From the IMG/VR virus record IMGVR_UViG_3300030019_000576: a DNA stretch of 64,000 nt; one strand, 5' to 3'. Source of the stretch: a virus. This document shows positions 1-64,000 of the stretch, in pieces. The notes under the pieces were generated by a model. That model had not been told where the DNA came from. It was given only the letters and a program-made list of their open reading frames with translations, and searched no databases. The translations under genes and the position numbers were made by a program. Each line of letters starts with the position of its first letter. Within the stretch, counting starts at the first letter, position 1.

Positions 1-874
1 ATTCAGTTTAAATTCAGTAATGGAAGATTTATTTTTAACTATTAAAAATAAAAATAAAAATCTTGATGTTAAAATAAGATTGAATATACCTAAAATTGAT
101 ATAAAAATAGTAAGTGATAGTTTTAGAATATTACAAGTTCTTAATAATCTTATAAATAATTCAATGAAATTTACTAAAACAGGATATATAGAATTTGGAT
201 ATATTAAGAATGAAGATAATTTTTCATTTTTTGTTAAGGATACGGGGATTGGTATAAAAAAAGAAGAAAAAGATAAAGTATTTGAAAGATATTCACAATT
301 TAAAAATAAAAGCAAAACAAATAAACCAATTGGTCATGGATTAGGGTTAGCAATTTCAAAAGAATTAGTTACTTTAATGGGTGGTAAAATTTTAATGGAA
401 TCAGAATATAATAAAGGTACTACATTCATGTTTACTATTCCGAATAATAAAAAGTTAAATAAAGTTAAAATATTAAAAAGTGATGAAGAATATTATGATT
501 CTAATTTCAATGGTAAAAAAATACTTATCGTTGAAGACATTGACTTCAATATTAAACTATTAGAATCTTATCTTGAAGATACTAACGCAACATTAATAAT
601 CGCAAAAGATGGTAATGATGCTATATTTAAATACAATGAATATAAAAATGACTTAAATATTATATTAATGGATATTCAATTACCCGAAATGAATGGTACT
701 GATGTCACAAAAATAATTAGAACTGTTGATAAAGAAACACCTATAATAGCACAAACAGCTTACGCAATGAAAGATGATATACAAGGGATTATGGATTGTG
801 GTTTTAATGATATTATTAACAAACCGATTAAAAAAGAAGATTTATTAAGAATGATTTATAAATATATTCTTTAA
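1..874 (+). CDS. hybrid sensor histidine kinase C-terminal part (HATPase_c plus REC receiver); 5' partial, the frame is open to the window edge
   Basis: The N-box IRLNIPKIDIKIVSDSFRILQVLNNLINNSMKFT and the G-boxes GHGLGLAISKELVTLMGG identify an HK ATPase. It is followed by KKILIVEDIDFNIKLL...LIIAKDGNDA...ILMDIQLPEMNG...KP, a CheY-like receiver with its Asp. Codons 2-19 carry no stop, so the gene continues upstream of the window. Confidence 0.7.
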   Translation, partial: FSLNSVMEDLFLTIKNKNKNLDVKIRLNIPKIDIKIVSDSFRILQVLNNLINNSMKFTKTGYIEFGYIKNEDNFSFFVKDTGIGIKKEEKDKVFERYSQFKNKSKTNKPIGHGLGLAISKELVTLMGGKILMESEYNKGTTFMFTIPNNKKLNKVKILKSDEEYYDSNFNGKKILIVEDIDFNIKLLESYLEDTNATLIIAKDGNDAIFKYNEYKNDLNIILMDIQLPEMNGTDVTKIIRTVDKETPIIAQTAYAMKDDIQGIMDCGFNDIINKPIKKEDLLRMIYKYIL

Positions 875-1131
875 TCTATATCTTTCAATAACTTAAATGC
901 TAACGTATATGCTTTCGATTTATTTACTAATGAATTTGAAAACTTATACGTTATGTCATTTGTAACATCAATCAAATATATCATATCACTTTTAACAGTT
1001 GCATAAAACTTAAAAACTAATTTATTATTTATGGTGAATCTTGCTTCTTGATACCATTTATAAACTGCTGTATCATCAACTTCTATTGTTTTCCAAGTTA
1101 TAGATTTAGATTTTGTTATAATTGTTGCCAT
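871..1131 (-). CDS. hypothetical protein
   Basis: 86-aa ORF convergent with the kinase; no recognisable motif. Confidence 0.3.
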   Translation of the reverse strand: MATIITKSKSITWKTIEVDDTAVYKWYQEARFTINNKLVFKFYATVKSDMIYLIDVTNDITYKFSNSLVNKSKAYTLAFKLLKDID

Positions 1132-1185
1132 ATTATTGTATATTGGTTTTGTTTATATATAGTATATTAAAAATTAATTTATGAT

Positions 1186-1581
1186 ATGCAACCAAGTATT
1201 CAAACTATAATAAAAAATAATCGTATTCATTATTATAAAAAAATAACTTATAGTAAAAAATATAAGCGGATAGAATACTTGTATGATATTTATGAAAATG
1301 GTGAAGTAAAAACAACATCTTGTCATAATATTAAAAACCCTGCTGTTATCGTTTATTCAAATAATAAAATAACACGCTTAGAATATTGGGTTAAAGGTGA
1401 ACGTCATCGTGAAAATGCTGCATCTATAATTACTTTATCTAATAATAAAGTCACAACACAAATATGGTATCATCATAATGAAAAATTATCAGATGAAGAA
1501 GTTGAATCTATAAAAAAATGTATTGATAGAAGAAGAAAAATTATAAGAATTTTAATTAAGAAAAGAATGAAAAATAACTAA
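1186..1581 (+). CDS. hypothetical protein
   Basis: ATG ORF with a basic C-terminus; no recognisable motif. Confidence 0.4.
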   Translation: MQPSIQTIIKNNRIHYYKKITYSKKYKRIEYLYDIYENGEVKTTSCHNIKNPAVIVYSNNKITRLEYWVKGERHRENAASIITLSNNKVTTQIWYHHNEKLSDEEVESIKKCIDRRRKIIRILIKKRMKNN

Positions 1582-1604
1582 ATAAGTGGAATTACCCACC
1601 TATT

Positions 1605-2132
1605 TTATATAGTTTTCTTTGGTTTTATTACAACAGACATTTTATGACCTTCTAATTTAGGTAATGCTTCTGCTTGACCAAATTCTGATAATGCATCAAC
1701 CAATTTTAATAATAAAAATTGACCTTTATCCGAATATATAATTTCCCTTCCTTTGAAGAAAACATATGCTTTTACCTTATCACCTTTCTTTAAGAAAGCA
1801 GTTGCATGATTTAACTTAAAATCAAAATCATGGTCATCTGTATTAGGTGTAAAACGCAATTCCTTCACTTCTGATAAGTTTTGTTTATTCTTCTTATCTT
1901 GTTCTTTCTTTTTCTTTTTTAATTCATATAGATACTTACTATAATCTTCTATCTTACATATAGATGGGGAAACATTGGAATTTACTTCTATTAAGTCTAA
2001 TCCTTGTTCATTAGCAATTTTTAATGCTTCGTATCGTGTATAAACACCGACTTCAATGTTACTTCCTACAAGACGTACTTCCCTTGAAGTAATCTCATTA
2101 TTAATTTTAACTAAATCTTCTTTTTTTGACAT
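1605..2132 (-). CDS. infC: translation initiation factor IF-3
   Basis: Aligns along its whole length to bacterial IF-3: EVRLVG...GV, ALKIANEQGLDLIEV, PVCKIMDY-like SICKIEDY, KELRFTP.TD.HD...KL, FLKKGDKVK...F+GRE. The start is ATG, not the atypical AUU. Confidence 0.8.
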   Translation of the reverse strand: MSKKEDLVKINNEITSREVRLVGSNIEVGVYTRYEALKIANEQGLDLIEVNSNVSPSICKIEDYSKYLYELKKKKKEQDKKNKQNLSEVKELRFTPNTDDHDFDFKLNHATAFLKKGDKVKAYVFFKGREIIYSDKGQFLLLKLVDALSEFGQAEALPKLEGHKMSVVIKPKKTI

Positions 2133-2204
2133 GTTTTTATCTAAAATTCTATTTCTTATATTATATAATAGTATTTTTATTTTGTTTATTTTATTATTAT
2201 ATAT

Positions 2205-2771
2205 TTATACTATTATCCCTCTTTCTACCATTATTTTTCTTATATTTTTCTTTTTCAATATAATATCATCATCGGTGTTAATAGTTTTAACAAATGGTTT
2301 AACAGTATTTATAATATCATCAAGATATTCATCATATGTTTTTCTTTCTTCTTTAAACATATCTGCTACATCCAATCTATTAAATGCACATCTTACATCA
2401 GCAATAAACACCCCTGGTTCGAAATCAATATAATCATCAAATGAATAAAGTATATCAACCCCATTTTTTGATAAATAAAAATTATTTTCAATCCAAAATT
2501 TTTTAATATTACTTGCTTCTAAAAAATCTTTCTTTTTCTTCAATTTTCCATCGAAAGTATTATCCCAAATTAAATTAGACTTATCTAAATCAAGTTTAAT
2601 TAAAACATCAGACATTAATAGTTGTGTACTAAAAAATATAAAGTCAGTAGTACTATATGTAATTGTAACTTTATTAAGATATTTTAAATAAATATTATCA
2701 TAAGTACCATCAAGTACCGTAATACCATATTTTGCTAATTCTTTCTTCTTTGTTTCTACTGAGTTTGGCAT
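2205..2771 (-). CDS. hypothetical protein (start moved to an internal ATG; the ORF-track start at 2789 is a TTG)
   Basis: A promoter motif at 2784-2819 overlaps the TTG-extended N-terminus; the ATG at 2771 gives MPNSVETKK. Confidence 0.45.
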   Translation of the reverse strand: MPNSVETKKKELAKYGITVLDGTYDNIYLKYLNKVTITYSTTDFIFFSTQLLMSDVLIKLDLDKSNLIWDNTFDGKLKKKKDFLEASNIKKFWIENNFYLSKNGVDILYSFDDYIDFEPGVFIADVRCAFNRLDVADMFKEERKTYDEYLDDIINTVKPFVKTINTDDDIILKKKNIRKIMVERGIIV

Positions 2772-2783
2772 ATTATTAATTTT

Positions 2784-2819
2784 GAACAAAGATAATACAT
2801 TATTTTAATATATGCAAAT
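2784..2819 (-). promoter_or_regulatory. conserved phage promoter motif
   Basis: gaacaaagataatacattattttaatatatgcaaat. Confidence 0.45.
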
Positions 2820-2830
2820 AAAAACAGAAA

Positions 2831-2854
2831 AAACACTAAATAATTAGTGTTTTA
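2831..2854 (-). terminator. rho-independent terminator
   Basis: AAAACACTAA-ataa-TTAGTGTTTT after the stop of 2870..3286, forming a terminator-promoter cassette with 2784-2819. Confidence 0.55.
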
Positions 2855-2869
2855 ATTTTTATTAATAAT

Positions 2870-3286
2870 TTAATGTAATTTATGTCTAATATCTACTTCT
2901 GACAACTTACCTGTTATTAATATTTCTGTACTATTTTCATTTTGTTTATATGTATTAACTTCTAAACCTAAAGTTTCAAGAAATTCACATACGGGTTTGA
3001 TCTTATCAAATTCAATAGAATTTACAAAAGCATCATATAAATTTAATTTAAAAGTATCACTAATAGTTTTCATTAATTTAACATTAACATGACTTGTAGC
3101 AATCATTTCATTTTCAATAAAACAATCGGGTATTTCTTTAGTAGCTTCATTAAGTATCTTAATATGTATCCATATTCTATCTACATGTGTACCAATCTTT
3201 TTAGTAAACATATTTTTTAAAGTTTTTAGTTCTAACAATTCTTCGTTTATTTTATTTTCATAACATTTAATATATTTCATAAACAT
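2870..3286 (-). CDS. hypothetical protein
   Basis: Co-oriented ORF, followed by the hairpin terminator at 2831-2854. Confidence 0.45.
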   Translation of the reverse strand: MFMKYIKCYENKINEELLELKTLKNMFTKKIGTHVDRIWIHIKILNEATKEIPDCFIENEMIATSHVNVKLMKTISDTFKLNLYDAFVNSIEFDKIKPVCEFLETLGLEVNTYKQNENSTEILITGKLSEVDIRHKLH

Positions 3287-3305
3287 AATTAATTTTATGT
3301 ATATA

Positions 3306-3863
3306 TTATTTTTTAAACCACGATTTTTTTTCTTTTTTTTCTATTTTATTTATTGCTTCACTTACATGCATCACCTGTTTCACATATTTCTTATCAGAAT
3401 TAGATTCATAATTATCAGAAATATGTGCTTCTATAATATTATTATTAATATTATCAACAATTTTTTCTATTTCAACAGAATTGTAAATCATTCGTGGTAT
3501 ACAAACATCTTTATTTATTGGTAATTTAATATCACCCATAACATCTTCTAAATATAATCCATTTTTATATTCACTCAATATTTTTTGAAGGGTAAATTCT
3601 GCTTGTGCTCTTGATATACCACCAATAGGAACTTTAAAGGTTCTCCGAAAATTATTTTTATTATCATAAATATCATATGTAGTTGCACCTGTTACATAAT
3701 CTTGTGATTCACGTAAAGTAATACCTTTAGGTATATTTAAAATACTACTATCTATTGTTTTACATGCATTTTCTTGTGCTTTAAGTTTATCCATATTAGT
3801 TTTCATTTCGTTCATTTCGTTCATTAATTTTTCAAACTTTTTAGTATTTTGCATAAGTTTCAT
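3306..3863 (-). CDS. hypothetical protein
   Basis: Co-oriented ORF with a coiled-coil-like N-terminus. Confidence 0.45.
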   Translation of the reverse strand: MKLMQNTKKFEKLMNEMNEMKTNMDKLKAQENACKTIDSSILNIPKGITLRESQDYVTGATTYDIYDNKNNFRRTFKVPIGGISRAQAEFTLQKILSEYKNGLYLEDVMGDIKLPINKDVCIPRMIYNSVEIEKIVDNINNNIIEAHISDNYESNSDKKYVKQVMHVSEAINKIEKKEKKSWFKK

Positions 3864-3875
3864 ATTTTTTTATTT

Positions 3876-5075
3876 TTATAACATTTTTGCTAATTCTTTC
3901 AAATCTTCAAGATAATATATATCTAAATCATCATTTGAAAAATATTTTTCGAAATCAAATCTTTCAAATATCGGTTTTTTTCTAAATTTTAACTGTAATG
4001 CATTAAAATCCTTAATATCATTAAGTGTTTCTATTAATTCATCCTTTGTCATTGTACCTTTATATCCCTTTATGATATCAATGAAGAATTTATTCCATAA
4101 AAATATAGTATATTTTTTATTAATCATTTCCCTTGATTTTTTAAAACCTGCTCTATCATTATCAAAAATAAAGTTTATCATCAATCCATCTTCTTTCAAT
4201 AAAAATGATAAATCAGTATTTACACCAACCATACCTATTGAATTTGGTAAAAATAAACTATCAATATAACCTTCAAATATATTAACAGGTTTAGTCCAAT
4301 TTATTCTAAATATATTAAAAAAATGTGATAATTTATCATATGACATTTTTTCTTGGTCATCTAATTCACCTTCTGGATATATTTCAAAAAAAACTTTAGA
4401 AAAATCATATATTTTAAACATACGTTTATCACCATCTAAAAGATTACGTACTTGTAATGAAACTACTTTATTTTTAACTTTATTAATATAAACCATACAT
4501 GGTTGCATCCATTTATCAGTAATCCAAAATTCACATTGGTAAATATCTTCTGTTCTACCAATCTTTCGAATATTCCTAACATAAGTATCAACTATGCTAC
4601 CACTTTGTAATGGTTTTAATTTTGTAATATGTCTGTATTTTTTATCACTATAAAAATTAGTTAAATCTTGTATGTCGAATAATTTATCTAAATTATCAAA
4701 TTGAACATCTTCAACTTGATGGTATGTTATATTAGAATCAAGATAATTATATAATTGAAGTTTTTTATCCAAATCCATGTCAACATTAAATGTTTTCAAT
4801 AATTTAGTGAATGAACGTGAACACGTATCTTCATTATAACATTTAAAAAACATCGAATTAAAATAAACATGACCACGCTTTTTTGAAGCAATTCGGTGGG
4901 AATCACCACATATAGGACAACTGAAATTAAATTCCCCATTATGCTCTATAATACGTCTTTTATCAGGTGCATTAGCTTTATCTAAAACTTGCTGTAATAA
5001 ATATTTAATATATTCTTTATCTAATGTAACATCTTTATTAACCATACTTACTTTATTTTCTAATAGGTCTTCCAT
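3876..5075 (-). CDS. DNA primase (zinc-ribbon plus TOPRIM, DnaG or T7-gp4 primase-like)
   Basis: Zinc ribbon CPICGDSH...KCYNEDTC, followed by a TOPRIM with a conserved Glu (IFEGYIDSLFL) and a DxD (FIFDNDRAG). Confidence 0.6.
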   Translation of the reverse strand: MEDLLENKVSMVNKDVTLDKEYIKYLLQQVLDKANAPDKRRIIEHNGEFNFSCPICGDSHRIASKKRGHVYFNSMFFKCYNEDTCSRSFTKLLKTFNVDMDLDKKLQLYNYLDSNITYHQVEDVQFDNLDKLFDIQDLTNFYSDKKYRHITKLKPLQSGSIVDTYVRNIRKIGRTEDIYQCEFWITDKWMQPCMVYINKVKNKVVSLQVRNLLDGDKRMFKIYDFSKVFFEIYPEGELDDQEKMSYDKLSHFFNIFRINWTKPVNIFEGYIDSLFLPNSIGMVGVNTDLSFLLKEDGLMINFIFDNDRAGFKKSREMINKKYTIFLWNKFFIDIIKGYKGTMTKDELIETLNDIKDFNALQLKFRKKPIFERFDFEKYFSNDDLDIYYLEDLKELAKML

Positions 5076-5139
5076 ATATTTGCGTAATTAAAAATTATTT
5101 CTTATCTTTGTATTCCAATTTTAATAAAAAGTTTAATAA

Positions 5140-5547
5140 ATGAATGATATAGTAATAAATATAATTACAAATACTGATAATTTAATAGATAATATGTTTT
5201 TATCTGATGGTAATAAACACCATTTAACCCAATATAATACATCTGAAATGTTTAAAGATTTATTAGATATAACTATTCAACTTTCAAATGATAAAATATG
5301 GATACCATCAAGAATTCATTATATAAAAGAATTAAAAAATAGTTCAGAATATAATTTAGTTGAATGTTTACAGTTTTGTAACTTAATAAAAGTTTTTGTT
5401 AATATAAATCCAAATGGATTTTTTAATCAGGGATTTTATGAGCTATATAATATGACTTTAAAAGATTTTCAATATATGTATAAAAATAATATTGATATAA
5501 ACCTAATGTTAAGAAGAAAAAAACTATTAAAAATATTTAAGAAATAA
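5140..5547 (+). CDS. hypothetical protein
   Basis: ATG ORF; TATCTTTG (TAnnTTTG) lies about 25 nt upstream on the + strand. Confidence 0.45.
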   Translation: MNDIVINIITNTDNLIDNMFLSDGNKHHLTQYNTSEMFKDLLDITIQLSNDKIWIPSRIHYIKELKNSSEYNLVECLQFCNLIKVFVNINPNGFFNQGFYELYNMTLKDFQYMYKNNIDINLMLRRKKLLKIFKK

Positions 5548-5641
5548 AATATAATATATTATTATAAATGTATATATCATGATCTTGCACGTTTTTTTGA
5601 AAAAACTTGTGTATTTCATATTTTTTTAGTATATTTGTACC

Positions 5642-6118
5642 ATGAAACTAAACGTAAAAATTTGTGTGGGAATACCTGCTTCTGGGAAGTCTACCTTTTC
5701 AGCACAGTATGTTTTTGATAATCCTGAAACAAAGCGTATAAACAAGGACTGTTTGAGGGAAATGTTTAATCCAGGTAAAGTTACCAAAGTAAACGAAAAC
5801 TTCATTAGAATGTCTCGTATGAAGTTAATTGAGCTATGTATGATAATGGATAGACATGTATTAATTGATGATACTAACTGTATCCAAGAAAGATTGGATG
5901 AACTTATATCAGATATTAAAATTGCAGCAAGTGCAATGGGTAAAAAAGTTGAAATTGAAATAATTGATTTTCAAACGGATTTTCAGACTTGTTTAGAAAG
6001 AAATAGAAATAGAAAAAAGGTTGTAGAAGAAAGATTTTTATATTTTATGCAAAAATCAAAAGATAATTTGGATTTTAAAGCACTTAAATTCCATACATAC
6101 ACAATAAAAAAGGACTGA
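5642..6118 (+). CDS. polynucleotide 5'-kinase-like P-loop kinase (T4 Pnk kinase-domain-like)
   Basis: Walker A GIPASGKST, INKDCLRE, LIDDTNCIQERL and a C-terminal ERNRNRKK align with the T4 Pnk kinase domain; no phosphatase domain is present. TATATTTGTACC abuts the ATG, so the mRNA may be leaderless. Confidence 0.6.
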   Translation: MKLNVKICVGIPASGKSTFSAQYVFDNPETKRINKDCLREMFNPGKVTKVNENFIRMSRMKLIELCMIMDRHVLIDDTNCIQERLDELISDIKIAASAMGKKVEIEIIDFQTDFQTCLERNRNRKKVVEERFLYFMQKSKDNLDFKALKFHTYTIKKD

Positions 6119-6137
6119 TTAATTTCAGTCCTTTTTT
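6104..6137. terminator. bidirectional rho-independent terminator
   Basis: AAAAAGGACTGA-TTAATT-TCAGTCCTTTTTT, a perfect 12-bp stem flanked by A- and T-runs, sits between convergent genes. Confidence 0.7.
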
Positions 6138-6140
6138 ATT

Positions 6141-6440
6141 TTATTTATTTTTTGATAAATAATCTATTATTTCAATACTATCTTCTATTTGAGTTAATGC
6201 AATTCGAAAGGTTAATCTCATAGTTGCGTTTTTATCAAATTCATTAATTTGTTGTTCATAGAATTTTTTTCTTTTTAGTAATTGTGTACGTTTAATTGTT
6301 AAAAATGCATCAGAAAGAACATTATTTTTTTCAATACCACGTTCTATTTCAGATTCACTGTCATTATAAACGACACCATTATTATCTTCATAACCTTCAT
6401 TCATTTTCTTATTTTCAAAATATTCATTAAAATTTGTCAT
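6141..6440 (-). CDS. hypothetical protein
   Basis: Co-oriented ORF. Confidence 0.4.
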   Translation of the reverse strand: MTNFNEYFENKKMNEGYEDNNGVVYNDSESEIERGIEKNNVLSDAFLTIKRTQLLKRKKFYEQQINEFDKNATMRLTFRIALTQIEDSIEIIDYLSKNK

Positions 6441-6447
6441 ATATATA

Positions 6448-7308
6448 TTATTTTTTCTTTTTATCTTCTTTACAACAAACTATATCATCATAGTTATCCA
6501 TAGTCAATACTTTTGTATCTTTTAATAATTTAAGTGCATTTTCTGTTGCTGTGTGTAAATCCATATCTGTTTTAGCATCTTCCCTTGCATATTCCAACAT
6601 ACGAATGAACAATGGTACATCCATTGTAATAGTATCTATTTTATCAGAATCTTTTTTATCTTCTTCATCCTTTGAATTCTTTTTTTCATTTAAAAACTGT
6701 TCAAAGTTTAAGACAGCACTTTCATTACTATTACCTGTTGGTTCATCAATTACAAGTTCACCTTTAGCACCACCTGGGATATCAACACTGATTTCATTTT
6801 CACGTGGGTTAGATTTATCTTGGATTTCTTTTATATCTTCAATATCACCGTTAAAACCGGTCCATTCTTTTGCAATATTATAAATTTTATCATATTTAAT
6901 ATCAGGAAACTTTTTCATTAGTGCATTAGTTAATGTTTCAGTATCATCAGCATTATCAGCATTTTTTCTCCAACTATTAAAATTTAATTCTAAATCATCT
7001 TTAATATTAGATTCAATGCTTTCAGTAATATAATCACCAAATTTAATTATTTCTAAATCTTCTTTTACTGTTTCGGGAAGACCTTTATGTTTAGTTGATG
7101 CAAAATCTTTTGCTTTATTCATTGATATACCTTTTGTTTTTTTTCTTTTGTCACCTGTTTTTCTTTTGGTACCATTAGCAATCCCTTTAATTTTATCAGC
7201 TAATGATTGTGGTAATTTGTCTAATTTCAAATCACCTTTTTCATATGCATATACCATACCCATGAGTCTTTGTTGTGATTTAGATGATGATTTTTCCTCG
7301 TTTAACAT
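6448..7308 (-). CDS. hypothetical acidic protein
   Basis: 286-aa ORF with a Lys-rich N-terminus and an acidic remainder; no recognisable motif. Confidence 0.45.
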   Translation of the reverse strand: MLNEEKSSSKSQQRLMGMVYAYEKGDLKLDKLPQSLADKIKGIANGTKRKTGDKRKKTKGISMNKAKDFASTKHKGLPETVKEDLEIIKFGDYITESIESNIKDDLELNFNSWRKNADNADDTETLTNALMKKFPDIKYDKIYNIAKEWTGFNGDIEDIKEIQDKSNPRENEISVDIPGGAKGELVIDEPTGNSNESAVLNFEQFLNEKKNSKDEEDKKDSDKIDTITMDVPLFIRMLEYAREDAKTDMDLHTATENALKLLKDTKVLTMDNYDDIVCCKEDKKKK

Positions 7309-7362
7309 ATAAGAAAATTATTTTATATTATATATAAAAATAATTATTGTATTATTATAAAA

Positions 7363-7397
7363 AAAAAGTATTTTATGTTATATAAAATACTTTTTAA
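7363..7397 (-). terminator. rho-independent terminator
   Basis: AAAAGTATTTTAT-gttatat-AAAATACTTTT hairpin immediately after the stop of 7400..8029. Confidence 0.55.
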
Positions 7398-7399
7398 TT

Positions 7400-8029
7400 C
7401 TATTGAAATAAACTTCTAAAATTTTTAATGTCTTCTGACTTTCTACTATTCCATATAGTATCATCAGATGTAGTGCTCATATCAGTCTCAATTTTGAAAT
7501 TTGTTAAATAAGATATAGGACACTTACATACTATTCTTAAAAAATCATCCCCACACCATATTTTTATATTATCAGGTATATCAACCCAATTCTTTTTATC
7601 AAATGCTATAAAGCATCCCCACCCAAATCGTTGTATATTCCTTTTATCTTCTTTACATATTATAGGTGCTTCATTATCTGTCGTGTAATTTGAAGTATCC
7701 ATCCCGATTATACCATATCTATCTAATCTATAAGGATTTAAAAATTTAAGAATAGATGTATTAAAATTAATATCATCATTAAGTAATGCAACCGAATAAT
7801 TTTTTGATAATTTAACACCTAAATTCCAAGCAGGATTCACAAATATATTTTGACCAGGTTGTATTAAATTTACTTTATGAAGTATTTTATCATAATGTTT
7901 ATAGTATTCATTGCTATTATCAATCAAAATTATTTCATCCACATCAGAACATTTTATTAAATCATCTAATAATTTATGTATTCTTTTTGATTTCCATAAT
8001 GTTGGTATTACTATTGATAATCTATTCAT
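7400..8029 (-). CDS. glycosyltransferase family 2-like
   Basis: N-terminal LSIVIPTLW...DEIILIDNS matches the GT-A fold signature. Confidence 0.5.
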   Translation of the reverse strand: MNRLSIVIPTLWKSKRIHKLLDDLIKCSDVDEIILIDNSNEYYKHYDKILHKVNLIQPGQNIFVNPAWNLGVKLSKNYSVALLNDDINFNTSILKFLNPYRLDRYGIIGMDTSNYTTDNEAPIICKEDKRNIQRFGWGCFIAFDKKNWVDIPDNIKIWCGDDFLRIVCKCPISYLTNFKIETDMSTTSDDTIWNSRKSEDIKNFRSLFQ

Positions 8030-8076
8030 AAAATATTTTATTTTTATATATTATAAAAACAGGGTTTTGTTTAAAT

Positions 8077-8106
8077 AAAAAACCCATAGAAAAATCTATG
8101 GGTTTT
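8077..8106 (-). terminator. rho-independent terminator
   Basis: AAAAACCCATAG-aaaaat-CTATGGGTTTTT hairpin after the stop of the sigma factor gene. Confidence 0.65.
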
Positions 8107-8109
8107 TAT

Positions 8110-8973
8110 TTAGTTAAGTCCGTGTTCATCAAGTAATTTAAACTTCTTGTTAACCATTGATTGTATTAACTGTCTACCTTTACTAATTTGTGATTTAATA
8201 GTTGAAAGATTTGTTGTTGTTTTATAAACCCCTATTAAAGAACCAATTGAATAAATTTCAATATCGTTGATATTCGATATTTCTTCACGATTTATATTAA
8301 ATATTGTTTGTGGTAAAATTTCAAATTCAATAACAATTTCTTTATCATAATGATTTTTATATGTAAATATAACATAGCTACTAACACTGCTATTATTTTC
8401 AAGTTCTAATGATAAAAATTCAGGTGTATCTTCCAATTTGAATGTTTCATCGTCAAGTTTTATTGAATATTCTTTTTTACATATATCAGCAATATCAAGA
8501 TACGTTTTATTTTCAATTTCCCGTAAAACCATAACATGTTTATATTTATCGGGTAACCTTTGAATTGCTTCTTTAACTAATTCTACTTTTTTTAATAAGA
8601 TTAAATCTTGTTCAGTTTTTACATCATCATATACCAAACTATTAGAAATAACCGTTGTAAGGTTTAAGTTATCATCATTTTGTTTATCCATAGAAACAAC
8701 ATTGAGTCGTTTTCTATCTTTATATTCTTTCTTTACTAAGTTTTCAGCTATTTTGTAAATCCATGTATGGATTTGTGATTTTTCAGCATTGAAGTTGTCT
8801 ATTTTTAATAGTGCTTGTGTAAATGCATCATCAGCAAAATCTTCTGCTATCTCTTGGTCTTTTGTGTATTTGGTCAGATGCCAAATTAATTTAGGTTTAT
8901 AAACTGCATAAAAATTAGAAAAATTAAGTCCAGTTATCTGTTCAAATTTGCGTGATAAGTTGTCGTTCAGCAT
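8110..8973 (-). CDS. RNA polymerase sigma factor, sigma-70/ECF type, with a C-terminal extension of about 110 aa
   Basis: Region 2 (IAEDFADDAFTQALLKIDNF, YKIAENLVKKEYKDRKR) and region 4 (LPDKYKHVMVLREIENKTYLDIADI) match ECF sigma architecture. Confidence 0.65.
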   Translation of the reverse strand: MLNDNLSRKFEQITGLNFSNFYAVYKPKLIWHLTKYTKDQEIAEDFADDAFTQALLKIDNFNAEKSQIHTWIYKIAENLVKKEYKDRKRLNVVSMDKQNDDNLNLTTVISNSLVYDDVKTEQDLILLKKVELVKEAIQRLPDKYKHVMVLREIENKTYLDIADICKKEYSIKLDDETFKLEDTPEFLSLELENNSSVSSYVIFTYKNHYDKEIVIEFEILPQTIFNINREEISNINDIEIYSIGSLIGVYKTTTNLSTIKSQISKGRQLIQSMVNKKFKLLDEHGLN

Positions 8974-9023
8974 AATAATATTTTGTTTTTAAATATGGGT
9001 TAGTATAGGTTTATATTATATCA

Positions 9024-9063
9024 AAAAAGTGGAAAGAAGTTTGTTTTATTTTCCACTTTTTTG
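9024..9063 (-). terminator. rho-independent terminator
   Basis: AGTGGAAA...TTTCCACT stem followed by TTTTTTG, just after the stop of 9083..11053. Confidence 0.55.
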
Positions 9064-9082
9064 ATATTTTCCTATTTAATAA

Positions 9083-11053
9083 TCAATTTCTTCTTCTAAC
9101 CCTGAATGGATGGTAGTCGTAATTGTTTGTGAAATTTGATTCATCCGCAAATAAATCACGTAGTTCATCTGTTAATTCATTTCCTTCTTCTGAATCAATT
9201 ATATGAATATCTTCTTCAACTTGTCTTGGTTGAAAATCATAAGCATCATAACCATCATACGAAACATTTCTGCGTTGAACTACTGGTTCATCATTTACAA
9301 CTTGTCGAGGTGATTCATCATTTGTAACTTGTCGAGTTGATTCATCATTTGCAACTTGTCGAGGTGATTCATCATTTTCAACTTGTCGAGGTGTTTCAAA
9401 TATGTCTGCCATAGTCTGTCCACCAGGCATGGTAATATGCCCAAGACTTCTACTACCAGTAAGACTTCCATAGAGTGAATTATGTGATACTGAATATGTT
9501 TCATACATTTGATGTAGAGCTTCGGAAGAAGAAGTTAACGTACTTCTTAATCGTCTTGGATCGATTGTTTGTTCTAAATCAGTTTCAGATGGTTCAACAC
9601 CACCATCTTCTACATCATATTGACCCCTATCAGTACGTGGTGCTCTATAATAAGAACCATAAGAATCACCCATACTCTTTTTTTGTTTAGCTTTTCTATT
9701 CTTTAAATAGGTTTCCCTCACTTCATTTGAATAAAAAATTCTACCATTACTTTCTTCAAATTCTACTCCAATAAGTTTGTAATGAATAATAACTTCTTTA
9801 TCTTCCAAATAAGCAGTTCTTGCACTATTTTTGTATATAAATGTATCCATGTATTCAGACCAAATCGCTTCATCAACTAAGAAATATTTAGTGTTACCTA
9901 ACACATTAGAACAAACTATTTTAGGACTTTTGTTATATGCTTTTCTTTCACCTGTATTATGAACATAAACTTCATCACCACGATATACCCATGTTTCATC
10001 AATATCAACATAAACAGCTTCATCTTCTAATATATTTTCATTATAGAATGTACTAAATACACGTGGTCTATCATCAACTTCTGAATGATAACGACCTTGA
10101 TAATCAGTTAAAATAATATGACCAGTTGTAGTACGCAAATCACCATTATTTGATAAAACATGAGTTTCCTTATTATATATTGATAAACTATCAAGATAAG
10201 GATAATATTCATAATGACGTTCAGGGTGTTTATTCAATGTTACTTGAAGAAGCATATCACGATATTCATAAACTGAATTAGTTGTAGGGTCAGCAATTTT
10301 GTTAAACCAACCATAACGTTGTTCAGTTCTATATAACCATCCTTGTTCTTTTGCGTAGTTTTTGAAAATTTCAATATCAAAATCATTCACAGTATAAATT
10401 CTATCCATGAATATACGTTTACTTGGAACTTCTAAATTCCAAAGTATTGCACGACCTTTTAATTTACCTGCATCATCTTTCAATATTAACATACTGAAAA
10501 CATCTGTATTTGAAGTATACATTCCAAGGAATTTACCTGATTCAGTATAACGCATACAAGATTTACCAAGCGGTGTTTCTTGATGTGCAAAACGTGAATA
10601 GTTTTGGTGGTCATACCAAAAACGGATGTCTTCACCTGTAACTACTTCAAAACGTGCGTAGTTAACATTTTTTTCACGTTCAGCTTTAAACATATTAACA
10701 AATGATTCAATATCATTTCTTGTTCTTGGTGCTGGACAATCTTTTGGTTGATTTACAGGAAAATGGTCTTCAAACATCATTTTAATGAGTTTACCAATTT
10801 TCAGATTTGTTCGCTTATCAGTCCAAACAAGTTCTTTCCAAGATACTTCATTAGCACGTACCAATTCCATAAATTTATTGTTGATAATATATGATACATT
10901 ATCATTTTCATTACCAAAATCTAAATATGAAATTCTATCATATTCTTTGTTACGAATTCTGTCTAACAAAGCAAATGATATTTGATGTTCAATGTTACTT
11001 AACATTTCAATAAGTCTTTGTGATGCTTCTAATCTAATGTCTCCACTTTTCAT
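9083..11053 (-). CDS. large hypothetical protein with a C-terminal 9-aa tandem repeat
   Basis: 656-aa ORF with an ATG start. The C-terminal region contains at least four copies of (S/T)PRQVxNDE. No catalytic motif is recognised. Confidence 0.5.
   Translation of the reverse strand: MKSGDIRLEASQRLIEMLSNIEHQISFALLDRIRNKEYDRISYLDFGNENDNVSYIINNKFMELVRANEVSWKELVWTDKRTNLKIGKLIKMMFEDHFPVNQPKDCPAPRTRNDIESFVNMFKAEREKNVNYARFEVVTGEDIRFWYDHQNYSRFAHQETPLGKSCMRYTESGKFLGMYTSNTDVFSMLILKDDAGKLKGRAILWNLEVPSKRIFMDRIYTVNDFDIEIFKNYAKEQGWLYRTEQRYGWFNKIADPTTNSVYEYRDMLLQVTLNKHPERHYEYYPYLDSLSIYNKETHVLSNNGDLRTTTGHIILTDYQGRYHSEVDDRPRVFSTFYNENILEDEAVYVDIDETWVYRGDEVYVHNTGERKAYNKSPKIVCSNVLGNTKYFLVDEAIWSEYMDTFIYKNSARTAYLEDKEVIIHYKLIGVEFEESNGRIFYSNEVRETYLKNRKAKQKKSMGDSYGSYYRAPRTDRGQYDVEDGGVEPSETDLEQTIDPRRLRSTLTSSSEALHQMYETYSVSHNSLYGSLTGSRSLGHITMPGGQTMADIFETPRQVENDESPRQVANDESTRQVTNDESPRQVVNDEPVVQRRNVSYDGYDAYDFQPRQVEEDIHIIDSEEGNELTDELRDLFADESNFTNNYDYHPFRVRRRN
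9284..9396. repeat. 27-bp tandem repeat, about 4 copies, inside the 9083..11053 coding sequence
   Basis: ttcatcatttRYaacttgtcgagKtga repeats head to tail and encodes PRQVxNDES units. Confidence 0.7.
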
Positions 11054-11090
11054 TTTTTAATTTTTACGTGTTATTAATTTGTTATTTATA

Positions 11091-11132
11091 GTGCAAAGGT
11101 AATATAATTTTTTGAATTACCAAATTATTTTC
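11091..11132 (-). promoter_or_regulatory. conserved phage promoter motif (Bacteroidota sigma-A type: TTTG then TAnnTTTG)
   Basis: gtgcaaaggtaatataattttttgaattaccaaat. Its minus-strand reading is ATTTGGTAATTC...TATTACCTTTGCAC, placed upstream of the 11053 start. Confidence 0.5.
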
Positions 11133-11138
11133 TGTTTT

Positions 11139-11660
11139 TTAATATTTAATTTTCAATCCCAATTCATCTCTAAATGATATTAATGCTTCTGCATTACCCA
11201 AACAATCTTGAATCGGATTATGCGTATGTTTAGTTTTACGATATTTACGTTTCCAATCTGCGTTTTTACCAGCATCATTCATCATCCCACAATATAAGTC
11301 ACCAATCCTACGTGCGGAAAAACCAAATGGATTTCTACCTAAATATTTATGGAAGTAAAAATTAATCCATTGCCAATCAAATGCAGGATTGTCACTAATA
11401 AAAGTTGGTTTACCAACACTTACTTCAAGTATCCATTTCTCAAAATTTTCCATAACAATTTTAGGATCATCAAATTCTTCATGTTCTTCCCTACTGAATC
11501 CACTTATTGCAAGTGCAGATGGTTCAAATTCATCACTAATTGGTCGTGTTTCACCATAAAATGTCTTTGTTTGGTCGTTAACTAAGACAGCACCAAAACA
11601 AACCATACTTCTGTTTGCTGGTGATGGACCATCACTTTCTACATCTAAAACGATATACAT
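11139..11660 (-). CDS. DEDDh-family 3'-5' exonuclease
   Basis: Exo I YIVLDVESDG (D, E), Exo II FISDNPAFDWQW (D), Exo III HTHNPIQDCLGNA (H...D). Confidence 0.65.
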   Translation of the reverse strand: MYIVLDVESDGPSPANRSMVCFGAVLVNDQTKTFYGETRPISDEFEPSALAISGFSREEHEEFDDPKIVMENFEKWILEVSVGKPTFISDNPAFDWQWINFYFHKYLGRNPFGFSARRIGDLYCGMMNDAGKNADWKRKYRKTKHTHNPIQDCLGNAEALISFRDELGLKIKY

Positions 11661-11835
11661 TTTTTTATTTTTTTAAATTGTTGTTTAAATATATAATAAA
11701 TTCATCTTCATTCATTACATTTTTTTTACTATTTATATATCTTGAACATATACATAAATTATTAAGTTGTCCTAATTCTATTGGATTTATATTATTTTTA
11801 AATCCATAAAAAATACTTTTTTCATATATTTTTAT

Positions 11836-12234
11836 TTATTTATTTTCAAATGCACTATAACTTTCTAACCATGTTGAATTCCATTCCCTGCGGTCATCTT
11901 CCATTTTTTTGTTGAAGAAAAATTCAACAGTTTCACATCCGAAAAAATCTTTAATTTGACTTTCTAAAAATGCTACTGTTAATTTATTTGTACCACAAAT
12001 ATTATAGACTTCCCTTTCAAAACTTTTCCATTTAGGTTGATTAGTCCAAACTGTTACGTGTGTTGTATCATGTGTGAATATGTGGTCTGTATAACCTGCA
12101 AACCATTCTTCTATATTTTTTACATCACCATCAGGACGATGTGACATGTATTTTACAAATTTTAAGAATAATAATTGTTCAGGTGCTAACCTTGCTTCTT
12201 TAATCAGTTTGATTTTACTTCTAACATCACCCAT
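11836..12234 (-). CDS. hypothetical protein (the ORF-track start at 12270 is a TTG; the ATG at 12234 is preferred)
   Basis: The promoter motif at 12251-12285 lies inside the TTG extension; MGDVRSK follows the ATG. Confidence 0.4.
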   Translation of the reverse strand: MGDVRSKIKLIKEARLAPEQLLFLKFVKYMSHRPDGDVKNIEEWFAGYTDHIFTHDTTHVTVWTNQPKWKSFEREVYNICGTNKLTVAFLESQIKDFFGCETVEFFFNKKMEDDRREWNSTWLESYSAFENK

Positions 12235-12250
12235 AGTTGTATAGTTATAA

Positions 12251-12285
12251 ATTATGCAACAAAGATACAATAATTTTTTTTATCT
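12251..12285 (-). promoter_or_regulatory. conserved phage promoter motif
   Basis: attatgcaacaaagatacaataattttttttatc is a variant of the ACAAAGATAATACAA core. Confidence 0.4.
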
Positions 12286-12315
12286 ACAAAATTTTTTTGC
12301 AATATTTTTAAATAA

Positions 12316-12522
12316 TTATTTAGAAAAAAAATCTTTGAATGATTTATTATATTTCATTAATAACCACATTGAAGTAATAACCAAGATGAATATTCCACCT
12401 GATATCAATGCAAATTTTAATGAATGCATACTCATTGAATATGTTAAAAACATAATATACATTGCTAATAGTAAGTTTTTAAAAGTAAATATATATTTCA
12501 AAAATTTTTTAATCGTTTTCAT
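12316..12522 (-). CDS. small membrane protein (2 TM)
   Basis: 68-aa ORF with two hydrophobic helices, lying between co-oriented genes. Confidence 0.3.
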   Translation of the reverse strand: MKTIKKFLKYIFTFKNLLLAMYIMFLTYSMSMHSLKFALISGGIFILVITSMWLLMKYNKSFKDFFSK

Positions 12523-12534
12523 ATTTTTCGTTTT

Positions 12535-12900
12535 TTATTTTATAAGATTTAATGCAAATCTTAAACCAATTTCTAATGCTTCTTCCCATGTTTTAAAATT
12601 ATGATATTTAACATCAGTATTTTCTAATAAGAAATCATATGATCCAATATTAGTTATTATATCATTTCTATGTATTACTGTTAAATGAATATTCTTTTCA
12701 TCCCTTAACCATTTTTGTAATGATGTTTGTGTTGGTGCTGATATTCTTATTGGAATCAGTAAATTATTACTATATCCACCATGTACTTCATCATCATCAT
12801 CATCATATATATTATAGAAGGTGTAATTAAGTTCAGTATAACCATTATCCTTTGCAAGCATTGCAGTGTCACGTGTCACGTAATCCATTTTATCTTTCAT
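12535..12900 (-). CDS. LQKWLRDE-family protein (paralog 1 of 3)
   Basis: Shares AKDNGY, PTQTSLQKWLRDE and a C-terminal ALEIGLRFALNLI with 12910..13293 and 23677..24108. Confidence 0.5.
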   Translation of the reverse strand: MKDKMDYVTRDTAMLAKDNGYTELNYTFYNIYDDDDDEVHGGYSNNLLIPIRISAPTQTSLQKWLRDEKNIHLTVIHRNDIITNIGSYDFLLENTDVKYHNFKTWEEALEIGLRFALNLIK

Positions 12901-12909
12901 AATATTGTA

Positions 12910-13293
12910 TTAATCAATTAAACTTAAACCATACCTTAAACCGTCTTCAAACGCTTCTTCAAACTTATCATATCTATTAATAGGTTTATCTTTAATATCA
13001 TGATTTACATGCTTACCATTTACGGTGCAAATAAATTCTAAAGTATTATCAAATGATAAAGATTCCCTTGGTGATACATATATTTTAAATTCATCCCTTA
13101 ACCATTTTTGCAAAAGTGCTTGTGTTGGACGTGTTGTATATTCAAGTCCACAATCACCATAACTACGATTATGGTCTTCTTTTTGTGGTACCGTTGACAT
13201 TGGTCTCACCCCTATGAAATATTCATATGTTTTTATTCGAAATCCTTTTTCTTTTGCAATTCTTGCTGTTTCAATTGTTATGTAATCTTCCAT
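12910..13293 (-). CDS. LQKWLRDE-family protein (paralog 2 of 3)
   Basis: ETARIAKEKGF, PTQALLQKWLRDE, EAFEDGLRYGL. Confidence 0.5.
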   Translation of the reverse strand: MEDYITIETARIAKEKGFRIKTYEYFIGVRPMSTVPQKEDHNRSYGDCGLEYTTRPTQALLQKWLRDEFKIYVSPRESLSFDNTLEFICTVNGKHVNHDIKDKPINRYDKFEEAFEDGLRYGLSLID

Positions 13294-13513
13294 TTCTTAT
13301 TTTTTCTATTTTTTGTCTTCTTAATATTAATATTGCTTCTTTGTAAGATAACGACATTTTAAAATCTCTGCAAAATTCAAGTTGTTCAGATAAAGGAAAT
13401 CTATATTTAACTCTATCTTCTTTATTTCTTTGTGTATATATATAATATGCAAGGTTATCTAAATCAGTTGCTTCTTTGAAATTCCATTTTCCACTCTTTT
13501 TATCAATTTTCAT
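13271..13513 (-). CDS. IDK-GxW / EKIEKI-tail small-protein family member
   Basis: MKIDKKSGKW...LDNLAYYIY...RRQKIEKIRNG. Confidence 0.45.
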   Translation of the reverse strand: MKIDKKSGKWNFKEATDLDNLAYYIYTQRNKEDRVKYRFPLSEQLEFCRDFKMSLSYKEAILILRRQKIEKIRNGRLHNN

Positions 13514-13730
13514 TTTTAGATTTCAATTTTAGTATTTTTTCAATTCTTATTTGATGAAATGCTTGTTCATAAAAACTATCTTTATATAGTGCTACCATAA
13601 ATTTCTTTTGTGATGGTACCGAAAAATTTTCACCGAAATTATAATATGTATATAAAAATAATGTATATGCAACATCATCAACTTGTGATGCATTTTCATC
13701 CCATTCACCATGACTTTTATCAATTAACAT
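13503..13730 (-). CDS. IDK-GxW / EKIEKI-tail small-protein family member
   Basis: MLIDKSHGEW...VDDVAYTLFLY...IRIEKILKLK. Confidence 0.45.
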   Translation of the reverse strand: MLIDKSHGEWDENASQVDDVAYTLFLYTYYNFGENFSVPSQKKFMVALYKDSFYEQAFHQIRIEKILKLKSKNEN

Positions 13731-13971
13731 ATTCTATTCTTTTTTTAATTCTTTCAATTTTACAATATCTAATATATATTTCAGCTTCTGTGTAATATTT
13801 TTTTGCAAAATCATCTTTTTCTGAAATTAAACCATGTTGACACAAACCAGGTGCTACTTTATCAGTTATATATAAATAATAAGCAATATCATCTAATTTT
13901 GATGAATTTGAATACCAATCTATATCCCTTATATTTATATTTAGTTTCCTATCACCCTTATCAATTATCAT
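13720..13971 (-). CDS. IDK-GxW / EKIEKI-tail small-protein family member
   Basis: MIIDKGDRK...LDDIAYYLYI...CKIERIKKRIEY. Confidence 0.45.
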   Translation of the reverse strand: MIIDKGDRKLNINIRDIDWYSNSSKLDDIAYYLYITDKVAPGLCQHGLISEKDDFAKKYYTEAEIYIRYCKIERIKKRIEYVN

Positions 13972-13972
13972 A

Positions 13973-14251
13973 TTAAATATTAGTTCTTTCTTTAATTTTT
14001 AATATTTTCAAACTTCTTATTTTCAGAATTTTTTCACTTCTTAATACAAGTTCTGCACTGTTATAAATACCAATGCAACCATTACCTTTATTTTTCCTAT
14101 TAAATGACATTATAAAGGATTGTGATAATACATTATCAATATTTACACCATTGTTTAAAACACGATTTAAATATAACTGATATGCAACATCATCCATTTG
14201 ATTTGAATTTCTATCCCAATCACCCTTACTTTTGTCTATTTTTAATTCCAT
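13973..14251 (-). CDS. IDK-GxW / EKIEKI-tail small-protein family member
   Basis: MELKIDKSKGDW...MDDVAYQLYLN...RSEKILKI. Confidence 0.45.
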   Translation of the reverse strand: MELKIDKSKGDWDRNSNQMDDVAYQLYLNRVLNNGVNIDNVLSQSFIMSFNRKNKGNGCIGIYNSAELVLRSEKILKIRSLKILKIKERTNI

Positions 14252-14483
14252 CTTTTATTTTGTCTATTTTTAATTTTCTAAGTAATAATACATCAACAAA
14301 AAAATTAATATCAGCGAATAAATCAATTCTATTACCCCTAATACAAAGTCTATTGTGAAAATGAAAATCTAAATCAACTATTTTATATTGTTTACCAATG
14401 GTTAAATGTTGTTCAAAAAAATCATCAACTTTTACACACGTTACAATTTGTCCTATTTTAAAGTCTTTGTAGGTTAATTCCAT
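14226..14483 (-). CDS. small protein carrying the family tail motif (divergent member)
   Basis: The C-terminal LLLRKLKIDKIKDG matches the family tail; the N-terminus differs. Confidence 0.4.
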   Translation of the reverse strand: MELTYKDFKIGQIVTCVKVDDFFEQHLTIGKQYKIVDLDFHFHNRLCIRGNRIDLFADINFFVDVLLLRKLKIDKIKDGIKNRQK

Positions 14484-14739
14484 TTTTTATTTTTTCTATT
14501 TTTTCACGTCTTATAATATTTTTTGCTTTTTCATAAACTATTGTATAATAATTATAATTATTTTGATTAACAGAAAGATAAAAATATTCAATAAATGTTA
14601 TTTGTGGGAACATCTTAATCTGAAAAATATCATCAGGGAATTTAATAGTATATTCATTAACATTAAGTTGGTATGCAACATCATCAAGATAACTTGTTTC
14701 TTCCGCACACCAAATACCTTTAGTTTTATCAATCAGCAT
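14458..14739 (-). CDS. IDK-GxW / EKIEKI-tail small-protein family member
   Basis: MLIDKTKGIW...LDDVAYQLNVN...RREKIEKIKNG. Confidence 0.45.
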   Translation of the reverse strand: MLIDKTKGIWCAEETSYLDDVAYQLNVNEYTIKFPDDIFQIKMFPQITFIEYFYLSVNQNNYNYYTIVYEKAKNIIRREKIEKIKNGINLQRL

Positions 14740-15244
14740 AAAATAAATTATTTTTATTATAGTTTATAATAGGATTAACATCAGATACATATTTCATTTT
14801 AGCAATATGTAGCATATCATCACTATTAATAGATTCTTTAATTGAAGAAGAAAATAAAGTATTTGATTCAACAATACTATCCCAATCACAAGGTAATGAA
14901 AAGTAATATGCTTCATCTATATCAGAAACAATCATACCAGTGTAAAAACCTTTTAAACCATATTTTTCAAAGAATACGTTAGCATTACACCAAATACAAA
15001 CACATTGTTTTTCACGTAGTAAATATACTAAGTCAGAATTAATTACGAAACGCTTATATGTAAAGTCATATAAACCTTCTTCCGAACCATGACCTAACAT
15101 TATAATTCTGTCATATTCTTTTATAATTCGCTTTAAATCACCTTTACTTTTATTTGAAGTTATAACAGTCCAATCTGTACCTTTATAGATTTCAGATAAG
15201 AAGTCAGTTGATGAATCTTTTGGATGTAGTACTAATGTTTTCAT
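14729..15244 (-). CDS. hypothetical protein (possible Rossmann-like fold)
   Basis: ATG ORF; alternating KTLVLHPKD and RIIMLGHGSEEG beta-strand-like segments; unassigned. Confidence 0.45.
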   Translation of the reverse strand: MKTLVLHPKDSSTDFLSEIYKGTDWTVITSNKSKGDLKRIIKEYDRIIMLGHGSEEGLYDFTYKRFVINSDLVYLLREKQCVCIWCNANVFFEKYGLKGFYTGMIVSDIDEAYYFSLPCDWDSIVESNTLFSSSIKESINSDDMLHIAKMKYVSDVNPIINYNKNNLFYAD

Positions 15245-15300
15245 AATGCAAATATACGAATAATAATTGGAATAACAAAATATTATTCGTAATTTATTTG
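15245..15300 (-). promoter_or_regulatory. variant promoter motif with an embedded hairpin, in a divergent intergenic region
   Basis: atgcaaatatacgaataataattggaataacaaaatattattcg; stem ACGAATAATA/TATTATTCGT. It lies between the divergent starts at 15244 (-) and 15338 (+). Confidence 0.35.
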
Positions 15301-15337
15301 AATATACCTAATTTAATATATAAAATAAATTATTTTT

Positions 15338-16129
15338 ATGAAATCATTAGTATCAGTAATTGTTCCTTTTTATAATACCGATGATTTTATTGAAAGTAAT
15401 ATAGAATCAATTATTAACCAAACCTATAAAAATATTGAAATTATATATGTAAATGATGGTTCAACTGACAATTCAGAAAATATTGTTAAAAAATTTAATA
15501 ATATTTTGTTATTGAATACACCAAAGACAAATGCGGGTGATTCAAGAAATTATGGATTAAAATATGCACATGGTGAATATGTTTTCTTTTTCGATTCTGA
15601 TGATTTAATAGATTTTAAGTGTGTTGAATTATGCGTAGAACAAATGGATAATAATTATGATTGTGTATTATATAGTACAAATGTAATACCACCATATTAT
15701 AAAACACCCAATGAAATGATGAATATTACAAATGTTGTATGGAATAAATGCTTTAGAATGAGTTTAATAAAAAAATATAATATATGGTTTTCAAATATTA
15801 ATAACAGTAATGATTTATCATTTACACACGCATATTTAACATTATGTAAAAATTATATTGTTATACCTTATAAACTCTATAATAAAAGATGTAATCCATC
15901 TTCGATAATGACAAAAAACTATTTAGAACCTAATTGTGTCATTAATGCACTAAAGGATTTAAGTGTTATACTTAAAAATAATAATATATTTAAGAGTAAT
16001 GAAATAATATTTAAAGAATATTATTTAAAACAATGTGAATATATGGAAAAAATATTGAATAAAAAATGTATAAATATTCAAGAATTTTTAAATTCTAAAT
16101 TTACCACCCTTGATGAAATATTAAAATAA
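15338..16129 (+). CDS. glycosyltransferase family 2
   Basis: VSVIVPFYNTDDFIESNIESIINQTY...IEIIYVNDGSTDNS is the classic GT2 N-terminus; DSDD is also present. Confidence 0.6.
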   Translation: MKSLVSVIVPFYNTDDFIESNIESIINQTYKNIEIIYVNDGSTDNSENIVKKFNNILLLNTPKTNAGDSRNYGLKYAHGEYVFFFDSDDLIDFKCVELCVEQMDNNYDCVLYSTNVIPPYYKTPNEMMNITNVVWNKCFRMSLIKKYNIWFSNINNSNDLSFTHAYLTLCKNYIVIPYKLYNKRCNPSSIMTKNYLEPNCVINALKDLSVILKNNNIFKSNEIIFKEYYLKQCEYMEKILNKKCINIQEFLNSKFTTLDEILK

Positions 16130-16486
16130 ATTTATTTTTAGTAATTGTTTCATTTTTTCTTCGAATATTTTCAATTTTAAATTATATATTTTAACACTTC
16201 TTGATTCTAATAAACTTCTATTAGTTGCGGTTATATTCATTATACAATAACTATCTTGAATTAATCTATCATAATAAATATGAAAGAAAAATTGCGAATG
16301 TTTTATTCTATTAACTAAATCATTAATATTGTTTACTTGGGTTGGATTTGATATATGAAATTCTTCATTATGCATAAAATGTGTTTTATCAATAAATCTG
16401 TAATGGATACCATATATCAATCCATGCATAAATAATAAATTTATATTAGATTGCTTAATCAGCTCTGCTTCATTCATTTTTATCAT
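16121..16486 (-). CDS. hypothetical protein
   Basis: Co-oriented ORF. Confidence 0.4.
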   Translation of the reverse strand: MIKMNEAELIKQSNINLLFMHGLIYGIHYRFIDKTHFMHNEEFHISNPTQVNNINDLVNRIKHSQFFFHIYYDRLIQDSYCIMNITATNRSLLESRSVKIYNLKLKIFEEKMKQLLKINLF

Positions 16487-16491
16487 ATTAT

Positions 16492-16887
16492 CTAACTATA
16501 TATTCCAAGGTCATGTTCACTAATTTCTCCACGTCTATCACTTGAATCATATGAAAATGAATCAGATGCACCTTTCCAATATTTTTTCCAAGCATTTAAA
16601 ATTTCCGATGGTATTTGATTAATTGAAATAAGTAATGGTTGTAACCCCATCATAACTTTCAATGATGTATCTTTTTCGTTTATATTGAATTTACCATTTC
16701 TTAAAGAAAATAAATCTTCTTCACTTAATTTGATATTTTCAACTTGAATATTCAACCACCAATCTTGTATATGATAATATGGGTGTTTTAACCCCTTTGA
16801 ATCTAATACTGATTTTGGTATCCACACATCATTTGATAGTTGATATGCTTTTGGTGATTCAGATTTAAAATCTAATTTTATATACAT
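16492..16887 (-). CDS. hypothetical protein
   Basis: Co-oriented ORF. Confidence 0.4.
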   Translation of the reverse strand: MYIKLDFKSESPKAYQLSNDVWIPKSVLDSKGLKHPYYHIQDWWLNIQVENIKLSEEDLFSLRNGKFNINEKDTSLKVMMGLQPLLISINQIPSEILNAWKKYWKGASDSFSYDSSDRRGEISEHDLGIYS

Positions 16888-17225
16888 GTATTTAATTCTT
16901 TAAATTTATTTTTAATAATTTTATAATTCTTAGAAAATATAAATACTGGTATCCATTTTTCATTATTAGTTTTTATATAATATTTGACTATTGATGATAA
17001 TGGAAGTGATGTAGTAAAGTTATAATACCCATTTTTTTCAAAAAATATAAAATCTTTTGACATCAAAGAACTTAATTCACAATTAATAAAATCACTTTCT
17101 TGTAAATCTTTCAACGGAACATTAAACTTATTTACTACAAAAAGTGCAAGTAATACACCGAGTTCGATAATAGGGAAGCATAATATAACTGCTACAAGTA
17201 ATCCTTTAATAATTTCTATAATCAT
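16878..17225 (-). CDS. hypothetical membrane protein
   Basis: N-terminal TM helix. Confidence 0.4.
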   Translation of the reverse strand: MIIEIIKGLLVAVILCFPIIELGVLLALFVVNKFNVPLKDLQESDFINCELSSLMSKDFIFFEKNGYYNFTTSLPLSSIVKYYIKTNNEKWIPVFIFSKNYKIIKNKFKELNTCI

Positions 17226-17235
17226 AATATTTCTT

Positions 17236-17601
17236 TTAATTTATTAATTTATGTAAAGTTTCTAAAAAGTTTATAATATCATCAGTTCTTTTACTTATAA
17301 TATCATCATAAGTAAAATCACATATTTCAATAGATGTACCCCGTTTTTTTGCGGTATAAATATTAAATGTCAAATCACCGTATTGTAATACCCAAATTTT
17401 AGTTCTATATTCATAGGTAACAGTTTTATTTTGTTTACCATATATAGCTGTCAATTCATCAACCATATTACATGATAAACTTGTCATGTTATTTTTATAT
17501 GAATATGTAATATTATCAACCATCCAATTTAATATTTTTCTATTGTTAGATGTTGGTATTGAACTTTCTATTTTCTTACCGTTTAGGTGTATTATTTCCA
17601 T
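17236..17601 (-). CDS. hypothetical protein
   Basis: Co-oriented ORF. Confidence 0.4.
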   Translation of the reverse strand: MEIIHLNGKKIESSIPTSNNRKILNWMVDNITYSYKNNMTSLSCNMVDELTAIYGKQNKTVTYEYRTKIWVLQYGDLTFNIYTAKKRGTSIEICDFTYDDIISKRTDDIINFLETLHKLIN

Positions 17602-17794
17602 TTTTTAATTTGTTAACATATTTTTTTGTTAGTGTATCAACTCGTTTTAACCAAGTTCCATCATAATTCCATCCGTGTGATTTTTCAATTGCACATCTTC
17701 GATTGTAATAATCAATAAGTATTTCTTCTTCTTTATCCAATTCAATTGGATTTTTACGTTTGTAATACTTATTTAATAAATTTTTATTATCCAT
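17576..17794 (-). CDS. hypothetical protein
   Basis: Co-oriented ORF. Confidence 0.35.
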   Translation of the reverse strand: MDNKNLLNKYYKRKNPIELDKEEEILIDYYNRRCAIEKSHGWNYDGTWLKRVDTLTKKYVNKLKNGNNTPKR

Positions 17795-17962
17795 AATTAA
17801 ATATCTTCTGGGTCAAATAATTGGTCTAATAAATTCAATACGATTTGTTTTTGCTAACTCATATACTACCTTATGTCTATCTTTTAAAATTTGAAGTGAT
17901 GTGTTCATTTCACTTACTGCTTCTAATATTCTATCCATGTTTTTATTTATTAAAGTTTATAT

Positions 17963-18319
17963 TTACCATAAATCTTCTGATGAAAGTTCACCACCTATTA
18001 AAGGTTGTGTTAATTGTCCATTTTCTTTTACTAATACTAATGCTTCGCTTCTTGTAAGAAATCGGTTTTTTGTTGTTAAAAATCCTTGTTTATATTCACC
18101 TGTCGAATTTTCACCATTAGTAACAGAACGTAATCCAATTAATGCTGACATTTGACCAATAATATTTCCGTGTCTCCAACCGCATAACACTACACCACTT
18201 CCTATATTAAATGGTAAATGGGCCTGTGCTTCAAAATTCTTATACCAGGTTGCTGCACACATTACGTATTCAACTTTTCCGTTATTCATTTTTAAGTTTA
18301 ACCGCATTTCGTCTATCAT
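17963..18319 (-). CDS. hypothetical protein
   Basis: 118-aa ORF; the Gly-rich segment GSGVVLCGWRHGNIIGQ is unassigned. Confidence 0.4.
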   Translation of the reverse strand: MIDEMRLNLKMNNGKVEYVMCAATWYKNFEAQAHLPFNIGSGVVLCGWRHGNIIGQMSALIGLRSVTNGENSTGEYKQGFLTTKNRFLTRSEALVLVKENGQLTQPLIGGELSSEDLW

Positions 18320-18516
18320 AAAATATTATTTACAAGTAATATATCTAACTTAGCTACTATTGCATCTCTATCCGCTTCATCTACATACCAAAAAGTAGAA
18401 GATTGTGGATGTGGTCTATTAAAATATATCATTACACCAGAATTACAACCACTTTCTACTTCTTTATAGAAAAAGATTTCCGATTTTAATATACGTTCTT
18501 TTTTAATTAATATCAT
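18316..18516 (-). CDS. hypothetical protein
   Basis: Co-oriented ORF. Confidence 0.35.
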   Translation of the reverse strand: MILIKKERILKSEIFFYKEVESGCNSGVMIYFNRPHPQSSTFWYVDEADRDAIVAKLDILLVNNIL

Positions 18517-18522
18517 AATATT

Positions 18523-18846
18523 TTATATTGCATTATTTTTAATACATTCTTCAATTATATCAATTGTCCATAATCGTTCTACATTAAAATTTTTCTTAAC
18601 GTAGTGATTAATTCCAATGAAAGGTCTATTGTATTTTTTGATAAACCCTTTAATTTTTGTTTCAACTTCTTCTATGTTTTCATCAGGTGAAACATAAAAT
18701 TCATATCCTAAGATATATGGTCCACCACATTTAATATCTGTGGAATCATTATGTTCACATGATACATCAATAAAGATTGCATCACATACTGTTATTTGTT
18801 TAGTTTCCATAATTTTATTAATCACATGTTGCATTTTCAAAATCAC
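18523..18846 (-). CDS. hypothetical protein
   Basis: Co-oriented ORF. Confidence 0.4.
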   Translation of the reverse strand: MILKMQHVINKIMETKQITVCDAIFIDVSCEHNDSTDIKCGGPYILGYEFYVSPDENIEEVETKIKGFIKKYNRPFIGINHYVKKNFNVERLWTIDIIEECIKNNAI

Positions 18847-19036
18847 GATTCAATTTTCGAATCTTATCTTGGTCTGGATTTGGTTTTAATTCTTCTTCTT
18901 CAATTTCTTTTTGAATTGATTTCACAACACTTCTCCTGCTGTTATTTCGTTCCCTTATAGCATCATAATCTGGTTCATATGAAACACCAATTTTTTTATC
19001 CAATTTAGAAAAATATCTATCGTTTTCTACTGACAT
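18818..19036 (-). CDS. hypothetical protein
   Basis: Co-oriented ORF. Confidence 0.35.
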   Translation of the reverse strand: MSVENDRYFSKLDKKIGVSYEPDYDAIRERNNSRRSVVKSIQKEIEEEELKPNPDQDKIRKLNRDFENATCD

Positions 19037-19047
19037 AATTTATTTAT

Positions 19048-19284
19048 TTATTTAAGTTTTTTCTTAATTTCATCTAACGTTGTTAAAATACCTGCTAATA
19101 TACTAATAGTAAATCCAAATAACAGCGAAACCCCAATTGTCTGTTTTTCTGTCCAACCGAAAGGTGATAATACTGCAAATGTTAATAGTGCAGTAACACC
19201 TATTACTAAAATATTTTTAATCATAATTTTTAAATTTCTATGTAAATTTCTTTTTTTATTAAATATAATACAAATAATACCCAT
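19048..19284 (-). CDS. small membrane protein
   Basis: Two hydrophobic helices. Confidence 0.4.
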   Translation of the reverse strand: MGIICIIFNKKRNLHRNLKIMIKNILVIGVTALLTFAVLSPFGWTEKQTIGVSLLFGFTISILAGILTTLDEIKKKLK

Positions 19285-19454
19285 ACTAAATCAATAAAAA
19301 GTATTGGGTATGTAATATACCCTACCATAGTAGCATATATTGAATCAGTTGGAAGTTTTAAAATATAACCAACTATGAATAGAAAGAATAACGTAAGTGT
19401 TCCAACTAATGCAAAAAATGATAATATTCTAAATATTTTAGCTAATCTTTTCAT
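19230..19454 (-). CDS. small membrane protein
   Basis: Two hydrophobic helices. Confidence 0.4.
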   Translation of the reverse strand: MKRLAKIFRILSFFALVGTLTLFFLFIVGYILKLPTDSIYATMVGYITYPILFIDLVWVLFVLYLIKKEIYIEI

Positions 19455-19457
19455 GTT

Positions 19458-19790
19458 TTATTTAATTTTAATATGTAAATATTCTAATTCTTTTTTATTT
19501 TCTGCAAATTTTAAATAAATATCTTCAATTGATAATCCATCGTCCATACATTTATTATAAAAATTACGTATACAAGTATCATAATTTCGTAAATCATCAG
19601 TTAATACATCAGTTGTATAAAACGTCCACATACCAGAACTATTTGATGCAGCCTTTTCAGCTTTATTTAAAAAATAATCCCAATCTAAATGTCTTTGTTT
19701 AAAGACTTCCTTAAATTTTTCAATACTATACCTATAATATTTTGTTAATTCTGTATAAGTATCTTTTTGTTCGATTGATATGATTTCCAT
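19458..19790 (-). CDS. hypothetical protein
   Basis: ATG ORF with a promoter motif upstream. Confidence 0.45.
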   Translation of the reverse strand: MEIISIEQKDTYTELTKYYRYSIEKFKEVFKQRHLDWDYFLNKAEKAASNSSGMWTFYTTDVLTDDLRNYDTCIRNFYNKCMDDGLSIEDIYLKFAENKKELEYLHIKIK

Positions 19791-19809
19791 AATGTAGTTT
19801 AATAATTTT

Positions 19810-19845
19810 TACAAAGATAACATAAATAATTGGAATCTACAAATT
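19810..19845 (-). promoter_or_regulatory. conserved phage promoter motif
   Basis: tacaaagataacataaataattggaatctacaaatt. Confidence 0.45.
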
Positions 19846-20149
19846 AATTACTAATTGAATTCCAATATTTCCAAAATGATGTTCTATCCCTTGATAATAT
19901 TTGAATATATTCTTCCCATGCATAATGGTCACAATCATCATCGTGATATCGACCAGTTTCATAATTAACAAGTTCAGATAAAGCATTTTTATACATTTTA
20001 TCAAAGAATTTTATTTTTTCTTCGTCTGTATATTCTTCTAAGTCTGTAATTGCAAGTGATTTCATATTATCATTTTGCAATTTTTCGAGTTCTACAAGTG
20101 CTTGTTTCCCTTCTTCAATTTTTCTTAATAATTCTGTTCTGTTTTTCAT
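19844..20149 (-). CDS. hypothetical protein
   Basis: Co-oriented ORF. Confidence 0.4.
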   Translation of the reverse strand: MKNRTELLRKIEEGKQALVELEKLQNDNMKSLAITDLEEYTDEEKIKFFDKMYKNALSELVNYETGRYHDDDCDHYAWEEYIQILSRDRTSFWKYWNSISN

Positions 20150-20158
20150 ATTTTTGTT

Positions 20159-20671
20159 TTAATAGATGTTTACCCAATCAGTATCATTTTCATTTGGACT
20201 ATGTTCCATTTCAATAATTACATGTTCAACACCATCAATTTTTAAAAATTCTTTTTTAATAATTTCATCTTCTTCTAATCCATCAAAAACATCTAACCAT
20301 ATAGATTTTAATTTTTCATTGTAATATACACCACTATATTCAAAATCTTCAAATTCTTCAATATCAGAATTATCTTCTGCTAACTTTTTAAGTGTTTTTA
20401 TTAATGTTGTTTTTAAATCAACATTGAATTCACTGAATTTTACAATTGGTTCTGATAAACTAACGTTAAGTATTTCTTCTTTTGATGAAATAACATAAAT
20501 TTTAGTTTTTGTCATTTTATTTTCAAAAACACGTTTAATGTTATCACCTGAACCTGACTTTGAAAGTCGTTTCCACATAATAGGATTTAATAATTGTGAA
20601 GTTGAATTCACATTCATTTTTAAAAAATGTTTAATGATTGCTTCTATGCAATCTGCTGTTTCTATTTTCAT
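20159..20671 (-). CDS. hypothetical protein
   Basis: Co-oriented ORF. Confidence 0.4.
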   Translation of the reverse strand: MKIETADCIEAIIKHFLKMNVNSTSQLLNPIMWKRLSKSGSGDNIKRVFENKMTKTKIYVISSKEEILNVSLSEPIVKFSEFNVDLKTTLIKTLKKLAEDNSDIEEFEDFEYSGVYYNEKLKSIWLDVFDGLEEDEIIKKEFLKIDGVEHVIIEMEHSPNENDTDWVNIY

Positions 20672-20683
20672 ATTTACATTTAA

Positions 20684-21016
20684 TTAACAAGGACTGCTTC
20701 TACGCATAGATGAACCACATCCATCAGAAGTAGCTTTCGGTTTTATAAATCCATTTTCTTTTTTAAGTTTTACTAATTTAGATTTAAGAACTTCATATTC
20801 AGCTTGTTCTTTTGATATTTCCATTTCTTTCAACTTAATAGCAATTTCCAATTCATGCTTACTGAAAAAGTAATCTAAACTTTCCATTGTAATATCACCC
20901 GAAGTAATCAAAGTTCTTATGACAGTGTTTCTGAATTCTTCAAGACTGTTACCCTTTTCAAGAAAAAACTTGTAATAAGATTCTAAAAATTCTATTTCTG
21001 ATTTGTTTGCACTCAT
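20684..21016 (-). CDS. precursor-like protein with a Cys-containing DGCGSS C-terminal tail
   Basis: Helical, acidic N-terminal part with a C-terminal ...TSDGCGSSMRRSSPC, the same tail type as 50903..51274. Confidence 0.4.
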   Translation of the reverse strand: MSANKSEIEFLESYYKFFLEKGNSLEEFRNTVIRTLITSGDITMESLDYFFSKHELEIAIKLKEMEISKEQAEYEVLKSKLVKLKKENGFIKPKATSDGCGSSMRRSSPC

Positions 21017-21017
21017 A

Positions 21018-21251
21018 TTATTTATTTATATCTAAAAAATTTTTTACTTCCATTTCAATAAAATCGTCAATTTTATTCCATAACTTAGACATTTTATACC
21101 ATTTTTCAAGTAATTTGAATTTTATATCTTGGTCAGTTTCAGTTTCAATTGCACTATTAATCCTTTCCATTTCATCATGGAATCTATTAATTTCTTCTAA
21201 ATGTAGTTTTCTTGGTAACATATTTTTATTGTTTATCGTATAAATCAACAT
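21018..21251 (-). CDS. hypothetical protein
   Basis: Co-oriented ORF. Confidence 0.35.
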   Translation of the reverse strand: MLIYTINNKNMLPRKLHLEEINRFHDEMERINSAIETETDQDIKFKLLEKWYKMSKLWNKIDDFIEMEVKNFLDINK

Positions 21252-21474
21252 TTCCGTAATATACGGTTATATCATCTTTTTGAATACTTGGGTGTTTTAT
21301 TTCTAATAGATATTGTAAAGCATTTTCGTATATATTACATTCTATACTATTATATTTATTTTCCAATGCTTTATCAACAGTTTCTTTAACATTACTTGGT
21401 AATGTATCATAATCATATCCAATAGAAAATGATCCTTCTTCCGAATGTTCAGTTATTATAATTAACTTTTTCAT
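21226..21474 (-). CDS. hypothetical protein
   Basis: Co-oriented ORF. Confidence 0.35.
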   Translation of the reverse strand: MKKLIIITEHSEEGSFSIGYDYDTLPSNVKETVDKALENKYNSIECNIYENALQYLLEIKHPSIQKDDITVYYGNVDLYDKQ

Positions 21475-21477
21475 AAC

Positions 21478-21795
21478 TTATTTAGTATTTGTTAATTCTT
21501 TAAAAAGAATACTATAATTTATTGCAAGACCCCTAATTAACGCAATTTCATGTGGTAAATTACCTGATGTAATCCTATCACACTTTTCAGCTAAGTTAGC
21601 AAATGTAATTGCATGTTTAATTGCTAATTCATTATCAGGATAATGTTTAGCAGCAAATACTGATATACTTAATAAATATCCTTTAAGTGCTGGTAGTTGG
21701 GTTGATAAATTACTTGCTGTTATTCTATTCGCCATAGCTAAAATACCATCATACCAATTTATTAATAATATTTGTATATCTTTTTCAGTTTCCAT
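21478..21795 (-). CDS. hypothetical protein
   Basis: Co-oriented ORF. Confidence 0.4.
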   Translation of the reverse strand: METEKDIQILLINWYDGILAMANRITASNLSTQLPALKGYLLSISVFAAKHYPDNELAIKHAITFANLAEKCDRITSGNLPHEIALIRGLAINYSILFKELTNTK

Positions 21796-21799
21796 AAAT

Positions 21800-22111
21800 T
21801 TATTTTTTAATTGCTAAAATTGAACGACCACAAGAATTATACACTTCAATACCGTAATAAACAGTATTTTCGTATATACAAAAATAATCACGACTACTAC
21901 CTACTGTGTAAACACCATCAATACCAGTCTTGTAATAATTTGTTTTTTTACTTATACTTGATTTTTTCCAATCACGGTTAAGTGCTTCTACACAATCAGT
22001 CATACCATCAAATGAACTAACTTCTTTTACAAAAAGTTTATCACTATTTCGTTTTGCAAAACCTTTTAATGTAGCAAGAGTAATTTTCGGTGTATTTTTA
22101 AGTTTGTCCAT
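21800..22111 (-). CDS. hypothetical protein (start ambiguous: ATG at 22111 or at 22177)
   Basis: The promoter motif at 22128-22165 lies inside the longer ORF, which favours MDKLKNTPK at 22111. The 22177 ATG would add an MLKLFIIIIILCIFV hydrophobic leader. Confidence 0.4.
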   Translation of the reverse strand: MDKLKNTPKITLATLKGFAKRNSDKLFVKEVSSFDGMTDCVEALNRDWKKSSISKKTNYYKTGIDGVYTVGSSRDYFCIYENTVYYGIEVYNSCGRSILAIKK

Positions 22112-22127
22112 AATTTTTAGTTTTAAA

Positions 22128-22165
22128 TTCGATACAAAGATACATAAAATAATTATTATAATAAA
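22128..22165 (-). promoter_or_regulatory. conserved phage promoter motif
   Basis: cgatacaaagatacataaaataattattataat. Confidence 0.4.
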
Positions 22166-22180
22166 AAGTTTCAACATTTT

Positions 22181-22525
22181 TTATGTTAAAACTTTGTTAA
22201 TATCTCTTAAAATTATAGCAAAATTATAATCTTCAACTTCAACTGCTTCTTTCAAAGCAAATTTTATTTGTTCACTATCATTTATATTTACAAAATGTAT
22301 AGAAGGTGTCCATTTAAACCCCCTTGTTTCTTGAATACTATTACAGTTAGTGCATTCACCATCAAATAATGTAGTTTTATATCCCGCACTAATATATTGT
22401 GTACCGCATTCACTACAAGTGAGTATTTCTGATACCGTATAAATATTACCTTTAATTCTTGGATGTGCGCAAGTAGAATCTGAACTTTCTAATGCTATAA
22501 TTTTGTCACCTATTTTATGTTTCAT
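22181..22525 (-). CDS. hypothetical Cys-rich protein (possible zinc ribbon)
   Basis: SDSTCAHP...CSECGTQY...DGECTNCN is a four-Cys pattern. Confidence 0.4.
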   Translation of the reverse strand: MKHKIGDKIIALESSDSTCAHPRIKGNIYTVSEILTCSECGTQYISAGYKTTLFDGECTNCNSIQETRGFKWTPSIHFVNINDSEQIKFALKEAVEVEDYNFAIILRDINKVLT

Positions 22526-22534
22526 AAAACTATT

Positions 22535-22915
22535 TTAGATAAACGTGATTTCAGAAGAAGTCATTACTTCCGAAGTAAAAATAATAGATTTGTTATCCTT
22601 TAAACGAATTGTTTCAATTGGATATTTACGTTTACGTTCATTGATACCATTAACACGATAAGATGTACCTTTATATAAAAACTGTTTTCCAATCAAATCT
22701 GATGGTAATCCATTATTTCTTAAAAAATACACGTTATTCATGATTGTAGATTCAATATTACGTGTTTTAGCTGTAAGTCTTGTAGTAAAACGATTAGCTT
22801 CAAATGTAATATTACCAATAGATAAATCAATACCATACTGTGACGATACTAATGCTAATGCACAATCAATTGATTTCCTTAAATCTACCAAATTTTGTTT
22901 ATCGAACTGTCTCAT
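22535..22915 (-). CDS. hypothetical protein
   Basis: ATG ORF; canonical promoter motif upstream. Confidence 0.45.
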   Translation of the reverse strand: MRQFDKQNLVDLRKSIDCALALVSSQYGIDLSIGNITFEANRFTTRLTAKTRNIESTIMNNVYFLRNNGLPSDLIGKQFLYKGTSYRVNGINERKRKYPIETIRLKDNKSIIFTSEVMTSSEITFI

Positions 22916-22940
22916 ATTTTTATTTTTATTGATTAATTAT

Positions 22941-22977
22941 GGTACAAAGATAATACAAATATTTGAATTACCAAAAT
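22941..22977 (-). promoter_or_regulatory. conserved phage promoter motif (canonical copy)
   Basis: ggtacaaagataatacaaatatttgaattaccaaaat. The minus-strand reading is TTTGGTAATTCAAATATTTGTATTATCTTTGTACC, i.e. TTTG, then 19 nt, then TATCTTTG (TAnnTTTG). Confidence 0.55.
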
Positions 22978-22989
22978 ATTTTCAAATAA

Positions 22990-23664
22990 TTATTCTAATC
23001 TTTCCCAATCTATTGGGTATTTTGATTTTAGTTCAGTCATCCACCAAACAGTTTTTACTTTAGATTTAGGTAAACGTTGACCTTTCATAAGGGTAGAACG
23101 CTTGCATACAACACCTTCTTTAACTGTTGGGTACAAACACCCAACTTTAGTCCAATCGTTGTTCTCAATTGACCATATGAAGTCTTTAGTTAACTTACCA
23201 ACGTATATTACTTCTGGTATTTCAATTTCATCAACATGTGCAAATAATTTATAAAATTCTTTTGGTTCAATATATCCTTTTTTATATAAGAATATATCAA
23301 TAAGACAAAGTTTCAATGGTTCACCTGGTACATGGAATCCACTGAATGTGTGTTCACCATACCATTCAAAAAATACTGTTATTTCTTTCACACCATTAAA
23401 AACCCCATTTTTAGAAGAATTTTTAATAAGTATTTCTTTAAGTCTTTCTTCTAAATTTGTTTTAAAATATTTAACAGCATCACCAAATTGTTCACTTGAT
23501 TCATCAACATTTTGTGTCTTAGAACCAAACATAGGGAATTCTTTTTGTTTAGGTGAAAACTTTGCACAGAAATTCTGTCCATCTATTTTATTAAATGCCC
23601 AAATTTCTTCACCCAATAAGGTACCATCGTATTTTATATTTTCAAAACTATCGTAATGTTTCAT
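22990..23664 (-). CDS. RNA ligase, Rnl2-like nucleotidyltransferase
   Basis: Motif I AFNKIDGQN (KxDG), FFEWYGE (motif III-like), EGVVCK (motif IV EGxVxK); the N-terminal HYDSFEN resembles T4 Rnl2 KYSSLEN. Confidence 0.55.
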   Translation of the reverse strand: MKHYDSFENIKYDGTLLGEEIWAFNKIDGQNFCAKFSPKQKEFPMFGSKTQNVDESSEQFGDAVKYFKTNLEERLKEILIKNSSKNGVFNGVKEITVFFEWYGEHTFSGFHVPGEPLKLCLIDIFLYKKGYIEPKEFYKLFAHVDEIEIPEVIYVGKLTKDFIWSIENNDWTKVGCLYPTVKEGVVCKRSTLMKGQRLPKSKVKTVWWMTELKSKYPIDWERLE

Positions 23665-23676
23665 TTTATTTTTAAT

Positions 23677-24108
23677 TTAAAGCGTTTTTAATGCTTCTTT
23701 CAATCCTATTTCTAAAGCTGTTTCGTATTCACTTTCAAAATACATAGCATTATGTAGTGAAACAAAACATTCTTCACTTGTTGGATCTGGTTTAATAACA
23801 TTTGCATAAAACCCAATATTAGTTGTCAATGCATATGTGAATGTTTCACGTGGTGTTACGTGCAAGTTATATTTCTTGCGTAACCATTGCTGTAATAAAC
23901 TTTGTGATGGTCTTGTAATTTCTTCAAACGTTTCATTAGAACGGTCTGAAAAATGATTTGCTGAACTACCTTCAAATCCCTTCCATTTACCAACTTCAAC
24001 TATTCCGTTTTCTTTAAGTCCAACTAAAAAATAATGACCACAACATGTGTGAAATCCTTTTTCTTTTGCAAGTTTTGCTGTTTCTATATCTACTAAAACT
24101 TCTACCAT
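23677..24108 (-). CDS. LQKWLRDE-family protein (paralog 3 of 3)
   Basis: ETAKLAKEKGFH, PSQSLLQQWLRKK, ALEIGLKEALKTL. Confidence 0.5.
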   Translation of the reverse strand: MVEVLVDIETAKLAKEKGFHTCCGHYFLVGLKENGIVEVGKWKGFEGSSANHFSDRSNETFEEITRPSQSLLQQWLRKKYNLHVTPRETFTYALTTNIGFYANVIKPDPTSEECFVSLHNAMYFESEYETALEIGLKEALKTL

Positions 24109-24109
24109 A

Positions 24110-24460
24110 TTAATATTTTATAATTTTATAATTAAAATTCAGTGGTTCTTCGTGTCTTGGGATTATATTATCTTTTACATCAAGGTATTTAATACACATC
24201 TTTTTGAAAAATATTCTTGTTTCGAAATCACCCATATCTAAAACGTTACTATAAAAATTCCAATTTTCATAATTTATCCATAATATATTAATTTCGAAAT
24301 TTTGTTTAAATAAGATATTACCTCTTTTCGAATACCAATATAAAGTATCATTTTTTAATTCTGATGTCATTCCATCAATATCATTGATAAAACATTTTTC
24401 GATACCTGAAATTCTACTTTCTTTTATTCGTTTAATTTTATCAATTATTGTATTTATCAT
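24110..24460 (-). CDS. DKIxxIK-SRLS family protein (start moved to ATG 24460; track start 24478 is a TTG)
   Basis: MINTIIDKIKRIKESRISGIEK. Confidence 0.45.
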   Translation of the reverse strand: MINTIIDKIKRIKESRISGIEKCFINDIDGMTSELKNDTLYWYSKRGNILFKQNFEINILWINYENWNFYSNVLDMGDFETRIFFKKMCIKYLDVKDNIIPRHEEPLNFNYKIIKY

Positions 24461-24722
24461 AATAACGTTTTCTTTCAATTAATTGTTTTAATCTTTCTAA
24501 CTTTTTACGTCTTGTACATATTACAAAATCTATTCCATTTAAAAACGTTAAATTTATTTGATTATTATCATAATTAAAACCGAGTTCAAATTCAATATCA
24601 TAATCATATTCATTTTTGAAATAAAAAAATATTTCATCTCGAATTTCATTCTTAACAGAATTACACATTATCTTAAATGTGTATTTTTTTAATATATCAT
24701 GAATATCATCTTCTATTTTCAT
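24441..24722 (-). CDS. hypothetical protein
   Basis: Co-oriented ORF with a basic C-terminal tail. Confidence 0.35.
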   Translation of the reverse strand: MKIEDDIHDILKKYTFKIMCNSVKNEIRDEIFFYFKNEYDYDIEFELGFNYDNNQINLTFLNGIDFVICTRRKKLERLKQLIERKRYYDKYNN

Positions 24723-24970
24723 AAATTTAAACTATACTTTTTTCCAAAATGTATTTCAACAAATTCAAAAACATATGGAAATTGGTCAAGTGTTAAATTA
24801 CCAATAACACCTGTTAATGTCAGAACCATACAACCGTTAGAAAATTTATTTCTAAATAATTGTTCTTTTGGTTTAGATTTTGAAAGCATTCTTTCAAGAT
24901 CAACCTGAAATTTACCAACGGACCTCATTCTACTGTACTTCACAGCTTTTATTTTATCCCTTATGTCCAT
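24719..24970 (-). CDS. DKIxxIK-SRLS family protein
   Basis: MDIRDKIKAVKYSRMRSVGK. Confidence 0.45.
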   Translation of the reverse strand: MDIRDKIKAVKYSRMRSVGKFQVDLERMLSKSKPKEQLFRNKFSNGCMVLTLTGVIGNLTLDQFPYVFEFVEIHFGKKYSLNL

Positions 24971-25170
24971 AATTCTTTGTCATTAAAATACATTTCACTT
25001 ATATCTATACCTTTACAATATTCTAAGTATTCTTCTTCACTGCAACTAATTTCCATTTTATCAAAATCAGGTTGTGACATTGCATATTCTATCCAATCAT
25101 GTGTTGAAGTTCTTGCAGACTTAATAGCTTTTATTTTTTCAACAATCGTCATCTTCTTCATCATTTTCAA
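24961..25170 (-). CDS. DKIxxIK-SRLS family protein (short, divergent)
   Basis: ...TIVEKIKAIKSARTS. Confidence 0.35.
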   Translation of the reverse strand: MKMMKKMTIVEKIKAIKSARTSTHDWIEYAMSQPDFDKMEISCSEEEYLEYCKGIDISEMYFNDKELWT

Positions 25171-25345
25171 TTAATTCATCAGTTACACAAAAATTATAAC
25201 CGTAGTAAGGTAAAAATGATTCTTCACCAAACCCAAGACTTTCTAATGCATTACTTAATTCTTCATCAGATGCAGAATATATTCTTTCTGATAATAATTC
25301 TATTGCTTTAATTCTTGATATTTCTTTTGTTGATTTCCAACCCAT
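25139..25345 (-). CDS. hypothetical acidic protein
   Basis: Ends in DEEDDDC. Confidence 0.35.
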   Translation of the reverse strand: MGWKSTKEISRIKAIELLSERIYSASDEELSNALESLGFGEESFLPYYGYNFCVTDELIENDEEDDDC

Positions 25346-25360
25346 AATTTTTAATTATTT

Positions 25361-25672
25361 TTATTCCAAAAAACTTTTTGGATAATTTATATCATTAAGA
25401 AATTCAGCAAACATTGTATATACTATATCCCTCCATTTTGCTGTTTCTTTTTGTTCTTCTAAGGTCATTCCACCATTAAGCATAACTTCAATATCTTCCC
25501 TCCATTGAATTGATTCAAGACCAAGAAAATTTAATATATCTTTCCTTTGATTAATCCTATCTATAAATATTTTTTCTTTTTCATGTGAAAACCACCAAGG
25601 ACCATCAGAAATTACATCTTCTTCATTATCACCTTCCCACTTCATTAAATCATCATACGTTATTTTATTCAT
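25361..25672 (-). CDS. hypothetical protein
   Basis: Co-oriented ORF. Confidence 0.4.
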   Translation of the reverse strand: MNKITYDDLMKWEGDNEEDVISDGPWWFSHEKEKIFIDRINQRKDILNFLGLESIQWREDIEVMLNGGMTLEEQKETAKWRDIVYTMFAEFLNDINYPKSFLE

Positions 25673-25693
25673 ATTTTATATTTTTGTTTTAAT

Positions 25694-26002
25694 TTATTGT
25701 GTAATTTTTCTTTTTGATTCTACATTTCCACGTGTGTTTAAAACGGTTTTAATAGTAATAAGATAATCTTCCCATTTACTTAGAATATCTTTTGCATATT
25801 CATATTTTTTATAATATTGAAAAGTATATTCTCCATCATCATCATTAAAAGTTTCACAATATCTTATTTTACGCATACGTTCTGCTTTATAATAAGCTAA
25901 TAAACGCATTGTTGGTAATGAATATAAATCTTTTACTGATTTAATATTAGTTAATTCTTCAAGACTTCTTGCTTTCCAATGTGGTGTTTTTTCTTTTTTC
26001 AT
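25694..26002 (-). CDS. hypothetical protein
   Basis: Co-oriented ORF. Confidence 0.4.
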   Translation of the reverse strand: MKKEKTPHWKARSLEELTNIKSVKDLYSLPTMRLLAYYKAERMRKIRYCETFNDDDGEYTFQYYKKYEYAKDILSKWEDYLITIKTVLNTRGNVESKRKITQ

Positions 26003-26016
26003 AATTTTTTATTTAA

Positions 26017-26424
26017 TTAAACCCAAATACGATGTTCTTCATGTATAGATTCTTGTCCACTTTCTGATTCATGTATATACCATTTAACATCATCTGGTAT
26101 TTCAACTATTTTTAAATATTCAGGATTTAATATTTCAATTGCTTTTATTAAATTAATATCATCTCTTCTAATATCATTAGAATCAAAAAATCCATCACCA
26201 TAAACTTCTTTGGTTGTTTCATTACCATAATATGTAGTTGTTGTCACAAAAAAACAATCTATTGTAGTATCTTCAATTAAAAAATATTTTGTTGAACCAG
26301 GTCTTACATGGTCATACAATTCTTTGTAAAAATATGGTTTAGATAACCCACATAATTCAAAATATTTTTTAATTACTTCCATTGATAAATCAAATGAACA
26401 ATCAGTTGTTAATACTATTTTCAT
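26017..26424 (-). CDS. hypothetical protein
   Basis: Co-oriented ORF. Confidence 0.4.
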   Translation of the reverse strand: MKIVLTTDCSFDLSMEVIKKYFELCGLSKPYFYKELYDHVRPGSTKYFLIEDTTIDCFFVTTTTYYGNETTKEVYGDGFFDSNDIRRDDINLIKAIEILNPEYLKIVEIPDDVKWYIHESESGQESIHEEHRIWV

Positions 26425-26427
26425 GTT

Positions 26428-26871
26428 TTAGTTTTTATAAATTGTATAACCTAATTTCAGTGATAATATACCACTTTGTTTATTTAAAAACGTATAGGAT
26501 GTTGATATATTAAAATCAGTTATTATAATACCTACTTCAAAACCACCAGAGGGATATAATTTATTATAACTATTACTATAAGCTGCACCCATTAAACCTG
26601 CTATGTATATATCATTACAAATAAACTTTCCAATACCTACATGAAAATAACCCATGTCAAACGATGGAACACCTGCATCTAATAAATAAATATCCCTATC
26701 GTTCTTAAAACCAACATTAAGACCTACTGTAACAGGTGACTTTAAATTAAAGTCTGTACTTTCAATTACATTACCACACGATACTCTGTATAATACCGCA
26801 ACATCACTTTGAGAATATGTGTATAATATTGATACACACGAGAATAAAAATAAGAATAGAATTTTTTTCAT
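26428..26871 (-). CDS. secreted outer-membrane beta-barrel-like protein
   Basis: Signal peptide MKKILFLFLFSCVSILYTYSQ (Bacteroidota type). Alternating amphipathic strands resemble a small OMP or porin. Confidence 0.45.
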   Translation of the reverse strand: MKKILFLFLFSCVSILYTYSQSDVAVLYRVSCGNVIESTDFNLKSPVTVGLNVGFKNDRDIYLLDAGVPSFDMGYFHVGIGKFICNDIYIAGLMGAAYSNSYNKLYPSGGFEVGIIITDFNISTSYTFLNKQSGILSLKLGYTIYKN

Positions 26872-26893
26872 TTGTTAATTTTTTAATTGTTAA

Positions 26894-27199
26894 TTATTTT
26901 AAACCAGTTCCTAAATCACCATAACAAGTCCAATTTTCATTTGGTTTAGTTTTTATATAAAATACATTATATCTATGTTTTTTGAATATCATATCAATAA
27001 AAGTACTACACCATATTTCTAACAAAACTTCTTTTGTAGATTCATCATAATCATCTACTATAATTCTGTCTACACTTTCGAAAAACCGTTTGTTTCTACT
27101 TTTTTTTATAAGATTTTGCAAGTCTTGATTAAAATTATTACATTTAATCCAAACCCCTAATCTTTTCCTACTGTGAATTCCGTAACTGAATGATGACAT
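26894..27199 (-). CDS. hypothetical protein
   Basis: Co-oriented ORF. Confidence 0.4.
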   Translation of the reverse strand: MSSFSYGIHSRKRLGVWIKCNNFNQDLQNLIKKSRNKRFFESVDRIIVDDYDESTKEVLLEIWCSTFIDMIFKKHRYNVFYIKTKPNENWTCYGDLGTGLK

Positions 27200-27207
27200 T
27201 TTTTATA

Positions 27208-28191
27208 TTATTTTTTAAAACGGTTAATAAATGTTTCTGCAAATTTTATATTCCCTTTTTCTTCTTTTTTATGTTGAAGAATTTCTTCACAAATTTCTAA
27301 TCCTGCTTCAATATAAGATATATCTGAATTTTCATCAATCTTACTAATATTAGAATAGTCAGAAATTGGATAATACTGGTTATATTTTTCGACTCCAAAT
27401 CTTCCACTTATTTTATTATATTCATCTGATTTACAAAAATCTTCATATGACATACCGAATATTTTTATATCTTTTTCTAATTTTTCTGCATTATATTTAT
27501 CTAAAATTTCTTTAGTATATAAATGTGCAGCTTGAATAGTTTGTTCAACTTCGGATATAGACATAATATCTTTTATCACTTTATCAATATTTTCACTGAA
27601 TGTAGCATTTTTCCAATCACCATATTCTGCAACATCTTGGTCTGCACCACTTGCTTCTTTATATATACATCCATCTTTGAAACCATAACCAGTTCCTATT
27701 GTACATAATAAATAATCTGAAACATTTTTTTTAGTTTTGAACATATGCGAATATTTATAATCTTTAGACATAAATATTTCATACCAATCTACCATTGTTT
27801 TATTTACCTTTAGAATATTTTTCTGTAATTTAGATAGTTCTACACCACTAAATACCATTTTTGAAAATTCTTCCCAATTTTCTTTTTGTTCATTCATACT
27901 ACAATGCATACCCCATGCATCATAAATCAAATCTTCAATTTCACCTGATAGTGGTTTACACATTTCAATTTTATATTTTGGATTATCTTCGCATTGTCCA
28001 TTACCACGTTTTGAATCACGAAGAATACCATCATAACCCCAACAAATACGACCAGCATACCATAATGTATCATACATATACCCAAGTTTTGCTAACTGTG
28101 GTAAGTTTTCAGGTTGTGTTAAATACACTTGATTCTTTTTAATTATATTAAGAATCTTATCAATAACCAATTTTTCGAATTTAAATGTCAT
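27208..28191 (-). CDS. hypothetical protein (327 aa)
   Basis: Long ORF; no recognisable motif. Confidence 0.45.
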   Translation of the reverse strand: MTFKFEKLVIDKILNIIKKNQVYLTQPENLPQLAKLGYMYDTLWYAGRICWGYDGILRDSKRGNGQCEDNPKYKIEMCKPLSGEIEDLIYDAWGMHCSMNEQKENWEEFSKMVFSGVELSKLQKNILKVNKTMVDWYEIFMSKDYKYSHMFKTKKNVSDYLLCTIGTGYGFKDGCIYKEASGADQDVAEYGDWKNATFSENIDKVIKDIMSISEVEQTIQAAHLYTKEILDKYNAEKLEKDIKIFGMSYEDFCKSDEYNKISGRFGVEKYNQYYPISDYSNISKIDENSDISYIEAGLEICEEILQHKKEEKGNIKFAETFINRFKK

Positions 28192-28200
28192 ATTTTTATT

Positions 28201-28449
28201 TTAATTTAAAGGTTGTTCTTCTAATTCATTACCATCCCAATCAAATACTTTGTAAATTTCACCACCGAATTCATCATCAAGTTTAATTTTAATAACAACC
28301 CACCACCAAAGATAGTCACGGTTACTAAAATCTGAATTATCATTAATCCAATCAATTACTTTATCCATTGATGAACTAAGGAAACAATTTGAATCTTCTG
28401 TTTCGAAATTACCTTTCCGTCTTTCTATAATATAATAATCCATTTTCAT
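28201..28449 (-). CDS. hypothetical protein
   Basis: ATG ORF directly downstream of a terminator-promoter cassette. Confidence 0.4.
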   Translation of the reverse strand: MKMDYYIIERRKGNFETEDSNCFLSSSMDKVIDWINDNSDFSNRDYLWWWVVIKIKLDDEFGGEIYKVFDWDGNELEEQPLN

Positions 28450-28462
28450 ATTTTATTGATTG

Positions 28463-28484
28463 AAGTACAAAGATACAATAAAAA
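28463..28484 (-). promoter_or_regulatory. conserved phage promoter motif
   Basis: gaagtacaaagatacaataaaa abuts a terminator hairpin. Confidence 0.45.
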
Positions 28485-28517
28485 ATCCGATAAACAAAAT
28501 TTTTATCGGATTTTTTT
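28481..28517 (-). terminator. rho-independent terminator (AATAAACAAAAT-loop class)
   Basis: AAAAATCCGATAAA-caaaattt-TTATCGGATTTTTTT, immediately after the stop of 28521..28871. Confidence 0.65.
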
Positions 28518-28520
28518 AAA

Positions 28521-28871
28521 TTATTTATAAGCATCTTTCATATCTTGAACAATTTTTTGCTGTTCTTTGTATATTTCTATCTTTTTTAATAAATCATCAT
28601 AGTCAATATCTACATCTTTAACATCTGAATATTTTTCTTTATCATGTTCCATACTATATATATGTTGATGTAAAAATTGATTAGAAGAACACCAAGTGTG
28701 TGTATCTTCAAAAAACTTTATAAATTTTTTAATTTCTTCTAAATTATTACTATCAATTAATTTCTTAATAAACGGTGAAAATAATTCGTGTCCTAAATCG
28801 TGTAACTTGCGCATTTCCCTTGAAATATTTTCATCATTCAAATATGCATTATAATTTTTTATCTTTGCCAT
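28521..28871 (-). CDS. hypothetical protein
   Basis: Co-oriented ORF. Confidence 0.4.
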   Translation of the reverse strand: MAKIKNYNAYLNDENISREMRKLHDLGHELFSPFIKKLIDSNNLEEIKKFIKFFEDTHTWCSSNQFLHQHIYSMEHDKEKYSDVKDVDIDYDDLLKKIEIYKEQQKIVQDMKDAYK

Positions 28872-28889
28872 TATTTTTTATCTTATATA

Positions 28890-29096
28890 TTATTTTTTCA
28901 TATTTGTATTACAAAAATCACATAATTCTTCCCACAATGTATTAATTTCTTCACCTAATGAAAATTGCAAACCTGGATCACAAGAGGGATCATCATATTT
29001 TTCCCAAGATTCTTGCATATCATCTAATTCTTCTTTCTTATCTTCGAAATCAGATATTAAGTTCTTTAATTCTTTTAGCGTTTCTTCGTAACTCAT
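28890..29096 (-). CDS. hypothetical acidic protein
   Basis: Co-oriented ORF. Confidence 0.35.
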   Translation of the reverse strand: MSYEETLKELKNLISDFEDKKEELDDMQESWEKYDDPSCDPGLQFSLGEEINTLWEELCDFCNTNMKK

Positions 29097-29319
29097 ATTC
29101 TTTTTTATCTTTAAGTTCTTTTAATTTATATTCTAACCTATCTAATTCACTTTTAACAGCTCTATCCCTTTCGTCATTACAAGATGTTTGATGACAATCA
29201 CCATAAAAATCATCATCTAAATCATCACCACCTTCATATTTGAAATATTTACTATGAATATGAATAATCTTATTCAGTGATTCATTTTTTAGTTGTTGTC
29301 GTATTTCTGCGTATGTCAT
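29050..29319 (-). CDS. hypothetical protein
   Basis: Co-oriented ORF. Confidence 0.35.
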   Translation of the reverse strand: MTYAEIRQQLKNESLNKIIHIHSKYFKYEGGDDLDDDFYGDCHQTSCNDERDRAVKSELDRLEYKLKELKDKKEYELRRNAKRIKELNI

Positions 29320-29329
29320 AATTTATATT

Positions 29330-29725
29330 TTAAAAGTTAGACTTAATATAATCAAATATTTTATTCATTTTACGTTCATGAATATATCTTGATTCTTCAA
29401 CTAAACAATCAATTCTATTTTCATAGGATTCCATATCATCAATAGATAATTGATTGATTTCATCAAGTTTTGAATATTTTTCATATTGATAAAGACTATC
29501 TTGAGTTATTATGTAAGATGAAAATATTTCTTCCATATCAGAAAACTGATAAGATTCAATATCTTCATAATCTAAAAACGTGTATGGTTTACCATCACAT
29601 ATTTCATTTTCTGAAAAATGTTTCATAAGATGACCATATGTTTTTGATTTGCGTTCAAGTTCAGCAAAGTCAAAAATACAGTCTTCGTGGAAATCGTTAT
29701 TTAAACTAATTAATACTTCTTTCAT
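29330..29725 (-). CDS. hypothetical protein (start moved to ATG 29725; track start 29758 is a TTG)
   Basis: The promoter motif at 29732-29755 lies in the TTG extension; MKEVLISLN follows the ATG. Confidence 0.4.
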   Translation of the reverse strand: MKEVLISLNNDFHEDCIFDFAELERKSKTYGHLMKHFSENEICDGKPYTFLDYEDIESYQFSDMEEIFSSYIITQDSLYQYEKYSKLDEINQLSIDDMESYENRIDCLVEESRYIHERKMNKIFDYIKSNF

Positions 29726-29731
29726 AATTGT

Positions 29732-29755
29732 GGTACAAAGATAATACAAAAATTC
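29732..29755 (-). promoter_or_regulatory. conserved phage promoter motif
   Basis: ggtacaaagataatacaaaaattcc. Confidence 0.45.
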
Positions 29756-29787
29756 CAATAAACAAAATATTTATTGGAATTTTAAAA
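29747..29787 (-). terminator. rho-independent terminator (AATAAACAAAAT-loop class)
   Basis: AAAAATTCCAATAAA-caaaatat-TTATTGGAATTTTAAAAT, after the stop of 29795..30049. Confidence 0.6.
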
Positions 29788-29794
29788 TATATTT

Positions 29795-30049
29795 TTATAT
29801 TAATCCGTAAAAATGGGATTTTTTAAAATTAATCATATTTACACGTATAGCATATTTAGTGTATTCATACTGTTTATTATCATCATAATCATAAATATAA
29901 ATTTTATCCCCAACAATTTTTTTTATTCTACACCTTGATTCAGTCCAAATTAATTTCGTGTATAAACCTTCACTAACACCAGACCATTTATATCTTTTAC
30001 CTTCAACTAAAACAGTACCGTCATGTAATATAATTTCTTTCATAAACAT
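29795..30049 (-). CDS. hypothetical protein
   Basis: Co-oriented ORF. Confidence 0.4.
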   Translation of the reverse strand: MFMKEIILHDGTVLVEGKRYKWSGVSEGLYTKLIWTESRCRIKKIVGDKIYIYDYDDNKQYEYTKYAIRVNMINFKKSHFYGLI

Positions 30050-30621
30050 TTATTTATTATATTTTTAAGTTCTTCTAAATCAACAATATAACTATTATCA
30101 ATCGTGTAATCAGATTTACTTTTTTTTAATTCAACATCCATTTGTGAAGATAATCTATCTTTTATTTGTTCAGCAGTAAAACCATTTCTACTTTTTAAAC
30201 GCTGTTCTACTATATCTTTATCTGCATAAATACAAATGACAGCATCAAAATTATCTTGTTTATTATGTTCAAATATTAATGCACTTTCATTAAATATAAT
30301 ATCTTCATCTTCGTGTAAATAACAAAAATGTTCAAATGCTTTTTGGATATATTTCGTAAATATACCATTTACTATATTTAATTTATCTTTATCTTTAAAT
30401 ACCAAAGACATATACTTTCTATTATATGTACCATCAGGTAAATATGCATCAGTACCAAATTCAGTAATAAGTTCACTTTTTAAATCAACATTATTGTTTG
30501 CTGCATAAGTAGCATGGTAATCAGAATAAAATACTGAATATCCTAATCCTTCTATCATTATACAAACTGTCGTTTTTCCACTACAAATCCCACCTGTTAT
30601 CGCTATCTTCTTGTTTTTCAT
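30040..30621 (-). CDS. coaE: dephospho-CoA kinase
   Basis: IAITGGICSGKTTV (CoaE P-loop), DGTYNRKYMSLVF, and C-terminal VICIYADKDIVEQRLKSRNGFTAEQIKDRLSSQ, all colinear with E. coli CoaE. Confidence 0.75.
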   Translation of the reverse strand: MKNKKIAITGGICSGKTTVCIMIEGLGYSVFYSDYHATYAANNNVDLKSELITEFGTDAYLPDGTYNRKYMSLVFKDKDKLNIVNGIFTKYIQKAFEHFCYLHEDEDIIFNESALIFEHNKQDNFDAVICIYADKDIVEQRLKSRNGFTAEQIKDRLSSQMDVELKKSKSDYTIDNSYIVDLEELKNIINKCL

Positions 30622-30926
30622 ATATTTAAATTAAATAATTATGTTGTTTAAATCGTAATTAAAATTGTCTGCAATAAAATGACATTACTAATAGATGCAT
30701 CACTTTATACACATTATAATAAAGTGATAATCACTAAAAAGTAAGTTATTAAAATGAAAAAAACGTTAAGAAAAAATGCATTAAAACAACAAAAAAGAAT
30801 TAAAAAAACATCATCAACAATTTCTAATAAATATAAAATATTATCAACTATTATATGTTTTATAATAAACAATTCTGATATAATATTAGATAATATTTCA
30901 AATATTATATCTATGATAAATTGGTT

Positions 30927-31850
30927 TTAAATTAAATATTTATCACCTTTACCATATTTTTGTAGCATCTTAATAGATGAACTACTTACATGTTCAAATT
31001 CTGAATCAGATAAGATATTAATAACCTTAATATCAGGTTTTAAATCTTTTAGATAACGATATTGTGTTTTTTCAAATTCTAAATCACTTGCATTTCTTAA
31101 TCCACGAATAAGTGTTACATCATATCCTAACCCATCAATGAAATCAGTTAGCAATCCAGTATAAAGTCCTGCTTGTCTATTTTTTAGTGTATTAGTTAAT
31201 GGTAATAGTTCATCTGACTTAGAAGTATTAATTCCACGTGCGATTATTACTTTATCAAAAATAGCTTCTGCTTTCTTCAATATATCATAATGTCCTACAT
31301 GAAATGGGTTAAAAGAACCTGCATAAACACCAATATTATATTTACGGTATTTAATATAATCAAGATATTCTTGTTTAATATTACCAAAATGCTTTTCTAA
31401 GAATTTAATTCTATTTTCTGTATATGTTTTTACATCAACAAATTGGTATTCTTTAAAAATACCATCTTCATATTTCATAAATGAATTGAAATCACCATAT
31501 AATACTGATAAATCATATTTATTCAATAGTTTAGAAGTTGGATTTACATCAATGTGATTCTTGGTAGCTAAAATTGCTTCATAAACATCAGGATAATTAA
31601 AAAATGTTTTAAAAAGTTCTGCTGACTTTTCTTCATTATCATTATTCATTGGATCATATACTATATCATGGAATACAATAGCAAGAAGTAATTCATCTGA
31701 TAATTTGTTATCATCTATTGCTTTCCCTATTAAATCCAATACATGATTCCAAGTATGGTAAAAACGTTGTGGTTCAGAATATCTTTCTTTGTAAAAATCC
31801 ACTAATCCCATTTTTTCCGAAATCAATTCTTCTATTAGTTTTATATCCAT
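30927..31850 (-). CDS. coaD: HD-domain protein fused to phosphopantetheine adenylyltransferase
   Basis: N-terminal HTWNHVLDL...VFHDIVYDP is an HD motif. The C-terminal half carries GVYAGSFNPFHVGHYDIL (HxGH), LIRGLRNASDLEFE and HVSSSSIK, colinear with E. coli CoaD (TFDPITNGHIDIV, LIRGLRAVADFEYE, ISSSLVK). Confidence 0.7.
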   Translation of the reverse strand: MDIKLIEELISEKMGLVDFYKERYSEPQRFYHTWNHVLDLIGKAIDDNKLSDELLLAIVFHDIVYDPMNNDNEEKSAELFKTFFNYPDVYEAILATKNHIDVNPTSKLLNKYDLSVLYGDFNSFMKYEDGIFKEYQFVDVKTYTENRIKFLEKHFGNIKQEYLDYIKYRKYNIGVYAGSFNPFHVGHYDILKKAEAIFDKVIIARGINTSKSDELLPLTNTLKNRQAGLYTGLLTDFIDGLGYDVTLIRGLRNASDLEFEKTQYRYLKDLKPDIKVINILSDSEFEHVSSSSIKMLQKYGKGDKYLI

Positions 31851-31854
31851 AATA

Positions 31855-32337
31855 TTATTTTTTAAACTGTTTATGCATTTTTGCTGTAAAATCTACACTT
31901 TCTATTCGTCTCCATTTTAAATTTGTTTCATATTTCATTGAGTCATATATATGTGCTCTTTTCATAATTTTATATGGAAGTTCACATTTTTCTTTAACCC
32001 ATTCAAATAATTCAATATTTTCTTTTGGTATATAATATTTAACCCAACCTTCATGTCCACGTTGTACCATTATTCCTGTTGTTTCTTGAATAAAATCTAA
32101 TGCACAATCATAAGATTCATACATATAATTTTCCCTCCAATAATCATAATACAAATCAGTTACTTTTGCAACAAAGAACCATTTAAATTCAATATATGCT
32201 TTTACCCTTTCATCAAACTGTTTTGGAAAAGGTGTTGGTTTTATTTTATCTTGTTTTTCATGCTTTTTCATTAAATATTTACTTGCGTAATAATTAATGT
32301 TTATTATATTATAATCAGACGATTTCTTTTCTTTCAT
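31855..32337 (-). CDS. hypothetical protein
   Basis: Co-oriented ORF. Confidence 0.4.
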   Translation of the reverse strand: MKEKKSSDYNIININYYASKYLMKKHEKQDKIKPTPFPKQFDERVKAYIEFKWFFVAKVTDLYYDYWRENYMYESYDCALDFIQETTGIMVQRGHEGWVKYYIPKENIELFEWVKEKCELPYKIMKRAHIYDSMKYETNLKWRRIESVDFTAKMHKQFKK

Positions 32338-32404
32338 ATATTTAAGTTTTAAGGATATAAAGATAGTGATAATTTTTGATATAACAAAACATATTAGTTT
32401 TAAT

Positions 32405-32647
32405 TCATCTTTTACCTTCTTTAAATGATTCTTTTGTCTTGTTTGAAAATGTTATTAAGTCTTCCAATGTTAAATTAAATTTATTCATTGAAAAACATTC
32501 AATAGCACCTATTAAATCTGTTAGTTCACATATTTGTAGAACTTTATCACCCTGTTCAATTGCATCAGTTAGTTCATCAATTTCTTCTTGAATCTTTGAA
32601 AATTCACCGATTACACCTTTTTTAATTTCGTTTTTATGATAACCCAT
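32405..32647 (-). CDS. MazG/HisE-like all-alpha NTP pyrophosphohydrolase (tentative)
   Basis: 80 aa with IQEEIDELTDAIE...ELTDLIGAI, matching the paired EExxE/D helical motifs of small MazG-like enzymes. Confidence 0.35.
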   Translation of the reverse strand: MGYHKNEIKKGVIGEFSKIQEEIDELTDAIEQGDKVLQICELTDLIGAIECFSMNKFNLTLEDLITFSNKTKESFKEGKR

Positions 32648-33194
32648 TTTTATATTTTTTTATTAACGTTGATAATCGTGGTTCAGCACATCCTGTTCCG
32701 TAAATCCATTTTAAGAATTCACATTCTCTTATACCATAACTTCCTAATTCGTTACCGTCAATAGTAATATCAAAACCTATTTCAGTTTGTACAACATCTA
32801 AATTTTGTTTAAAATATTGTTGAAAAAATTCGTATGATATTTTTATAATTTTTTGTAATTCTTCTTCATTTACCACATCAGTTTTTATTAATTCATTTTT
32901 AATAAAATATTGCATGTGTAAATAATCTACTGACTCATTACGAAAGCATGGTGTCGAACCTTGATAAGTTCCATGAGGAAGAAATTCTTTCAAATATAAA
33001 TATAAAAAAGATTGTTCACCGCTTGCAACTAATCGTTTATTATTAACATTTAGTTGAAATGGTGTTTTATTCTTTGGTCTTGTTATATCATCAACATATG
33101 GTGAAACCGTCCAAGGTAATTCAATACGTTGAAATCCATTTTCAGTATAATATTTTACTGAATCATCTAATAATTTGAAATCTATCATAGTCAC
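32634..33194 (-). CDS. class II aminoacyl-tRNA synthetase-like / AsnA-like catalytic-core protein (truncated)
   Basis: TPCFRNESVD matches class II motif 2 (fRxE); 186 aa, with no anticodon-binding domain. Confidence 0.35.
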   Translation of the reverse strand: MTMIDFKLLDDSVKYYTENGFQRIELPWTVSPYVDDITRPKNKTPFQLNVNNKRLVASGEQSFLYLYLKEFLPHGTYQGSTPCFRNESVDYLHMQYFIKNELIKTDVVNEEELQKIIKISYEFFQQYFKQNLDVVQTEIGFDITIDGNELGSYGIRECEFLKWIYGTGCAEPRLSTLIKKYKNGLS

Positions 33195-33396
33195 ATATTT
33201 TTTTTATTAAGAACGTTCTATATGTTGGATTACTTTTACCCAAGTAATACCACATTCTTTGTCCATTGCTTAAACTTTTCCAATATACTGAACAAAATAC
33301 CCTTACTTTCTTTTTAAGTTTTCTTGGTATTTTATTATCAGAAAATGATATTACTTTAGGTAAAGTAAAATGTTTATCTAAATCTTCGTATTTCAT
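33163..33396 (-). CDS. hypothetical protein
   Basis: Small basic ORF. Confidence 0.3.
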   Translation of the reverse strand: MKYEDLDKHFTLPKVISFSDNKIPRKLKKKVRVFCSVYWKSLSNGQRMWYYLGKSNPTYRTFLIKKICDYDRFQIIR

Positions 33397-34274
33397 TAGT
33401 TAATATATTCATCCATTAAAAATATTCCGCAAGAGCTTCCGCAATCTTGTCCTGGTGGGATATAATATTCATATTCAATATTATATTTTTTGAAGTGTTC
33501 AGCAAAAATTTCAACTTGTTTAAAGTCAGAATGTTTAGCTGGTATATTTTCTTTTTCATTATAATATAAAAACTTCACATTAAATCCTTTGTCTTTAATT
33601 AAATCAGTTAAACGTATAGCATCTTCTTCTGTATCATTTATACCATCAATTAATGCATAGTGAATTTCAACCTTATTACCCGTTTTTATTTTATAAAAAT
33701 CTGCTGCTGCTATTGTAGATTTAATATCTAATGATGCTTTCATCCATTCATTTCTTAATTCATCAGTAGTATAGTGTAATGATATATGCAATTTAACATT
33801 TAAATTTAACATATCAATTAATCTTACCATGTTAAAAAAATGTTCGTAATTATATTTTGGTAATGCAGTTGCAAATGCAAATCTTGTATTTACTTTATAT
33901 TCATTATTAATATAATTCATACTGTCAACTACTGCTTTATAATTTGTTACAGCATCACCCATACCCATGTAGCTTATTAAAAGTGTTTTTGGTTCAACCT
34001 TTAGCTTTAAATCAAGGTAGATATAATCAATACCATCTGTTATTTCATCCCAAGTTAAATTTCTTGATACAATTTTACCAATTAAATCAGTTGCAAAACA
34101 AAATTTACATGCTAAATTACATAATGTATTACATGGTACACATATAATATCTTTACCATCATTTTTATTGATATATGAAAATTCAATTATTAAATTATCT
34201 TCTGTGTAGAAAACATATTTAATAGTACTGTCAATAGTTGATTTAACTATTTTCTTTAATCTAAGTTTACCCAT
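33396..34274 (-). CDS. radical SAM methyltransferase, RlmN/Cfr family
   Basis: CVPCNTLCNLACKFCFAT aligns with RlmN CVSSQVGCALECKFCST. MGMGDAVTN aligns with MGMGEPLLN, LHISLHYTTDELR with LAISLHAPNDEIR, and C-terminal GQDCGSSCG with DDIDAACGQ (the conserved C-terminal Cys). Confidence 0.7.
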   Translation of the reverse strand: MGKLRLKKIVKSTIDSTIKYVFYTEDNLIIEFSYINKNDGKDIICVPCNTLCNLACKFCFATDLIGKIVSRNLTWDEITDGIDYIYLDLKLKVEPKTLLISYMGMGDAVTNYKAVVDSMNYINNEYKVNTRFAFATALPKYNYEHFFNMVRLIDMLNLNVKLHISLHYTTDELRNEWMKASLDIKSTIAAADFYKIKTGNKVEIHYALIDGINDTEEDAIRLTDLIKDKGFNVKFLYYNEKENIPAKHSDFKQVEIFAEHFKKYNIEYEYYIPPGQDCGSSCGIFLMDEYIN

Positions 34275-34317
34275 AGTGTTTATTATATTCTATAACTTTT
34301 TAAGTGAAAAGTTTATT

Positions 34318-34686
34318 TTATTTTGTATATTTTACAAGATTATCCCAATCGCTACTATCTTTTTCTTCCATCCAAACATGTATTATTTTATCGTTAAAAA
34401 TATTATACTTTTTAACAGTTTCTTTTATGAAATCTGATATTTCATCGTTTGTCATTTTGCATTCATAATAAAGTTTTTCCCATAAATCTTCAATAACCCA
34501 CATAGTTAAAGTTGATTCATAATATTGAATCATTATATTATTATCAACACCAAAATATTTATTACTAAGTTGATTTTTAACTTTTATCTTACCTATACCA
34601 AAAGTATAATCAAGAAAAATCCGTTGTGCAAGGGTTAATCTTGATTCCTTTATTCGATGTATTTTATCTAAAATACTATTTGACAT
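34318..34686 (-). CDS. DKIxxIK-SRLS family protein
   Basis: MSNSILDKIHRIKESRLTLAQR. Confidence 0.45.
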   Translation of the reverse strand: MSNSILDKIHRIKESRLTLAQRIFLDYTFGIGKIKVKNQLSNKYFGVDNNIMIQYYESTLTMWVIEDLWEKLYYECKMTNDEISDFIKETVKKYNIFNDKIIHVWMEEKDSSDWDNLVKYTK

Positions 34687-35080
34687 AGTTGTGTTTCCTT
34701 TCTATACTATTAAGATGTCTTATAATATGTTTCCATGATTTGTTTTCCTTATGTCTTATAATGATATCCGAATCTTTTATATCGTAATTTTTATTAAAAA
34801 AATCATTTATAACTTTTTTTAATTCAGATGCATTCTTTATAGGAAGTATTAAATTACTTGCTGAATTACCCCAAAATAGTTCATTATCCAAATGTAGTAT
34901 AGTTTTAAGTACAGTCCTTTCTATTTCAAATAGTATACGACCATCCTTTATATAAAATAATGATGTAGGGTATTGTTTATGTCTAAATGGTGTAATATTA
35001 ATACATAAACCAATTAAATATCGTTCATTATCACTTAATCTACTATATTTTATAGTTCTTATTTTATCTAACATTTTCAT
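34676..35080 (-). CDS. DKIxxIK-SRLS family protein
   Basis: MKMLDKIRTIKYSRLSDNER. Confidence 0.45.
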   Translation of the reverse strand: MKMLDKIRTIKYSRLSDNERYLIGLCINITPFRHKQYPTSLFYIKDGRILFEIERTVLKTILHLDNELFWGNSASNLILPIKNASELKKVINDFFNKNYDIKDSDIIIRHKENKSWKHIIRHLNSIERKHNYVK

Positions 35081-35411
35081 ATTGTTTTAAATTATCCCAC
35101 CAATCTTGTTGACTATCTGAAATAACATCTATTTTATATCCTAAAATATTTAAATGAACATGAAACATTTTATAAATAAAATCTTCAATATCCCAATCAT
35201 TCTTAACACTTACAATCATACACCATAACGTCCTATTAACCCATACTGATTTACCTTTCGTGTTTTGTTCAAATACACAACCACGTGTGTTATACCACCG
35301 AATTATATTATCACTCACTTGATGGGGTTTAATACAATCAATAGCATCAATAAAAGTTCTTTCTTCTTTTGATAATCTACTATATTTAATTTTTTTTATT
35401 TTATCTTTCAT
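35064..35411 (-). CDS. DKIxxIK-SRLS family protein
   Basis: MKDKIKKIKYSRLSKEER. Confidence 0.45.
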   Translation of the reverse strand: MKDKIKKIKYSRLSKEERTFIDAIDCIKPHQVSDNIIRWYNTRGCVFEQNTKGKSVWVNRTLWCMIVSVKNDWDIEDFIYKMFHVHLNILGYKIDVISDSQQDWWDNLKQYENVR

Positions 35412-35722
35412 ATATCTTTCAATGAAAATTCAGTTATATGAATTTTTAAATATCGACTAATAGTTTTCCATATTAAAGATTCTGTTTCATATGAATTTAA
35501 TCTTAATTTTTGACTTAAATTATAAAAAAGTTCCGTACTAAATACAATTGAACCATAATCATTAAATAGAAACTTTGTAAAGTAAAAAAGTTTTTTACTA
35601 TTTTTTGTATAATAAAAAAAACCATTTTCTTCAACTATTTTAACATCATCAAAAATGATGCATTTCATCATTTCTTTTGGTGTAAGTCTACTGTATTTAA
35701 TTTGTCTTATTTTATCTTTCAT
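35408..35722 (-). CDS. DKIxxIK-SRLS family protein
   Basis: MKDKIRQIKYSRLTPKEM. Confidence 0.45.
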   Translation of the reverse strand: MKDKIRQIKYSRLTPKEMMKCIIFDDVKIVEENGFFYYTKNSKKLFYFTKFLFNDYGSIVFSTELFYNLSQKLRLNSYETESLIWKTISRYLKIHITEFSLKDI

Positions 35723-36069
35723 AAATATTCTATTGTGAAAAAGGTCATCCTAATTTTAAAATGCAAAGCAATAGTTTTCATAATTAATAATTCTGTTTCA
35801 TTTGTATCTAAATGTAATTTTTTACGTAATCTATAAAAAAGATTATGACTAAATACAATTTCACCATATTTTGGATCATCAGTAAATGCAAATTTTCTAA
35901 AGTAAAAAATATTTATATTATTTCGTTTATAATTTATACTATTTCGTTTATAATATATTCTTCCACCTTCTTTATTTGTTTCCACACCATCCACAATGAA
36001 ATATCTCATGATTTCTTTTGGTGTCATTCTACTATATTTGATTCTTTGTATTTTATCTTTTATGTTCAT
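35719..36069 (-). CDS. DKIxxIK-SRLS family protein
   Basis: MNIKDKIQRIKYSRMTPKEI. Confidence 0.45.
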   Translation of the reverse strand: MNIKDKIQRIKYSRMTPKEIMRYFIVDGVETNKEGGRIYYKRNSINYKRNNINIFYFRKFAFTDDPKYGEIVFSHNLFYRLRKKLHLDTNETELLIMKTIALHFKIRMTFFTIEYL

Positions 36070-36392
36070 TCTTGCATTATTTTACAAACTATTTCATAAT
36101 CATACCAATCAAAGTAATCTATGCACATTTTTTTTGCATAGATTAATGCATCTTCTTTTTTATATCCAAATGTTTTAACTAATGGGTATATAACATTAGT
36201 ATAATTAATAGAAACATATTTATTTTTTTTATCTACTTGAAATATAGTTTCACCTTCACTGTTTTCATAAAAATAGTCACTTCTCGGTAAAAAAAGTTTA
36301 TGTGATTTTACATTATCAAATAAATCAATAATCCATTTATCAGAACCTGATAAACGTAATCTTTTAATATGTCTTATTTTATCTTTAATCAT
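36066..36392 (-). CDS. DKIxxIK-SRLS family protein
   Basis: MIKDKIRHIKRLRLSGSDK. Confidence 0.45.
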   Translation of the reverse strand: MIKDKIRHIKRLRLSGSDKWIIDLFDNVKSHKLFLPRSDYFYENSEGETIFQVDKKNKYVSINYTNVIYPLVKTFGYKKEDALIYAKKMCIDYFDWYDYEIVCKIMQE

Positions 36393-36787
36393 TATAATGT
36401 TTCTACTTCTTGTAGATTTTTCAATTCAATTAGTTTACTTTCATTTTCAGCTAACCATTCTTTATAATCATCTCTTTCTGATATTTCAGCGTTTGATAAC
36501 CCACCCCAATGACCAGATGGAATACCAAGGTAAATACGAATGAAAAATAGTCTTTTCATGTTATCATCACTTGACCCTTCGTAAATACTGAAACAATCAG
36601 TTGGTAAGTAATAACTATCGTTTGGTAGATGATTAAATATTACATCATATTTTACAATTTTACCATCAGATACAAGTTCATCAAGTAAGTCAGCTATATC
36701 TGTTCTTTGTCTAACTAAACCTGTTAATCCTTGACCTGTTTCACGTGTCATTTTAATTACAATATTATATAATTCGAGCTTTTCCAT
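36392..36787 (-). CDS. hypothetical protein
   Basis: Co-oriented ORF. Confidence 0.4.
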   Translation of the reverse strand: MEKLELYNIVIKMTRETGQGLTGLVRQRTDIADLLDELVSDGKIVKYDVIFNHLPNDSYYLPTDCFSIYEGSSDDNMKRLFFIRIYLGIPSGHWGGLSNAEISERDDYKEWLAENESKLIELKNLQEVETL

Positions 36788-36788
36788 A

Positions 36789-37010
36789 TTATTTTATATG
36801 TAAGATTTTGTTTGTAAATTTAACAAAAATTAATTTGTTAATGAATTTTGTGAATTTCGATTTTGGAAAAAGTGGTTTAAATATTATTGGTACCAAAAAT
36901 ATCCACCAACGTTGTAAAAATGTTATATCTATTTTTAATATACTTGAAATAAGTAATAATAAAAGTACTGTCATAATGACACAAATCATGTAAAATGTTG
37001 AAATTCTCAT
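36789..37010 (-). CDS. small membrane protein
   Basis: Two hydrophobic helices. Confidence 0.35.
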   Translation of the reverse strand: MRISTFYMICVIMTVLLLLLISSILKIDITFLQRWWIFLVPIIFKPLFPKSKFTKFINKLIFVKFTNKILHIK

Positions 37011-37014
37011 ATTT

Positions 37015-37260
37015 TTAATTTTTAATTTTTAATTTTCTTGTTATTTCATACAATTGACCAAACCTATTCACTTTTGCTGAAAAAAAGGAACTATCTATTT
37101 TTATGATAACATCATAATTGGTGTATGTAAATAGTGTATTTAAATTATGAACATCAGTTGTATCAATTACTTGAAATTTTACTGAACTGTCTATTGTTGT
37201 GTGATAACCACAACTTGAAAGTCCTAACACTAATAGGACACATAATACTAATTTTTTCAT
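37015..37260 (-). CDS. lipoprotein
   Basis: MKKLVLCVLLVLGLSSCGY, a signal peptide with a lipobox Cys. Confidence 0.5.
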   Translation of the reverse strand: MKKLVLCVLLVLGLSSCGYHTTIDSSVKFQVIDTTDVHNLNTLFTYTNYDVIIKIDSSFFSAKVNRFGQLYEITRKLKIKN

Positions 37261-37266
37261 AAATAT

Positions 37267-37719
37267 TTATTTTTTAAATTTAAATTCTTCGTAACTTTTA
37301 GAACCTTTTCTACTATTACATTTTTTACAAGAAACGACCCAATTTTTTTCATCTAATAAGTTTACTTTTCCAGAACTCATTGGTATAACATGGTCAACAG
37401 TTGCTAACATTTTATTCTTATTATTTAAAGCTGATTGATTAATTAGTCTATATCCAACTTCTAAATGTATTTTACCACAATAATGACATACTAAATCACC
37501 TGTTCTACGTTTTTCCTTTAATAAAAATATAAAACGTCTATTCAAATATTCTTGTATTTCATACATACCTTTCAAATAGTCTTCATCCATTTCTTTTAAA
37601 TAATCATTTAAAAGAATAAGAGCTGCTTGTGATTTAATTGATACATTATCATCATTATAAATCAGATGATTTACAACTGTATTACCCGAAGAAGACTTAT
37701 GATATGTTATTGTTTTCAT
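37267..37719 (-). CDS. HNH endonuclease (start moved to ATG 37719; the track start is an upstream extension)
   Basis: CHYCGK...VDHVIPMSSGK...NWVVSCKKCNSRKG is an HNH motif with flanking Cys pairs. The promoter-like motif at 37721-37765 is inside the extension. Confidence 0.65.
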   Translation of the reverse strand: MKTITYHKSSSGNTVVNHLIYNDDNVSIKSQAALILLNDYLKEMDEDYLKGMYEIQEYLNRRFIFLLKEKRRTGDLVCHYCGKIHLEVGYRLINQSALNNKNKMLATVDHVIPMSSGKVNLLDEKNWVVSCKKCNSRKGSKSYEEFKFKK

Positions 37720-37720
37720 A

Positions 37721-37765
37721 ATGAATACAAATATACAACAAATTTTTCGATATACCAAATAATAA
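37721..37765 (-). promoter_or_regulatory. variant promoter motif
   Basis: aatgaatacaaatatacaacaaatttttcgatataccaaataat. Confidence 0.35.
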
Positions 37766-37770
37766 CCAAA

Positions 37771-37800
37771 AAAAAGTGACTAATATAGCCACTTTTTAAT
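37771..37800 (-). terminator. weak hairpin terminator after the flotillin gene
   Basis: AAAAGTGac...gcCACTTTTTAA, a short stem with a T-run. Confidence 0.3.
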
Positions 37801-37820
37801 AATTATATAACTTTACAGTA

Positions 37821-39674
37821 TTATTTCTTTGCTGTTGGTGTTACTTTTTCTACTTCTTTCTTATCTTGGATATATTTCATTAATTCTATACCAATAAGAC
37901 TATCAACACCAGAACCACCACCTTGACCACCGTTAATCAAGATTTCAGGAATGATTTTTACACCATTTTTACCAATTTCTTCAATAACTTTAAGTTTTCC
38001 AAAATTTTCAGCACCCATTGCAGTTACTTGACCTTTATATGATTCAGCGTTAGCCTTACCAATTGCTTCAATCTTACCAGCTTCGGCTGCACCCATCATT
38101 TGAATTTTAGCAGCATCTGCTTCTGCATTTACTTTAGTAGCCTTTGCGTTAGCAGCAGCTTTAATTTCAACAGATTTAGCTTCACCCTCTGATTGCTTAA
38201 CAGCAGCTTCTGCTTCACGTTGTGAAATTTCTACTTGTTGTTGAGCAGCAACCATTTTAGGTTGAATATCAGCTAATGCTTTCGCAGTTTCCAACATCTT
38301 CTTTTGGTCTTGTGCTTTTGTTTGTGTTTCGAAAGTAATTTCTTCTTCCTGTGCAATCTTACGGTCAGTTAAAGTCTTCATAAGTGATTCAGGTGGAACG
38401 ATATCACCGATAAGCGTATCTACTGCCTTTACATTATATTCATCCAATACCTTTGTAATTTCAACTTTTGCAGCATTTTGACGTTCTTGACGTGTAGACA
38501 AGAAAGCAATAACATCTGAATCTTGTGCTGAATTACGGAAGTAGTTACCGATTGTTGGTTCAAGTACTTGTGATACAAGGTTTTGCATTGAACCGAAACG
38601 TGCAATTACTTTTGGTGCTTCTACTGATGGAATGTGAATAATTTGTGATACATCCAAATTGAATGGGAAACCATCTTTTGAACGTACTGTAATAGTACTC
38701 AAATTCTTATCAAGATTGTGTGATTCACTACGTGCATTTGCCCAATTAAGTACTAAGTTTGTAGTAGGAACGATTTCAATACGTTGTGTATAAGTATTAA
38801 TTGCATATTTTCCTGGATCAAGTGTTTGTAACCACACCCCTTTATTACCTTTTTCTACAATGTTACCATGTTTAAATCCATCACCAGTGACATCTTTACC
38901 ATCACCACCTACATATGAAATAACAACACCAGCGGTACCAATTGGAATTTCTGTCATTGGTCGTTTTTCAATCTGAATTGCCCAAGGACTTAATGTATAA
39001 GAACCCGCTTGAATAACTTGAATTTGAAGACCACGTTGACCACCATTTTCTAAAAACTTATCGAAGTCTTGGAAGTTATTGTGACCACTAATTTCAGAAC
39101 CTGCAATAGAACCTGTTGTAAGTGGTGTACCATCCAATGTAGTAATAATACCAATTGTACCATCTTCAATAGTTGTAATATCTGCTAAGAATACATCAAA
39201 CAATAGTGAATTAATACGATATACACCGTTATTAAGATAACCAACTTGTTTACCACGAGAACCGTTGTTGTTCAAAAATGCACGTGCATTTTGATAATTA
39301 TCAGATTCTACATGTCGTGCTAAAATAAAACCTACTTCAAGAATTTTACCATCTTTAGCTGATACCATACCAATTTTTCCTTTCGGGATGTCAGTAAATG
39401 CAGCTAAATCAATTTTGTACTGCCATACCCAATAACCCCATCCCAAGAAACCTGGTGCTAATGTATCTGCTTGAAACCCTGCTTCACCATTTAAGGCGAT
39501 AATCTTACCATCTGGTAATGAACGTTCTTTACCAAATAGGACGAATTTTTTCGTAACTAATCCAATTCGGTTTTCTGGAATGATAATCATTCCGAATAGT
39601 ACACGCAAAATTTGCTTGTAAAAAATAATTGCTAACAAAGGGAGCAACACCCACCAATAACTTAAAATTTCCAT
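37821..39674 (-). CDS. SPFH/band-7 flotillin-like membrane protein (YqiK-like)
   Basis: N-terminal TM, an SPFH core (IIPENRIGLVTKKF...) and a long Ala/Glu/Lys-rich coiled-coil C-terminus (AEADAAKIQMMGAAEAGKIEAIGKANAESY). Local GC is clearly higher than in the flanks. Confidence 0.7.
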   Translation of the reverse strand: MEILSYWWVLLPLLAIIFYKQILRVLFGMIIIPENRIGLVTKKFVLFGKERSLPDGKIIALNGEAGFQADTLAPGFLGWGYWVWQYKIDLAAFTDIPKGKIGMVSAKDGKILEVGFILARHVESDNYQNARAFLNNNGSRGKQVGYLNNGVYRINSLLFDVFLADITTIEDGTIGIITTLDGTPLTTGSIAGSEISGHNNFQDFDKFLENGGQRGLQIQVIQAGSYTLSPWAIQIEKRPMTEIPIGTAGVVISYVGGDGKDVTGDGFKHGNIVEKGNKGVWLQTLDPGKYAINTYTQRIEIVPTTNLVLNWANARSESHNLDKNLSTITVRSKDGFPFNLDVSQIIHIPSVEAPKVIARFGSMQNLVSQVLEPTIGNYFRNSAQDSDVIAFLSTRQERQNAAKVEITKVLDEYNVKAVDTLIGDIVPPESLMKTLTDRKIAQEEEITFETQTKAQDQKKMLETAKALADIQPKMVAAQQQVEISQREAEAAVKQSEGEAKSVEIKAAANAKATKVNAEADAAKIQMMGAAEAGKIEAIGKANAESYKGQVTAMGAENFGKLKVIEEIGKNGVKIIPEILINGGQGGGSGVDSLIGIELMKYIQDKKEVEKVTPTAKK

Positions 39675-39721
39675 TTTTTTTTCTTTTTTTAAATTGTTTT
39701 TATTATTAATTAAATCTATTT

Positions 39722-40171
39722 TTAAAACGTTTTTTTAAACCCATCACTTTTACCTAATATCATATTACTTGTTAGGTTTAAAATTTCTTGATATCCTGTT
39801 CCTTTTAGTATTGATATATCATCACCATTAAGCATATAAATTGCAGAACCTGTTTTTGCTGATAAACCAACATAATTCAAATATTTACTTTTAATTATTT
39901 TACTTGAATTAAATGTTACATAGATTGGGTTTTTATTTTTAGATGAAGAACTATCAAATCCTTTTTTACTAACTTCGGGTTTACCGAATGAACCTGACTC
40001 AGCATTACCAAATGAAACACCGTCTGTTTTGTCAATTGGTTTTACTTTAACTTTCATTTGTATTACTTCCAATTCTTTTTGTTCTAAGTGTGTACTATTC
40101 TTTGTATAAAGTTTAATAAATAGGATAACAAATAGAATCAATATTGGAACAATTACTGCGTAGATATCCAT
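39722..40171 (-). CDS. NfeD/YqiJ-like membrane protein (flotillin partner, tentative)
   Basis: N-terminal TM helix plus a C-terminal beta-rich G-x-G segment (LSAKTGSAIYMLNGDDISILKGTG). It sits immediately upstream of the flotillin gene, as in yqiJK. Confidence 0.35.
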   Translation of the reverse strand: MDIYAVIVPILILFVILFIKLYTKNSTHLEQKELEVIQMKVKVKPIDKTDGVSFGNAESGSFGKPEVSKKGFDSSSSKNKNPIYVTFNSSKIIKSKYLNYVGLSAKTGSAIYMLNGDDISILKGTGYQEILNLTSNMILGKSDGFKKTF

Positions 40172-40212
40172 ATTTTTCTTTTAATTATTATATTGTTATT
40201 AATAAAATAAGT

Positions 40213-40524
40213 TTAATTATTTTCATCAGTTTCTTTTTCTTTTTGGTATTCTTTAAGTTTCTTAGTCATTAAAGCAGTACCAATTGTGAATACAACAGCA
40301 GCTACAAGTATTAATGGTAACGCAGCTAAAACTTCGGTTTTTTTACTTGATAATACTATAATAAGTATAACACAAATCCAACTAATAATTGCTAAACCCT
40401 TACTTTGACGGATTTGACTTTTCAATGCTTCTTCCATATTATTTTTCTGTTTTAGTTTTAAAAGTTTCACGTGTTTTTGTTGATAAGAATCCATAATCAG
40501 CAGTAAGTTTTTTGCATCCAACAA
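40213..40524 (-). CDS. small membrane protein
   Basis: Two TM helices. Confidence 0.35.
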   Translation of the reverse strand: MLDAKNLLLIMDSYQQKHVKLLKLKQKNNMEEALKSQIRQSKGLAIISWICVILIIVLSSKKTEVLAALPLILVAAVVFTIGTALMTKKLKEYQKEKETDENN

Positions 40525-41311
40525 ATTTATTATATAAATTATTTGGGAATGTGTCTAACATTGCATTGTTTAAATTCGATAATGCAATACATTCTTTTTC
40601 AATATTAAAATATCCCTCACGTTGTGTAGTAATAAAAACACTTAAATCTGAATAGAATGTAGTGAATTGGTCATATGGTATTTGTTGATTTTCTTGTAAC
40701 CACTTCCATGTTAGATTTTTTCCATCAGCACGGTTTTCCATGATAAGTTTGGTAACTTCAATAAAAGTTTGCTTATCCATGTTAGTGATTTTTTCTTTCT
40801 GATTGTAGGTAGTCCACATTTTATCATAAAATCCCGCTTTTTCTTGGACTTTTGCATTAAATGCATATTGGTATTTGATTGATTGGTTATACATTGAACT
40901 ACCATCTTTGAATATACCAATTCCTAATTTAAATAAGTTTATAACAATATAAAATGATATAAATAATATAAGACCTTTTTTCCAAGTGAATCCTTTTTTA
41001 TTTACTTTAATATTTGGTTCAGTTGATTTATTTTTCTTTTCATTGTCATGTTTATAAGTATTGTAAAGATTACGTAAATCCTTATCTGCCCAATCCCAAA
41101 TGGTAATTATATACATTACAACCAATCCAATTATGGTAATTATGTTAAATACACAATGTAATCCACCGAATGTATTAGTAATACCATAACTATGTGATTC
41201 CATATAATCACCAGGAAATTTCAAACCCCATGTATATCCAACACCTAATGAAAGGATAATAAGAACACCTAATAGAAATAGGTAAAATTGCGTTTTAGTA
41301 AGTTTATTCAT
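40439..41311 (-). CDS. multi-pass membrane protein
   Basis: Several hydrophobic helices; ATG start with a promoter motif upstream. Confidence 0.45.
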   Translation of the reverse strand: MNKLTKTQFYLFLLGVLIILSLGVGYTWGLKFPGDYMESHSYGITNTFGGLHCVFNIITIIGLVVMYIITIWDWADKDLRNLYNTYKHDNEKKNKSTEPNIKVNKKGFTWKKGLILFISFYIVINLFKLGIGIFKDGSSMYNQSIKYQYAFNAKVQEKAGFYDKMWTTYNQKEKITNMDKQTFIEVTKLIMENRADGKNLTWKWLQENQQIPYDQFTTFYSDLSVFITTQREGYFNIEKECIALSNLNNAMLDTFPNNLYNKFVGCKKLTADYGFLSTKTRETFKTKTEK

Positions 41312-41350
41312 TTTATTTTTTAAGTTAGTTAATAATATTTATTTGTAATG

Positions 41351-41388
41351 TTTGACAAAGGTAATACAAATATTTTAATTACCAAATT
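41351..41388 (-). promoter_or_regulatory. conserved phage promoter motif
   Basis: tttgacaaaggtaatacaaatattttaattaccaaatt. Confidence 0.5.
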
Positions 41389-41430
41389 ATTTCATAAGAA
41401 ATTTTATAATTTTGTTGTTTTTAACTTTTA

Positions 41431-41661
41431 TCATAGTCTTTGTTCCATTCTACGACAAAGAAGTTGTGATAATACTGCATCAACATCTTTTTCTGTTAAA
41501 TCACAATCAGGTTCTTCTTTTGATTTAAACTTATGAATAGCATTCAATAACACGAAAGATAATTCATATCTAACACGTTTTTGTTTTAATTCCCTAATGT
41601 CTTTTTCTTCTGCTGTTAATTTAGTCTTTGCCATATCCTTCTTCTTTTTTAATATCTTCAA
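41431..41661 (-). CDS. hypothetical protein
   Basis: Co-oriented ORF. Confidence 0.35.
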   Translation of the reverse strand: MKILKKKKDMAKTKLTAEEKDIRELKQKRVRYELSFVLLNAIHKFKSKEEPDCDLTEKDVDAVLSQLLCRRMEQRL

Positions 41662-41905
41662 TCATTTTATCAATATCTTCATCAGACGGAAACTTTTTAC
41701 CTTCACTTTTTTGTTTAGATAATTCCTTCATTCCTTCAACTTCAACTATCGGTGAACATACACGGTATAATTTATTAATATTACGATGTGTTTGTTTATC
41801 CATTATTTCACGATTACTACAAGTAATAATCATTGAATTTATCCAATTTTTCAACCGTATCAAATCATCAATAGCTTCTTTTTTCTTATATTCTGCGTAT
41901 TCCAT
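41621..41905 (-). CDS. hypothetical protein
   Basis: Co-oriented ORF. Confidence 0.4.
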   Translation of the reverse strand: MEYAEYKKKEAIDDLIRLKNWINSMIITCSNREIMDKQTHRNINKLYRVCSPIVEVEGMKELSKQKSEGKKFPSDEDIDKMIEDIKKEEGYGKD

Positions 41906-41938
41906 GTTTTATATTTTTACAAATGTACTACATTATTT

Positions 41939-42400
41939 TCAAACTACCAAATGTTTATCCAATAATAATTCATTTAAATTTTTATAAAATGGTATTTTAT
42001 AGTCATCACATACTATTTTAACGTTACCACTTCTCCAATATTCATCAGGGCAGCATACGATTAACTTACCACTTGATGCTTGAAGACCTAATTCTAATAA
42101 TGATATAGGACTTTTACTATTTGGTAGAAAATTCATTATAATAATGTCTGAATATTCCATTGCATTTAATTCCCATTTTACTTGACCATAAAATTCTGCA
42201 TTTTCAATTTTTTGTTCCCATGAATCATCCCATACATCCCTACGTGGATTATATAATACTACATTCGGAAAACTACTAAAGTGTTCTTCAACATTTTTCT
42301 GCCAATTTTCAGATTCACCTTGGTCAATGGTACCTGCTAAAAAGATAGCAAATGTGCCATATGGTTTCTGTATTGGAATTGGTGGTTTATAACTTGTCAT
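41939..42400 (-). CDS. nucleoside 2-deoxyribosyltransferase-like (SLOG superfamily) protein, tentative
   Basis: GTFAIFLAGTIDQG resembles the YLAGP nucleotide-binding loop of NDT/DUF4406 proteins. Confidence 0.35.
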   Translation of the reverse strand: MTSYKPPIPIQKPYGTFAIFLAGTIDQGESENWQKNVEEHFSSFPNVVLYNPRRDVWDDSWEQKIENAEFYGQVKWELNAMEYSDIIIMNFLPNSKSPISLLELGLQASSGKLIVCCPDEYWRSGNVKIVCDDYKIPFYKNLNELLLDKHLVV

Positions 42401-42421
42401 ATTTTTATTTTTATTTTATTT

Positions 42422-42688
42422 TTAATATTTTTCCATAACTACTACACCAATATTACATTCACTTCTTGTTCCTGATATAGAAACTGATTTTACAATATAA
42501 CCATCTTTGCTTTTGCTAATTATATAATCTGTAATTCTATCTTGAACATGAAAATCACTAAATCCTTGTACAATAGTTACAGCAGGTTTAGTAGGTTTAA
42601 CAGTTATTAATTTCTGAACTTCTGGTGTAAATGCAACTGATATAGTTACAAAAATTCCTAATAGGAACATAATAAATTCTTTTTTCAT
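42422..42688 (-). CDS. small secreted protein
   Basis: Signal peptide MKKEFIMFLLGIFVTISVA. Confidence 0.4.
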   Translation of the reverse strand: MKKEFIMFLLGIFVTISVAFTPEVQKLITVKPTKPAVTIVQGFSDFHVQDRITDYIISKSKDGYIVKSVSISGTRSECNIGVVVMEKY

Positions 42689-42830
42689 TTAATTTTATTT
42701 TTAGGTGGTTTAATCGCATCAAGTTTAGGTGTAGTACCTAATCTAATTCTTTGTTTTGGGTAAAAATTTATAATAAACATTATAATTAAAGTTAATGCTA
42801 TTAAACTAACACATATAACAATGAATGTAT

Positions 42831-43025
42831 TCATGCTTTTTTATTAATTAATAATATTGATAATACAATGATAGTACAAACTATCAATGATGAAACACCA
42901 CATATTAATAAAAGAGTTAACATATTATATGGTGAATTACTACAAAATGCGCATATAAAAAAACCTAACCATAAACCTAAAATATTATTTTTTATTTCCA
43001 ATATTATACTTAAAAATTTTTTCAT
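42831..43025 (-). CDS. small membrane protein
   Basis: Two TM helices. Confidence 0.3.
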   Translation of the reverse strand: MKKFLSIILEIKNNILGLWLGFFICAFCSNSPYNMLTLLLICGVSSLIVCTIIVLSILLINKKA

Positions 43026-43468
43026 ACTCTTTTATTTTTTTTTCTGTTAATTAATTCTTTTATTCTTTCCAATTTATTCTTTCTATCTTCTTCAATAGAA
43101 GTAAATTCTTCCAACCAAATAATACTATCTGTTTTTTTTAATGAAGTATATTTATCAGTAATAAAAGATACTACATCGCTTTTATTAATACTATTTGGTT
43201 TATCAATAATTTCTACATCTAAAAATTTAGTTTTGCTATCACCTGAATCATATCTTTCTATTTCATTGACATAAATTAATACATCAAAAGGGAATTTCTT
43301 TTCATTTATGATATGTGATAATGTATATTTAAAATAACCTTTTCTTAGTGGACTACTTAGCTTTTTCAATTTTTCATTTACATCCTTTTTAAAAGATGTA
43401 TTTTTAGTGTATGATATAATATACAGTATTATCATTAAACATAATGCTATAATTAAGAATATTGTCAT
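43022..43468 (-). CDS. membrane-anchored hypothetical protein
   Basis: N-terminal TM anchor. Confidence 0.4.
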   Translation of the reverse strand: MTIFLIIALCLMIILYIISYTKNTSFKKDVNEKLKKLSSPLRKGYFKYTLSHIINEKKFPFDVLIYVNEIERYDSGDSKTKFLDVEIIDKPNSINKSDVVSFITDKYTSLKKTDSIIWLEEFTSIEEDRKNKLERIKELINRKKNKRV

Positions 43469-43480
43469 TTTAGTTTTTTT

Positions 43481-43774
43481 TTAATGTTTCCAAATATATT
43501 TACTTAATACGAATTTCATCTTTCTATCAAAATCGGGATCATTTTCTAATTCTTTCAACATACCATAATGATATGATGTATCTAATGAATTATCATCGGG
43601 TTCACCGTTACGTAGAATCATTTGATAGTTATCATTTACATAAGAATCTTCATCTTCATATGTATTTATTTCATCAATATCTTCATGTATTCTTTCTAAT
43701 ACTTTTACTACTTCACGATAAAACATAACCTTTTTAAGTTTTTTATTAATCATTGAATTTTTTTTGAAAGTCAT
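43481..43774 (-). CDS. hypothetical protein
   Basis: Co-oriented ORF. Confidence 0.4.
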   Translation of the reverse strand: MTFKKNSMINKKLKKVMFYREVVKVLERIHEDIDEINTYEDEDSYVNDNYQMILRNGEPDDNSLDTSYHYGMLKELENDPDFDRKMKFVLSKYIWKH

Positions 43775-44255
43775 TAAAATCTTCGCAAAAAATAATCAAA
43801 TTTATTTGTTCGGATGTCATAAAATCACCCATATGTTTAAATAAATTAAACCATTGTTCACCGAATAAGTAAATATTTGGTTTTACAATCATTTTACGAA
43901 CTTCATCTAAGAGTAAAAATAATTCAGCAAGTGTTCCAATACCACCTCTTTGAATTACAAAGGTTTCGCTTTCAGCATTTAAATATCCTAATCTATCATA
44001 AATATCATTACATATAATAGTTTCAGTTAAAAATTCATTACCTTTTGTGAATCCAAAAGACTTACATGTATATCCAAATGCTTGTCCATCTGCTTCTGTT
44101 GCACCCTTTGATACAGCTTCCATTAACCCACGATAACCACCATTTTTAACTATAAAACCCTTATTAGCTAAGAATCCACCTATTAGAATACTATCATTAT
44201 ATTCCTTTGTTGTTCTATCATTGATAGCACCACCGAAAAAAGTTGCGTATTTCAT
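43746..44255 (-). CDS. LOG-family (Lonely Guy / TIGR00730) putative nucleotide N-glycosidase
   Basis: GGYRGLMEAVSKGA (the GGGxGxMgA motif) and QRGGIGTLAELF (the PGGxGTxxE motif). Confidence 0.65.
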   Translation of the reverse strand: MKYATFFGGAINDRTTKEYNDSILIGGFLANKGFIVKNGGYRGLMEAVSKGATEADGQAFGYTCKSFGFTKGNEFLTETIICNDIYDRLGYLNAESETFVIQRGGIGTLAELFLLLDEVRKMIVKPNIYLFGEQWFNLFKHMGDFMTSEQINLIIFCEDFNDFQKKFND

Positions 44256-44260
44256 ATTTT

Positions 44261-44752
44261 TTAAATAAAATTTGTCATAAAATTTTTAACTGTTAAACAA
44301 TTGTAACACGGATGTTCAATACCATAAACATATTCAGAATCAAAGTCAAATAATTTATATTCTTGCCAAAAATCATGTGCTATACTATAAATATGGAAAG
44401 AAAACATTATACCATTTATTTTACCTTCATTAAAATATTCAAAATTACATTCAGTTATTTTATAAGAATAATTTGGATTTCCACTTGATAACATTAATGA
44501 ACTTGAAATTTTATAATTAAAGAATGCTTCACATAATAGCTTTGATTCATCTTTTGATAATATCAACGTATTATCTTGATTATTTTCTTTATATGCGTTT
44601 TTAAAAATTCCTTGATTTAAATTTTTTTGTTCAAGACCTGCTTTAAAGTATTCACTTCTTGTTTTAAAATCCTTTTTAATAATATTTTTTTCACGTGTGT
44701 AATTACCCATTTTTTTATTGGTTTTATTATTAATAATTATATACACATACAC
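44261..44752 (-). CDS. hypothetical protein
   Basis: Co-oriented ORF. Confidence 0.4.
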   Translation of the reverse strand: MYVYIIINNKTNKKMGNYTREKNIIKKDFKTRSEYFKAGLEQKNLNQGIFKNAYKENNQDNTLILSKDESKLLCEAFFNYKISSSLMLSSGNPNYSYKITECNFEYFNEGKINGIMFSFHIYSIAHDFWQEYKLFDFDSEYVYGIEHPCYNCLTVKNFMTNFI

Positions 44753-45095
44753 CTAATGAAAACTTTGATGTATCAATTCCAAATTTTTCAAATATATCTT
44801 TCATTTCAAATACCATCATATCCAATTCTTCTTTTGTATAAACACCAAAATCATAATTAAAATCTTGTCCTGTTCTGATATCACAATCTTCGCTTTCTAA
44901 TTCAATACCAATTTTATAGTTTGAAAAATAATAACCATGATTAAAAACAACTTCCATATCATATAGATATCCTCTAACGTCATCTTTCAAAGATACTTCC
45001 CTATCAGGTTTTTCTTTAATAATATTACTTATCCTTTCAAAATCTTGTTCTGTTATGGTTGTTCCATAAACTAAAGTCGTTTTAACGTATCCCAT
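44730..45095 (-). CDS. hypothetical protein
   Basis: Co-oriented ORF. Confidence 0.4.
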   Translation of the reverse strand: MGYVKTTLVYGTTITEQDFERISNIIKEKPDREVSLKDDVRGYLYDMEVVFNHGYYFSNYKIGIELESEDCDIRTGQDFNYDFGVYTKEELDMMVFEMKDIFEKFGIDTSKFSLGVCVYNY

Positions 45096-45099
45096 ATTA

Positions 45100-45453
45100 T
45101 TATAATCTATTATTTTGTGCTAAAATTTCAACCCAATGACCAACTATCCAACTTAGGAATTTATTATATTCTTTATCAGATGTTAGTTCATAACCTGAAT
45201 TTATAATCCATGATTCAGCAATATCTTTATAATTAATATAATTTTTAGAATCATCAAATACACCATCTTTAATATCGGATTCAATAAGATTACAAATTTC
45301 ATCTGAAAATTTAACTAATACAATATCAGTATATTTTTCAATTTGGTCATCAGTAAAACCATTTTTAAAATATTTATCAATATAATCTTGATTACCACCT
45401 GCTCTAATATAATTAATTTTTGGTGGTTCATTATTTTGTTTCAATTCTTCCAT
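45100..45453 (-). CDS. hypothetical protein
   Basis: ATG ORF with a promoter motif upstream. Confidence 0.4.
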   Translation of the reverse strand: MEELKQNNEPPKINYIRAGGNQDYIDKYFKNGFTDDQIEKYTDIVLVKFSDEICNLIESDIKDGVFDDSKNYINYKDIAESWIINSGYELTSDKEYNKFLSWIVGHWVEILAQNNRL

Positions 45454-45465
45454 ATTTTATATTTT

Positions 45466-45500
45466 ATACAAAGATAATACAATAAATTGAATTACCAAAT
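45466..45500 (-). promoter_or_regulatory. conserved phage promoter motif
   Basis: atacaaagataatacaataaattgaattaccaaat. Confidence 0.5.
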
Positions 45501-45505
45501 TATTT

Positions 45506-46477
45506 TTAATTATTACTAATAAATTTATCAACAATATCTACACATTGTTTAAATCTGTCTTCAAAATCAGTTCCTTTAATGTAAGAAATATTCTTATCTT
45601 TAAAGTTATTGTATAGCAATTCGTGGAATTTTGAACGATTTGGTTCACCCATCCGACTACCATCATCAACAAAAGGTACATCATTCCATAGGAATAAGTA
45701 TAAATCAAATTTATTTGCATCTTCTACTTCCTTAGTGATATTTTCTGGGTGTTTATCAAATAGAAAGTTACTATAACAAACAGTTGTTATTAAATCAGTA
45801 TCAGAAAATAATATTTTATCCCCTAAGTTTTTTTCAATTTCTTCTGCTTGACCTGTAATTATTAGATTTATCATATCTGTATCACATATTTTTGTATCTG
45901 AACACACATCACGACCTACTTCTTTTGCAAACTTAAAGTTATAGTGATTAGATAATAATTCTGTCATAGTTGATTTACCAGTACTTTCAGTACCACATAT
46001 ACATATTTTTTTAGTATAATATGATTTAACTGATTTTGGTATAAAATTCCAATATTTTAATGGTGTTTCCCTTATTGATGTAGATGAAATCGGTGTGTTT
46101 GTTCTTTTTTCATCGTATTGCATATGTTTAATATTCATAAATCCACCAACATAATCACCATATTTTTCACTTGTGAAAATTATATTCACATCAGGAAATA
46201 AATCTGTTAAATATAAAGACCAAACCCTTGATATTTCAATATTTGATACAGATGTATTTTCCATATGTGATGTATCCTTATGAATTATTTTTATATTAGG
46301 TATATCTTTAAATTCTTCTTGTAACCATTTATATCTAAGTTCGCTTGGAATTTCTTCTTTATCGTGTGAGCATAATAATACATAAAGAAAATCAGAATTT
46401 GATAATCCAAAGTTTATTAAAGAAAGATGTCCATTATGTAAAGGACAAAAACTACCTAATACTAATCCTGTTCTCAT
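45506..46477 (-). CDS. nadR: bifunctional NMN adenylyltransferase / ribosylnicotinamide kinase (NadR type, lacking the HTH domain)
   Basis: GLVLGSFCPLHNGH (HxGH). ISSTSIRETPLKYWNFIPKSVKSYY...ICGTESTGKST aligns with E. coli NadR ISGAQIRENPFRYWEYIPTEVKPFF...ILGGESSGKST. A Walker B DTD is present. Confidence 0.85.
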   Translation of the reverse strand: MRTGLVLGSFCPLHNGHLSLINFGLSNSDFLYVLLCSHDKEEIPSELRYKWLQEEFKDIPNIKIIHKDTSHMENTSVSNIEISRVWSLYLTDLFPDVNIIFTSEKYGDYVGGFMNIKHMQYDEKRTNTPISSTSIRETPLKYWNFIPKSVKSYYTKKICICGTESTGKSTMTELLSNHYNFKFAKEVGRDVCSDTKICDTDMINLIITGQAEEIEKNLGDKILFSDTDLITTVCYSNFLFDKHPENITKEVEDANKFDLYLFLWNDVPFVDDGSRMGEPNRSKFHELLYNNFKDKNISYIKGTDFEDRFKQCVDIVDKFISNN

Positions 46478-46478
46478 T

Positions 46479-47024
46479 TTACGTTGTTTTTAAATGTTTT
46501 TTCCATTCTTTATAACCCGCAATTGATAATATTATTAATAATAAATTATACCCTGCGATGTAATACATATCTTGATGAAGACATAATATAATTAACATTA
46601 CATTATTTATCATAAAAATCCACCAAGATTCAATAACCTTTTTAACTAATAAATATGTTGCAAGTAGTGCGATAATACCACCTATACCATCAAGATATAA
46701 TAAATTATTATTAGTTGTTTTAGTTAATAATGTAAAGATAATACCAATCACCATGCATATTCCTATGCATAGTGCTGATTTAGTATATCCTATTTTTGTA
46801 ACTTCTTTTGTATCAACTTCATTCCATTTTACCCAACCATACGCACATTGACCAACTGAAACAAGTTGTAATACCATCTGTGAATAAAAGTTTACATTAT
46901 AAAAGTAATAGGTTAATAGTACTGCACTAATTAATCCAAATACCCAACAAAGTAGATTTTGTTTAATTGTTAAAAACACACTTACTATTCCAATAATGAC
47001 TGAAATTAATTCAATATTTTTCAT
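46479..47024 (-). CDS. pnuC: nicotinamide riboside transporter
   Basis: CAYGWVKW and C-terminal ESWWIFMINNVM...IAGYNLLLIILSIAGYKEW align with PnuC (NIYGWYAW, ENWLLWVIINV...). Its start overlaps the receptor stop (TAATG). Confidence 0.8.
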   Translation of the reverse strand: MKNIELISVIIGIVSVFLTIKQNLLCWVFGLISAVLLTYYFYNVNFYSQMVLQLVSVGQCAYGWVKWNEVDTKEVTKIGYTKSALCIGICMVIGIIFTLLTKTTNNNLLYLDGIGGIIALLATYLLVKKVIESWWIFMINNVMLIILCLHQDMYYIAGYNLLLIILSIAGYKEWKKHLKTT

Positions 47025-48997
47025 TAAAATTTAACTTTAACTGTTGTATAAAAATTAAGTGGAGCACCTATAAAATAAGCATTTTCCCCATTTGAAACAT
47101 ACCCACCCGTAAAGTATTTAGTGTTAGTTAAATTATTACCTTGAATTGATAAGTTTACATTTTTAGTTAATTGATAACCAATTTTTGCATTGAATAATAC
47201 ATAACCAGGAATTGTTTCAGTATTTGCAGGATTAATAAATGCATCCGATAAATATCGACCAGATACGTTTATAAAGAGCTTACCGTTGTTGTATTCAATA
47301 TTCTGATTAACTATTACATTTGGTGTATAAAGTGCGTGATATGATGTGTTATCACCTTTAATTTCACTATTCATTAATGTTGTATTATTATTTATAGATA
47401 AATTTTTTGTAAGATTACATGAAAAATCAAATTCTGCACCATAACGTGAACTTTTATCTACATCTGTCATTAATGGTAAACTATTTAACCCCATTGCACC
47501 TAATTGTGTAATTTCATTATTAAAGTCCATATAAAACAAATTACTTTGAAGTTTCACAACACTATTTGATAAGTTATAACCAAGTTCATAGTCAATAACA
47601 CTTTCAGGTTTAATTATAAATAAATCAACTAAATTATCATTCCCACCGAACATGTCACTTCTTGTAGGTTCACGGTGTGATTGACCAACCGAAAAATACA
47701 AAGATTCATTATTTGTAATTGTGTATGTCACACCCCCACGTGGATTTAAAAACAACCAATTAATTCGTTTCATTGGATTATCACCTATGTAAGTGAAGTT
47801 AACATTACGTAATTGTAAGTCAGTAAATAAACTAAATTTATTTATATCATAATTTGCTTTGATGTAAAAACTTCCTTCGTTTTTATATCCAGTATTTGTA
47901 TATAAGGAATCAATCTGAACAGAACCAGGGTGTGTCATATTTCCACTGTGTGTTCGATTATATGTATTAAGCTGAAATCCAGTGTTAAATTTTAAATCAT
48001 TATATTTTATAAGATAATTTGATGTGAACCCAACGAAATTAGAATTTAATCCAAAATTAAGCAAGTCAGTTGGTGCAGTAAACATACCCCATTTACCATC
48101 TAAATGATTGTAAAAGAAAGTATTTGTTAGAACATAATTACTTGATTCACTATGAACATATTGTAACTGTACAAAACTTTGATTAAAATCATCATTTTCA
48201 CCTTTAGGGTTATAATTTGTGCGAGGGTCTTTTAATATATCAGATTCTGATACTGCATACCATGCCATTTGATTAATTGATTTACCCGAAAATGCAGTCA
48301 ACTTTAATACATCCTTATTACCATAGTATCCACCCGAAAGAAATGCTGAATAACCACTACCACTTGAATTATATTTATACCCATCACTTGTATATTCTGA
48401 TACACTACCAAATAACGCAAATTTATTAATTAAACCCGTACCAAAATTAACATTAAGTGATTGTGTTCCAAAACTACCCGATGTAAAACTTGCATTAAAA
48501 CCTTTATCTAAACCTGTTTTACTTTCAAAATTAATACTACCACCATATGAAGATGTACCATTTGCTGATGTACCAATACCACGTTGGATTTGCATAGAAT
48601 TAATATTCATTGCGAAATTAGGAAAATTGCTAAAATATACCCCTTGGTCTTCACTTTCATTTAACGGAATACCATTTAATGTCATATTTATACGTGTTTG
48701 GTCAATTCCACGAATTCGAAATGATACATATCCATTAGGTTGACCACCATCAGATTGTGATGTAATTGATGGTGTTTTATCTAAAATATACACCATTTCT
48801 TGACCACTGTATTGCTTATCAATGTCAACACTATTGACAACTTTTTGGGAAATAGGTGTTTTAATATCTGGTCGAATACCTACAACTTCCACGTCATTTA
48901 ACTTTACTACTTTTACAGTATCTTTTGATACTTGCGAATAAGAGGTAAACACATTAAATAATGCGATAACCAACACAAAAAATTTAATTTTCTTCAT
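47024..48997 (-). CDS. TonB-dependent outer-membrane receptor
   Basis: Signal peptide MKKIKFFVLVIALFNVFTSYSQ, an N-terminal plug region, a long beta-barrel with alternating aromatic strands and a C-terminal ...VKVKF (terminal Phe). Confidence 0.7.
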   Translation of the reverse strand: MKKIKFFVLVIALFNVFTSYSQVSKDTVKVVKLNDVEVVGIRPDIKTPISQKVVNSVDIDKQYSGQEMVYILDKTPSITSQSDGGQPNGYVSFRIRGIDQTRINMTLNGIPLNESEDQGVYFSNFPNFAMNINSMQIQRGIGTSANGTSSYGGSINFESKTGLDKGFNASFTSGSFGTQSLNVNFGTGLINKFALFGSVSEYTSDGYKYNSSGSGYSAFLSGGYYGNKDVLKLTAFSGKSINQMAWYAVSESDILKDPRTNYNPKGENDDFNQSFVQLQYVHSESSNYVLTNTFFYNHLDGKWGMFTAPTDLLNFGLNSNFVGFTSNYLIKYNDLKFNTGFQLNTYNRTHSGNMTHPGSVQIDSLYTNTGYKNEGSFYIKANYDINKFSLFTDLQLRNVNFTYIGDNPMKRINWLFLNPRGGVTYTITNNESLYFSVGQSHREPTRSDMFGGNDNLVDLFIIKPESVIDYELGYNLSNSVVKLQSNLFYMDFNNEITQLGAMGLNSLPLMTDVDKSSRYGAEFDFSCNLTKNLSINNNTTLMNSEIKGDNTSYHALYTPNVIVNQNIEYNNGKLFINVSGRYLSDAFINPANTETIPGYVLFNAKIGYQLTKNVNLSIQGNNLTNTKYFTGGYVSNGENAYFIGAPLNFYTTVKVKF

Positions 48998-49030
48998 TGT
49001 TTTTTTTTTTAATTGTTATTAATAATTTCG

Positions 49031-49068
49031 AGTACAAAGATAATACAAATATTTTGAATATACAATAG
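49031..49068 (-). promoter_or_regulatory. conserved phage promoter motif driving the receptor-pnuC-nadR operon
   Basis: agtacaaagataatacaaatattttgaatatacaatag. Confidence 0.5.
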
Positions 49069-49072
49069 TTAA

Positions 49073-49342
49073 TTATTTAAATTTTAAATATTCTTCTTCT
49101 GTTAAAATATTTTTATTTATATAACCAACAATAACACCCCATGATTTACGAACATCACCTTTTAATATAGTATTAATTATATTATCAATACCAACTATGG
49201 TACCTTTCACAGTAGTCACTGGTAGTTTAATCCAAACTTGCATCAGTTTATTCCAATCTTCGTGATAATTTAATTCTTCTGTCCATTCTACCTTCATAAA
49301 ATACGCAAGTATTTTATTTCCTTTTTCTTCTACTATTGTCAT
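49073..49342 (-). CDS. hypothetical protein
   Basis: Co-oriented ORF. Confidence 0.4.
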   Translation of the reverse strand: MTIVEEKGNKILAYFMKVEWTEELNYHEDWNKLMQVWIKLPVTTVKGTIVGIDNIINTILKGDVRKSWGVIVGYINKNILTEEEYLKFK

Positions 49343-49352
49343 ATGATTTTAA

Positions 49353-49565
49353 TTAAACAGTTATTTTAGATGATAAAAAATCTATTAAGTTATCTGCTGT
49401 ATATTCATACCCATATTCGTCACAACCACCTGATGCTTCATCAGATAATGTGATATTTAAATTATCGTTTTGTAATGTTATTTCTACTTGTGTAGACCAA
49501 TTTTCATGGTACACAGATACATTAACTGTTTCTAATTGTCCGTTTATATCAACTATTGCATTCAT
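49353..49565 (-). CDS. hypothetical protein
   Basis: ATG ORF with a promoter motif upstream. Confidence 0.4.
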   Translation of the reverse strand: MNAIVDINGQLETVNVSVYHENWSTQVEITLQNDNLNITLSDEASGGCDEYGYEYTADNLIDFLSSKITV

Positions 49566-49587
49566 ATTCTAATTTTTTTAAATTATG

Positions 49588-49624
49588 ACACAAAGATAAT
49601 GCAAATATTCGGATTTACCAAATA
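49588..49624 (-). promoter_or_regulatory. conserved phage promoter motif
   Basis: gacacaaagataatgcaaatattcggatttaccaaat. Confidence 0.5.
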
Positions 49625-49657
49625 TTTGCATCATAAATATGTTTTTATTTATTAAAA

Positions 49658-49969
49658 TTAATGTCTTTCATTACCGTATTCTAAAAGTTTTCTCAACTTT
49701 TCAACAACCGTTTCAAAATTTTCTTCATCTTTGAAAAATTCCTTTGCTTGAAATGCTGATGGTGAATCTGATGTTCTAACTGCATACATTGCTTCTCTTA
49801 ATAAAGAAAATTCTTTAATTGTTAATGGTTCAATGTCCGTATATTGTTCAATTTCTTTTTTTTGTAAAGATAAATCTTTTGTACCATATAATTCTTCTAT
49901 CTGTTTTTGTTTTCTTGATTTAAAGATATTAGAAAATCCTTCAAATGTTTTTACTGTTTTATTTTTCAT
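49658..49969 (-). CDS. hypothetical protein
   Basis: Co-oriented ORF. Confidence 0.4.
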   Translation of the reverse strand: MKNKTVKTFEGFSNIFKSRKQKQIEELYGTKDLSLQKKEIEQYTDIEPLTIKEFSLLREAMYAVRTSDSPSAFQAKEFFKDEENFETVVEKLRKLLEYGNERH

Positions 49970-49995
49970 AAAATGTTTTTTATTATATATTAAAA

Positions 49996-50886
49996 TTAAT
50001 ATATTATATTATTTTCACCAAAACCATATCTAAGATATTCACCATCAAATATAAGACTATTTGTTGTATCTTGATTTTTATATGTATTTTTTAAATATAA
50101 TTTAATATGTTCACCTTTGAAGTTTTTTGGGGTATATAAATAATTTCTACAAGTACAGTGTTCGGGGTATTCAAACTGTTTCGAATTAAAGAAACCCTTC
50201 TTCAATTTTAAGATATTAATGTCAATAAAATTATCAGTACAATATTCATTAACTTGTAATAATGAAACAAATCCTGCTGAAAATACATTTAATTCATTTG
50301 CGTTTTCTAAGAAATTAATTACTTTTCTATTAGTATCGACACCACCTTTTACTAAAGTGCATCCAAAATGTAGCAACCCATCTCTTGTATGATTGGATTG
50401 TACTTCACCTATTTCTTCATTTGAAATACTTTTAAACCCTAAAATTCTATCGTTTATTTTATTGTTATAGTGGTGTTTAGATAGTCCAATATTATCTATA
50501 TAATCTACTGTTGAATCAGCAAACATTTGAACTAACTTCAATCCATTTGTATTTAATCCAATATAAGTATTGGGATATTCTTCTTTTGTGAATTTTAATA
50601 CATCTTTAAATCTACTGTAATTTAAAGTTGGTTCACCACCCGTAAATTGTATTTTTCTTAGTTCAACACTGTTACGTTTTATTTCTGCTAAAATTTCTTC
50701 ATATTTTTTAAAATTAAAATGATTAGCTATTTCTTTGAATTCACAAAATAAACAATCAGCATTACATCCTTTAAATCTAACATAAAGATTAATATAGGGT
50801 TCTGTTATATCAGAACCCTCATTACCGAAAAACATACAATACTTATCACGTAATGTAATGTCTTTATCAAATAAGTTTATATTCAT
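49996..50886 (-). CDS. radical SAM enzyme (possible peptide-modifying maturase)
   Basis: GCNADCLFCEF is the CxxxCxxC cluster; FTGGEPTL is the SAM-binding GGE motif. Extra C-terminal cysteines (EYC, HCTC) could be an auxiliary cluster. It lies directly downstream of the Cys-rich precursor-like gene. Confidence 0.6.
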   Translation of the reverse strand: MNINLFDKDITLRDKYCMFFGNEGSDITEPYINLYVRFKGCNADCLFCEFKEIANHFNFKKYEEILAEIKRNSVELRKIQFTGGEPTLNYSRFKDVLKFTKEEYPNTYIGLNTNGLKLVQMFADSTVDYIDNIGLSKHHYNNKINDRILGFKSISNEEIGEVQSNHTRDGLLHFGCTLVKGGVDTNRKVINFLENANELNVFSAGFVSLLQVNEYCTDNFIDINILKLKKGFFNSKQFEYPEHCTCRNYLYTPKNFKGEHIKLYLKNTYKNQDTTNSLIFDGEYLRYGFGENNIIY

Positions 50887-50902
50887 ATTTTTTGTTTAAA
50901 AA

Positions 50903-51274
50903 TTAACAACTCGACCTATTACTACTACCAGAACTACCACATCCATCACTTGTCGTACTTCTGCTTATACTTCTACTTGGTGTACTACCACAACCATCAA
51001 TACGAACTGTTCTACCTGAACTACCACAACCATCACCATATGTTTGTGAAGGTCTTTGTACTTGTGGACTACTCTTACTAAATGATTTAAATCTTTTAAC
51101 TATTTCATTTGGTTCTTCATCATCTAAGAATTCTTCTATTATTTCTTTATCAATTTGACCATCTTCTACTAATTTATTAGTATATGTTTTAAATTTTGCT
51201 TCCCATTCGGTACCATATTTTGAATTAAAAAATTTTTTTAATTCTGATAATAAATTATTTTCCGCTTTTGTCAT
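50903..51274 (-). CDS. precursor-like protein with a triple DGCGS C-terminal tail
   Basis: Helical acidic N-terminal region of about 75 aa, then ...GDGCGSSGRTVRIDGCGSTPSRSISRSTTSDGCGSSGSSNRSSC (four Cys in repeated DGCGS units). Confidence 0.45.
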   Translation of the reverse strand: MTKAENNLLSELKKFFNSKYGTEWEAKFKTYTNKLVEDGQIDKEIIEEFLDDEEPNEIVKRFKSFSKSSPQVQRPSQTYGDGCGSSGRTVRIDGCGSTPSRSISRSTTSDGCGSSGSSNRSSC

Positions 51275-51332
51275 AATAATGTTTTTTATTATATATATTA
51301 TTATTACAAATTAGTTTTTATAAAGACAAAAA

Positions 51333-52055
51333 TTATTTAAATTTTTCATCAAATATATCAAAATTATCACCTACTGAATTGTTATCGTTAATAATAGCAA
51401 AGACAACATTTTTAAATAAATCAGCGTATCCATTTGTTACTAAGATATTATAAAACAAATTTGAAATTATTTCAGGATTGTTTTTAAATACACCACACCC
51501 CCAAGCACCAATAACAATATTTTCAACATTGTTATTGATTGCAAGTGATAACATCAATTTTATTTTATTTTTTGTTGTATCAATATAATAAGAATTATCA
51601 TAATTACAAATTTCATTAAGATTCATTGCAGCAATAGTAATAACATCAGATACAATTTCGTCCATATAATCATAATTTACATCTTTAAAAAATATCGCAT
51701 CCTTTGTATATAACGCTTGATTTTCAACTAATGGATAGAATATATTACTTATAACATTAAATAGATTAGAACACCTAAAAAGACATTCTTCTTGTGCTTT
51801 TGCACCATTTTCTACACCACCACCAGGTCTGGAAGGTGATGCCATATTAAGAACACAACTTTTACCTAATTTACTAACAATTTCCAATGCTGTTACCGAA
51901 TCAGAATTAACTACTAATATATTATTTTTAATACTTGGTGTAACTGCAATTGTTACTGAATCAAGAAAAGTATGTTTAGTAGTGACTGATTTATTCATGT
52001 CAATACTATAATTTTTAGTATCTTTGAATACATTAATTAATTTATCATTGTTCAT
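51333..52055 (-). CDS. bacterial-type poly(ADP-ribose) glycohydrolase-like macrodomain protein (DUF2263/TIGR02452-like)
   Basis: NMASPSRPGGGVENGAKAQEECLFRCSNL contains the bacterial PARG catalytic signature GGG-X7-QEE. Confidence 0.55.
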   Translation of the reverse strand: MNNDKLINVFKDTKNYSIDMNKSVTTKHTFLDSVTIAVTPSIKNNILVVNSDSVTALEIVSKLGKSCVLNMASPSRPGGGVENGAKAQEECLFRCSNLFNVISNIFYPLVENQALYTKDAIFFKDVNYDYMDEIVSDVITIAAMNLNEICNYDNSYYIDTTKNKIKLMLSLAINNNVENIVIGAWGCGVFKNNPEIISNLFYNILVTNGYADLFKNVVFAIINDNNSVGDNFDIFDEKFK

Positions 52056-52302
52056 ATGTTATGTGTTTACTTTTTAATATTTTTTTTATTTTAAGTTTCC
52101 TTTCAGATATTATATCACTATCGTCATATTCTTCATGACAATAATAAACATAACCATATTCATCTTCCCATAAAGAACGACAATTCATAAAAATTATTTC
52201 ATCACCATAAATATTCATTTTATGAATTAAGTTTAATTGTTGTGCTTGATAAACAGTATCTAAACGTTTTAAACACCTAAAAAAATTTCTTATTTTACTC
52301 AT
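52045..52302 (-). CDS. hypothetical protein
   Basis: ATG ORF with a promoter motif upstream. Confidence 0.4.
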   Translation of the reverse strand: MSKIRNFFRCLKRLDTVYQAQQLNLIHKMNIYGDEIIFMNCRSLWEDEYGYVYYCHEEYDDSDIISERKLKIKKILKSKHITYEQ

Positions 52303-52316
52303 AATTTATATTTATT

Positions 52317-52353
52317 GTGCAAAGATAGTAAAAATAATTCACTTATACAAATA
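52317..52353 (-). promoter_or_regulatory. conserved phage promoter motif
   Basis: tgtgcaaagatagtaaaaataattcacttatacaaat. Confidence 0.45.
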
Positions 52354-52355
52354 GT

Positions 52356-52796
52356 TTATTCTGGAATTAAAAAAGGAAGTAATTTTATTTTTTTACATTT
52401 ACCTGTTACACTGTTAAATATAGTGTTGTTTATCATTGATTTATACTGAATATAATATTCTTCTTTGTTTGATTCTTCTTTACAAACATTTTCACGATTA
52501 AAATTCTTATAAATCATAGATTTCACATAACATGCGATGGTTTCATCTGCATGTCTTTTACCGACTTCAATAGTATAATATTCTTTAATTTTTTTATATA
52601 CTTCTTCATTCATAATTAGATAGTTATCTTTTATATCATATCTAAATATTTCTTTATTTTTTGTTTTATAATTTACAAGATAATCACTATCCCAATCTCT
52701 AATTTCTTTTAAAGAAAATAATAGTTTTAGAAAGTAACTTTCTGATTTTGGTATTCTGTCCTTTTTAATTAATAATATTTTATCTTTTATTGTCAT
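52356..52796 (-). CDS. DKIxxIK-SRLS family protein
   Basis: MTIKDKILLIKKDRIPKSES. Confidence 0.45.
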   Translation of the reverse strand: MTIKDKILLIKKDRIPKSESYFLKLLFSLKEIRDWDSDYLVNYKTKNKEIFRYDIKDNYLIMNEEVYKKIKEYYTIEVGKRHADETIACYVKSMIYKNFNRENVCKEESNKEEYYIQYKSMINNTIFNSVTGKCKKIKLLPFLIPE

Positions 52797-53215
52797 AATT
52801 TAAATTTCAATATTCTTTTTATAAAACTGTATTTACTTTTATGTTTTATTTCCTCTTTTAATTTTAAAACTTGGTTTTTTGACATCATTCTACCAATTGT
52901 TATGGGTGATGTTTCTAATTTATCTTTTATTATAGTGAAGTAACCGTTTTTATTTTCATATAATAATTCTTTAAAAAGTTCAATACCAAGTTGTTCATCA
53001 ATATTATACTGCATTGCTCTTCCAATTACTTTATATATTAAAAAAAATGTGTTATGTGTATTATTATATTCAAATATACAAGTATCATCCTTAATAAAGT
53101 ATATGTCATTTTTACACTCTAAAATTTCTATATTATTCAATAAGTTTTCTAAATCGAATATATATGTATTATACCTACTTCTTTTAATAAGTTTTATTTT
53201 ATCTTTTATATCCAT
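52793..53215 (-). CDS. DKIxxIK-SRLS family protein
   Basis: MDIKDKIKLIKRSRYNTY. Confidence 0.45.
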   Translation of the reverse strand: MDIKDKIKLIKRSRYNTYIFDLENLLNNIEILECKNDIYFIKDDTCIFEYNNTHNTFFLIYKVIGRAMQYNIDEQLGIELFKELLYENKNGYFTIIKDKLETSPITIGRMMSKNQVLKLKEEIKHKSKYSFIKRILKFKL

Positions 53216-53520
53216 GAATGAGGTGATTTTCTACATTTAAAAATTTCAATACCGGTTGTATACTTTACTAAGTATTTTTTTATAGTTGATTCAACATCTA
53301 TCCACTTTAAATTAAATTCTATTTCAAGTTTATCCCATACTTCACGTCTAATGAAAATAGTTTTATACATATAATCGGTTTCTAATATTATAGAATCATT
53401 ACAAGTATAATACCATGAAGTACCTTGCTGTACTAAGTTTTCGAATATCCCCTTTAAATAATATTCTTCGGGTGACATTCTACTAAGTTTTATTTGTTTT
53501 ATTTTATCTAACACTTCCAT
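53206..53520 (-). CDS. DKIxxIK-SRLS family protein
   Basis: MEVLDKIKQIKLSRMSPEEY. Confidence 0.45.
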   Translation of the reverse strand: MEVLDKIKQIKLSRMSPEEYYLKGIFENLVQQGTSWYYTCNDSIILETDYMYKTIFIRREVWDKLEIEFNLKWIDVESTIKKYLVKYTTGIEIFKCRKSPHSWI

Positions 53521-53860
53521 CTTCTATTTGTTTATTTATTAAATAAAAATCTTCATATGGTCTTAATTCACAATCTTCCCAACCTAAATTATTTTTTAAT
53601 AACTTTCTAAGAAGTAAGATTACTTCATGGTCATTATATCCAAATTTATTAATTAAATTAAACCAAATTTTATCTTCTACATATATAAGATTAGTAAATT
53701 TCTTTTTAAGAAATGCAATATTTTTCATATACCTATATATTTCAGAAGTTGCATCCCATTGTTCAACATAGACGTATTCTAACCCATTTATTATAGTTAA
53801 TAAATATTTTTCAACTTCACTTAGACGTGAATACTTTATTCGTTTTATTTTATCTATCAT
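53504..53860 (-). CDS. DKIxxIK-SRLS family protein
   Basis: MIDKIKRIKYSRLSEVEK. Confidence 0.45.
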   Translation of the reverse strand: MIDKIKRIKYSRLSEVEKYLLTIINGLEYVYVEQWDATSEIYRYMKNIAFLKKKFTNLIYVEDKIWFNLINKFGYNDHEVILLLRKLLKNNLGWEDCELRPYEDFYLINKQIEDGSVR

Positions 53861-53862
53861 AT

Positions 53863-54198
53863 TTAATAATTTGAAGATCCATACACTTCTTTAATTTTAA
53901 GACCTGTGTACAGTGTGACTATATTTTTAACAATTGGATGTATATCATCCCATTCTAAATTATATTTATATTTTAAACCACTTAAAATATTTTTACCAAT
54001 GTATAAATACATCCAACAATTACAGAAAGAAAAATATTCCACATCTTGATCATATCTATCTTTTTTTGTCATAGATTTGAAAAATATCTGATCACTTTGT
54101 TTATGATATACAGAATATGAATCATCTAAAAAACTTATTATATACTTTTCAGCTGGACTTAACCTTTCTAATTTTATTTTTCTTATTTTATCTATCAT
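53863..54198 (-). CDS. DKIxxIK-SRLS family protein (start moved to ATG 54198; track start 54216 is a TTG)
   Basis: MIDKIRKIKLERLSPAEK; a promoter motif overlaps the TTG extension. Confidence 0.45.
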   Translation of the reverse strand: MIDKIRKIKLERLSPAEKYIISFLDDSYSVYHKQSDQIFFKSMTKKDRYDQDVEYFSFCNCWMYLYIGKNILSGLKYKYNLEWDDIHPIVKNIVTLYTGLKIKEVYGSSNY

Positions 54199-54210
54199 AA
54201 AAATATATTT

Positions 54211-54240
54211 ATACAAAGATACAACATTTTTTCATTATAT
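54211..54240 (-). promoter_or_regulatory. conserved phage promoter motif
   Basis: atacaaagatacaacattttttcattatat. Confidence 0.4.
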
Positions 54241-54293
54241 AAAATATATTCCTTTCTTTTTTTATATATAACATAAAATTATAACATATTATA

Positions 54294-55430
54294 ATGAAAA
54301 AAATGAAAAACTTTAATGAATTTATATTTGAAGGTATAGATATCAATAAAAAACAGTTTATAGTAAACAAAATTTTATCACATTTAAAAATAAAATTGTT
54401 TTATGTATCCACTTATCAAATGTCATTCACTATGATATTACCATTGATGGAAAAATTCTTTGAAGGAAATAGATTTTCATTTGATAAAACACCATATAAT
54501 AAAACATTGTTATACATATACGCATATTCTATTTTATGCTATGAAAACAAAGATAAGTTAAGAATTATTTATGATGAACTACATTCTAAAAATATTCAAG
54601 ATAAAGAAATACAATATGCTATAAATGTTTTGAATAATATAAAATTATTATTTATTAAATTGATGGATAGTTCTGATAAGCATATTAAAACTTTCATTGA
54701 TGTATTAAAAAATAATGCATTATTTATACCTTACTTATCAGTACTTACTTCTTTGATAAATAATGAAAGATTAAATATTGAATTATTCACTGGAAAATTT
54801 GCAGATTTCCAACTTGAATTAGGGGAAGAAAACTTTAATATATTGATAATCAAGATAATAAATAAAATGAATATTATAGCAGGTGGTACAAATAAGTTAC
54901 AAAATAAAGAAAATGCAAAACCATTCTTAGTAAATGATGAATTTAAATCACCAATGTATCAATCAGAAAAACCATTTATATATGATAATCTTACAGAAGG
55001 TATAAATGATTATTTAACAGGTCCAAGTGATGAAGAAATAATGAAAAAAAATCATCTAATTGGATTATCCCCTGATAGATTATTAGTTGATTCAAGTAAA
55101 ATAGGTTATTTAGTTGGTGTAAAGAAAGCATTAGAATCGGGTGCTGATTTACATTGTGATGAAGATAACGCACTTGTATTAGCATGTAAAAATGGTAAAG
55201 CAGATGTAGTAAAATATTTAATAGAACAAGGTGCAGATGTACATACTGGAAATGATGAACCATTAAAAATGAGTGCTTTTTCAGGTTCATTAGATACATT
55301 CAAAGCTGTTATTGATTCGGGTGAAGAATTTGACGGTGAAACACAATCAATAGTAGCAGATTATGCATTTACATCTGATGCTTTAATGGATTATATAATG
55401 GAAATTTGGGAAGCAGATGATTTAAAATAA
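54294..55430 (+). CDS. ankyrin-repeat protein
   Basis: The C-terminal third has at least three ANK repeats (ALESGADLHCDEDNALVLACKNGKADVVKYLIEQGADVHTGNDEPLKMSAFSGSLDTFKAVIDSG). Confidence 0.55.
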   Translation: MKKMKNFNEFIFEGIDINKKQFIVNKILSHLKIKLFYVSTYQMSFTMILPLMEKFFEGNRFSFDKTPYNKTLLYIYAYSILCYENKDKLRIIYDELHSKNIQDKEIQYAINVLNNIKLLFIKLMDSSDKHIKTFIDVLKNNALFIPYLSVLTSLINNERLNIELFTGKFADFQLELGEENFNILIIKIINKMNIIAGGTNKLQNKENAKPFLVNDEFKSPMYQSEKPFIYDNLTEGINDYLTGPSDEEIMKKNHLIGLSPDRLLVDSSKIGYLVGVKKALESGADLHCDEDNALVLACKNGKADVVKYLIEQGADVHTGNDEPLKMSAFSGSLDTFKAVIDSGEEFDGETQSIVADYAFTSDALMDYIMEIWEADDLK

Positions 55431-55505
55431 AATAAAACATAAAATATTTTGTTATATCAAAAATAAGTCGTATATTTGTGCAATTAATTATAAATACATA
55501 AAAAT

Positions 55506-55727
55506 ATGGATGAATTAACAGTAAAAGTTAAGAACGAATTAGTCAAAAATTTAAGAATGAGTGAAGATTTGTTAGATAGAGATTATCTACATGTAGGTAT
55601 TAAATCATATACAAGACGTGAATTAGCAAATGAAATTGAAAATGAAACAGATTTTGGTATTGAATGGTTAGGACTTTCTCTTTCGGTATCACTTGATATT
55701 ATAGCACGAAATTCTAAAAAACAATAA
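55506..55727 (+). CDS. hypothetical protein
   Basis: 73-aa +-strand ORF with an ATG start. Confidence 0.4.
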   Translation: MDELTVKVKNELVKNLRMSEDLLDRDYLHVGIKSYTRRELANEIENETDFGIEWLGLSLSVSLDIIARNSKKQ

Positions 55728-55729
55728 TT

Positions 55730-55951
55730 ATGTTTAGAGACGAAAAAACAGGACAAGATTTTGCGGGTTCCCAAAATGTATGGTTAAAAAGACTTGGTTT
55801 ATATATTATAATTGTTGCAGTATTTTCAAGTTTTTTTAAAGCACATATAATATTATTCTTTGTAATTCTATTTACTATTTTAGGGTTAGCAATTTTACGA
55901 TATCTCGGTAGAGGGTTTATACAGTTTTTTAAAGATTTATTCTTTAAGTAA
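55730..55951 (+). CDS. small membrane protein
   Basis: Two TM helices; followed directly by a terminator. Confidence 0.4.
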   Translation: MFRDEKTGQDFAGSQNVWLKRLGLYIIIVAVFSSFFKAHIILFFVILFTILGLAILRYLGRGFIQFFKDLFFK

Positions 55952-55987
55952 AAAAAAAGGTTGATTTAATTATCAACCTTTTTTCTT
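55951..55987. terminator. bidirectional rho-independent terminator
   Basis: AAAAAAAGGTTGAT-ttaatt-ATCAACCTTTTTTC. Confidence 0.65.
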
Positions 55988-56568
55988 TTTATATTCATTA
56001 TTTTATACATTCTCAAATATACCGCTATATCATCTAAGAATTCTAATGTTATATCCTTAAAATCATTATGTTCCTTCAAAATAGATATATGATTATACGT
56101 TTGTTCATTATTAAGACTTCCATTAACAAATAGCTGTATATTCTTTAACTTCACTTGTTCCGATATGATTTTAATATCTTCTTCATCTTTTTGAATATTA
56201 CTGAAATCATCAATCATTAAAACATCAATAGGACTATTATTTATTGCTTGCATTAAATAAATAATATTATGTACTATTAATATTTTTGTATTTGCAACAC
56301 GTATTACATTTATTGAATTATGTAAAGCTAATAATTTTGATTCTTCTGATTCATCATTTAAATCACGTAATATATCAAAAACAGTATGAATAGAATTTCT
56401 ATTATTTATTAGTATAACTATGTGTTTATTATCATTTTCATATGCATATCTTGATACACAATATAATTGTGTTTGTGTTTTACCTACCATATTTTCTGAA
56501 AAAAAAGAAAAATTTTTGTCACTAATATAGTCACATATTAAATCCATTTTATCCTTATCAATTTTCAT
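55966..56568 (-). CDS. RecA/DnaB-like P-loop ATPase (tentative)
   Basis: NMVGKTQ (a degenerate Walker A with GKT) and VLMIDD (Walker B-like); 200 aa. Confidence 0.35.
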   Translation of the reverse strand: MKIDKDKMDLICDYISDKNFSFFSENMVGKTQTQLYCVSRYAYENDNKHIVILINNRNSIHTVFDILRDLNDESEESKLLALHNSINVIRVANTKILIVHNIIYLMQAINNSPIDVLMIDDFSNIQKDEEDIKIISEQVKLKNIQLFVNGSLNNEQTYNHISILKEHNDFKDITLEFLDDIAVYLRMYKIMNIKRKKVDN

Positions 56569-57013
56569 TTCTTATATTGTTTAAAATTCTTTCAATTTTT
56601 TGTCTTCTTAATAATAGTTGCACTTCATGCATATCAACATGATTATCATAATAGTCCGATGTAATTGTTAGTTCTATATCCCCATAATTATTTTCATCTT
56701 CACAAATAGGAATTGAAAAACTTCTTAATATACTATTATATAAATGATATGATTTTGTATTATCTAAAAATAAATAAATATCACTTACTTTATATGAAGA
56801 AGATATTCCGAATGTTTTGTTACATCTTAAATACCAATCACGTATTTCTGTAAATACTGATGGGATAAAAGAAATTGTTATATCATGTTCAATATTAACA
56901 TTAATATTCTTATTTGTAAATACGGATGTCTGATATATAGCATTATTTTGAACAGTGCTGTGAATTGAGTTTATTTGAGTGTTAATGTTTAAATCGGGTA
57001 TTATTAATAACAT
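56558..57013 (-). CDS. hypothetical protein carrying the EKIEKI-type tail
   Basis: Ends in LLLRRQKIERILNNIRNEN, the same tail and junction seen in the 13.3-14.7 kb family. Confidence 0.4.
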   Translation of the reverse strand: MLLIIPDLNINTQINSIHSTVQNNAIYQTSVFTNKNINVNIEHDITISFIPSVFTEIRDWYLRCNKTFGISSSYKVSDIYLFLDNTKSYHLYNSILRSFSIPICEDENNYGDIELTITSDYYDNHVDMHEVQLLLRRQKIERILNNIRNEN

Positions 57014-57067
57014 ATACCATTTTATTTTTATATATTATATAATATATAAAATGTTTATTATTAAATT

Positions 57068-57100
57068 AAAAAAGGTGTATTATTTCTAACACACCTTTTC
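57068..57100 (-). terminator. rho-independent terminator after clpP
   Basis: AAAAAAGGTGTattatttctaaCACACCTTTTC. Confidence 0.55.
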
Positions 57101-57104
57101 AGTT

Positions 57105-57785
57105 TTAATCCATTCCAATGATTTTATCAATTGCACCGTATTCTTTAGCTTCAACCGAAGTCATCCAATAATCACGTTCACAATCTGCTGAAACTTTTTC
57201 AAGTGGTTGACCAGTCCTGGTTGAAATAATTTCATATAATTCATTCTTTAAAAGTTGAATTTGTTTGTATGTTATTTCAATTTCAGTTGCTTGACCTTGA
57301 ACACCCCCAAGTGGTTGATGTTGCATTAACCGTGAATGTTTTAAACAAGACCGATTTTTTCCCGATATAGATAGAATGTATGCCATACTTGCAGCAATAC
57401 CTGTTACTATCGTATTTACATCCGGTTTAATAAATTCCATCGTATCAAGAATACTATATCCAGCGTAAATTCCACCACCACCACTATTAATATATAAATT
57501 AATATCAGTTTTATCTGTTGAATTCATATAAAGTAATTGTCCTGTAATAATGTTAGATACATCATCATTGATAGCTGTTCCTAAATAGATAATTCGATCC
57601 ATCATCAAACGACTAAATACATCCATTGAAGCAACGTTTAACTGTCGTTCTTCAATGATAGTTGGATTAATATAACTGCTACTAAGTGTATTAGTAAATT
57701 TGCGATAACTATCTAAAGTTGTAGAACTTATACCTTGTGATTTTAAAAATAAGTTCACATCTTTTTGAAATTTTTGTTCGTTCAT
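57105..57785 (-). CDS. clpP: ATP-dependent Clp protease proteolytic subunit, with an N-terminal extension of about 45 aa
   Basis: GIAASMAY (catalytic Ser), LMQHQPLGG (His) and ERDYWMT (Asp) are intact; YINSGGGGIYAG is the INSPGG loop. Confidence 0.75.
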   Translation of the reverse strand: MNEQKFQKDVNLFLKSQGISSTTLDSYRKFTNTLSSSYINPTIIEERQLNVASMDVFSRLMMDRIIYLGTAINDDVSNIITGQLLYMNSTDKTDINLYINSGGGGIYAGYSILDTMEFIKPDVNTIVTGIAASMAYILSISGKNRSCLKHSRLMQHQPLGGVQGQATEIEITYKQIQLLKNELYEIISTRTGQPLEKVSADCERDYWMTSVEAKEYGAIDKIIGMD

Positions 57786-57814
57786 AATTTATTTGTTTTA
57801 AAATTGTTTTTATA

Positions 57815-58879
57815 TTATTTAAAATTGTTAAGTTTTGAAAGTTGATTTAATAATTCTTCTTCTTCATCCGTTATTTGTTTTGGTATTGTTAAATTAACAA
57901 CTACTAATAAATCACCTCTATTACCACGTTGGTCTGCTAATCCCTTACCTTTAAGTTTTTTAACATCATTTGGTTTAGTGAATTTATTTATTACTATTTT
58001 AACATCACCTTCTAACGCTGGTATAATTGCTTCACCACCTAATATTAGCTTAGTATATGGAAGATATAAATTAAATATAAGATTTTGTCCGTCTCTTTGT
58101 AATTGTGTATTATTAATAACATCTATAAATATAATAAGATTCCCATAAATTCCACCATTTCCTGGTCTAATAGGTGAATTACCTTTACCACTTGCTTGAA
58201 ATTTATCACCATGATTAATACCTTTTGGTACGTTCACATTTAATTCTGTTTCTTCCTTTACAACACCAGTACCTTTACATTCATTACATTCATGTGTAAT
58301 AATATATCCATCACCTTTACATTTAGGACAGTCAACAGTTGACATAATTATGGTTGAACCCATTTGTCTTTTCATGTTTACCTTACCCGAACCATTGCAA
58401 TCTGAACAAGTATCGTGTTCCCCACCCCAACCATCACAAGATTTACATTTAACTTCACGATTATATTTAATCTTTTTATCTAACCCACTGATAACATCAG
58501 TTAAATCAATAGAAATTTTTAATTTAATATCATATCCACGTTTTATATTACGATTTGGTTGTGATTGAAATCCACCACCAAATCCACTGAATCCACCGAA
58601 TGCACTACCAAACATATCAGCGAATATATCACCTGAATTAAATCCACCAAACCCTGTTGGACCATCTGGATTACCATAGTTATCATAATTAGATTTTTTA
58701 GCATCATCACCTAAAACAGAATATGCTTCTGAAAGGTCTTTAAATTTTTCTTCGAAATCTTTATGTTCAGGATTCTTATCAGGGTGATATTTTTTTGCTA
58801 AGTTTCGGTATGCTTTTTTAATATCATCTTTTGATGTATTTTTATCTACACCTAAAACTTCATAATAATTTTTTGACAT
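57815..58879 (-). CDS. dnaJ: molecular chaperone DnaJ (type I: J domain, G/F region, four CxxCxGxG repeats, C-terminal domains)
   Basis: YYEVLGV...[13 protein letters not shown] includes the HPD motif. A G/F-rich linker follows, then [32 protein letters not shown]. Confidence 0.8.
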
Positions 58880-58931
58880 ATATACGTAATTTCTTTTTGG
58901 TTATTATATTCAAAAAATACAAAAAAGTTTA

Positions 58932-59327
58932 TTAATATTTATGTCTAAATGCATACACATAATTATTATCACAGTTTAAGAAAACACTATATGTAACATC
59001 ACCTTTTTCTTCACGTGTATTACCATTTAAATGTATATATTTTGTTAAGTAATAATATTCAAATGATTTTGCTGTTTGAAAATCTTTTGTTACAACTGAT
59101 GTATGATCACAATATCCACGTTCATCAAAAGTATAAATAATTACATTCCCTCTTACATTAACCAACATCATTGATGTATGGTTTTTATCATTCATAGTGG
59201 TTATTTTAAACCCCTTGAATTCTTTCATAACTTCATTTTTTTCTCTGCCTATTCTTTCGTAATCTTGGGAATATGTAGAAATTGATAATGATAACAGCAT
59301 TGCTAAAAATACCAAAATCTTTTTCAT
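58932..59327 (-). CDS. secreted hypothetical protein
   Basis: Signal peptide MKKILVFLAMLLSLSISTYSQ. Confidence 0.45.
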   Translation of the reverse strand: MKKILVFLAMLLSLSISTYSQDYERIGREKNEVMKEFKGFKITTMNDKNHTSMMLVNVRGNVIIYTFDERGYCDHTSVVTKDFQTAKSFEYYYLTKYIHLNGNTREEKGDVTYSVFLNCDNNYVYAFRHKY

Positions 59328-59435
59328 TTTTTCATTTATACATTTATTTTTTTAATATTAATTAAACTATATATTGTTTATATTTATCTATATACTGCTT
59401 TATTATTAAAAGTTTAAAAAAAAGTTAAAATAATT

Positions 59436-60614
59436 TTATACATCATATATTGGACATCCAATATTACATTTTCTACATGCTGAAACCTTGTCACCAAAAT
59501 CAGTTGTTTTTTTATTAAACCATACATCAGTCATAAAATCATTACAATTTGAAACCATTATACCTTGTTTCCAACCATCGGTACCTTCTGTAAATGAACA
59601 AGGAAAATATTCTGAATTAACATTAATATATGCTGAATATTTTCCACCTGCTTCACATGGTTCAATAAAAGTTTTCATATATTCATATTCAGTATTTTTA
59701 TTTATGAAAATATTTGCTTTTGCAGCAGAACAACTATCAAATCCTATACTAATTTTGTTATCAATTGCAAATTTAAAAAGATTGTCAAATTTTTCTTGTG
59801 ATAAATTAGTAAATCTACCAACACTTCTACCTTTTTCTTTAAGTGATAAAAATACAATACTTCTTAATTCAGATAATCTAATATCAGATTTTATATCATT
59901 CAAAATTTCAAATGCATTATCATAAGTTTCTTCTGAAATCATAACATGCAAATTACATTGTTTCAATCCTTTATCAGTTAGTTTTTTTACCGTATCATAT
60001 GATTTATCTTTATCATATACACTAACTGCAACTGCACCACAATATTTAACTAATTTATTAATATCATCATCAGTTGCTTCACCGTTTATTGTTATAGTTG
60101 GTATAATATCATTTGATTTAGTATAGTCTAATATATCCCATAAATCAGGACATAAATCAATGCTACCGATACCAAAAGCAATAGATGTTACAGATGGTGG
60201 TAATTTATGGAAAGTGTCTTTAAAGTCTTTAAATGAAATATTTTTACCATTTTTTATTGTATTGCTTTTATAACAAAATGCACATCCCATACTACATTTT
60301 TCACTAATTTCCCAATCAACAATTTCAGGTGCAGTTACACTAAAATCACCATCTGTTTTTAAATCAGTAAAAAATTCGTGTATATTTATTTTTACACCCC
60401 ACATATTAGACCATATACGATGTAATTTAATATCAAAAAGATTAAATCCTTTTTCTAAATTTGTATAATCACCTTTTCCCCAACGAATAAAAAAACCCGT
60501 TTGTTTATTAAATAAAAAATTATATTTTTCACTTTTAAGTGCTTTAAAAAGTGATGTATCAATAATAGTTGCTACATCACCATTTATCAAAATAATATTT
60601 GTTGTTTTAATCAT
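59436..60614 (-). CDS. radical SAM / SPASM-domain protein (anSME- or RiPP-maturase-like)
   Basis: EKCSMGCAFCY is the CxxxCxxC cluster. The C-terminus has a Cys-rich SPASM-like region (CEAGG...CSF...CND...CRKCNIGCP). Confidence 0.6.
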   Translation of the reverse strand: MIKTTNIILINGDVATIIDTSLFKALKSEKYNFLFNKQTGFFIRWGKGDYTNLEKGFNLFDIKLHRIWSNMWGVKINIHEFFTDLKTDGDFSVTAPEIVDWEISEKCSMGCAFCYKSNTIKNGKNISFKDFKDTFHKLPPSVTSIAFGIGSIDLCPDLWDILDYTKSNDIIPTITINGEATDDDINKLVKYCGAVAVSVYDKDKSYDTVKKLTDKGLKQCNLHVMISEETYDNAFEILNDIKSDIRLSELRSIVFLSLKEKGRSVGRFTNLSQEKFDNLFKFAIDNKISIGFDSCSAAKANIFINKNTEYEYMKTFIEPCEAGGKYSAYINVNSEYFPCSFTEGTDGWKQGIMVSNCNDFMTDVWFNKKTTDFGDKVSACRKCNIGCPIYDV

Positions 60615-60975
60615 TCTTAATAAGTGTAAAATAATTATATAAAAAATCTACTAAATGAAAATCAGTATAGAATATCTGTTCTGAAATCATTGTATAAAAT
60701 CCATGTGCTTCACCATAAAGAGGAAACTTCACGTGATTAAATATAAAAGGTGCAACATTGGTGTAAAGAAATTCAAACCAATGAAGTGAAATACCTTTCC
60801 ATAAATGGTCAGAATATTTTTCTTCGTTTGACACTACTATATTATTAAAATCATAATTAAATGCACCTAAAGATGCTTCCTGTTCAAAAGTAATATTTTT
60901 ATACTGTGGTAAAACTACTTTTGCCATTTCAAGTATTCTTGAAATCTGTTCTGTTGTTAATTCAATTTTTTTCAT
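60607..60975 (-). CDS. hypothetical protein
   Basis: Co-oriented ORF that overlaps the radical SAM gene by 8 nt. Confidence 0.4.
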   Translation of the reverse strand: MKKIELTTEQISRILEMAKVVLPQYKNITFEQEASLGAFNYDFNNIVVSNEEKYSDHLWKGISLHWFEFLYTNVAPFIFNHVKFPLYGEAHGFYTMISEQIFYTDFHLVDFLYNYFTLIKND

Positions 60976-61200
60976 GTTTTATATTTTTTTAATGTTAATA
61001 ATTTTATTAGTTCTTTCGATTAAACGTTGTTTTTCATTTTCATCATTTTTGATAATTGTTCCTTCACATTGTTTAATTACCCAATCAATTTGTGATTCTT
61101 TTACATCTTGAATGCATCCATACATTCAATTAAACAAATCTTGTTGCTTACTTGTACATTGCTTGTACAGATCTAATAATTTACTTTTTTCATAAAACTT

Positions 61201-61238
61201 GAATACAAAGATAATATAAATTTTTGAATAAACAATAC
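61201..61238 (-). promoter_or_regulatory. conserved phage promoter motif
   Basis: gaatacaaagataatataaatttttgaataaacaatac. Confidence 0.45.
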
Positions 61239-61239
61239 T

Positions 61240-61770
61240 TTATTTTATTTCTTTTACTTCTAATATATTTATAATTGTTTGATTTACCCCTTTAAATGTA
61301 GTATGCTTTTTTACAGTAGCTATTATTTTAATAATATCACCTACTTCTAATTCTTTTCTTTTATTTTCACCAGTGAAACAGTATACTTCATATGTTTTTG
61401 GATTATAGAAATTAACCCTTCTATTTCCACTAAAATGGGTAGACTTTAAATGAAGTAATTCTACATCTGTCATTTTATTTCTATCCAATATACAATGAAT
61501 TACACCATCTTTTATTTCAACTTTTACAAGTTTATCGAAGAGTTCATTCGTTTGATTTCTTACTACTGTTCCAGTTATAGCACAAGTATATTCAATATAT
61601 GAAATAAACCATATTTTTCTTTCTTTAGCTATGATAGTATTACCTTCCTTATCAACAAAAGTATAAAATACATAAGTGTATTCTTCTTTATTAATAAACT
61701 TAATACCTGTTAATACAAGTTCGTGAAAGTATTGATACTTATCTATTTTACCTATAAAATTATTTTTCAT
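61240..61770 (-). CDS. hypothetical protein
   Basis: Co-oriented ORF. Confidence 0.4.
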   Translation of the reverse strand: MKNNFIGKIDKYQYFHELVLTGIKFINKEEYTYVFYTFVDKEGNTIIAKERKIWFISYIEYTCAITGTVVRNQTNELFDKLVKVEIKDGVIHCILDRNKMTDVELLHLKSTHFSGNRRVNFYNPKTYEVYCFTGENKRKELEVGDIIKIIATVKKHTTFKGVNQTIINILEVKEIK

Positions 61771-62707
61771 ATAAATTATTTTTAATCATTTTTTGTGTAA
61801 CCCAATGTTTAGAATTTGGATTTACATGATTTTTTCTAACCCATTTTACAACAGATTTACCAAAATCTTTATAACTAAAACTTTCTGCAAGTCTAATTAC
61901 ATATCCTTCTTGAAATTCAGGATTAATTGTGAATTTCTTAATAAAATCTAAATCAAATATACCACGATATAAAACTGTTACTGTTTTTAAATCTAATAAT
62001 TTACACCATTCTACGGTATCATCCCAAGACAATGCATAATTTCTATCATTCCATATATTAAATACCATAAAATAAGATGGTAAATTATCATAATGTAATG
62101 AATGTTGTGCGTATAAATTTTCACCACATATTCTCCAATTTTGTGGTATATCATAACGAATATTACCCCAAAGTCCTTTTAACCAATTTCTTGATGGGTG
62201 ATTATTAGAATCTAATGAACGTGCAAAACAGCTATCATTCATAAGTGTTGAATTTTCCCCATCCATTTTTTCAGTTATTACAATTTCCTTACCTATAAAA
62301 TATGATAAATCATATGTAATTTTATCATCAGATGTAGCACCTTCTGACCATTCCACGTGACGTGTTCTCGGATATTTCATTTTATTGTTTTCCATAATAA
62401 CTTCACCCCATTTATCATAACTTAAATCTTCATCAAACCCATCAGGTAGTATTATATTTGTAATACTTGCTTTTATTCTTAATGTTTCACAACTTAAAAT
62501 ACCATTTTCTGCTTCTATGTGGTGTTTTTCACAAAGGGAAACACCATTATTCAAATAATACCCACCATCAGTAAACTGCTTTCTATCAATTATATGGTGA
62601 ACATCAATTGCAATGCACCCACATACAACGCATTTATTAGAATCCCTTTTGAAGGTAGATTCCCTAAATTCATCACGTGTTAATAATACATTACCAATTG
62701 TTTTCAT
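61760..62707 (-). CDS. HNH-like zinc-finger domain fused to an Rnl2-type RNA ligase
   Basis: N-terminal CVVCGC...VHHIIDRK...N...CEKHH (HNH). After that: motif I ITEKMDGEN (KxDG), ICGENLYAQHS (motif III), EGYVIR (motif IV), KWVRKNH (motif V, lysines). Confidence 0.55.
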   Translation of the reverse strand: MKTIGNVLLTRDEFRESTFKRDSNKCVVCGCIAIDVHHIIDRKQFTDGGYYLNNGVSLCEKHHIEAENGILSCETLRIKASITNIILPDGFDEDLSYDKWGEVIMENNKMKYPRTRHVEWSEGATSDDKITYDLSYFIGKEIVITEKMDGENSTLMNDSCFARSLDSNNHPSRNWLKGLWGNIRYDIPQNWRICGENLYAQHSLHYDNLPSYFMVFNIWNDRNYALSWDDTVEWCKLLDLKTVTVLYRGIFDLDFIKKFTINPEFQEGYVIRLAESFSYKDFGKSVVKWVRKNHVNPNSKHWVTQKMIKNNLYEK

Positions 62708-62727
62708 TTCAATTTATTTTTAATTTA

Positions 62728-62949
62728 TTAATATTCTGGTATATCCATCCATTTAATTACATCCAAACTATAAGAAAGTTCAGAACTATCATCAACTGTT
62801 TCCCAACAATGGTCATCAGCATTAACGTATTTAATAATCCCTGGTAAAAGTTTACCACTTCTACTCCATTTTAATATTGCTAAAACTGGTTTATCAACTT
62901 CGGGTGCGTTTTCATAATCACCATCTTTTAATACTAAGTCTGTCCACAT
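62728..62949 (-). CDS. hypothetical protein
   Basis: ATG ORF with a promoter motif upstream. Confidence 0.4.
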   Translation of the reverse strand: MWTDLVLKDGDYENAPEVDKPVLAILKWSRSGKLLPGIIKYVNADDHCWETVDDSSELSYSLDVIKWMDIPEY

Positions 62950-62970
62950 ATTTTTATGTTTTAATTAATA

Positions 62971-63008
62971 ATAGACAAAGATAGTACAAATATTTCATAT
63001 ATCAAAAT
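62971..63008 (-). promoter_or_regulatory. conserved phage promoter motif
   Basis: atagacaaagatagtacaaatatttcatatatcaaaat. Confidence 0.45.
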
Positions 63009-63116
63009 TTTTACACAAAAAACCCACACCTTTTTAAAGATGTGGGAAAAGGTAGGACTTTTTACAATTGGAAGTCACTTAAAGTTATATGTTATATATA
63101 AAAATTCATAAAAAGT

Positions 63117-63536
63117 TTATGAATTTTTTAAATATTTATATCTTATTACACTTGTATCATTTAATACTGTCATTAATACACAATTGTCATCAAAATATAG
63201 AACTTGAATATCACATTTATTATTATTCGAATCAACCCCTTTCATATCATATTCTTCAACTTTATCATATTTTATATATTTTTTTGTTTTCACTTTATAT
63301 ACAGTATTAAAGTTATCCCCATTAATAAAAATTTTATTGCTTTTAATAAAGTCAAAAATAATTTTTGTGGAATCTTTTTTATACCAATTTGCATGAGTTG
63401 AATTAAGAAGAGATGGGAAAACTGTTTTAAGAATTTGTGTTTGAACATAAGGATTACTTATGATTTTTGCTTCATTTGCTTTTATGCTATTAAATGATAA
63501 TATAGCTAATACTATTAATAAGATAATTTTTTTCAT
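63117..63536 (-). CDS. secreted hypothetical protein
   Basis: Signal peptide MKKIILLIVLAILSFNSIKA. Confidence 0.45.
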   Translation of the reverse strand: MKKIILLIVLAILSFNSIKANEAKIISNPYVQTQILKTVFPSLLNSTHANWYKKDSTKIIFDFIKSNKIFINGDNFNTVYKVKTKKYIKYDKVEEYDMKGVDSNNNKCDIQVLYFDDNCVLMTVLNDTSVIRYKYLKNS

Positions 63537-63799
63537 AATTTTTATTTTTTTTTTATTTATAACAATTATTTAATATATACTACTTTCTAATTCGTTAGTT
63601 CGTGAACGTTGTTTATTTACAATCCGTTTCTTTTTTAGTATTCGTATATCATTATTTTCTATGTTATATAACATATATATCTTTATTTTAAAATAAAGTT
63701 TATGCTAAATATGTTATAAAACATGTTTTTGAACAGTTTTTTAATAAAAATCCTTTATATGCACCGTTTTATCTATATGTTACATTTATGTTAAAAATA

Positions 63800-63837
63800 A
63801 AAAACCGACATTTTAAATTAATAAAATGTCGGTTTTT
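63800..63837. terminator. rho-independent terminator
   Basis: AAAAACCGACATTTTA-aattaat-AAAATGTCGGTTTTT, a 16-bp perfect stem. Confidence 0.65.
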
Positions 63838-64000
63838 CTTCTATTTTTTAAAAAACAGTCATATGTTATAATATAACGATAATCTTTTGTGAAGTTCAAT
63901 TACATCATTAGGGCATACTTTTACTGCAAAATTATGAGTGTTTATAATTTTTTCTTTATTTATATTTGAATCCATTTCATACAAAAAAAAAATTTCTTTA

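Follow-up and report, generated by a model that had tools for sequence, protein, structure and literature searches.

A flotillin-like SPFH membrane protein of a virus-only branch encoded in a phage genome

SPFH proteins, including HflK/C, flotillin, and stomatin, form cages (PMC12624060, PMC12005517). In E. coli YqiK and B. subtilis FloT, an N-terminal anchor, an SPFH domain and a long Ala/Glu-rich helical region make up the protein, which comes with an NfeD/YqiJ partner, and in Bacteroidota (Flavobacterium, Fluviicola, Chitinophagaceae), there are SPFH proteins of ~635 aa labeled 'uncharacterized membrane protein YqiK' (COG2268-type). Phage-encoded SPFH proteins come from Vibrio phages 207E48.1 and 1.244.A, from RaK2-like and Erwinia jumbo phages, and from PHROG_200. 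Here, we describe a flotillin-like gene in a 64,000-nucleotide stretch of DNA from a large Bacteroidota phage (IMG/VR record IMGVR_UViG_3300030019_000576; the entire stretch is denoted the window). In our assessment, this gene probably encodes an intact flotillin-like SPFH scaffold of an old, virus-only branch that is abundantly expressed and supports the membrane of the infected cell.

The whole gene, on the minus strand at 37821..39674, is a single open reading frame (ORF) for a 617-aa membrane protein that matches the Pfam family Band_7/SPFH (PF01145; residues 242-453, E = 7e-24, with a score of 85.3 bits where the cut-off is 23.6) and PHROG_200 (E = 6e-17) and has thousands of homologs, each of ~620 aa. 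Its sole hydrophobic segment is the N-terminal membrane anchor (residues 1-33; 39576..39674, minus strand): Kyte-Doolittle values exceed 1.6 only in the windows at residues 1-15 (+19), AF2 helices lie at residues 4-26 in a low-confidence model, and 53 homologs all keep W8, Y19, K20, R24, G28, and P33. The anchor is followed by Lys/Arg residues and, therefore, the bulk of the protein is probably cytoplasmic. At the other end, residues 456-560 (37995..38309, minus strand) form a long, coiled-coil-like helical region, recognized by composition (A, E, K, and Q account for 58% of the residues), by AF2 helices at residues 429-558, again with low confidence, and by a marginal profile match (E = 0.0027) of residues 421-575 to the C-terminal helical region of human Flotillin-2. 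The protein ends in a C-terminal tail. A phmmer search of PDB sequences with the complete protein yielded no match.

The best-conserved part of the protein, residues 242-455 (38310..38951, minus strand), is 79% identical to the bacterial copies and 84% identical to viral group 1; the Pfam match and regional identity assign to it the SPFH alpha/beta core preceded by a beta-module (R4). This module, with which the SPFH domain opens, is present in four tandem copies of ~70 aa each (R1-R4, residues 31-316), so that R1-R3 (residues 31-241; 38952..39584, minus strand) are three extra copies. In hhalign comparisons between the modules, R2-R3 scored 99.5% (E = 1e-22), R1-R2 96.5%, R3-R4 93.5%, and R2-R4 83.5%; in the control comparisons of the modules with the SPFH core and with the coiled coil, E exceeded 0.1. 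The profile of the repeated module found no relative in the PDB. The AlphaFold model of the protein, produced from an alignment of 53 sequences that are all at least 73% identical, is unusable (pLDDT 46), and the fold of the repeats is accordingly a low-confidence prediction; as a structural variant, this four-fold repetition merits proper modeling.

The initial annotation considered this protein a typical YqiK-type flotillin. The elements on which this description drew, namely, the SPFH match, the TM anchor, and the A/E/K/Q-rich helical stretch, are borne out, whereas the family assignment is not. The Pfam Flot domain (PF15975) has no match at E <= 0.1 in the window protein or in its Flavobacterium ortholog, whereas E. 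coli YqiK, the control, scores 6e-41; BLASTP similarity to E. coli YqiK (E = 0.49) is confined to low-complexity helical segments; and the four-fold module places ~210 residues of repeats between the anchor and the Pfam SPFH match. Because the Flot domain is absent, 'flotillin' is used here as a label for the layout suggested by the sequence rather than as demonstrated family membership.

The ORF is indeed far richer in GC than its surroundings, as originally noticed: its GC content is 0.355, compared with 0.240 and 0.251 in the 5-kb flanks and ~0.25 in the window (z = 5.5 when compared with the full set of non-overlapping 1854-bp windows, with a maximum of 0.317 elsewhere). It ranks highest among the 110 ORFs of the window, the rise is sharply confined to the ORF, and its synonymous codon usage is the most atypical among 90 genes (z = -4.7). 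These features, along with the restriction of cellular homologs to Bacteroidota, are what one would expect had the gene been captured recently, as compositionally foreign DNA, from a current Flavobacteriia host. The anatomy of the GC excess argues against such a scenario. By codon position, GC1 is 0.519, GC2 0.364, and GC3 only 0.183, compared with a window mean of 0.140 +/- 0.031; when the protein is back-translated with the codon usage of the window, a GC of 0.329 already results, and amino-acid content explains 74% of the excess. The remainder is a bias toward optimal codons (AGA/AGG used for 0 of 18 codons and CGT for 15 of 18; ATA for 1 of 61) that is present in the copies of other phages as well. 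Relative to their own flanks, the viral homologs show the same pattern (ATA, 0.09 vs 0.36; AGR, 0.37 vs 0.74), which is shared among copies whose synonymous sites are necessarily saturated, and in AT-rich bacteria, too, the SPFH gene is GC-richer than its flanks. The high GC stems mainly from the amino-acid content of a Gly/Ala/Val/Gln-rich protein; the rest is attributed to selection for optimal codons and, hence, points to abundant expression. The codon bias could also have causes other than expression level; tRNA and Rfam scans for phage tRNAs that could account for it returned no hit. The case shows that raw GC can mislead: in a genome with 25% GC, an old resident gene that is Gly/Ala-rich and uses optimal codons looks foreign.

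The relationships of the protein point in the same direction. The closest bacterial copy in a set of 185,579 species representatives is 64.4% identical (top bacterial matches, 61-64%), and cellular relatives come only from Bacteroidota and allied bacteria. Homologs are encoded on 50 viral contigs, mostly, at 60-75% identity; 10 of these contigs are 250-508 kb long, with many in this size range carrying copies 73-75% identical to the window protein, and the homolog on the 642-kb LR756502.1 is 63.5% identical. Metagenome proteins reach 82% identity. A neighbor-joining tree without an outgroup, from which the direction and number of transfers can only be inferred, separates bacteria from viruses with 100/100 bootstrap support and places the window protein within a viral group of 21 members (99/100); the bacterial loci kept for comparison were the best 80 of 456 by similarity to the query. 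Identity between bacterial classes is 74-81%, whereas the viral groups are 62-67% identical to all bacteria and 61-66% identical among themselves. In the SPFH core, identity is 79-84% across all groups, bacterial and viral, and the four-fold module repeat is common to both. In searches for related phages, megablast of 20 kb of the window against phage records found no match, one marker gene retrieved only three distant relatives with 35-37% identity, and a second marker gene retrieved none.

By these sequence relationships, the gene belongs to a virus-only branch of a Bacteroidota-type subfamily that apparently has been inherited for a long time in many huge phages. The simplest explanation is a single ancient exchange with a Bacteroidota-type cell and, after it, phage inheritance and purifying selection. 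Because the sole cellular relatives are found in Bacteroidota and their allies, the gene may plausibly have come from bacteria long ago, and to this extent the initial description of the gene as host-derived stands; it fails with respect to a host-like copy, given the best bacterial identity of 64.4%. The homologs turned out to be widespread in related phages and not host-like, an outcome that the initial annotation had itself named, in part, as evidence against its reading. With a GC3 of only 0.183, viral relatives closer than any bacterial one, and a fully supported split between the two, recent capture is already largely refuted, and we give it hardly any credence.

Immediately upstream, on the same strand and separated by a 47-nt gap, lies an ORF for a 149-aa protein (39722..40171, minus strand) with one TM helix, a disordered Ser/Lys-rich linker of ~55 residues, and a C-terminal domain of ~60 aa for which a single-sequence AlphaFold model (pLDDT 47, unusable) gives four short strands and a helix. 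The initial annotation took this protein for an NfeD/YqiJ-type partner. A flotillin-NfeD module, in which a divergent partner of this type docks to the SPFH cage, would accord with the spacing and shared strand, with the N-terminal TM helix and the small beta-rich C-terminal region of the low-confidence model, and with the homologous small proteins encoded directly upstream of the flotillin-like gene in the closest relatives (L136 and L137/L138). The domain searches speak strongly against it. The 149-aa protein has no match in Pfam, NCBIfam, PHROG, PADLOC, or the PDB; none of the seven family members matches NfeD (PF01957), YqiJ_N, or YqiJ_OB even at E <= 10, with E. coli YqiJ as the control scoring 1e-15 and 2e-14 against the YqiJ domain models; the family profile found no PDB sequence at E <= 10; and hhalign gave a probability of 0.03% for E. 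coli YqiJ. Furthermore, the TM helix is missing in four of the seven members, an NfeD gene adjoins the SPFH gene in 0 of 129 homologs, and the neighbors of the bacterial SPFH orthologs are housekeeping genes. The 149-aa family occupies the upstream position only in the closest relatives of the window (L132-L138) and is missing from the other loci, of which 50 are viral and 80 bacterial. The partner claim is, accordingly, abandoned, and we regard the module as very improbable. A search among 5.8e9 proteins matched only the protein itself, and an exhaustive HMMER search found four small relatives; this search and the contigs of the relatives rule out a pure ORFan without conserved position. The 149-aa protein thus appears to be a member of a fast-evolving, lineage-restricted small family distinct from NfeD.

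On the other side of the flotillin-like gene, 24 nt past its stop codon, a sequence scan detected a terminator-like hairpin with a T-run (37771..37797, minus strand), the sole such site in 5.5 kb where 1.5 are expected by chance, so that its position is suggestive but not significant. A sigma-70 promoter scan returned fewer sites than shuffled sequence did, and the sigma-70 type does not fit Bacteroidota. Directly downstream is a gene for an HNH endonuclease (37267..37758, minus strand; Pfam HNH, E = 8e-8) that keeps the same position in the closest relatives L136, L137, and L138; we treat it as context, with a putative functional link to the flotillin-like gene at most. A nucleoside 2-deoxyribosyltransferase-like protein, identified by Pfam (Nuc_deoxyri_tr2, E = 1e-30), BLASTP, and neighbor clustering, is encoded at 41939..42400 (minus strand), and its gene recurs near the flotillin-like gene in 18 other viral loci. 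The window also encodes a primase, an HNH-RNA ligase, NMNAT, and families known only from PHROG. These phage-type genes and the occurrence of relatives on huge-phage contigs with Gp23-like capsid genes confirm the original placement of an SPFH flotillin-like protein inside a phage. The viral and bacterial SPFH loci have zero neighbor families in common; the viral ones carry the Gp23-like capsid genes along with NAD-salvage genes (Nampt-like, Prs-like, NMNAT).

The capsid genes bear on the possibility that the protein is packaged in the virion or serves as a scaffold for particles assembled at the membrane. In 13 viral loci, the SPFH gene has a Gp23-like capsid gene within ~2 kb, a neighboring 290-aa protein shows a weak match to a PHROG 'virion structural protein', and mass spectrometry found SPFH-domain proteins in the virions of Erwinia jumbo phages (PMC6034870, PMC7760394). 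The Erwinia proteins, however, belong to other, distant SPFH families, whereas the 617-aa protein is orthologous over its full length to a cellular inner-membrane protein and retains the anchor, and its neighbors in the window are small unknown ORFs and nucleotide/NAD enzymes, with no structural module. Hence we think a virion or assembly role improbable.

Somewhat less doubtful, if still unlikely, is a role in counter-defence or exclusion at the membrane, where the scaffold would protect against membrane-disrupting abortive-infection effectors or block the DNA entry of superinfecting phages. In the huge-phage relatives, the gene is located amid NAD-salvage genes of the kind that counters NAD-depleting immunity, SPFH proteins act in membrane-stress responses (PMC8581546), and the codon bias implies abundant expression. 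Against this role, gene neighborhood is weak evidence in phage genomes, and our literature search found no phage SPFH protein reported to function in counter-defence or exclusion. Neither the flotillin-like nor the 149-aa protein has a match in PADLOC-DB, where the neighboring HNH gene alone gives weak, PtuB-like HNH matches, so that the link to bacterial immunity raised in the initial annotation was not substantiated.

Under the preferred reading, that of a membrane-supporting scaffold, many copies of the protein would, as with other SPFH proteins, form a ring or cage at the inner membrane of the host, on its cytoplasmic side, and the phage-supplied scaffold would keep the membrane organized, intact, and energized while a very large phage completes its long infection cycle, in place of or in addition to the orthologous flotillin of the host; the 149-aa protein might act as a lineage-specific accessory. 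Cage formation, high expression, and membrane maintenance are inferred here from established knowledge of SPFH proteins. A bolder variant, to which we assign a low probability, is that the three extra wall modules between the anchor and the SPFH core might build an unusually tall membrane-anchored cage. With such a cage, huge phages could set up or stabilize a membrane compartment of their own, such as one at an assembly site or surrounding DNA that is entering or replicating, or they could shield the membrane from abortive-infection effectors. If true, this cage would be a phage-specific organelle-like device, not a simple replacement of a host flotillin.

In a broad range of huge Bacteroidota phages, the flotillin-like scaffold has remained strongly constrained, as seen from the conservation of the SPFH core compared with the identity of only 35-37% to the relatives retrieved by an independent marker gene of the window. 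This constraint suggests that these phages have a lasting need to control how the host membrane is organized. In abundance and conservation, the phage SPFH clade offers a good starting point for experiments on phage SPFH function.

Compared with the known systems, the Vibrio phage SPFH proteins are only 22% identical to the window protein over half the length, and those of the other phages named above likewise represent different subfamilies that lack the Bacteroidota-type architecture. The flotillin-1/2 and HflK/C cages (PDB 9bq2, 9l3g, 7vhp) belong to the same superfamily, with the marginal C-terminal similarity to flotillin-2, but contain no sequence-detectable counterpart of the repeated N-terminal module, and cage formation by the phage protein is an assumption in this comparison. 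E. coli YqiK and B. subtilis FloT share the order of anchor, SPFH domain, and helical region; the phage protein, however, shows no significant pairwise similarity to YqiK, no Pfam Flot domain, and no YqiJ/NfeD partner, and three extra modules shift the start of its SPFH domain from residue ~39 to residue 242. The closest match is with the ~635-aa SPFH proteins of Bacteroidota, which are full-length colinear with the phage protein at 61-64% identity and have the same anchor, four-fold beta-module, Band_7 position (243-454 in the Flavobacterium ortholog), and helical tail. In contrast to these proteins, the phage copy sits on a separate, longer branch, has other neighbors throughout, and displays a codon bias that is much stronger relative to its own genome.

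The flotillin gene, encoding a 617-aa SPFH/Band_7 protein (37821-39674, minus strand), and a 149-aa ORF located 47 nt upstream (39722-40171, minus strand) were both recovered as initially annotated. The flotillin gene carries its own terminator-like signal, a hairpin followed by a T-run (37797-37771, minus strand), 24 nt past the stop codon. Directly downstream lies a free-standing HNH endonuclease gene (37267-37758, minus strand) that keeps this position in the closest relatives; such placement, next to a highly conserved gene, is what homing endonucleases typically show. Another HNH domain (61760-62707, minus strand) forms the N-terminal part of a fusion with an RNA ligase.

The window resembles a phage genome, with a GC content of 25.2%, about 110 ORFs, almost all on one strand, and genes for a primase, the RNA ligase-HNH fusion, NMNAT, and several families represented only in PHROG; scans of the window for tRNAs and against Rfam yielded no matches. 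Several samples yielded, in total, at least seven metagenome contigs that encode an identical 617-aa protein in an unchanged gene order. The window also encodes two radical-SAM/Fe-S-type proteins (33396-34274 and 59436-60614, minus strand) that match phrog_27142 and phrog_7293/16999, and a tandem array of six small paralogous ORFs (34318-36392, minus strand; 122, 134, 115, 104, 116, and 108 aa), all starting with the motif M..(K)DKI..IKYSRL(S/T) and belonging to no known family.

The 617-aa protein contains the annotated SPFH domain, a single, N-terminal hydrophobic segment, and a region (residues 456-560) in which A, E, K, and Q account for 58% of the residues; a 53-sequence profile gave a weak match to the C-terminal helical region of human flotillin-2 (E = 0.0027). 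The Pfam Band_7/SPFH match is confined to residues 242-453 (E = 7e-24); the protein also matches PHROG_200 (6e-17), and searches of NCBIfam and PADLOC returned no match. Profile-profile comparison based on a 128-sequence alignment identified residues 31-241 as three extra copies (R1-R3) of the ~70-aa beta-module (R4) that opens the SPFH domain: R2-R3 99.5% (E = 1e-22), R1-R2 96.5%, R3-R4 93.5%, and R2-R4 83.5%; every control comparison with the SPFH core or the coiled coil gave E > 0.1. The R2-R3 profile has no relatives in the PDB that are detectable by sequence, and the predicted structures of the 617-aa and 149-aa proteins are both of low confidence.

The flotillin gene is indeed GC-rich (0.355 vs 0.240 and 0.251 in the 5-kb flanks), with the highest GC content among the 110 ORFs and z = 5.5 relative to all non-overlapping windows of the same length (maximum 0.317). 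The first two codon positions carry the excess (GC1 0.519, the highest in the window; GC2 0.364), with GC3 at 0.183 vs a window mean of 0.140 +/- 0.031, and the protein is enriched in Gly (9.4% vs 4.8%), Ala (8.9% vs 2.9%), Val, and Gln. Re-encoding the protein with the synonymous codon usage of the window already gives a GC content of 0.329; thus, amino-acid composition accounts for about three quarters of the excess. GC1 (0.46-0.63) and GC2 (0.35-0.43) of the gene are nearly constant in every genome examined, and in AT-rich bacteria, its GC content likewise exceeds that of the flanks.

The residual synonymous deviation is real (z = -4.7, the most extreme among 90 genes) and is not a general shift toward GC. 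Among the Arg codons, AGA/AGG are absent (0/18) and CGT dominates (15/18); ATA accounts for 1 of 61 Ile codons, vs a fraction of 0.44 in the window; and GGT, TTC, AAC, ATC, and AAG are raised. Such optimal-codon usage is the classic signature of genes expressed at a high level. The same bias is seen in viral homologs when they are compared with their flanks (ATA/Ile 0.09 vs 0.36; AGR/Arg 0.37 vs 0.74), and a milder one is present in bacterial homologs. At protein-level identities of only 61-77% among the viral lineages, synonymous sites are saturated, so that the bias must be kept by selection and is not a residue of a transfer.

Searching 185,579 bacterial and archaeal species, each represented by one genome, we found 456 stretches encoding a relative of the 617-aa protein. 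The best 80 of these 456 all come from Bacteroidota or their allies (Flavobacterium, Fluviicola, Chitinophagaceae, Ferruginibacter, Ohtaekwangia, and one Ignavibacteria MAG), and the closest are only 61-64% identical to the window protein. Two records carry Proteobacteria labels at odds with the sequence: the flotillin of CP034120.1 ('Glaciecola amylolytica') groups tightly with Fluviicola and that of a 'Bosea thiooxidans' MAG with Chitinophagaceae, which suggests mislabelled or contaminated assemblies. Homologs are, in fact, found in related phages and are not host-like. Of the 50 viral contigs in IMG/VR that encode a flotillin, 35 do so at 65-78% identity and 10 have lengths of 250-508 kb; a further copy, at 63.5%, is present in the 642-kb uncultured phage LR756502.1. 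A large protein database contains over 120 clusters at 73-82% identity, one of them on a 305-kb contig of NCBI assembly GCA_902729885.1 with the gene content typical of a huge phage.

In a neighbour-joining tree of 128 full-length sequences, all bacterial flotillins form one group that tracks taxonomy, and every viral sequence lies outside it except for one within the Flavobacterium clade (IMGVR_UViG_2938244860_000001, an isolate-genome entry), which is probably a bacterial region or prophage flank in IMG/VR, not a phage copy. With near-duplicates removed (93 sequences), the split between bacteria and viruses received 100/100 bootstrap support, and the window protein falls within a 21-member viral subgroup (99/100). 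Bacterial classes are 74-81% identical to one another; the three viral groups are 62-67% identical to each bacterial group, without preference, and 61-66% identical among themselves.

The gene neighbourhoods are distinct as well: YebC, TruA, a metallophosphoesterase, and a TPM-domain protein in bacteria, vs, among others, a Nampt-like NAPRTase, a Prs-like protein, a nucleoside 2-deoxyribosyltransferase-like protein (present in the window too, 41939-42400, minus strand), and a Gp23-like capsid protein in viruses, with no neighbouring family found in common. Taken together, the identities, the tree, the bootstrap split, and the neighbours rule out the recent capture from the host that had been proposed from base composition; the gene has long been part of a huge-phage lineage. 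Because the tree lacks an outgroup, the direction of the original exchange is an inference; the agreement of the bacterial copies with taxonomy, together with their housekeeping neighbours, is most simply read as a single ancient transfer from a bacterium to a phage. We are highly confident in the identity and evolutionary history of this gene.

Nucleotide and NAD metabolism genes are grouped around the flotillin gene in the window (Nuc_deoxyri_tr2-like, LOG/Lysine_decarbox-like, and NMNAT; 41939-42400, 43746-44255, and 45506-46477, minus strand) and in L087, L129, and L139, three other flotillin loci; in related huge phages, the Nampt-like NAPRTase (~505 aa) and the Prs-like protein are encoded directly upstream. 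These genes resemble phage NAD+ reconstitution genes. Two membrane-protein ORFs (40213-40524 and 40439-41311, minus strand) overlap by ~86 nt; the 290-aa product of this pair weakly matches a PHROG 'virion structural protein', and its homologs are encoded ~4.5 kb downstream of the flotillin gene in two other loci (L084 and L124).

The 149-aa protein has no match in Pfam, NCBIfam, PHROG, or PADLOC, and a word-indexed search of 5.8 billion proteins returned only the protein itself; exhaustive HMMER searches detected four small relatives (33-52% identity). The closest flotillin relatives (78-79% identical) have a homologous small ORF immediately before their flotillin gene, on its upstream side (E = 1e-17 in L136), and the family HMM found no member in the other 50 viral and 80 bacterial loci. 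The initial suggestion that this protein is an NfeD/YqiJ partner is not supported: a PDB profile search, Pfam at E <= 10, and hhalign against E. coli YqiJ gave no sign of kinship, and four of the seven family members lack the TM helix. It is a fast-evolving neighbour of the flotillin, restricted to one lineage.

Across all groups, the SPFH core shows 79-84% identity, whereas an independent marker from the same window has relatives at only 35-37%. By sequence, the 617-aa protein is an SPFH scaffold that is intact, under strong constraint, and equipped with a membrane anchor, and the codon bias implies that it is abundantly expressed. By analogy with HflK/C, flotillins, and other SPFH proteins (PMC12624060, PMC12005517, PMC8581546), many copies would form rings or cages at the inner membrane, on its cytoplasmic side. 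The phage scaffold might replace, or add to, the host ortholog and thereby sustain or reorganise the membrane of the infected cell through a long infection cycle. This role is a tentative best guess; the scaffold may instead protect from membrane-targeting abortive infection, mediate superinfection exclusion, or function in the virion or its assembly.

SPFH proteins are on record for several phages, though solely as annotations without an assigned function, and our literature search found no paper on this clade or its four-fold repeat. The description of the protein as a typical YqiK-type flotillin did not hold. In E. coli YqiK, Band_7 spans residues 39-192 and the Pfam Flot domain is strongly matched, and BLASTP between the two proteins is not significant (E = 0.49), whereas the layout of the Flavobacterium ortholog is identical to that of the window protein. 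From the domain, anchor, repeat, and YqiK comparisons, we identify the phage protein as an SPFH protein with a flotillin-like layout that belongs to a Bacteroidota-type subfamily.

Follow-up and report, generated by a model that had tools for sequence, protein, structure and literature searches.

An NAD+ gene island in the viral window

The window analyzed here, a 64-kb stretch of viral DNA, carries an island of NAD+-related genes on its minus strand, together with two small open reading frames (ORFs) already singled out in an earlier note made from the sequence. ORF-A (positions 41939..42400, 153 aa) encodes an NDT-fold (DrHyd) protein of the PF15891 family, "Nuc_deoxyri_tr2," and is a predicted N-glycosidase or transglycosidase. 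ORF-B (43746..44255, 169 aa) encodes a protein with the LOG fold (PF03641 and PF18306), from a subfamily that is small and distinct. Both ORFs were found at the positions first reported for them, on the minus strand, and profile support for both family calls was far above chance level.

The island runs in the order TonB receptor, PnuC, NadR, three small ORFs, ORF-B, five small ORFs, and ORF-A, with PARG and radical SAM genes upstream, all of the individual genes described below being on the minus strand. The gene for the TonB-dependent outer membrane receptor (TBDR; 47024..48997; PF00593 and PF07715) has a stop codon that overlaps the start of the gene for a predicted PnuC-like nicotinamide riboside transporter (46479..47024; PF04973, 3.6e-35; phrog_1880). 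The latter abuts, at 46477/46479, a NadR-like gene (45506..46477; PF01467 and PF13521) for a predicted bifunctional NMN adenylyltransferase and ribosylnicotinamide kinase without a helix-turn-helix (HTH) domain, which matched phrog_3462 (1.2e-74) and TIGR01526 (5.4e-59), its NCBIfam scores being below the equivalog cutoffs. A microbial-type PARG is encoded at 51333..52055 (PF10021, 9.2e-21; TIGR02452, 2.7e-39), and the NAD genes and PARG-like protein that the earlier note had reported near the two ORFs were thereby verified. The radical SAM gene (49996..50886; PF04055) is assigned to the cluster tentatively, because a homologue adjoins LOG-like and NadR genes at one other locus (L218) and a LOG-like gene at another (L247).

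The distance between ORF-A and NadR is 3.1 kb, a stretch that also contains ORF-B and eight further small ORFs. Three of these, encoding 149, 121, and 117 aa (44261..45453), separate NadR from ORF-B; they had no Pfam or PADLOC match, and homologue searches matched contigs of the same phage only. The 149-aa ORF, upstream of ORF-B, was compared with a 140-aa ORF that overlaps a Chryseobacterium LOG-like gene, and the two are not homologous. PADLOC gave no match for ORF-A, ORF-B, or their neighbors, and a 14-kb segment surrounding the locus had no megablast match in a phage collection. The window also holds two radical SAM genes and RNA ligases. A promoter scan of this AT-rich DNA found 107 sites, fewer than the 124 found in shuffled controls. 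Only two plausible terminators were seen, and they bracket a block from 49.6 to 37.8 kb, which might, on this slight indication, be a single transcription unit.

PnuC and NadR have been experimentally validated as the NAD+ reconstitution system NARP3 (PMC13464706), and this gene content is present in the window. As in NARP3 (Bas30_87 and Bas30_86), PnuC here adjoins an HTH-less NadR. In the window, ORF-B lies 1.25 kb downstream of the pair on the same strand. NARP3 is a two-gene system of Enterobacteriaceae phages, whereas here a TonB receptor precedes the pair and LOG-like, NDT-like, and PARG genes accompany it. Judged from its genes, the pair in the window is NARP3-like. Neither a Prs-like ORF (Adps) nor an NAMPT-like ORF (Namat) was found within the 64-kb window.

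ORF-A is a PF15891 protein with conserved putative catalytic residues

ORF-A matched PF15891 in Pfam at 1e-30 (106.6 bits against a cutoff of 30), covering profile positions 2 to 105 of 105, and phrog_30579 at 6.6e-44. Among PDB structures it matched 4MCJ (7.5e-30), the only one that a profile search of the PDB gave, and the predicted model of ORF-A (pLDDT 91.5) aligned to 4MCJ with a TM score of 0.85. This structure, BDI_0649 of Parabacteroides distasonis, belongs to the same PF15891 family and is about 40% identical to ORF-A in the structural alignment, but it is uncharacterized. The earlier note had taken ORF-A to be the weaker of its two calls; the PF15891 match reverses that order and makes it the better supported one. 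The profiles proposed there for ORF-A fared otherwise: PF05014 (classical NDT/DNPH1) scored 19.4 bits, below its cutoff of 28.8, and DUF4406 (PF14359) was absent from the Pfam scan at E ≤ 0.1, and both identities were rejected. The "YLAGP-type loop" claimed for ORF-A is indeed an NDT-type beta1 loop, although its letters read IFLAGTIDQG rather than YLAGP. Likewise, placing both proteins in the SLOG superfamily is right for the LOG fold of ORF-B but not for ORF-A, as the Aravind-lab classification (PMC9503650) treats the NDT fold (DrHyd) as a superfamily of its own, sister to SLOG rather than part of it.

ORF-A shares the NDT-fold topology and, to judge from motif spacing, a glutamate in the helix after strand 3 with 4MCJ and, more distantly, with DNPH1/Rcl, MilB, NDT, and YtoQ, but its TM scores to characterized NDT-fold enzymes are just 0.56 to 0.64. 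Across the family alignment, E103 (in SKSPISLLELG), E77, F20, and an NPRR motif are invariant. By motif spacing, E103, E77, and F20 would correspond to E104, D80, and Y24 of DNPH1, of which hhalign aligned the first motif (the beta1 loop) only. Where NDT and DNPH1 have an active-site tyrosine, the ORF-A family would then have phenylalanine; it also has its own NPRR motif and a Trp-rich set of invariant residues. In NDT and DNPH1, tyrosine at this site favors 2′-deoxy substrates. A PF15891 domain also occurs fused to ART-PolyVal, at the N terminus of a 1,262-aa protein encoded beside a portal gene (Tunturi_5); the NDT-like domain is not mentioned in the polyvalent-protein paper.

ORF-B belongs to a small LOG-fold subfamily

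The LOG signatures first noticed in ORF-B, KNGGYRGLMEA and QRGGIGTLAEL, were confirmed, as was the expected match to PF03641 (8.9e-14; 52.2 bits against a cutoff of 27). ORF-B also matched PF18306, SLOG cluster 4 (3.3e-13; 49.9 bits against a cutoff of 26.3), and LOG structures in the PDB with E values down to 4.5e-11. Its predicted model (pLDDT 95.7) gave Foldseek TM scores of 0.88 to 1WEH (TT1887), 5WQ3, 5ZI9, and 9US2, and the top 50 structural matches were LOG, YgdH, PpnN, and MoCo-carrier proteins. R88 and E111, the LOG catalytic pair, and both glycine motifs (GGYxGxME and GGxGTxxE) are invariant in 39 sequences; R88 aligns with the arginine of the FFVRK motif in 5ZI9, and E111 lies within RGGIGTLAE.

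With the LOG/PpnN phosphoribohydrolases (PF03641; TT1887, YgdH, and type I and type II LOG), ORF-B thus shares the fold (TM 0.82 to 0.89), the GGxGTxxE motif, and the catalytic arginine and glutamate. It differs from them in its motif variants, with Arg or Gln for the proline of PGGxGT and Tyr for the third glycine of GGGxGxM (hence GGYxGxM), and in the additional invariant residues Y19, N73, D117, R120, and K121. At E ≤ 1e-30 the subfamily comprises just 25 representative clusters, and ORF-B scored below the NCBIfam cutoffs for TIGR00730 (58.9 against 96.35), TIGR00725 (46.5 against 106.9), and PpnN (20 against 450). Some LOG-like relatives are longer, with extensions at the N and C termini in which no Pfam domain was found. 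Three other identities were considered and rejected: canonical cytokinin LOG (NF058542; 28.6 against 300); DprA, suggested by the "DprA-like" label of phrog_23875, for which there was no Pfam match at E ≤ 0.1 and no structure among the top 50; and a ThsA-type sensor, which was likewise missing from the top 50 structures, the LOG catalytic pair being invariant.

PF15891 genes recur in NARP1 and NrtR-linked operons

Single-sequence scans of viral contigs with either ORF found nothing, and the scans were therefore run from alignments. The PF15891 family occupies at least 563 viral and at least 577 bacterial loci, of which the 80 most similar per scan were analyzed; these loci are phylogenetically related, so that counts overstate their independence. 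Of the 80 viral loci, 60 had Namat-type genes within 10 kb and 57 had Adps-like genes, and the Adps-like, Namat-like, NADAR, RlaP, and NrtR genes found there all shared the strand of the NDT-like gene. After dereplication of these best 80 loci per scan, 34 of 55 viral groups and 15 of 78 bacterial groups had a Namat gene on the same strand no more than 4 kb away. Set against the published NARP1 frequency in phages (4.3%), the binomial probability is 1e-32, computed from counts that overstate the independence of the related loci sampled.

The identity of the partner genes was supported by their sequences. The published Namat signature, the GSxxxxxxTRD aromatic clamp, was present in all but one of the 55 viral NAMPT-like neighbors and in all 16 bacterial ones, for instance as GSFTYQYNTRD, identical to that of the validated SPbetaL1 Namat, to which these neighbors are up to 59% identical. 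The Prs-like partners scored similarly to validated Adps. In most of the viral loci sampled, as in bacterial NrtR operons, the homologue of ORF-A is encoded on the same strand as Adps and Namat, either next to them or between the two. The bacterial operons read NrtR-Adps-NDT-Namat with DUF4291, Macro, ARH, NADAR, KptA, Metallophos, and PARG; two of them (L139 and L187) also carry TBDR-PnuC-NadR, as the window does, and in several (L139, L168, and L274) a member of the PARG homologue family directly adjoins the PF15891 gene. An NAD context was absent at 59 of the 80 bacterial loci and at about 13 to 20 of the 80 viral ones, CcrColossus included. A 145-aa ORF found repeatedly upstream of the NDT-like gene in viruses had no Pfam match and is unrelated to CcrColossus gp187.

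PF15891 is therefore a recurrent added gene of NARP1 (Adps and Namat) operons and is also found in bacterial NrtR-linked operons for ADP-ribose recycling. No relevant paper emerged from literature searches on PF15891, on 4MCJ, or on deoxyribosyltransferases combined with NAMPT, NARP1, or phage, and we found none linking PF15891 to NARP1 or NrtR operons, or the LOG subfamily to PnuC-NadR clusters or NrtR operons.

The LOG-like subfamily recurs with PnuC-NadR and NrtR

Relatives of ORF-B lie between PnuC and NadR at one locus (L218; TBDR-PnuC-x-x-LOG-NadR-x-rSAM) and after the pair at another (L223; TBDR-PnuC-NadR, then LOG). They also occur in NARP1 surroundings, in an NrtR-Adps-Macro-KptA-Metallophos-LOG-Namat operon (L230) and in the NrtR operons of Aquimarina addita and two other Flavobacteriia (L274, L275, and L276). 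In these operons the LOG-like gene overlaps its neighbors by 4 nt (Macro and KptA in L274, Macro in L276) or adjoins a PF15891 gene (L275). The small LOG subfamily thus repeatedly accompanies TonB receptor, PnuC, and NadR gene clusters in phages and belongs to NrtR operons in Flavobacteriia. An NAD context was absent in 21 of 29 dereplicated LOG-like groups, and the Chryseobacterium LOG-like genes are in a toxin/immunity-like locus instead. LOG-like proteins of a further branch, at 38 to 44% identity, are encoded among the housekeeping genes RecR, MsrB, YchF, and RNR, an uninformative setting.

A proposed role in NAD+ maintenance

The earlier suggestion that the two ORFs are relevant to the adjacent NAD genes has strong comparative-genomic support, given PF15891 in NARP1 and NrtR operons and the LOG-like gene with TBDR-PnuC-NadR and in NrtR operons. 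From the fold, the conserved catalytic residues, and the recurrent operon membership, all of which were observed, we infer an enzymatic activity, candidate substrates, and a benefit to the phage. We think it likely that ORF-A and ORF-B are catalytically competent nucleotide N-glycosidases of a phage NAD+ maintenance island and would aid NAD+ rebuilding, and both enzymes are probably helper steps in a phage counter to bacterial immunity that destroys NAD+. It is reasonable to suppose that they act on ADP-ribose-derived molecules, because both families recur in NARP1, NrtR, and TBDR-PnuC-NadR operons.

The phage island mirrors a bacterial NrtR-linked regulon that frees ADP-ribose from conjugates and restores NAD+ by two routes, one made up of Adps and Namat (NARP1) and the other of PnuC and NadR. 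Each enzyme would cleave the N-glycosidic bond of a nucleotide derived from NAD+ or ADP-ribose, the NDT-like one possibly by base exchange, yielding a product (ADP-ribose, nicotinamide, or ribose-5-phosphate) that NAD+ synthesis could take up again. For the NDT-like enzyme, the leading candidate substrates would be N-linked ADP-ribose conjugates or cyclic ADPR-type molecules, yielding ADPR, or NAD+ by nicotinamide exchange; pyridine nucleotides such as NMN or NR would rank second and modified (d)NMPs third. For the LOG-like enzyme, the first candidate would be AMP or another 5′-phosphoribosyl N-glycoside from ADPR or NAD turnover, yielding the base and ribose-5-phosphate, followed by NMN and then by an ADPR derivative.

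Such accessory steps would parallel those of the Macro phosphatase Adpp (NARP1-AP) and the glycosidase RyDEP, both of which extend NARP1, whose operons acquire accessory enzymes that turn noncanonical NAD+ products into ADPR. The logic is the same, an extra enzyme feeding ADPR or nicotinamide into NAD+ rebuilding, but Adpp and RyDEP are a Macro phosphatase and an RyR-domain O-glycosidase, whereas the proteins here are predicted N-glycosidases of the NDT/DrHyd and LOG folds. As the window lacks Adps and Namat, the pathway most strongly tied to ORF-A is not seen in it. The distance of ORF-A from NadR, the many homologues of either ORF without an NAD context, and the toxin/immunity-like setting of the Chryseobacterium genes also weigh against the reading favored here. 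A more specific proposal, which we hold only tentatively and consider rather unlikely as a whole, is that the PF15891 enzyme is an unrecognized component of extended NARP1. Working through a Glu-linked ribosyl-enzyme intermediate, it would release ADPR by hydrolysis from N-glycosidic ADP-ribose conjugates or cyclic forms (such as cADPR, N7-cADPR, His-ADPR, or ADPr-nucleobases), or exchange the base with nicotinamide to give NAD+ directly, so that phages would both shut down and reuse ADPR-based immune signals; the LOG enzyme would then carry out a second, distinct step.

Somewhat less probable again is that one or both enzymes mainly hydrolyze ADPR messengers (cADPR isomers, N7-cADPR, or His-ADPR) against Thoeris-like signaling, with NAD+ salvage as a side benefit. 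The TIR/DrHyd/SLOG class works on the N-glycosidic bonds of NAD+-derived nucleotides, the position of the PF15891-ART-PolyVal fusion by a portal gene suggests an early effector delivered with the virion, and RyDEP is a precedent for one enzyme that inactivates signals and feeds NARP1. Yet both families are chromosomal in NrtR-linked operons of many bacterial phyla, which argues for an endogenous metabolite, and the links in 2′cADPR and 3′cADPR are O-glycosidic ribose-ribose bonds, outside classical NDT or LOG chemistry; moreover, neither a PADLOC match nor a direct Thoeris association was found.

We regard as improbable that the two are general enzymes of nucleotide pools or modified nucleotides unrelated to NAD+, with ORF-A acting like DNPH1 or MilB and ORF-B like LOG or PpnN on (d)NMPs, in DNA hypermodification, dNMP sanitizing, or purine base release. 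Their nearest characterized structural relatives (MilB, DNPH1, and NDTs for ORF-A; LOG and PpnN for ORF-B), the many homologues without NAD neighbors, and the radical SAM and RNA ligase genes in the window are consistent with such roles. Against them, base modification genes were not recurrent beside the two families (160 plus about 100 loci surveyed), where the recurrent partners were Namat, Adps, NADAR, Macro, ARH, KptA, PARG, NrtR, PnuC, and NadR, leaving the modified-nucleotide idea of the earlier note without contextual support. The score of ORF-A under the PF05014 cutoff, those of ORF-B far under the LOG/PpnN equivalog cutoffs, and the invariant F20 in the apparent place of the NDT/DNPH1 tyrosine also argue against it. 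Finally, it is very improbable that ORF-B is noncatalytic and senses or soaks up nucleotides in the way of the ThsA SLOG domain, or that it binds DNA in the manner of DprA, since the binding of cADPR isomers by YpsA/ThsA-clade SLOG domains and the phrog_23875 annotation are set against invariant catalytic residues and glycine motifs and the lack of ThsA and DprA matches described above.

NAD+ depletion and ADPR-derived signaling are among the commonest antiphage strategies of bacteria, and the discovery of phage NAD+ reconstitution (NARP1, NARP2, and NARP3) and of its accessories (Adpp and RyDEP) is under way now. PF15891 is a very large, highly conserved, and uncharacterized family embedded in NARP1 operons far above chance. 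The experiments that the two families prompt could define new steps of NAD+ and ADP-ribose recycling in bacteria and phages, and could explain what the "extra" genes of NAD+-rebuilding operons counter.

Identity and conservation of the two proteins

ORF-A (41939..42400, minus strand) and ORF-B (43746..44255, minus strand) are both present as claimed in the earlier note and encode proteins of 153 and 169 residues, respectively. ORF-A had been called NDT/DUF4406-like and ranked as the weaker of the two assignments. The NDT-type fold was borne out by a full-length match to the PF15891 (Nuc_deoxyri_tr2) profile with an E-value of 1e-30, which makes it the stronger call, whereas the score for the classical NDT family PF05014 was under threshold and the DUF4406 profile was not reported for ORF-A. 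Further matches were phrog_30579 (6.6e-44) and 4MCJ, an uncharacterised structural-genomics entry (7.5e-30). The predicted model (pLDDT 91.5) gave a TM score of 0.85 to 4MCJ, with YtoQ, MilB, DNPH1, and NDTs as more distant matches. The family is very large: the word index gave over 4300 hits, and no fewer than 563 viral and 577 bacterial genome loci were counted. It is also unusually conserved, with 47 to 64% identity over Bacteroidota, Planctomycetota, Myxococcota, Cyanobacteria, Chloroflexota, and phages. Its invariant residues include the FLAGxI...G beta1 loop, W33, N51-P52-R53-R54, W57, W76, E77, S97-P98, E103, R123, and N126.

The human DNPH1 sequence used for comparison was confirmed against PDB entries. 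Only the beta1 loop was aligned by hhalign between the ORF-A family and DNPH1, with DNPH1 Y24 facing the invariant F20. In motif spacing, D80-(8)-D88 of DNPH1 matches E77-(8)-D85 of ORF-A, and PSLGVGYE104LG matches SKSPISLLE103LG. Judging from this spacing rather than from a structural alignment, ORF-A probably keeps the two acidic residues seen in NDT-fold N-glycosidases. The Aravind-lab scheme places the NDT fold (DrHyd) as a sister of SLOG within the TIR-DrHyd-SLOG class, and the viral DrHyd domains in that survey were of the ADP-ribosyl-cyclase type only (PMC9503650).

The assignment of ORF-B to the LOG family held, with matches to PF03641 (LOG, 8.9e-14), PF18306 (SLOG cluster 4, 3.3e-13), and LOG crystal structures (best 4.5e-11). 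Its AlphaFold model (pLDDT 95.7) gave TM scores of 0.82 to 0.89 to TT1887, YgdH, type-I and type-II LOGs, and PpnN. Neither ThsA-type nor DprA structures were among the top structural matches. The PHROG label “DprA-like” is misleading. A 39-sequence alignment of the family revealed invariant F7-G8-G9, GGYxGxME, R88, GGxGTxxE (E111), D117, and R120-K121; the catalytic arginine and glutamate of LOG enzymes align with R88 and E111. A canonical LOG was rejected (28.6 bits against the cut-off of 300 of the cytokinin-LOG equivalog), and scores were under all three cut-offs for TIGR00730, TIGR00725, and PpnN. At E <= 1e-30, only 25 representative clusters were found among 1.84 billion proteins. Given this restricted distribution, the scores under the LOG and PpnN cut-offs, the LOG fold, and the invariant R88 and E111, ORF-B represents a small, distinct LOG subfamily that is probably catalytic.

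NDT-like genes are associated with NARP1 genes

The context of the ORF-A family was analyzed by seed searches in 80 viral and 80 bacterial loci, with flanks of 10 kb and 8 kb, respectively; each scan comprised the 80 most similar loci and is thus biased in its sampling. A NAMPT-like gene flanked the NDT-like gene in 60/80 viral and 19/80 bacterial loci, and a Prs-like gene in 57/80 and 16/80. After dereplication, Namat (a NAMPT homologue) was found within 4 kb on the same strand in 34 of the 55 viral groups and 15 of the 78 bacterial groups, and Adps (a Prs homologue) in 27 and 14 of them. All seed-family genes detected in viral loci shared the strand of the NDT-like gene, most often in the order Prs>NDT>NAMPT (18 loci) or Prs>NAMPT>NDT (17 loci), and NADAR was often present.

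Namat carries a “selectivity clamp” signature, GS-X-Phi-X-Phi-X-Phi-TRD (PMC12774641). This signature was present in 54/55 viral and 16/16 bacterial NAMPT-like neighbours, and its commonest form, GSFTYQYNTRD, is that of SPbetaL1 Namat, an enzyme with experimental validation that shares 59% identity with the Ferruginibacter protein. Since the Prs-like partners also score on Prs models as SPbetaL1 Adps does, the partners are, by these sequence criteria, the NARP1 enzymes Adps and Namat, not Prs and NadV. Against the published NARP1 frequency of 4.3% in phages, the dereplicated viral Namat count has a binomial probability of about 1e-32, a figure inflated by relatedness among the loci. NAD neighbours are missing around many homologues. 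Other recurring neighbours were a weak-Macro 172-aa family (16 viral groups), NADAR, Thg1, YqeY, 2OG-Fe(II) oxygenase, and, within 4 kb in 6 dereplicated viral groups, an SPFH family.

Two bacterial operons, L139 (NrtR>Adps>NADAR>KptA>Metallophos>PARG>NDT>Namat>ARH>Macro>ARH>ARH>TBDR>PnuC>NadR) and L187 (NrtR>Adps>NDT>Namat>ARH>TBDR>PnuC>NadR), contain essentially all NAD-related genes of the window. Ferruginibacter and another Bacteroidota genome have an operon of NrtR, Prs-like, PF15891, NAMPT-like, DUF4291, Macro or ARH, NADAR, KptA, and Metallophos genes.

In Erythrobacter phage vB_EliS-L02 (L010, 4004..5465) and one IMG/VR contig (L078), the NDT-like gene lies directly 3′ of RlaP, an RNA-repair-pathway Pol-beta nucleotidyltransferase, which hints at an RNA-repair link, as with KptA in bacterial operons. 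Beside the portal gene of Tunturiibacter phage Tunturi_5, gp225 (1262 aa; L008, 4980..8768; PP885688.1), annotated as MutT/NUDIX, carries a PF15891 NDT-like domain (2.8e-25) at its N terminus and ART-PolyVal (4.6e-32) after it. It is a probable virion-delivered polyvalent protein bearing an NDT-fold domain, a domain absent from those of the 2017 polyvalent-protein survey.

LOG-like genes occur in NAD-related operons

For the ORF-B family, 20 viral and 80 metagenomic loci were reduced to 53 dereplicated groups, 29 of which had at least 6 kb of sequence; NAD-related neighbours were found in 8/29. Of these eight, L218 reads TBDR>PnuC>x>x>LOG>NadR>x>radical-SAM, L223 has TBDR>PnuC>NadR with LOG downstream as in the window, and L230 reads NrtR>Adps>Macro>KptA>Metallophos>LOG>Namat with the Namat motif present. 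Nampt-type and Prs-like genes lie upstream in L024 and L028, NADAR lies nearby in L020, and L249 has a Macro-domain gene on the opposite strand; in the eighth, L247, the neighbour is a radical SAM gene. Several jumbo-phage loci have only orphan ORFs as neighbours.

The link to NrtR operons is explicit in cultured Flavobacteriia. The operons read NrtR-Adps-PF15891-ARH-NADAR-PARG-DUF4291-Macro-LOG-KptA-2OGFe-ARH-ARH-Metallophos in Aquimarina addita (L274), NrtR-Namat-Adps-NADAR-PF15891-LOG-Metallophos-Macro in a second genome (L275), and NrtR-Adps-ARH-DUF4291-Macro-LOG-KptA-2OGFe-Metallophos-Namat in a third (L276). In A. addita, the LOG gene shares 4 nt with both Macro and KptA; in the third genome, it overlaps Macro. 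The orthologues in these operons show 45 to 46% identity to ORF-B and 50 to 55% to ORF-A. As PF15891 and LOG-like genes share one operon, the two families are not simply interchangeable; they occurred together in no other phage locus sampled.

NAMPT-family genes upstream of viral LOG-like genes (L024, 2359..3843; L028, 726..2210; L033, 628..2112) lack the Namat clamp motif and carry in its place a 10-residue insertion (GAGGFSMLSYMD....FSRD), which may mark a third type of specificity in the Nampt/Namat family. In Chryseobacterium (L005, 7582..8531; L279/L280, 8582..9531), the LOG-like gene and a conserved 140-aa ORF share 4 nt, and the pair follows very large unannotated proteins beside patatin, YwqJ-family deaminase, and SUKH-3 immunity genes. 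This context is toxin/immunity or defence-like, quite unlike the NrtR operons.

The NAD island of the window

The window (G+C about 25%, nearly all genes on the minus strand) encodes primase-like, RNA-ligase, ClpP, DnaJ, and sigma-factor proteins and many orphan small ORFs, and contains no tRNA genes. Genes related to those of the window were found on IMG/VR contigs of 130 to 675 kb, and the window is best read as a piece of a large phage whose host probably belongs to the Bacteroidota. Neither Adps nor Namat is in the 64-kb window (source contig about 67 kb). The TonB-dependent receptor (TBDR) gene (47024..48997, minus strand) overlaps by its stop the start of PnuC (46479..47024), and NadR (45506..46477) follows. 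This trio closes L139 and L187 and recurs in the phage-like contigs L218 and L223. NARP3 consists of PnuC and NadR (PMC13464706), and the PnuC-NadR pair of the window agrees with that published system. The arrangement suggests that, in phages infecting Gram-negative (Bacteroidota) bacteria, the TBDR adds an outer-membrane uptake step to a NARP3-type nicotinamide riboside pathway.

A radical SAM gene (49996..50886, minus strand) shows weak similarity to the viperin-like, NrdG, and QueE families. It may be part of this functional cluster: in L218 a homologue lies beside NadR and the LOG-like gene, and in L247 one immediately precedes the LOG-like gene. An SPFH/Band-7 protein of 617 aa (37821..39674, minus strand) is encoded 2.3 kb downstream of ORF-A and is followed by the clearest terminator-like hairpin (37797..37771). 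Two such hairpins flank 49.6 to 37.8 kb; transcription-signal scans were otherwise uninformative. A second cytidylyltransferase-fold protein (30927..31850, minus strand; 307 aa) could be a further nucleotide-cofactor enzyme: the C-terminal half shows similarity to pantetheine-phosphate or NMN adenylyltransferases (TIGR01510, 4.4e-24), and the first 170 aa have no assignment. Cell-like regulatory and chaperone genes uncommon in phages were also observed, namely a histidine-kinase ATPase and receiver-domain protein, a sigma-70 family factor, an ankyrin-repeat protein (opposite strand), ClpP, and full-length DnaJ (20..874, plus; 8110..8973, minus; 54294..55430, plus; 57105..58879, minus).

Proposed role in NAD+ reconstitution

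NARP1 converts ADPR and nicotinamide to NAD+, and ADPR frees NrtR from DNA. KptA, Metallophos, and Macro accompany Adps and Namat in bacterial NrtR operons (L274, L275, L276, L139, and the further locus L011). From the known activities of these families and of ARH, PARG, and NADAR, a closed cycle is proposed in which NAD+ passes through ADPR-cyclic phosphate and ADPR and would be regenerated by KptA, the phosphoesterase, Macro, Adps, and Namat acting together, with ARH, PARG (51333..52055 in the window), and NADAR liberating ADPR from macromolecules. DUF4291 and 2OG-Fe(II) oxygenase are further recurring operon members. As predicted N-glycosidases, ORF-A and ORF-B would each cleave the N-glycosidic bond of an NAD- or ADPR-derived nucleotide, ORF-A possibly transferring instead, and the product would return to NAD+ synthesis.

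AMP arises from Adps and ADPR pyrophosphatases. Because the LOG fold hydrolyses 5′-phosphoribosyl-purine N-glycosides, AMP or a similar nucleotide would be the most parsimonious candidate for the LOG-like substrate. For the NDT-like enzyme, we hypothesize an N-linked ADPR conjugate, a cyclic ADPR-type molecule, or a pyridine nucleotide, based on three invariant arginines, a Trp-rich pocket, a Phe replacing the deoxy-selecting Tyr, the neighbouring PARG, NADAR, and Namat genes, and the ART-PolyVal fusion in Tunturi_5. Both substrate proposals are hypotheses drawn from fold, residue conservation, and gene association.

The searchable literature yielded no description of PF15891 as a systematic member of NARP1 and NrtR operons, of the LOG subfamily's association with PnuC-NadR and NrtR operons, or of a phage NAD island that unites the two families with PARG and a TonB-dependent receptor. 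The two proteins are new members of known folds and candidate accessory steps of NAD+ reconstitution.

Follow-up and report, generated by a model that had tools for sequence, protein, structure and literature searches.

The closest described counterpart of the locus presented here is NARP3 (NAD+ reconstitution pathway 3), a pathway of Escherichia phage TrudiRoth that comprises the PnuC protein Bas30_87 and the NadR protein Bas30_86 (Yan et al., Sci Adv 2026, PMC13464706). Experiments showed that NARP3 takes up nicotinamide riboside (NR) and turns it into NAD+, and that it protects phages against Sir2-HerA (PMC13464706); the NR-binding residues of Bas30_87 are N45, Q94, and N180. Osterman et al. 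had already put forward a phage operon of PnuC and HTH-less NadR as an additional predicted pathway in 2024, and pnuC and nadR have been catalogued in jumbo phages (68/174 “NAD-jumbo phages”), where the NAD genes were read as self-supply for NAD-consuming phage enzymes (Microbiome 2024, PMC11662467). These phages, and the NARP2 route (KVP40 NadV-NatV), resemble the present case in that large phages carry NAD salvage genes, including clusters of pnuC and nadR. The text of the jumbo-phage report, however, contains neither “TonB” nor “outer membrane” (PMC11662467), and NARP2 begins at nicotinamide via NadV, which is absent from our window. An initial annotation of this DNA had held that published routes use other enzymes. 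That statement does not stand: the core of PnuC and HTH-less NadR is already published as NARP3, the idea that phages rebuild NAD+ in this way is no longer new, and only the receptor described below is, its role in NAD salvage being undescribed in the literature that we found.

Cellular systems with an outer-membrane component are also known. The NR route of Haemophilus influenzae consists of the OmpP2 porin, the periplasmic hydrolases NadN/e(P4), PnuC, and NadR, and a thiamine locus of Bacteroides combines an outer-membrane receptor with PnuT and a kinase. Both share with the present locus an entry point in the outer membrane, a permease of the PnuC family, and trapping of the vitamin by a kinase in the cytoplasm. 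They differ from it in that the Haemophilus route uses a porin rather than a TonB-dependent transporter and in that the Bacteroides locus takes up thiamine under riboswitch control; no riboswitch was found in our window or in ten cellular loci.

The window, by which we mean the whole stretch of viral DNA that was analyzed (64,000 nt of IMG/VR record IMGVR_UViG_3300030019_000576), contains the following features:

49034–49067, minus strand: operon promoter, with the −7 box GTATTATCTTTGT at 49034–49046 and the −33-like box TATTGTATATTC at 49056–49067
47024–48997, minus strand: receptor gene, 657 aa (Pfam Plug and barrel, AlphaFold2/Foldseek)
46479–47024, minus strand: pnuC, 181 aa (PF04973, TIGR01528, phrog_1880)
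45506–46477, minus strand: nadR, HTH-less, 323 aa (TIGR01526, PRK08099, PDB matches, motifs)
45468–45501, minus strand: next promoter copy (ATTTGGTAATTC ... GTATTATCTTTGT), with GTATTATCTTTGT at 45468–45480, just past nadR

ORF coordinates and junction bases agree with the three co-oriented, tightly spaced genes first annotated: the receptor stop and the pnuC start overlap in TAATG, with base 47024 common to both (a −1-nt junction), and one base (46478) lies between the pnuC stop and the nadR start (a +1-nt junction). The receptor gene thus has pnuC as its downstream neighbor; its upstream neighbor is an 89-aa ORF, and both boxes of the operon promoter fall inside the 75-nt gap after the preceding ORF. 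The −7 box includes TAnnTTTG, with TATTGTATATTC some 10 nt further upstream, and the pair fits what we take to be the Bacteroidota sigma-A consensus (−33 TTTG / −7 TAnnTTTG). That a single phage promoter motif stands ahead of the operon, as also claimed initially, is borne out by the five exact copies of GTATTATCTTTGT in the window (0.013 expected), all on the minus strand and all ahead of ORF starts. The same type of two-box promoter is found upstream of the receptor gene in four relatives (L006, L007, L089, and L090). Judging from its position, the copy at 45468–45501 appears to drive the following ORF (45100–45453) and to set the 3′ boundary of the transcription unit; no convincing intrinsic terminator was detected in the 52-nt gap downstream of nadR. 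With a copy of the recurrent promoter on either side, the trio would be transcribed as one unit, and its occurrence in dozens of independent contigs shows that the juxtaposition is not due to chance. Elsewhere in the window are CoA-pathway genes (CoaE and CoaD-like), and nearby genes for ADP-ribose/nucleotide processing encode a PARG-like macro-fold protein, a LOG/SLOG protein, and a deoxyribosyltransferase-like protein.

Like NARP3, the locus is phage-borne and pairs a gene for an NR permease of PnuC type with an adjacent one for an HTH-less NadR with kinase and adenylyltransferase domains, and the same conversion of NR to NMN and on to NAD+ is predicted. It differs in adding a translationally coupled upstream gene for a TonB-dependent outer-membrane transporter, in gene order (PnuC then NadR, whereas NadR is upstream in Bas30), and in setting (a huge phage with a Bacteroidota host, as opposed to a T5-like phage with an enterobacterial one). 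The NadR of the window is only ~30% identical to enterobacterial-phage homologs, and its module descends from a Bacteroidota chromosomal operon.

The window is DNA of a huge phage. It is coded on one strand at about 25% GC and encodes IF3, sigma-70, primase, HNH-RNA ligase, DnaJ, and ClpP, and its genes recur only in megaphage genomes of 540 to 735 kb and in Cellulophaga phages; one ORFan (9083–11053) matches only uncultured phages of 634 to 735 kb and Cellulophaga phages. Were the segment instead a piece of low-GC bacterial chromosome or a chimeric assembly, the operon would simply be the host's own, a reading favored by the lack of capsid, portal, and terminase genes in the window and by the frequent binning of homologous contigs into bacterial MAGs (L006, L009). 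Yet the identical gene string was recovered in independent assemblies from several samples, the ORFans and gene content agree with curated complete megaphage genomes, and no tRNA, rRNA, or Rfam match was found in the window. The trio, moreover, shares its promoter type and its GC content with the surrounding genes (27.8%, near the phage value and far from that of cellular copies), and its receptor is 46 to 65% identical to copies on phage-like contigs versus only 36 to 41% to those of cultured Bacteroidota. These observations uphold the phage origin claimed at the outset and leave a bacterial or chimeric source scarcely credible.

Searches also upheld the identities first proposed for the three proteins, including the missing HTH and the intact HxGH and Walker motifs of NadR. 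By profile search, the 181-aa protein is assigned to the PnuC family of inner-membrane NR permeases: it scores 122 bits against PF04973 (cutoff, 27.3; positions 3 to 175 of 175) and 86.3 bits against TIGR01528 (cutoff, 42.45), matches phrog_1880, and weakly matches the Neisseria mucosa PnuC 4QTN. Conserved positions are W27, G30, G63, W64, W67, W134, and W174, and F137 replaces the second Trp of the WxxW motif found in cellular copies. NadR aligns end to end with TIGR01526 (200 bits, E = 5e-59; below the cutoff of 341.15) and with residues 66 to 408 of the 411-position E. coli-type model PRK08099 (189 bits, E = 1.5e-55; below the cutoff of 201). Since the latter alignment begins at model position 66, the HTH region is absent, and full-length alignments with sub-cutoff scores indicate a diverged NadR-type enzyme and not a strict equivalog.

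Within NadR, an NMN adenylyltransferase domain is N-terminal and a ribosylnicotinamide kinase domain C-terminal. Residues 3 to 319 align with E. coli NadR 8x7f (3e-36); phrog_3462 is matched at 253 bits, and further PDB matches are 1lw7, 6gye, and 9x6f (2e-33), the last a “nicotinamide-nucleotide adenylyltransferase” that is presumably Bas30_86. The two-domain architecture and the catalytic residues of solved NadR structures are matched: HxGH (H14, G16, H17), ISSTxxR (S131, T133, R136), Walker A (G162...G167 K168 S T170), D226-T227, and D272-G273-R275 are all intact, which covers Walker A/B and the lid Arg, and the motifs are kept in 8/8 phage-like and about 70 to 73 of 73 cellular homologs. 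Loss of the HTH as phage-specific trimming was considered and rejected; NadR of the cellular operon already has a median length of 334 aa, and the HTH-less form is inherited from that operon. Gene calling splits NadR in two in the closest relative (L137), which may mean that this relative can do without the module or that its low-coverage assembly contains an error.

The module is a conserved trait of a megaphage lineage that includes LR745206, LR756501/2, Lak phages, and IMG/VR contigs. LR745206 and LR756502 have the three genes side by side, LR756501 has them inside a NadE...PncA island, and Lak-A1 has them within ~9 kb; they are also present on other large phage-like contigs (111 and 368 kb). 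Across 44 IMG/VR contigs, NadR is beside the receptor in 37, with PnuC as well in 22. Related megaphages additionally carry NadE, PncA, or NAPRTase-family genes.

In the synteny comparison that the initial annotation had proposed, 60 of 80 Bacteroidota loci have the receptor-PnuC-NadR order of the window, and 14 more have receptor-NadR. The arrangement is a common operon of Bacteroidota chromosomes and not a combination put together by the phage; we found no published description of it. In cultured isolates it often has NrtR, NadV, and PrsA as neighbors. Two Mucilaginibacter isolates (M. conchicola and M. pocheonensis) have NrtR, NadV, and PrsA flanking the trio, and Flammeovirga aprica has NrtR directly upstream of it; nrtR-prs-nadV is an established NAD-salvage operon (PMC2330246). 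The chromosomal operon (in Chitinophaga, Mucilaginibacter, Flavobacterium, Zobellia, Prevotella, and others) has the three genes, their order, the HTH-less NadR, and the tight junctions in common with the phage copy. It is distinguished from that copy by sequence (GC, 34 to 52%; receptor and NadR 36 to 41% and 31 to 41% identical to those of the window) and by context, a subset being flanked by NrtR, NadV, and PrsA, whereas the phage copy has a phage-wide promoter and no NrtR. Capture of the receptor, initially called unusual, is so across phages in general but is ordinary in Bacteroidota chromosomes and throughout the megaphage lineage.

The receptor itself is predicted to be a classical TonB-dependent outer-membrane transporter, 657 aa in length, belonging to an NAD-salvage cluster. 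Plug (47 bits) and TonB_dep_Rec_b-barrel (99.5 bits) both exceed their Pfam cutoffs, and the sequence has a putative signal peptide (MKKIKFFVLVIALFNVFTSYS) with Q after the likely cleavage site, a C-terminal Phe, and a candidate TonB box (LNDVEVVG) in a conserved L-x-x-V-x-V-(T/V)-G stretch at residues 33 to 40. Its AlphaFold2 model (pLDDT 83, pTM 0.83) aligns over its full length (~660 columns) with FecA, PqqU, and YncD by Foldseek (TM ~0.80 to 0.83), and the solved structures nearest to it, at 15 to 18% identity, belong to transporters of iron, copper, or PQQ. Homologs number 3,314 at E ≤ 1e-20. Neither TonB nor ExbB/D was seen among the scanned window ORFs of 150 aa or more.

We infer the substrate of this receptor only from its gene neighborhood, and a competing reading is that it imports a cargo with no connection to NAD, be it a siderophore, a metal complex, or a carbohydrate, its adjacency to pnuC-nadR reflecting shared regulation or history. 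JGI names of its homologs (“iron complex outermembrane receptor protein”), its best NCBIfam match (the siderophore-receptor subfamily TIGR01783), and its closest structures (FecA, FoxA, and Fiu) point in that direction, as does the annotation of the Mar_Mega_1 and LR745206 receptor as “TonB-dependent receptor SusC,” a carbohydrate importer with adjacent genes left hypothetical (Michniewski et al. 2021, PMC9723777). That receptor probably belongs to the same gene family as ours, the LR745206 copy being 51% identical to it and part of the same trio. However, the match to the siderophore model, at 103.8 bits, falls far short of the 223.5-bit cutoff, and the NCBIfam matches at E ≤ 0.01 include no SusC/RagA family. 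The receptor also differs from SusC/RagA proteins in being 657 and not ~1,000 aa long, in having neither the extra N-terminal domain nor a SusD-like neighbor, and in belonging to an NAD-salvage operon, and no iron or sugar genes occur in the flanks examined. The start-stop overlap with pnuC, the gene order conserved in cellular and many viral loci of several Bacteroidota classes, and the embedding of the cellular operon between NadV and PrsA under NrtR argue for a function shared with pnuC-nadR, and an unrelated cargo seems to us improbable.

Alternatively, the receptor could act at the cell surface (for instance by excluding superinfecting phages, serving as a decoy, or altering the outer membrane to the detriment of rival phages that adsorb to TonB-dependent transporters), with PnuC-NadR alone doing the NAD work. 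Such transporters commonly serve as phage receptors, interference with them by phages is known, the structural neighbors of our receptor include FhuA with T5 Llp or pb5, and the phage copies form a distinct, fast-diverging group. Those copies nonetheless retain the conserved plug and barrel residues of cellular orthologs (52 invariant columns over 54 sequences), the translational coupling to pnuC is conserved, and the cellular operon has identical composition with no phage involved. A surface role is thus very improbable.

For the observations made here on gene identity, motif integrity, operon structure, phage context, and conservation, our preferred explanation, to which we give a probability of about two in three, is a host-derived, envelope-spanning salvage operon for NR (a pyridine nucleoside), kept by very large Bacteroidota phages and read as one unit from a phage-wide promoter of host sigma-A type, that keeps NAD+ up in the infected cell. 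The phage-encoded transporter would be exported and inserted into the host outer membrane, where host TonB-ExbBD would power it to concentrate scarce NR (possibly NMN or NAD+) in the periplasm. PnuC would then carry NR over the inner membrane, and NadR would trap it as NMN through its kinase domain and form NAD+ through its adenylyltransferase domain, a route that the initial annotation had proposed and that is consistent with the gene identities and intact motifs. So constituted, the operon would be NARP3 plus the extra outer-membrane gate of the Bacteroidota version, and the phage would benefit from sustained NAD+ in the infected cell. Counting against this explanation are the sub-cutoff NadR scores, F137 of PnuC, the split NadR of L137, and the distance of the receptor from its solved relatives; an outer-membrane β-barrel also needs time and host machinery (Sec, BAM, and TonB-ExbBD) before it is useful, and neither TonB nor ExbB/D was seen among the ORFs scanned. 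Its expression and insertion during infection, like a counter-defense role, are what we infer.

By analogy with NARP3, the selective reason would most likely be survival of NAD+-depleting defenses, and supplying a long, costly infection is likely another. The precedent of NARP3 against Sir2-HerA supports the plausibility of counter-defense that was raised initially (PMC13464706), and the nearby PARG-like macro-fold, LOG/SLOG, and deoxyribosyltransferase-like genes fit the theme of phage counter-NAD-immunity (PMC9503650). The same biochemistry could, however, serve ordinary metabolic support, an NAD+ top-up in hosts poorly supplied with NAD or in an infection whose length and cost (NAD-dependent enzymes, redox demand) call for it, with no specific tie to NAD+-depleting immunity. 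The operon simply reproduces one that hosts use to scavenge nutrients, the genes added by related megaphages represent general NAD biosynthesis, CoaE and the CoaD-like gene suggest broad cofactor provisioning, and self-supply is how the NAD genes of jumbo phages have been read (PMC11662467). On the other side are the neutralization of Sir2-HerA by a homologous two-gene module in experiments (PMC13464706) and the clustering of Macro/PARG-like and SLOG genes near the operon. Sequence does not discriminate between the two purposes, and both can hold; metabolic support as the whole explanation we consider unlikely, though not far-fetched. More tentative than the preferred salvage reading, and somewhat short of an even chance, is its most specific form, in which the virus-encoded transporter, PnuC, and NadR would make up a complete envelope-spanning line for import of an NAD+ precursor and synthesis of NAD+, an outer-membrane-equipped NARP3 conserved in Lak-type and other Bacteroidota megaphages to outlast NAD+-depleting immunity.

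If the preferred reading is true, NARP3, established in T5-like phages of enterobacteria, also occurs in Bacteroidota phages of the largest known sizes, among them the Lak megaphages of the gut, and there has a virus-encoded TonB-dependent transporter as a previously unreported component; the published view of the megaphage receptor gene as a sugar importer would likewise be corrected. On its most specific form, a substrate class (NR, NMN, or NAD+; vitamin B3 scavenging) would be assigned by the same evidence to a large uncharacterized family of Bacteroidota TonB-dependent transporters, and a testable substrate prediction follows for the widespread, unstudied transporters within NrtR/NadV/PrsA salvage clusters, which is relevant to how members of gut, soil, and aquatic communities cross-feed on vitamin B3.

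The operon is real and well conserved, and it amounts to NARP3, the published phage NAD+ reconstitution pathway of PnuC and an HTH-less NadR (PMC13464706), with a virus-encoded TonB-dependent transporter added. Its three genes are:

47024-48997, minus strand: receptor gene (657 aa), with Plug and TonB-dependent barrel domains (Pfam, NCBIfam)
46479-47024, minus strand: pnuC (181 aa), PnuC/NMN-transporter family, well over curated cut-offs (Pfam, NCBIfam)
45506-46477, minus strand: nadR-like gene (323 aa), full-length alignment to NadR models (NCBIfam)

Profile searches place all three products in the families to which the initial annotation had assigned them, and the tight junctions that it described are present: the pnuC start and the receptor stop overlap by one base (TAATG), and a single base separates pnuC from nadR. 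The regulatory HTH is absent from NadR, as had been proposed, since its alignment to the E. coli-type model begins only at position 66; the model scores (200 and 189 bits), both under the strict equivalog cut-offs, indicate a diverged NadR. Its alignments to E. coli NadR (8x7f, 3e-36), H. influenzae 1lw7, Lactococcus 6gye, and 9x6f run end to end. Upon re-inspection, the HxGH and Walker motifs are in place: the window NadR retains HxGH, ISSTxxR, Walker A, the Walker B Asp-Thr, and the lid Asp-Gly-Arg, which are also conserved in 8 of 8 phage-like and nearly all of 73 cellular homologues. In the window PnuC, the family-conserved Trp and Gly positions are retained, with the second Trp of the WxxW motif replaced by Phe. 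As modeled by AlphaFold2 (pLDDT 83, pTM 0.83), the receptor is a classical plug-and-barrel transporter, its whole length superposing on FecA, PqqU, and YncD (TM about 0.8).

The phage promoter motif reported ahead of the operon also holds up: GTATTATCTTTGT occurs in five exact copies in the window, all on the minus strand (versus 0.013 expected), and in four further copies with one mismatch. Every copy is preceded, at ~10 nt, by a ATTTGGTAATTC-like sequence and followed by an ORF start 15 to 45 nt downstream. This strongly conserved two-box promoter stands before at least nine genes with unrelated functions and may mark one temporal class of phage genes. Its -7 boxes are:

ends at 2798, 22956, 29747, 41367, 45480, 49046, 49602, 61217, and 62987, minus strand: -7 boxes of the two-box promoter (ATTTGGTAATTC, ~10 nt, GTATTATCTTTGT)
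49034-49046, minus strand: -7 box before the receptor gene, an exact copy of GTATTATCTTTGT
45468-45480, minus strand: -7 box directly 3′ of nadR, the next copy of the motif

With one copy ahead of the receptor gene and the next right after nadR, the trio reads as one transcription unit. The motif includes TAnnTTTG with TTTG before it, which looks like the sigma-A promoter consensus of Bacteroidota. In closer relatives, a promoter of this type also stands ahead of the receptor gene, sometimes preceded by a hairpin terminator; after nadR in the window, no convincing terminator was found. A generic sigma-70 promoter scan of the AT-rich window was uninformative (63 sites versus 66.5 expected), and neither the window nor ten cellular loci contain a riboswitch or other Rfam element. 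A candidate conserved leader of cellular receptor genes (GCTGCAT...CCGTTGCA) occurred in just 3 of 79 loci and was discarded. The window has its own sigma-70-like gene (8110-8973).

The evidence identifies the window as phage DNA rather than a chromosomal segment, in keeping with the initial annotation. Its GC content is 25.2%, nearly all coding is on one strand, and its products include IF3, a sigma factor, primase, DnaJ, ClpP, several radical SAM proteins, two RNA ligases (one an HNH fusion), and many ORFans. The trio itself (27.8% GC) is close to the window and far from the cellular copies (34 to 52%), and the same string of genes recurs in independent metagenome assemblies. One ORFan ties the window to huge phages, and three genes have cell-like functions, as is typical for huge phages:

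9083-11053, minus strand: ORFan (656 aa) with no Pfam or PHROG match
20-874, plus strand: fusion of a histidine-kinase ATPase domain and a response-regulator receiver
1605-2132, minus strand: full-length translation initiation factor IF3
54294-55430, plus strand: ankyrin-repeat protein

The ORFan matches only uncultured phages of 634 to 735 kb, in which its family is multi-copy (up to 15 places per genome), and 72-kb Cellulophaga phages. Structural genes are absent from the 64-kb window, as is expected for a very large genome, and this leaves a small residual doubt over phage origin. Megablast of positions 1-25000 against deposited phages returned zero matches, indicating that the phage itself is not deposited, and for a longer contig the indexed assemblies hold only fragments of <50 kb.

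Among deposited phage genomes, the receptor is confined to four huge uncultured phages, fifteen Lak megaphages of Prevotella, and a few fragments or doubtful records. The trio is contiguous in the megaphages LR745206 and LR756502; its genes all lie inside ~9 kb in Lak-A1; and in phage-like metagenome contigs of 111 and 368 kb it is followed by a CCA/poly(A) polymerase gene. The receptor occurs in 44 IMG/VR contigs (15 to 554 kb, 25 to 39% GC), with NadR within 5 kb in 37 and PnuC detectable as well in 22. This recurrence marks the module as a lineage trait of the huge phages of Bacteroidota. The gene order of the larger NAD island in LR756501 is read from translations, from which NadE and PncA also take their names; the regions concerned are:

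LR756501 (L003, 735 kb), 7052-13522: NadE-like, receptor, small ORF, HAD-like, PnuC, NadR, lipoprotein, PncA-like nicotinamidase
L137, 3775-4790 and 6976-8556, and L138, 6214-7014: NadR fragments and NAPRTase-family gene

A near-identical island exists in IMG/VR contig L108. The receptor most similar to the window's (64% identity) comes from L137, a low-coverage contig whose NadR is split between two called fragments of 82 and 192 aa. Both L137 and L138 also have, a few kilobases off, a gene of the NAPRTase family (NadV or PncB type); the window has none, and tblastn of the window detected no NadV, NadE, PncA, NrtR, or PrsA. Several contigs with the receptor or phage-type trio (L006, JAWVHA010000062.1, 368 kb; L009, JAJFLM010000305.1; L013; and L040) are filed under bacterial MAGs labeled as unrelated phyla ("Deltaproteobacteria," "Staskawiczbacteria," and "Marinamargulisbacteria"); these are probably mis-binned, the sequence of at least L006 and L009 resembling that of huge phages.

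A receptor-profile scan of one genome per bacterial species gave hundreds of matches, of which the best 80 were examined; nearly all are from Bacteroidota. Comparison with these loci shows shared synteny: receptor, PnuC, and NadR occur in the identical order in 60 of the 80, and NadR immediately follows the receptor in 14 more. Cellular NadR is likewise HTH-less (median, 334 aa). The phage, with the same gene order and NadR architecture, thus carries an entire host operon, and neither the third gene nor the loss of the HTH arose in the phage. In a bootstrapped neighbor-joining tree of the receptor (distance-based and spanning deep divergences, hence indicative for coarse grouping only), one split (92/100) unites the window with all four megaphage records, 37 of 38 distinct IMG/VR copies, and the phage-like contigs; most cellular copies lie across the split, and a small subgroup of them joins this side. 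The topology suggests that the gene was acquired long ago and has since been inherited for the most part vertically, with some exchange. The window receptor and PnuC are nearest LR745206-type copies (51% and 32%), whereas NadR is nearest LR756501-type copies (44 to 45%, versus 35% to LR745206), identities that hint at mosaicism inside the module.

Homology does not say what the receptor carries. The solved structures closest to it belong to transporters of iron, copper, and PQQ (15 to 18% identity), its score to the siderophore model is far under the cut-off, and no SusC/RagA model matches it. Linkage to pnuC-nadR is near-universal, and the wider gene context concerns NAD salvage. In MAG contigs L019, L020, and L032, the receptor is directly preceded by genes for NrtR, PrsA, NADAR (missing from L032), a phosphoesterase, and NadV; the cultured Mucilaginibacter conchicola and M. 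pocheonensis have NrtR ... NadV–receptor–PnuC–NadR–PrsA; and in Flammeovirga aprica NrtR is directly upstream. The nrtR-prs-nadV arrangement is the classic NrtR-controlled NAD-salvage operon, described for Cytophaga hutchinsonii and others in a paper that makes no mention of a receptor (PMC2330246). The best reading of this context is that the receptor is a high-affinity outer-membrane importer of nicotinamide riboside (NR) or a related pyridine nucleotide, a role for which we found no published account in the bacterial or phage literature. The one paper to note the gene in a megaphage (Mar_Mega_1, marine) named it SusC and proposed carbohydrate uptake, listing the genes that follow as hypothetical in its annotation tables (PMC9723777); lacking any SusC/RagA match and having NAD-salvage neighbors, the receptor gives that proposal no support.

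Other genes of note in the window are:

51333-52055, minus strand: microbial PARG-like macro-fold protein (TIGR02452, 135 bits)
43746-44255 and 41939-42400, minus strand: LOG/SLOG-family and nucleoside 2-deoxyribosyltransferase-like proteins
50903-51274, minus strand: 123-aa ORF with three terminal Cys-containing DGCGS repeats in a Ser/Gly-rich tail
49996-50886, minus strand: radical SAM gene of no specific subfamily (best weak matches, viperin-like and NrdG-like)
30040-30621, minus strand: dephospho-CoA kinase (CoaE)
30927-31850, minus strand: fusion of an HD phosphohydrolase and a CoaD-like adenylyltransferase (85 bits to TIGR01510, under the cut-off)

The PARG-like, LOG/SLOG, and deoxyribosyltransferase-like genes flank the NAD operon within ~5 kb. 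These domain groups are proposed to process ADP-ribose-derived immune signals (PMC9503650), and the genes could, suggestively, together form an island against NAD- and ADP-ribose-based immunity. Between the PARG-like gene and the operon, the 123-aa ORF and the radical SAM gene that it directly precedes resemble a peptide and maturase pair. A role as a second NMN adenylyltransferase was rejected for the HD-cytidylyltransferase ORF, which is better read as a CoaD-like enzyme located near CoaE; the phage may encode the final two steps of coenzyme A synthesis.

The suggestion that this route is distinct from published phage NAD+ pathways is out of date. NadR was listed among phage NAD-synthesis enzymes by Iyer et al. 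(2022); Osterman et al. (2024) observed that phage nadR usually accompanies pnuC and might constitute a further reconstitution pathway; 68 of 174 NAD-jumbo phages were found to carry pnuC in a further study of 2024 (PMC11662467); and experiments of August 2026 established that the PnuC-NadR pair imports NR, makes NAD+, and defeats Sir2-HerA, the pathway being named NARP3 (PMC13464706). What is new here is the outer-membrane component, together with the megaphage and Bacteroidota setting. The three genes are intact and widely conserved as one operon in a phage context, with cellular ancestry in NAD-salvage clusters. We propose that the host-type promoter would drive early synthesis of the receptor, which host BAM machinery would insert and host TonB energize; NR would then be concentrated in the periplasm and turned into NAD+ by PnuC and NadR. 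The pay-off would be upkeep of NAD+ in the infected cell, whether against NADase defenses, for a long infection, or both. An unstudied family of transporters thereby gains a concrete prediction open to testing, and the earlier annotation of the megaphage receptor is corrected.
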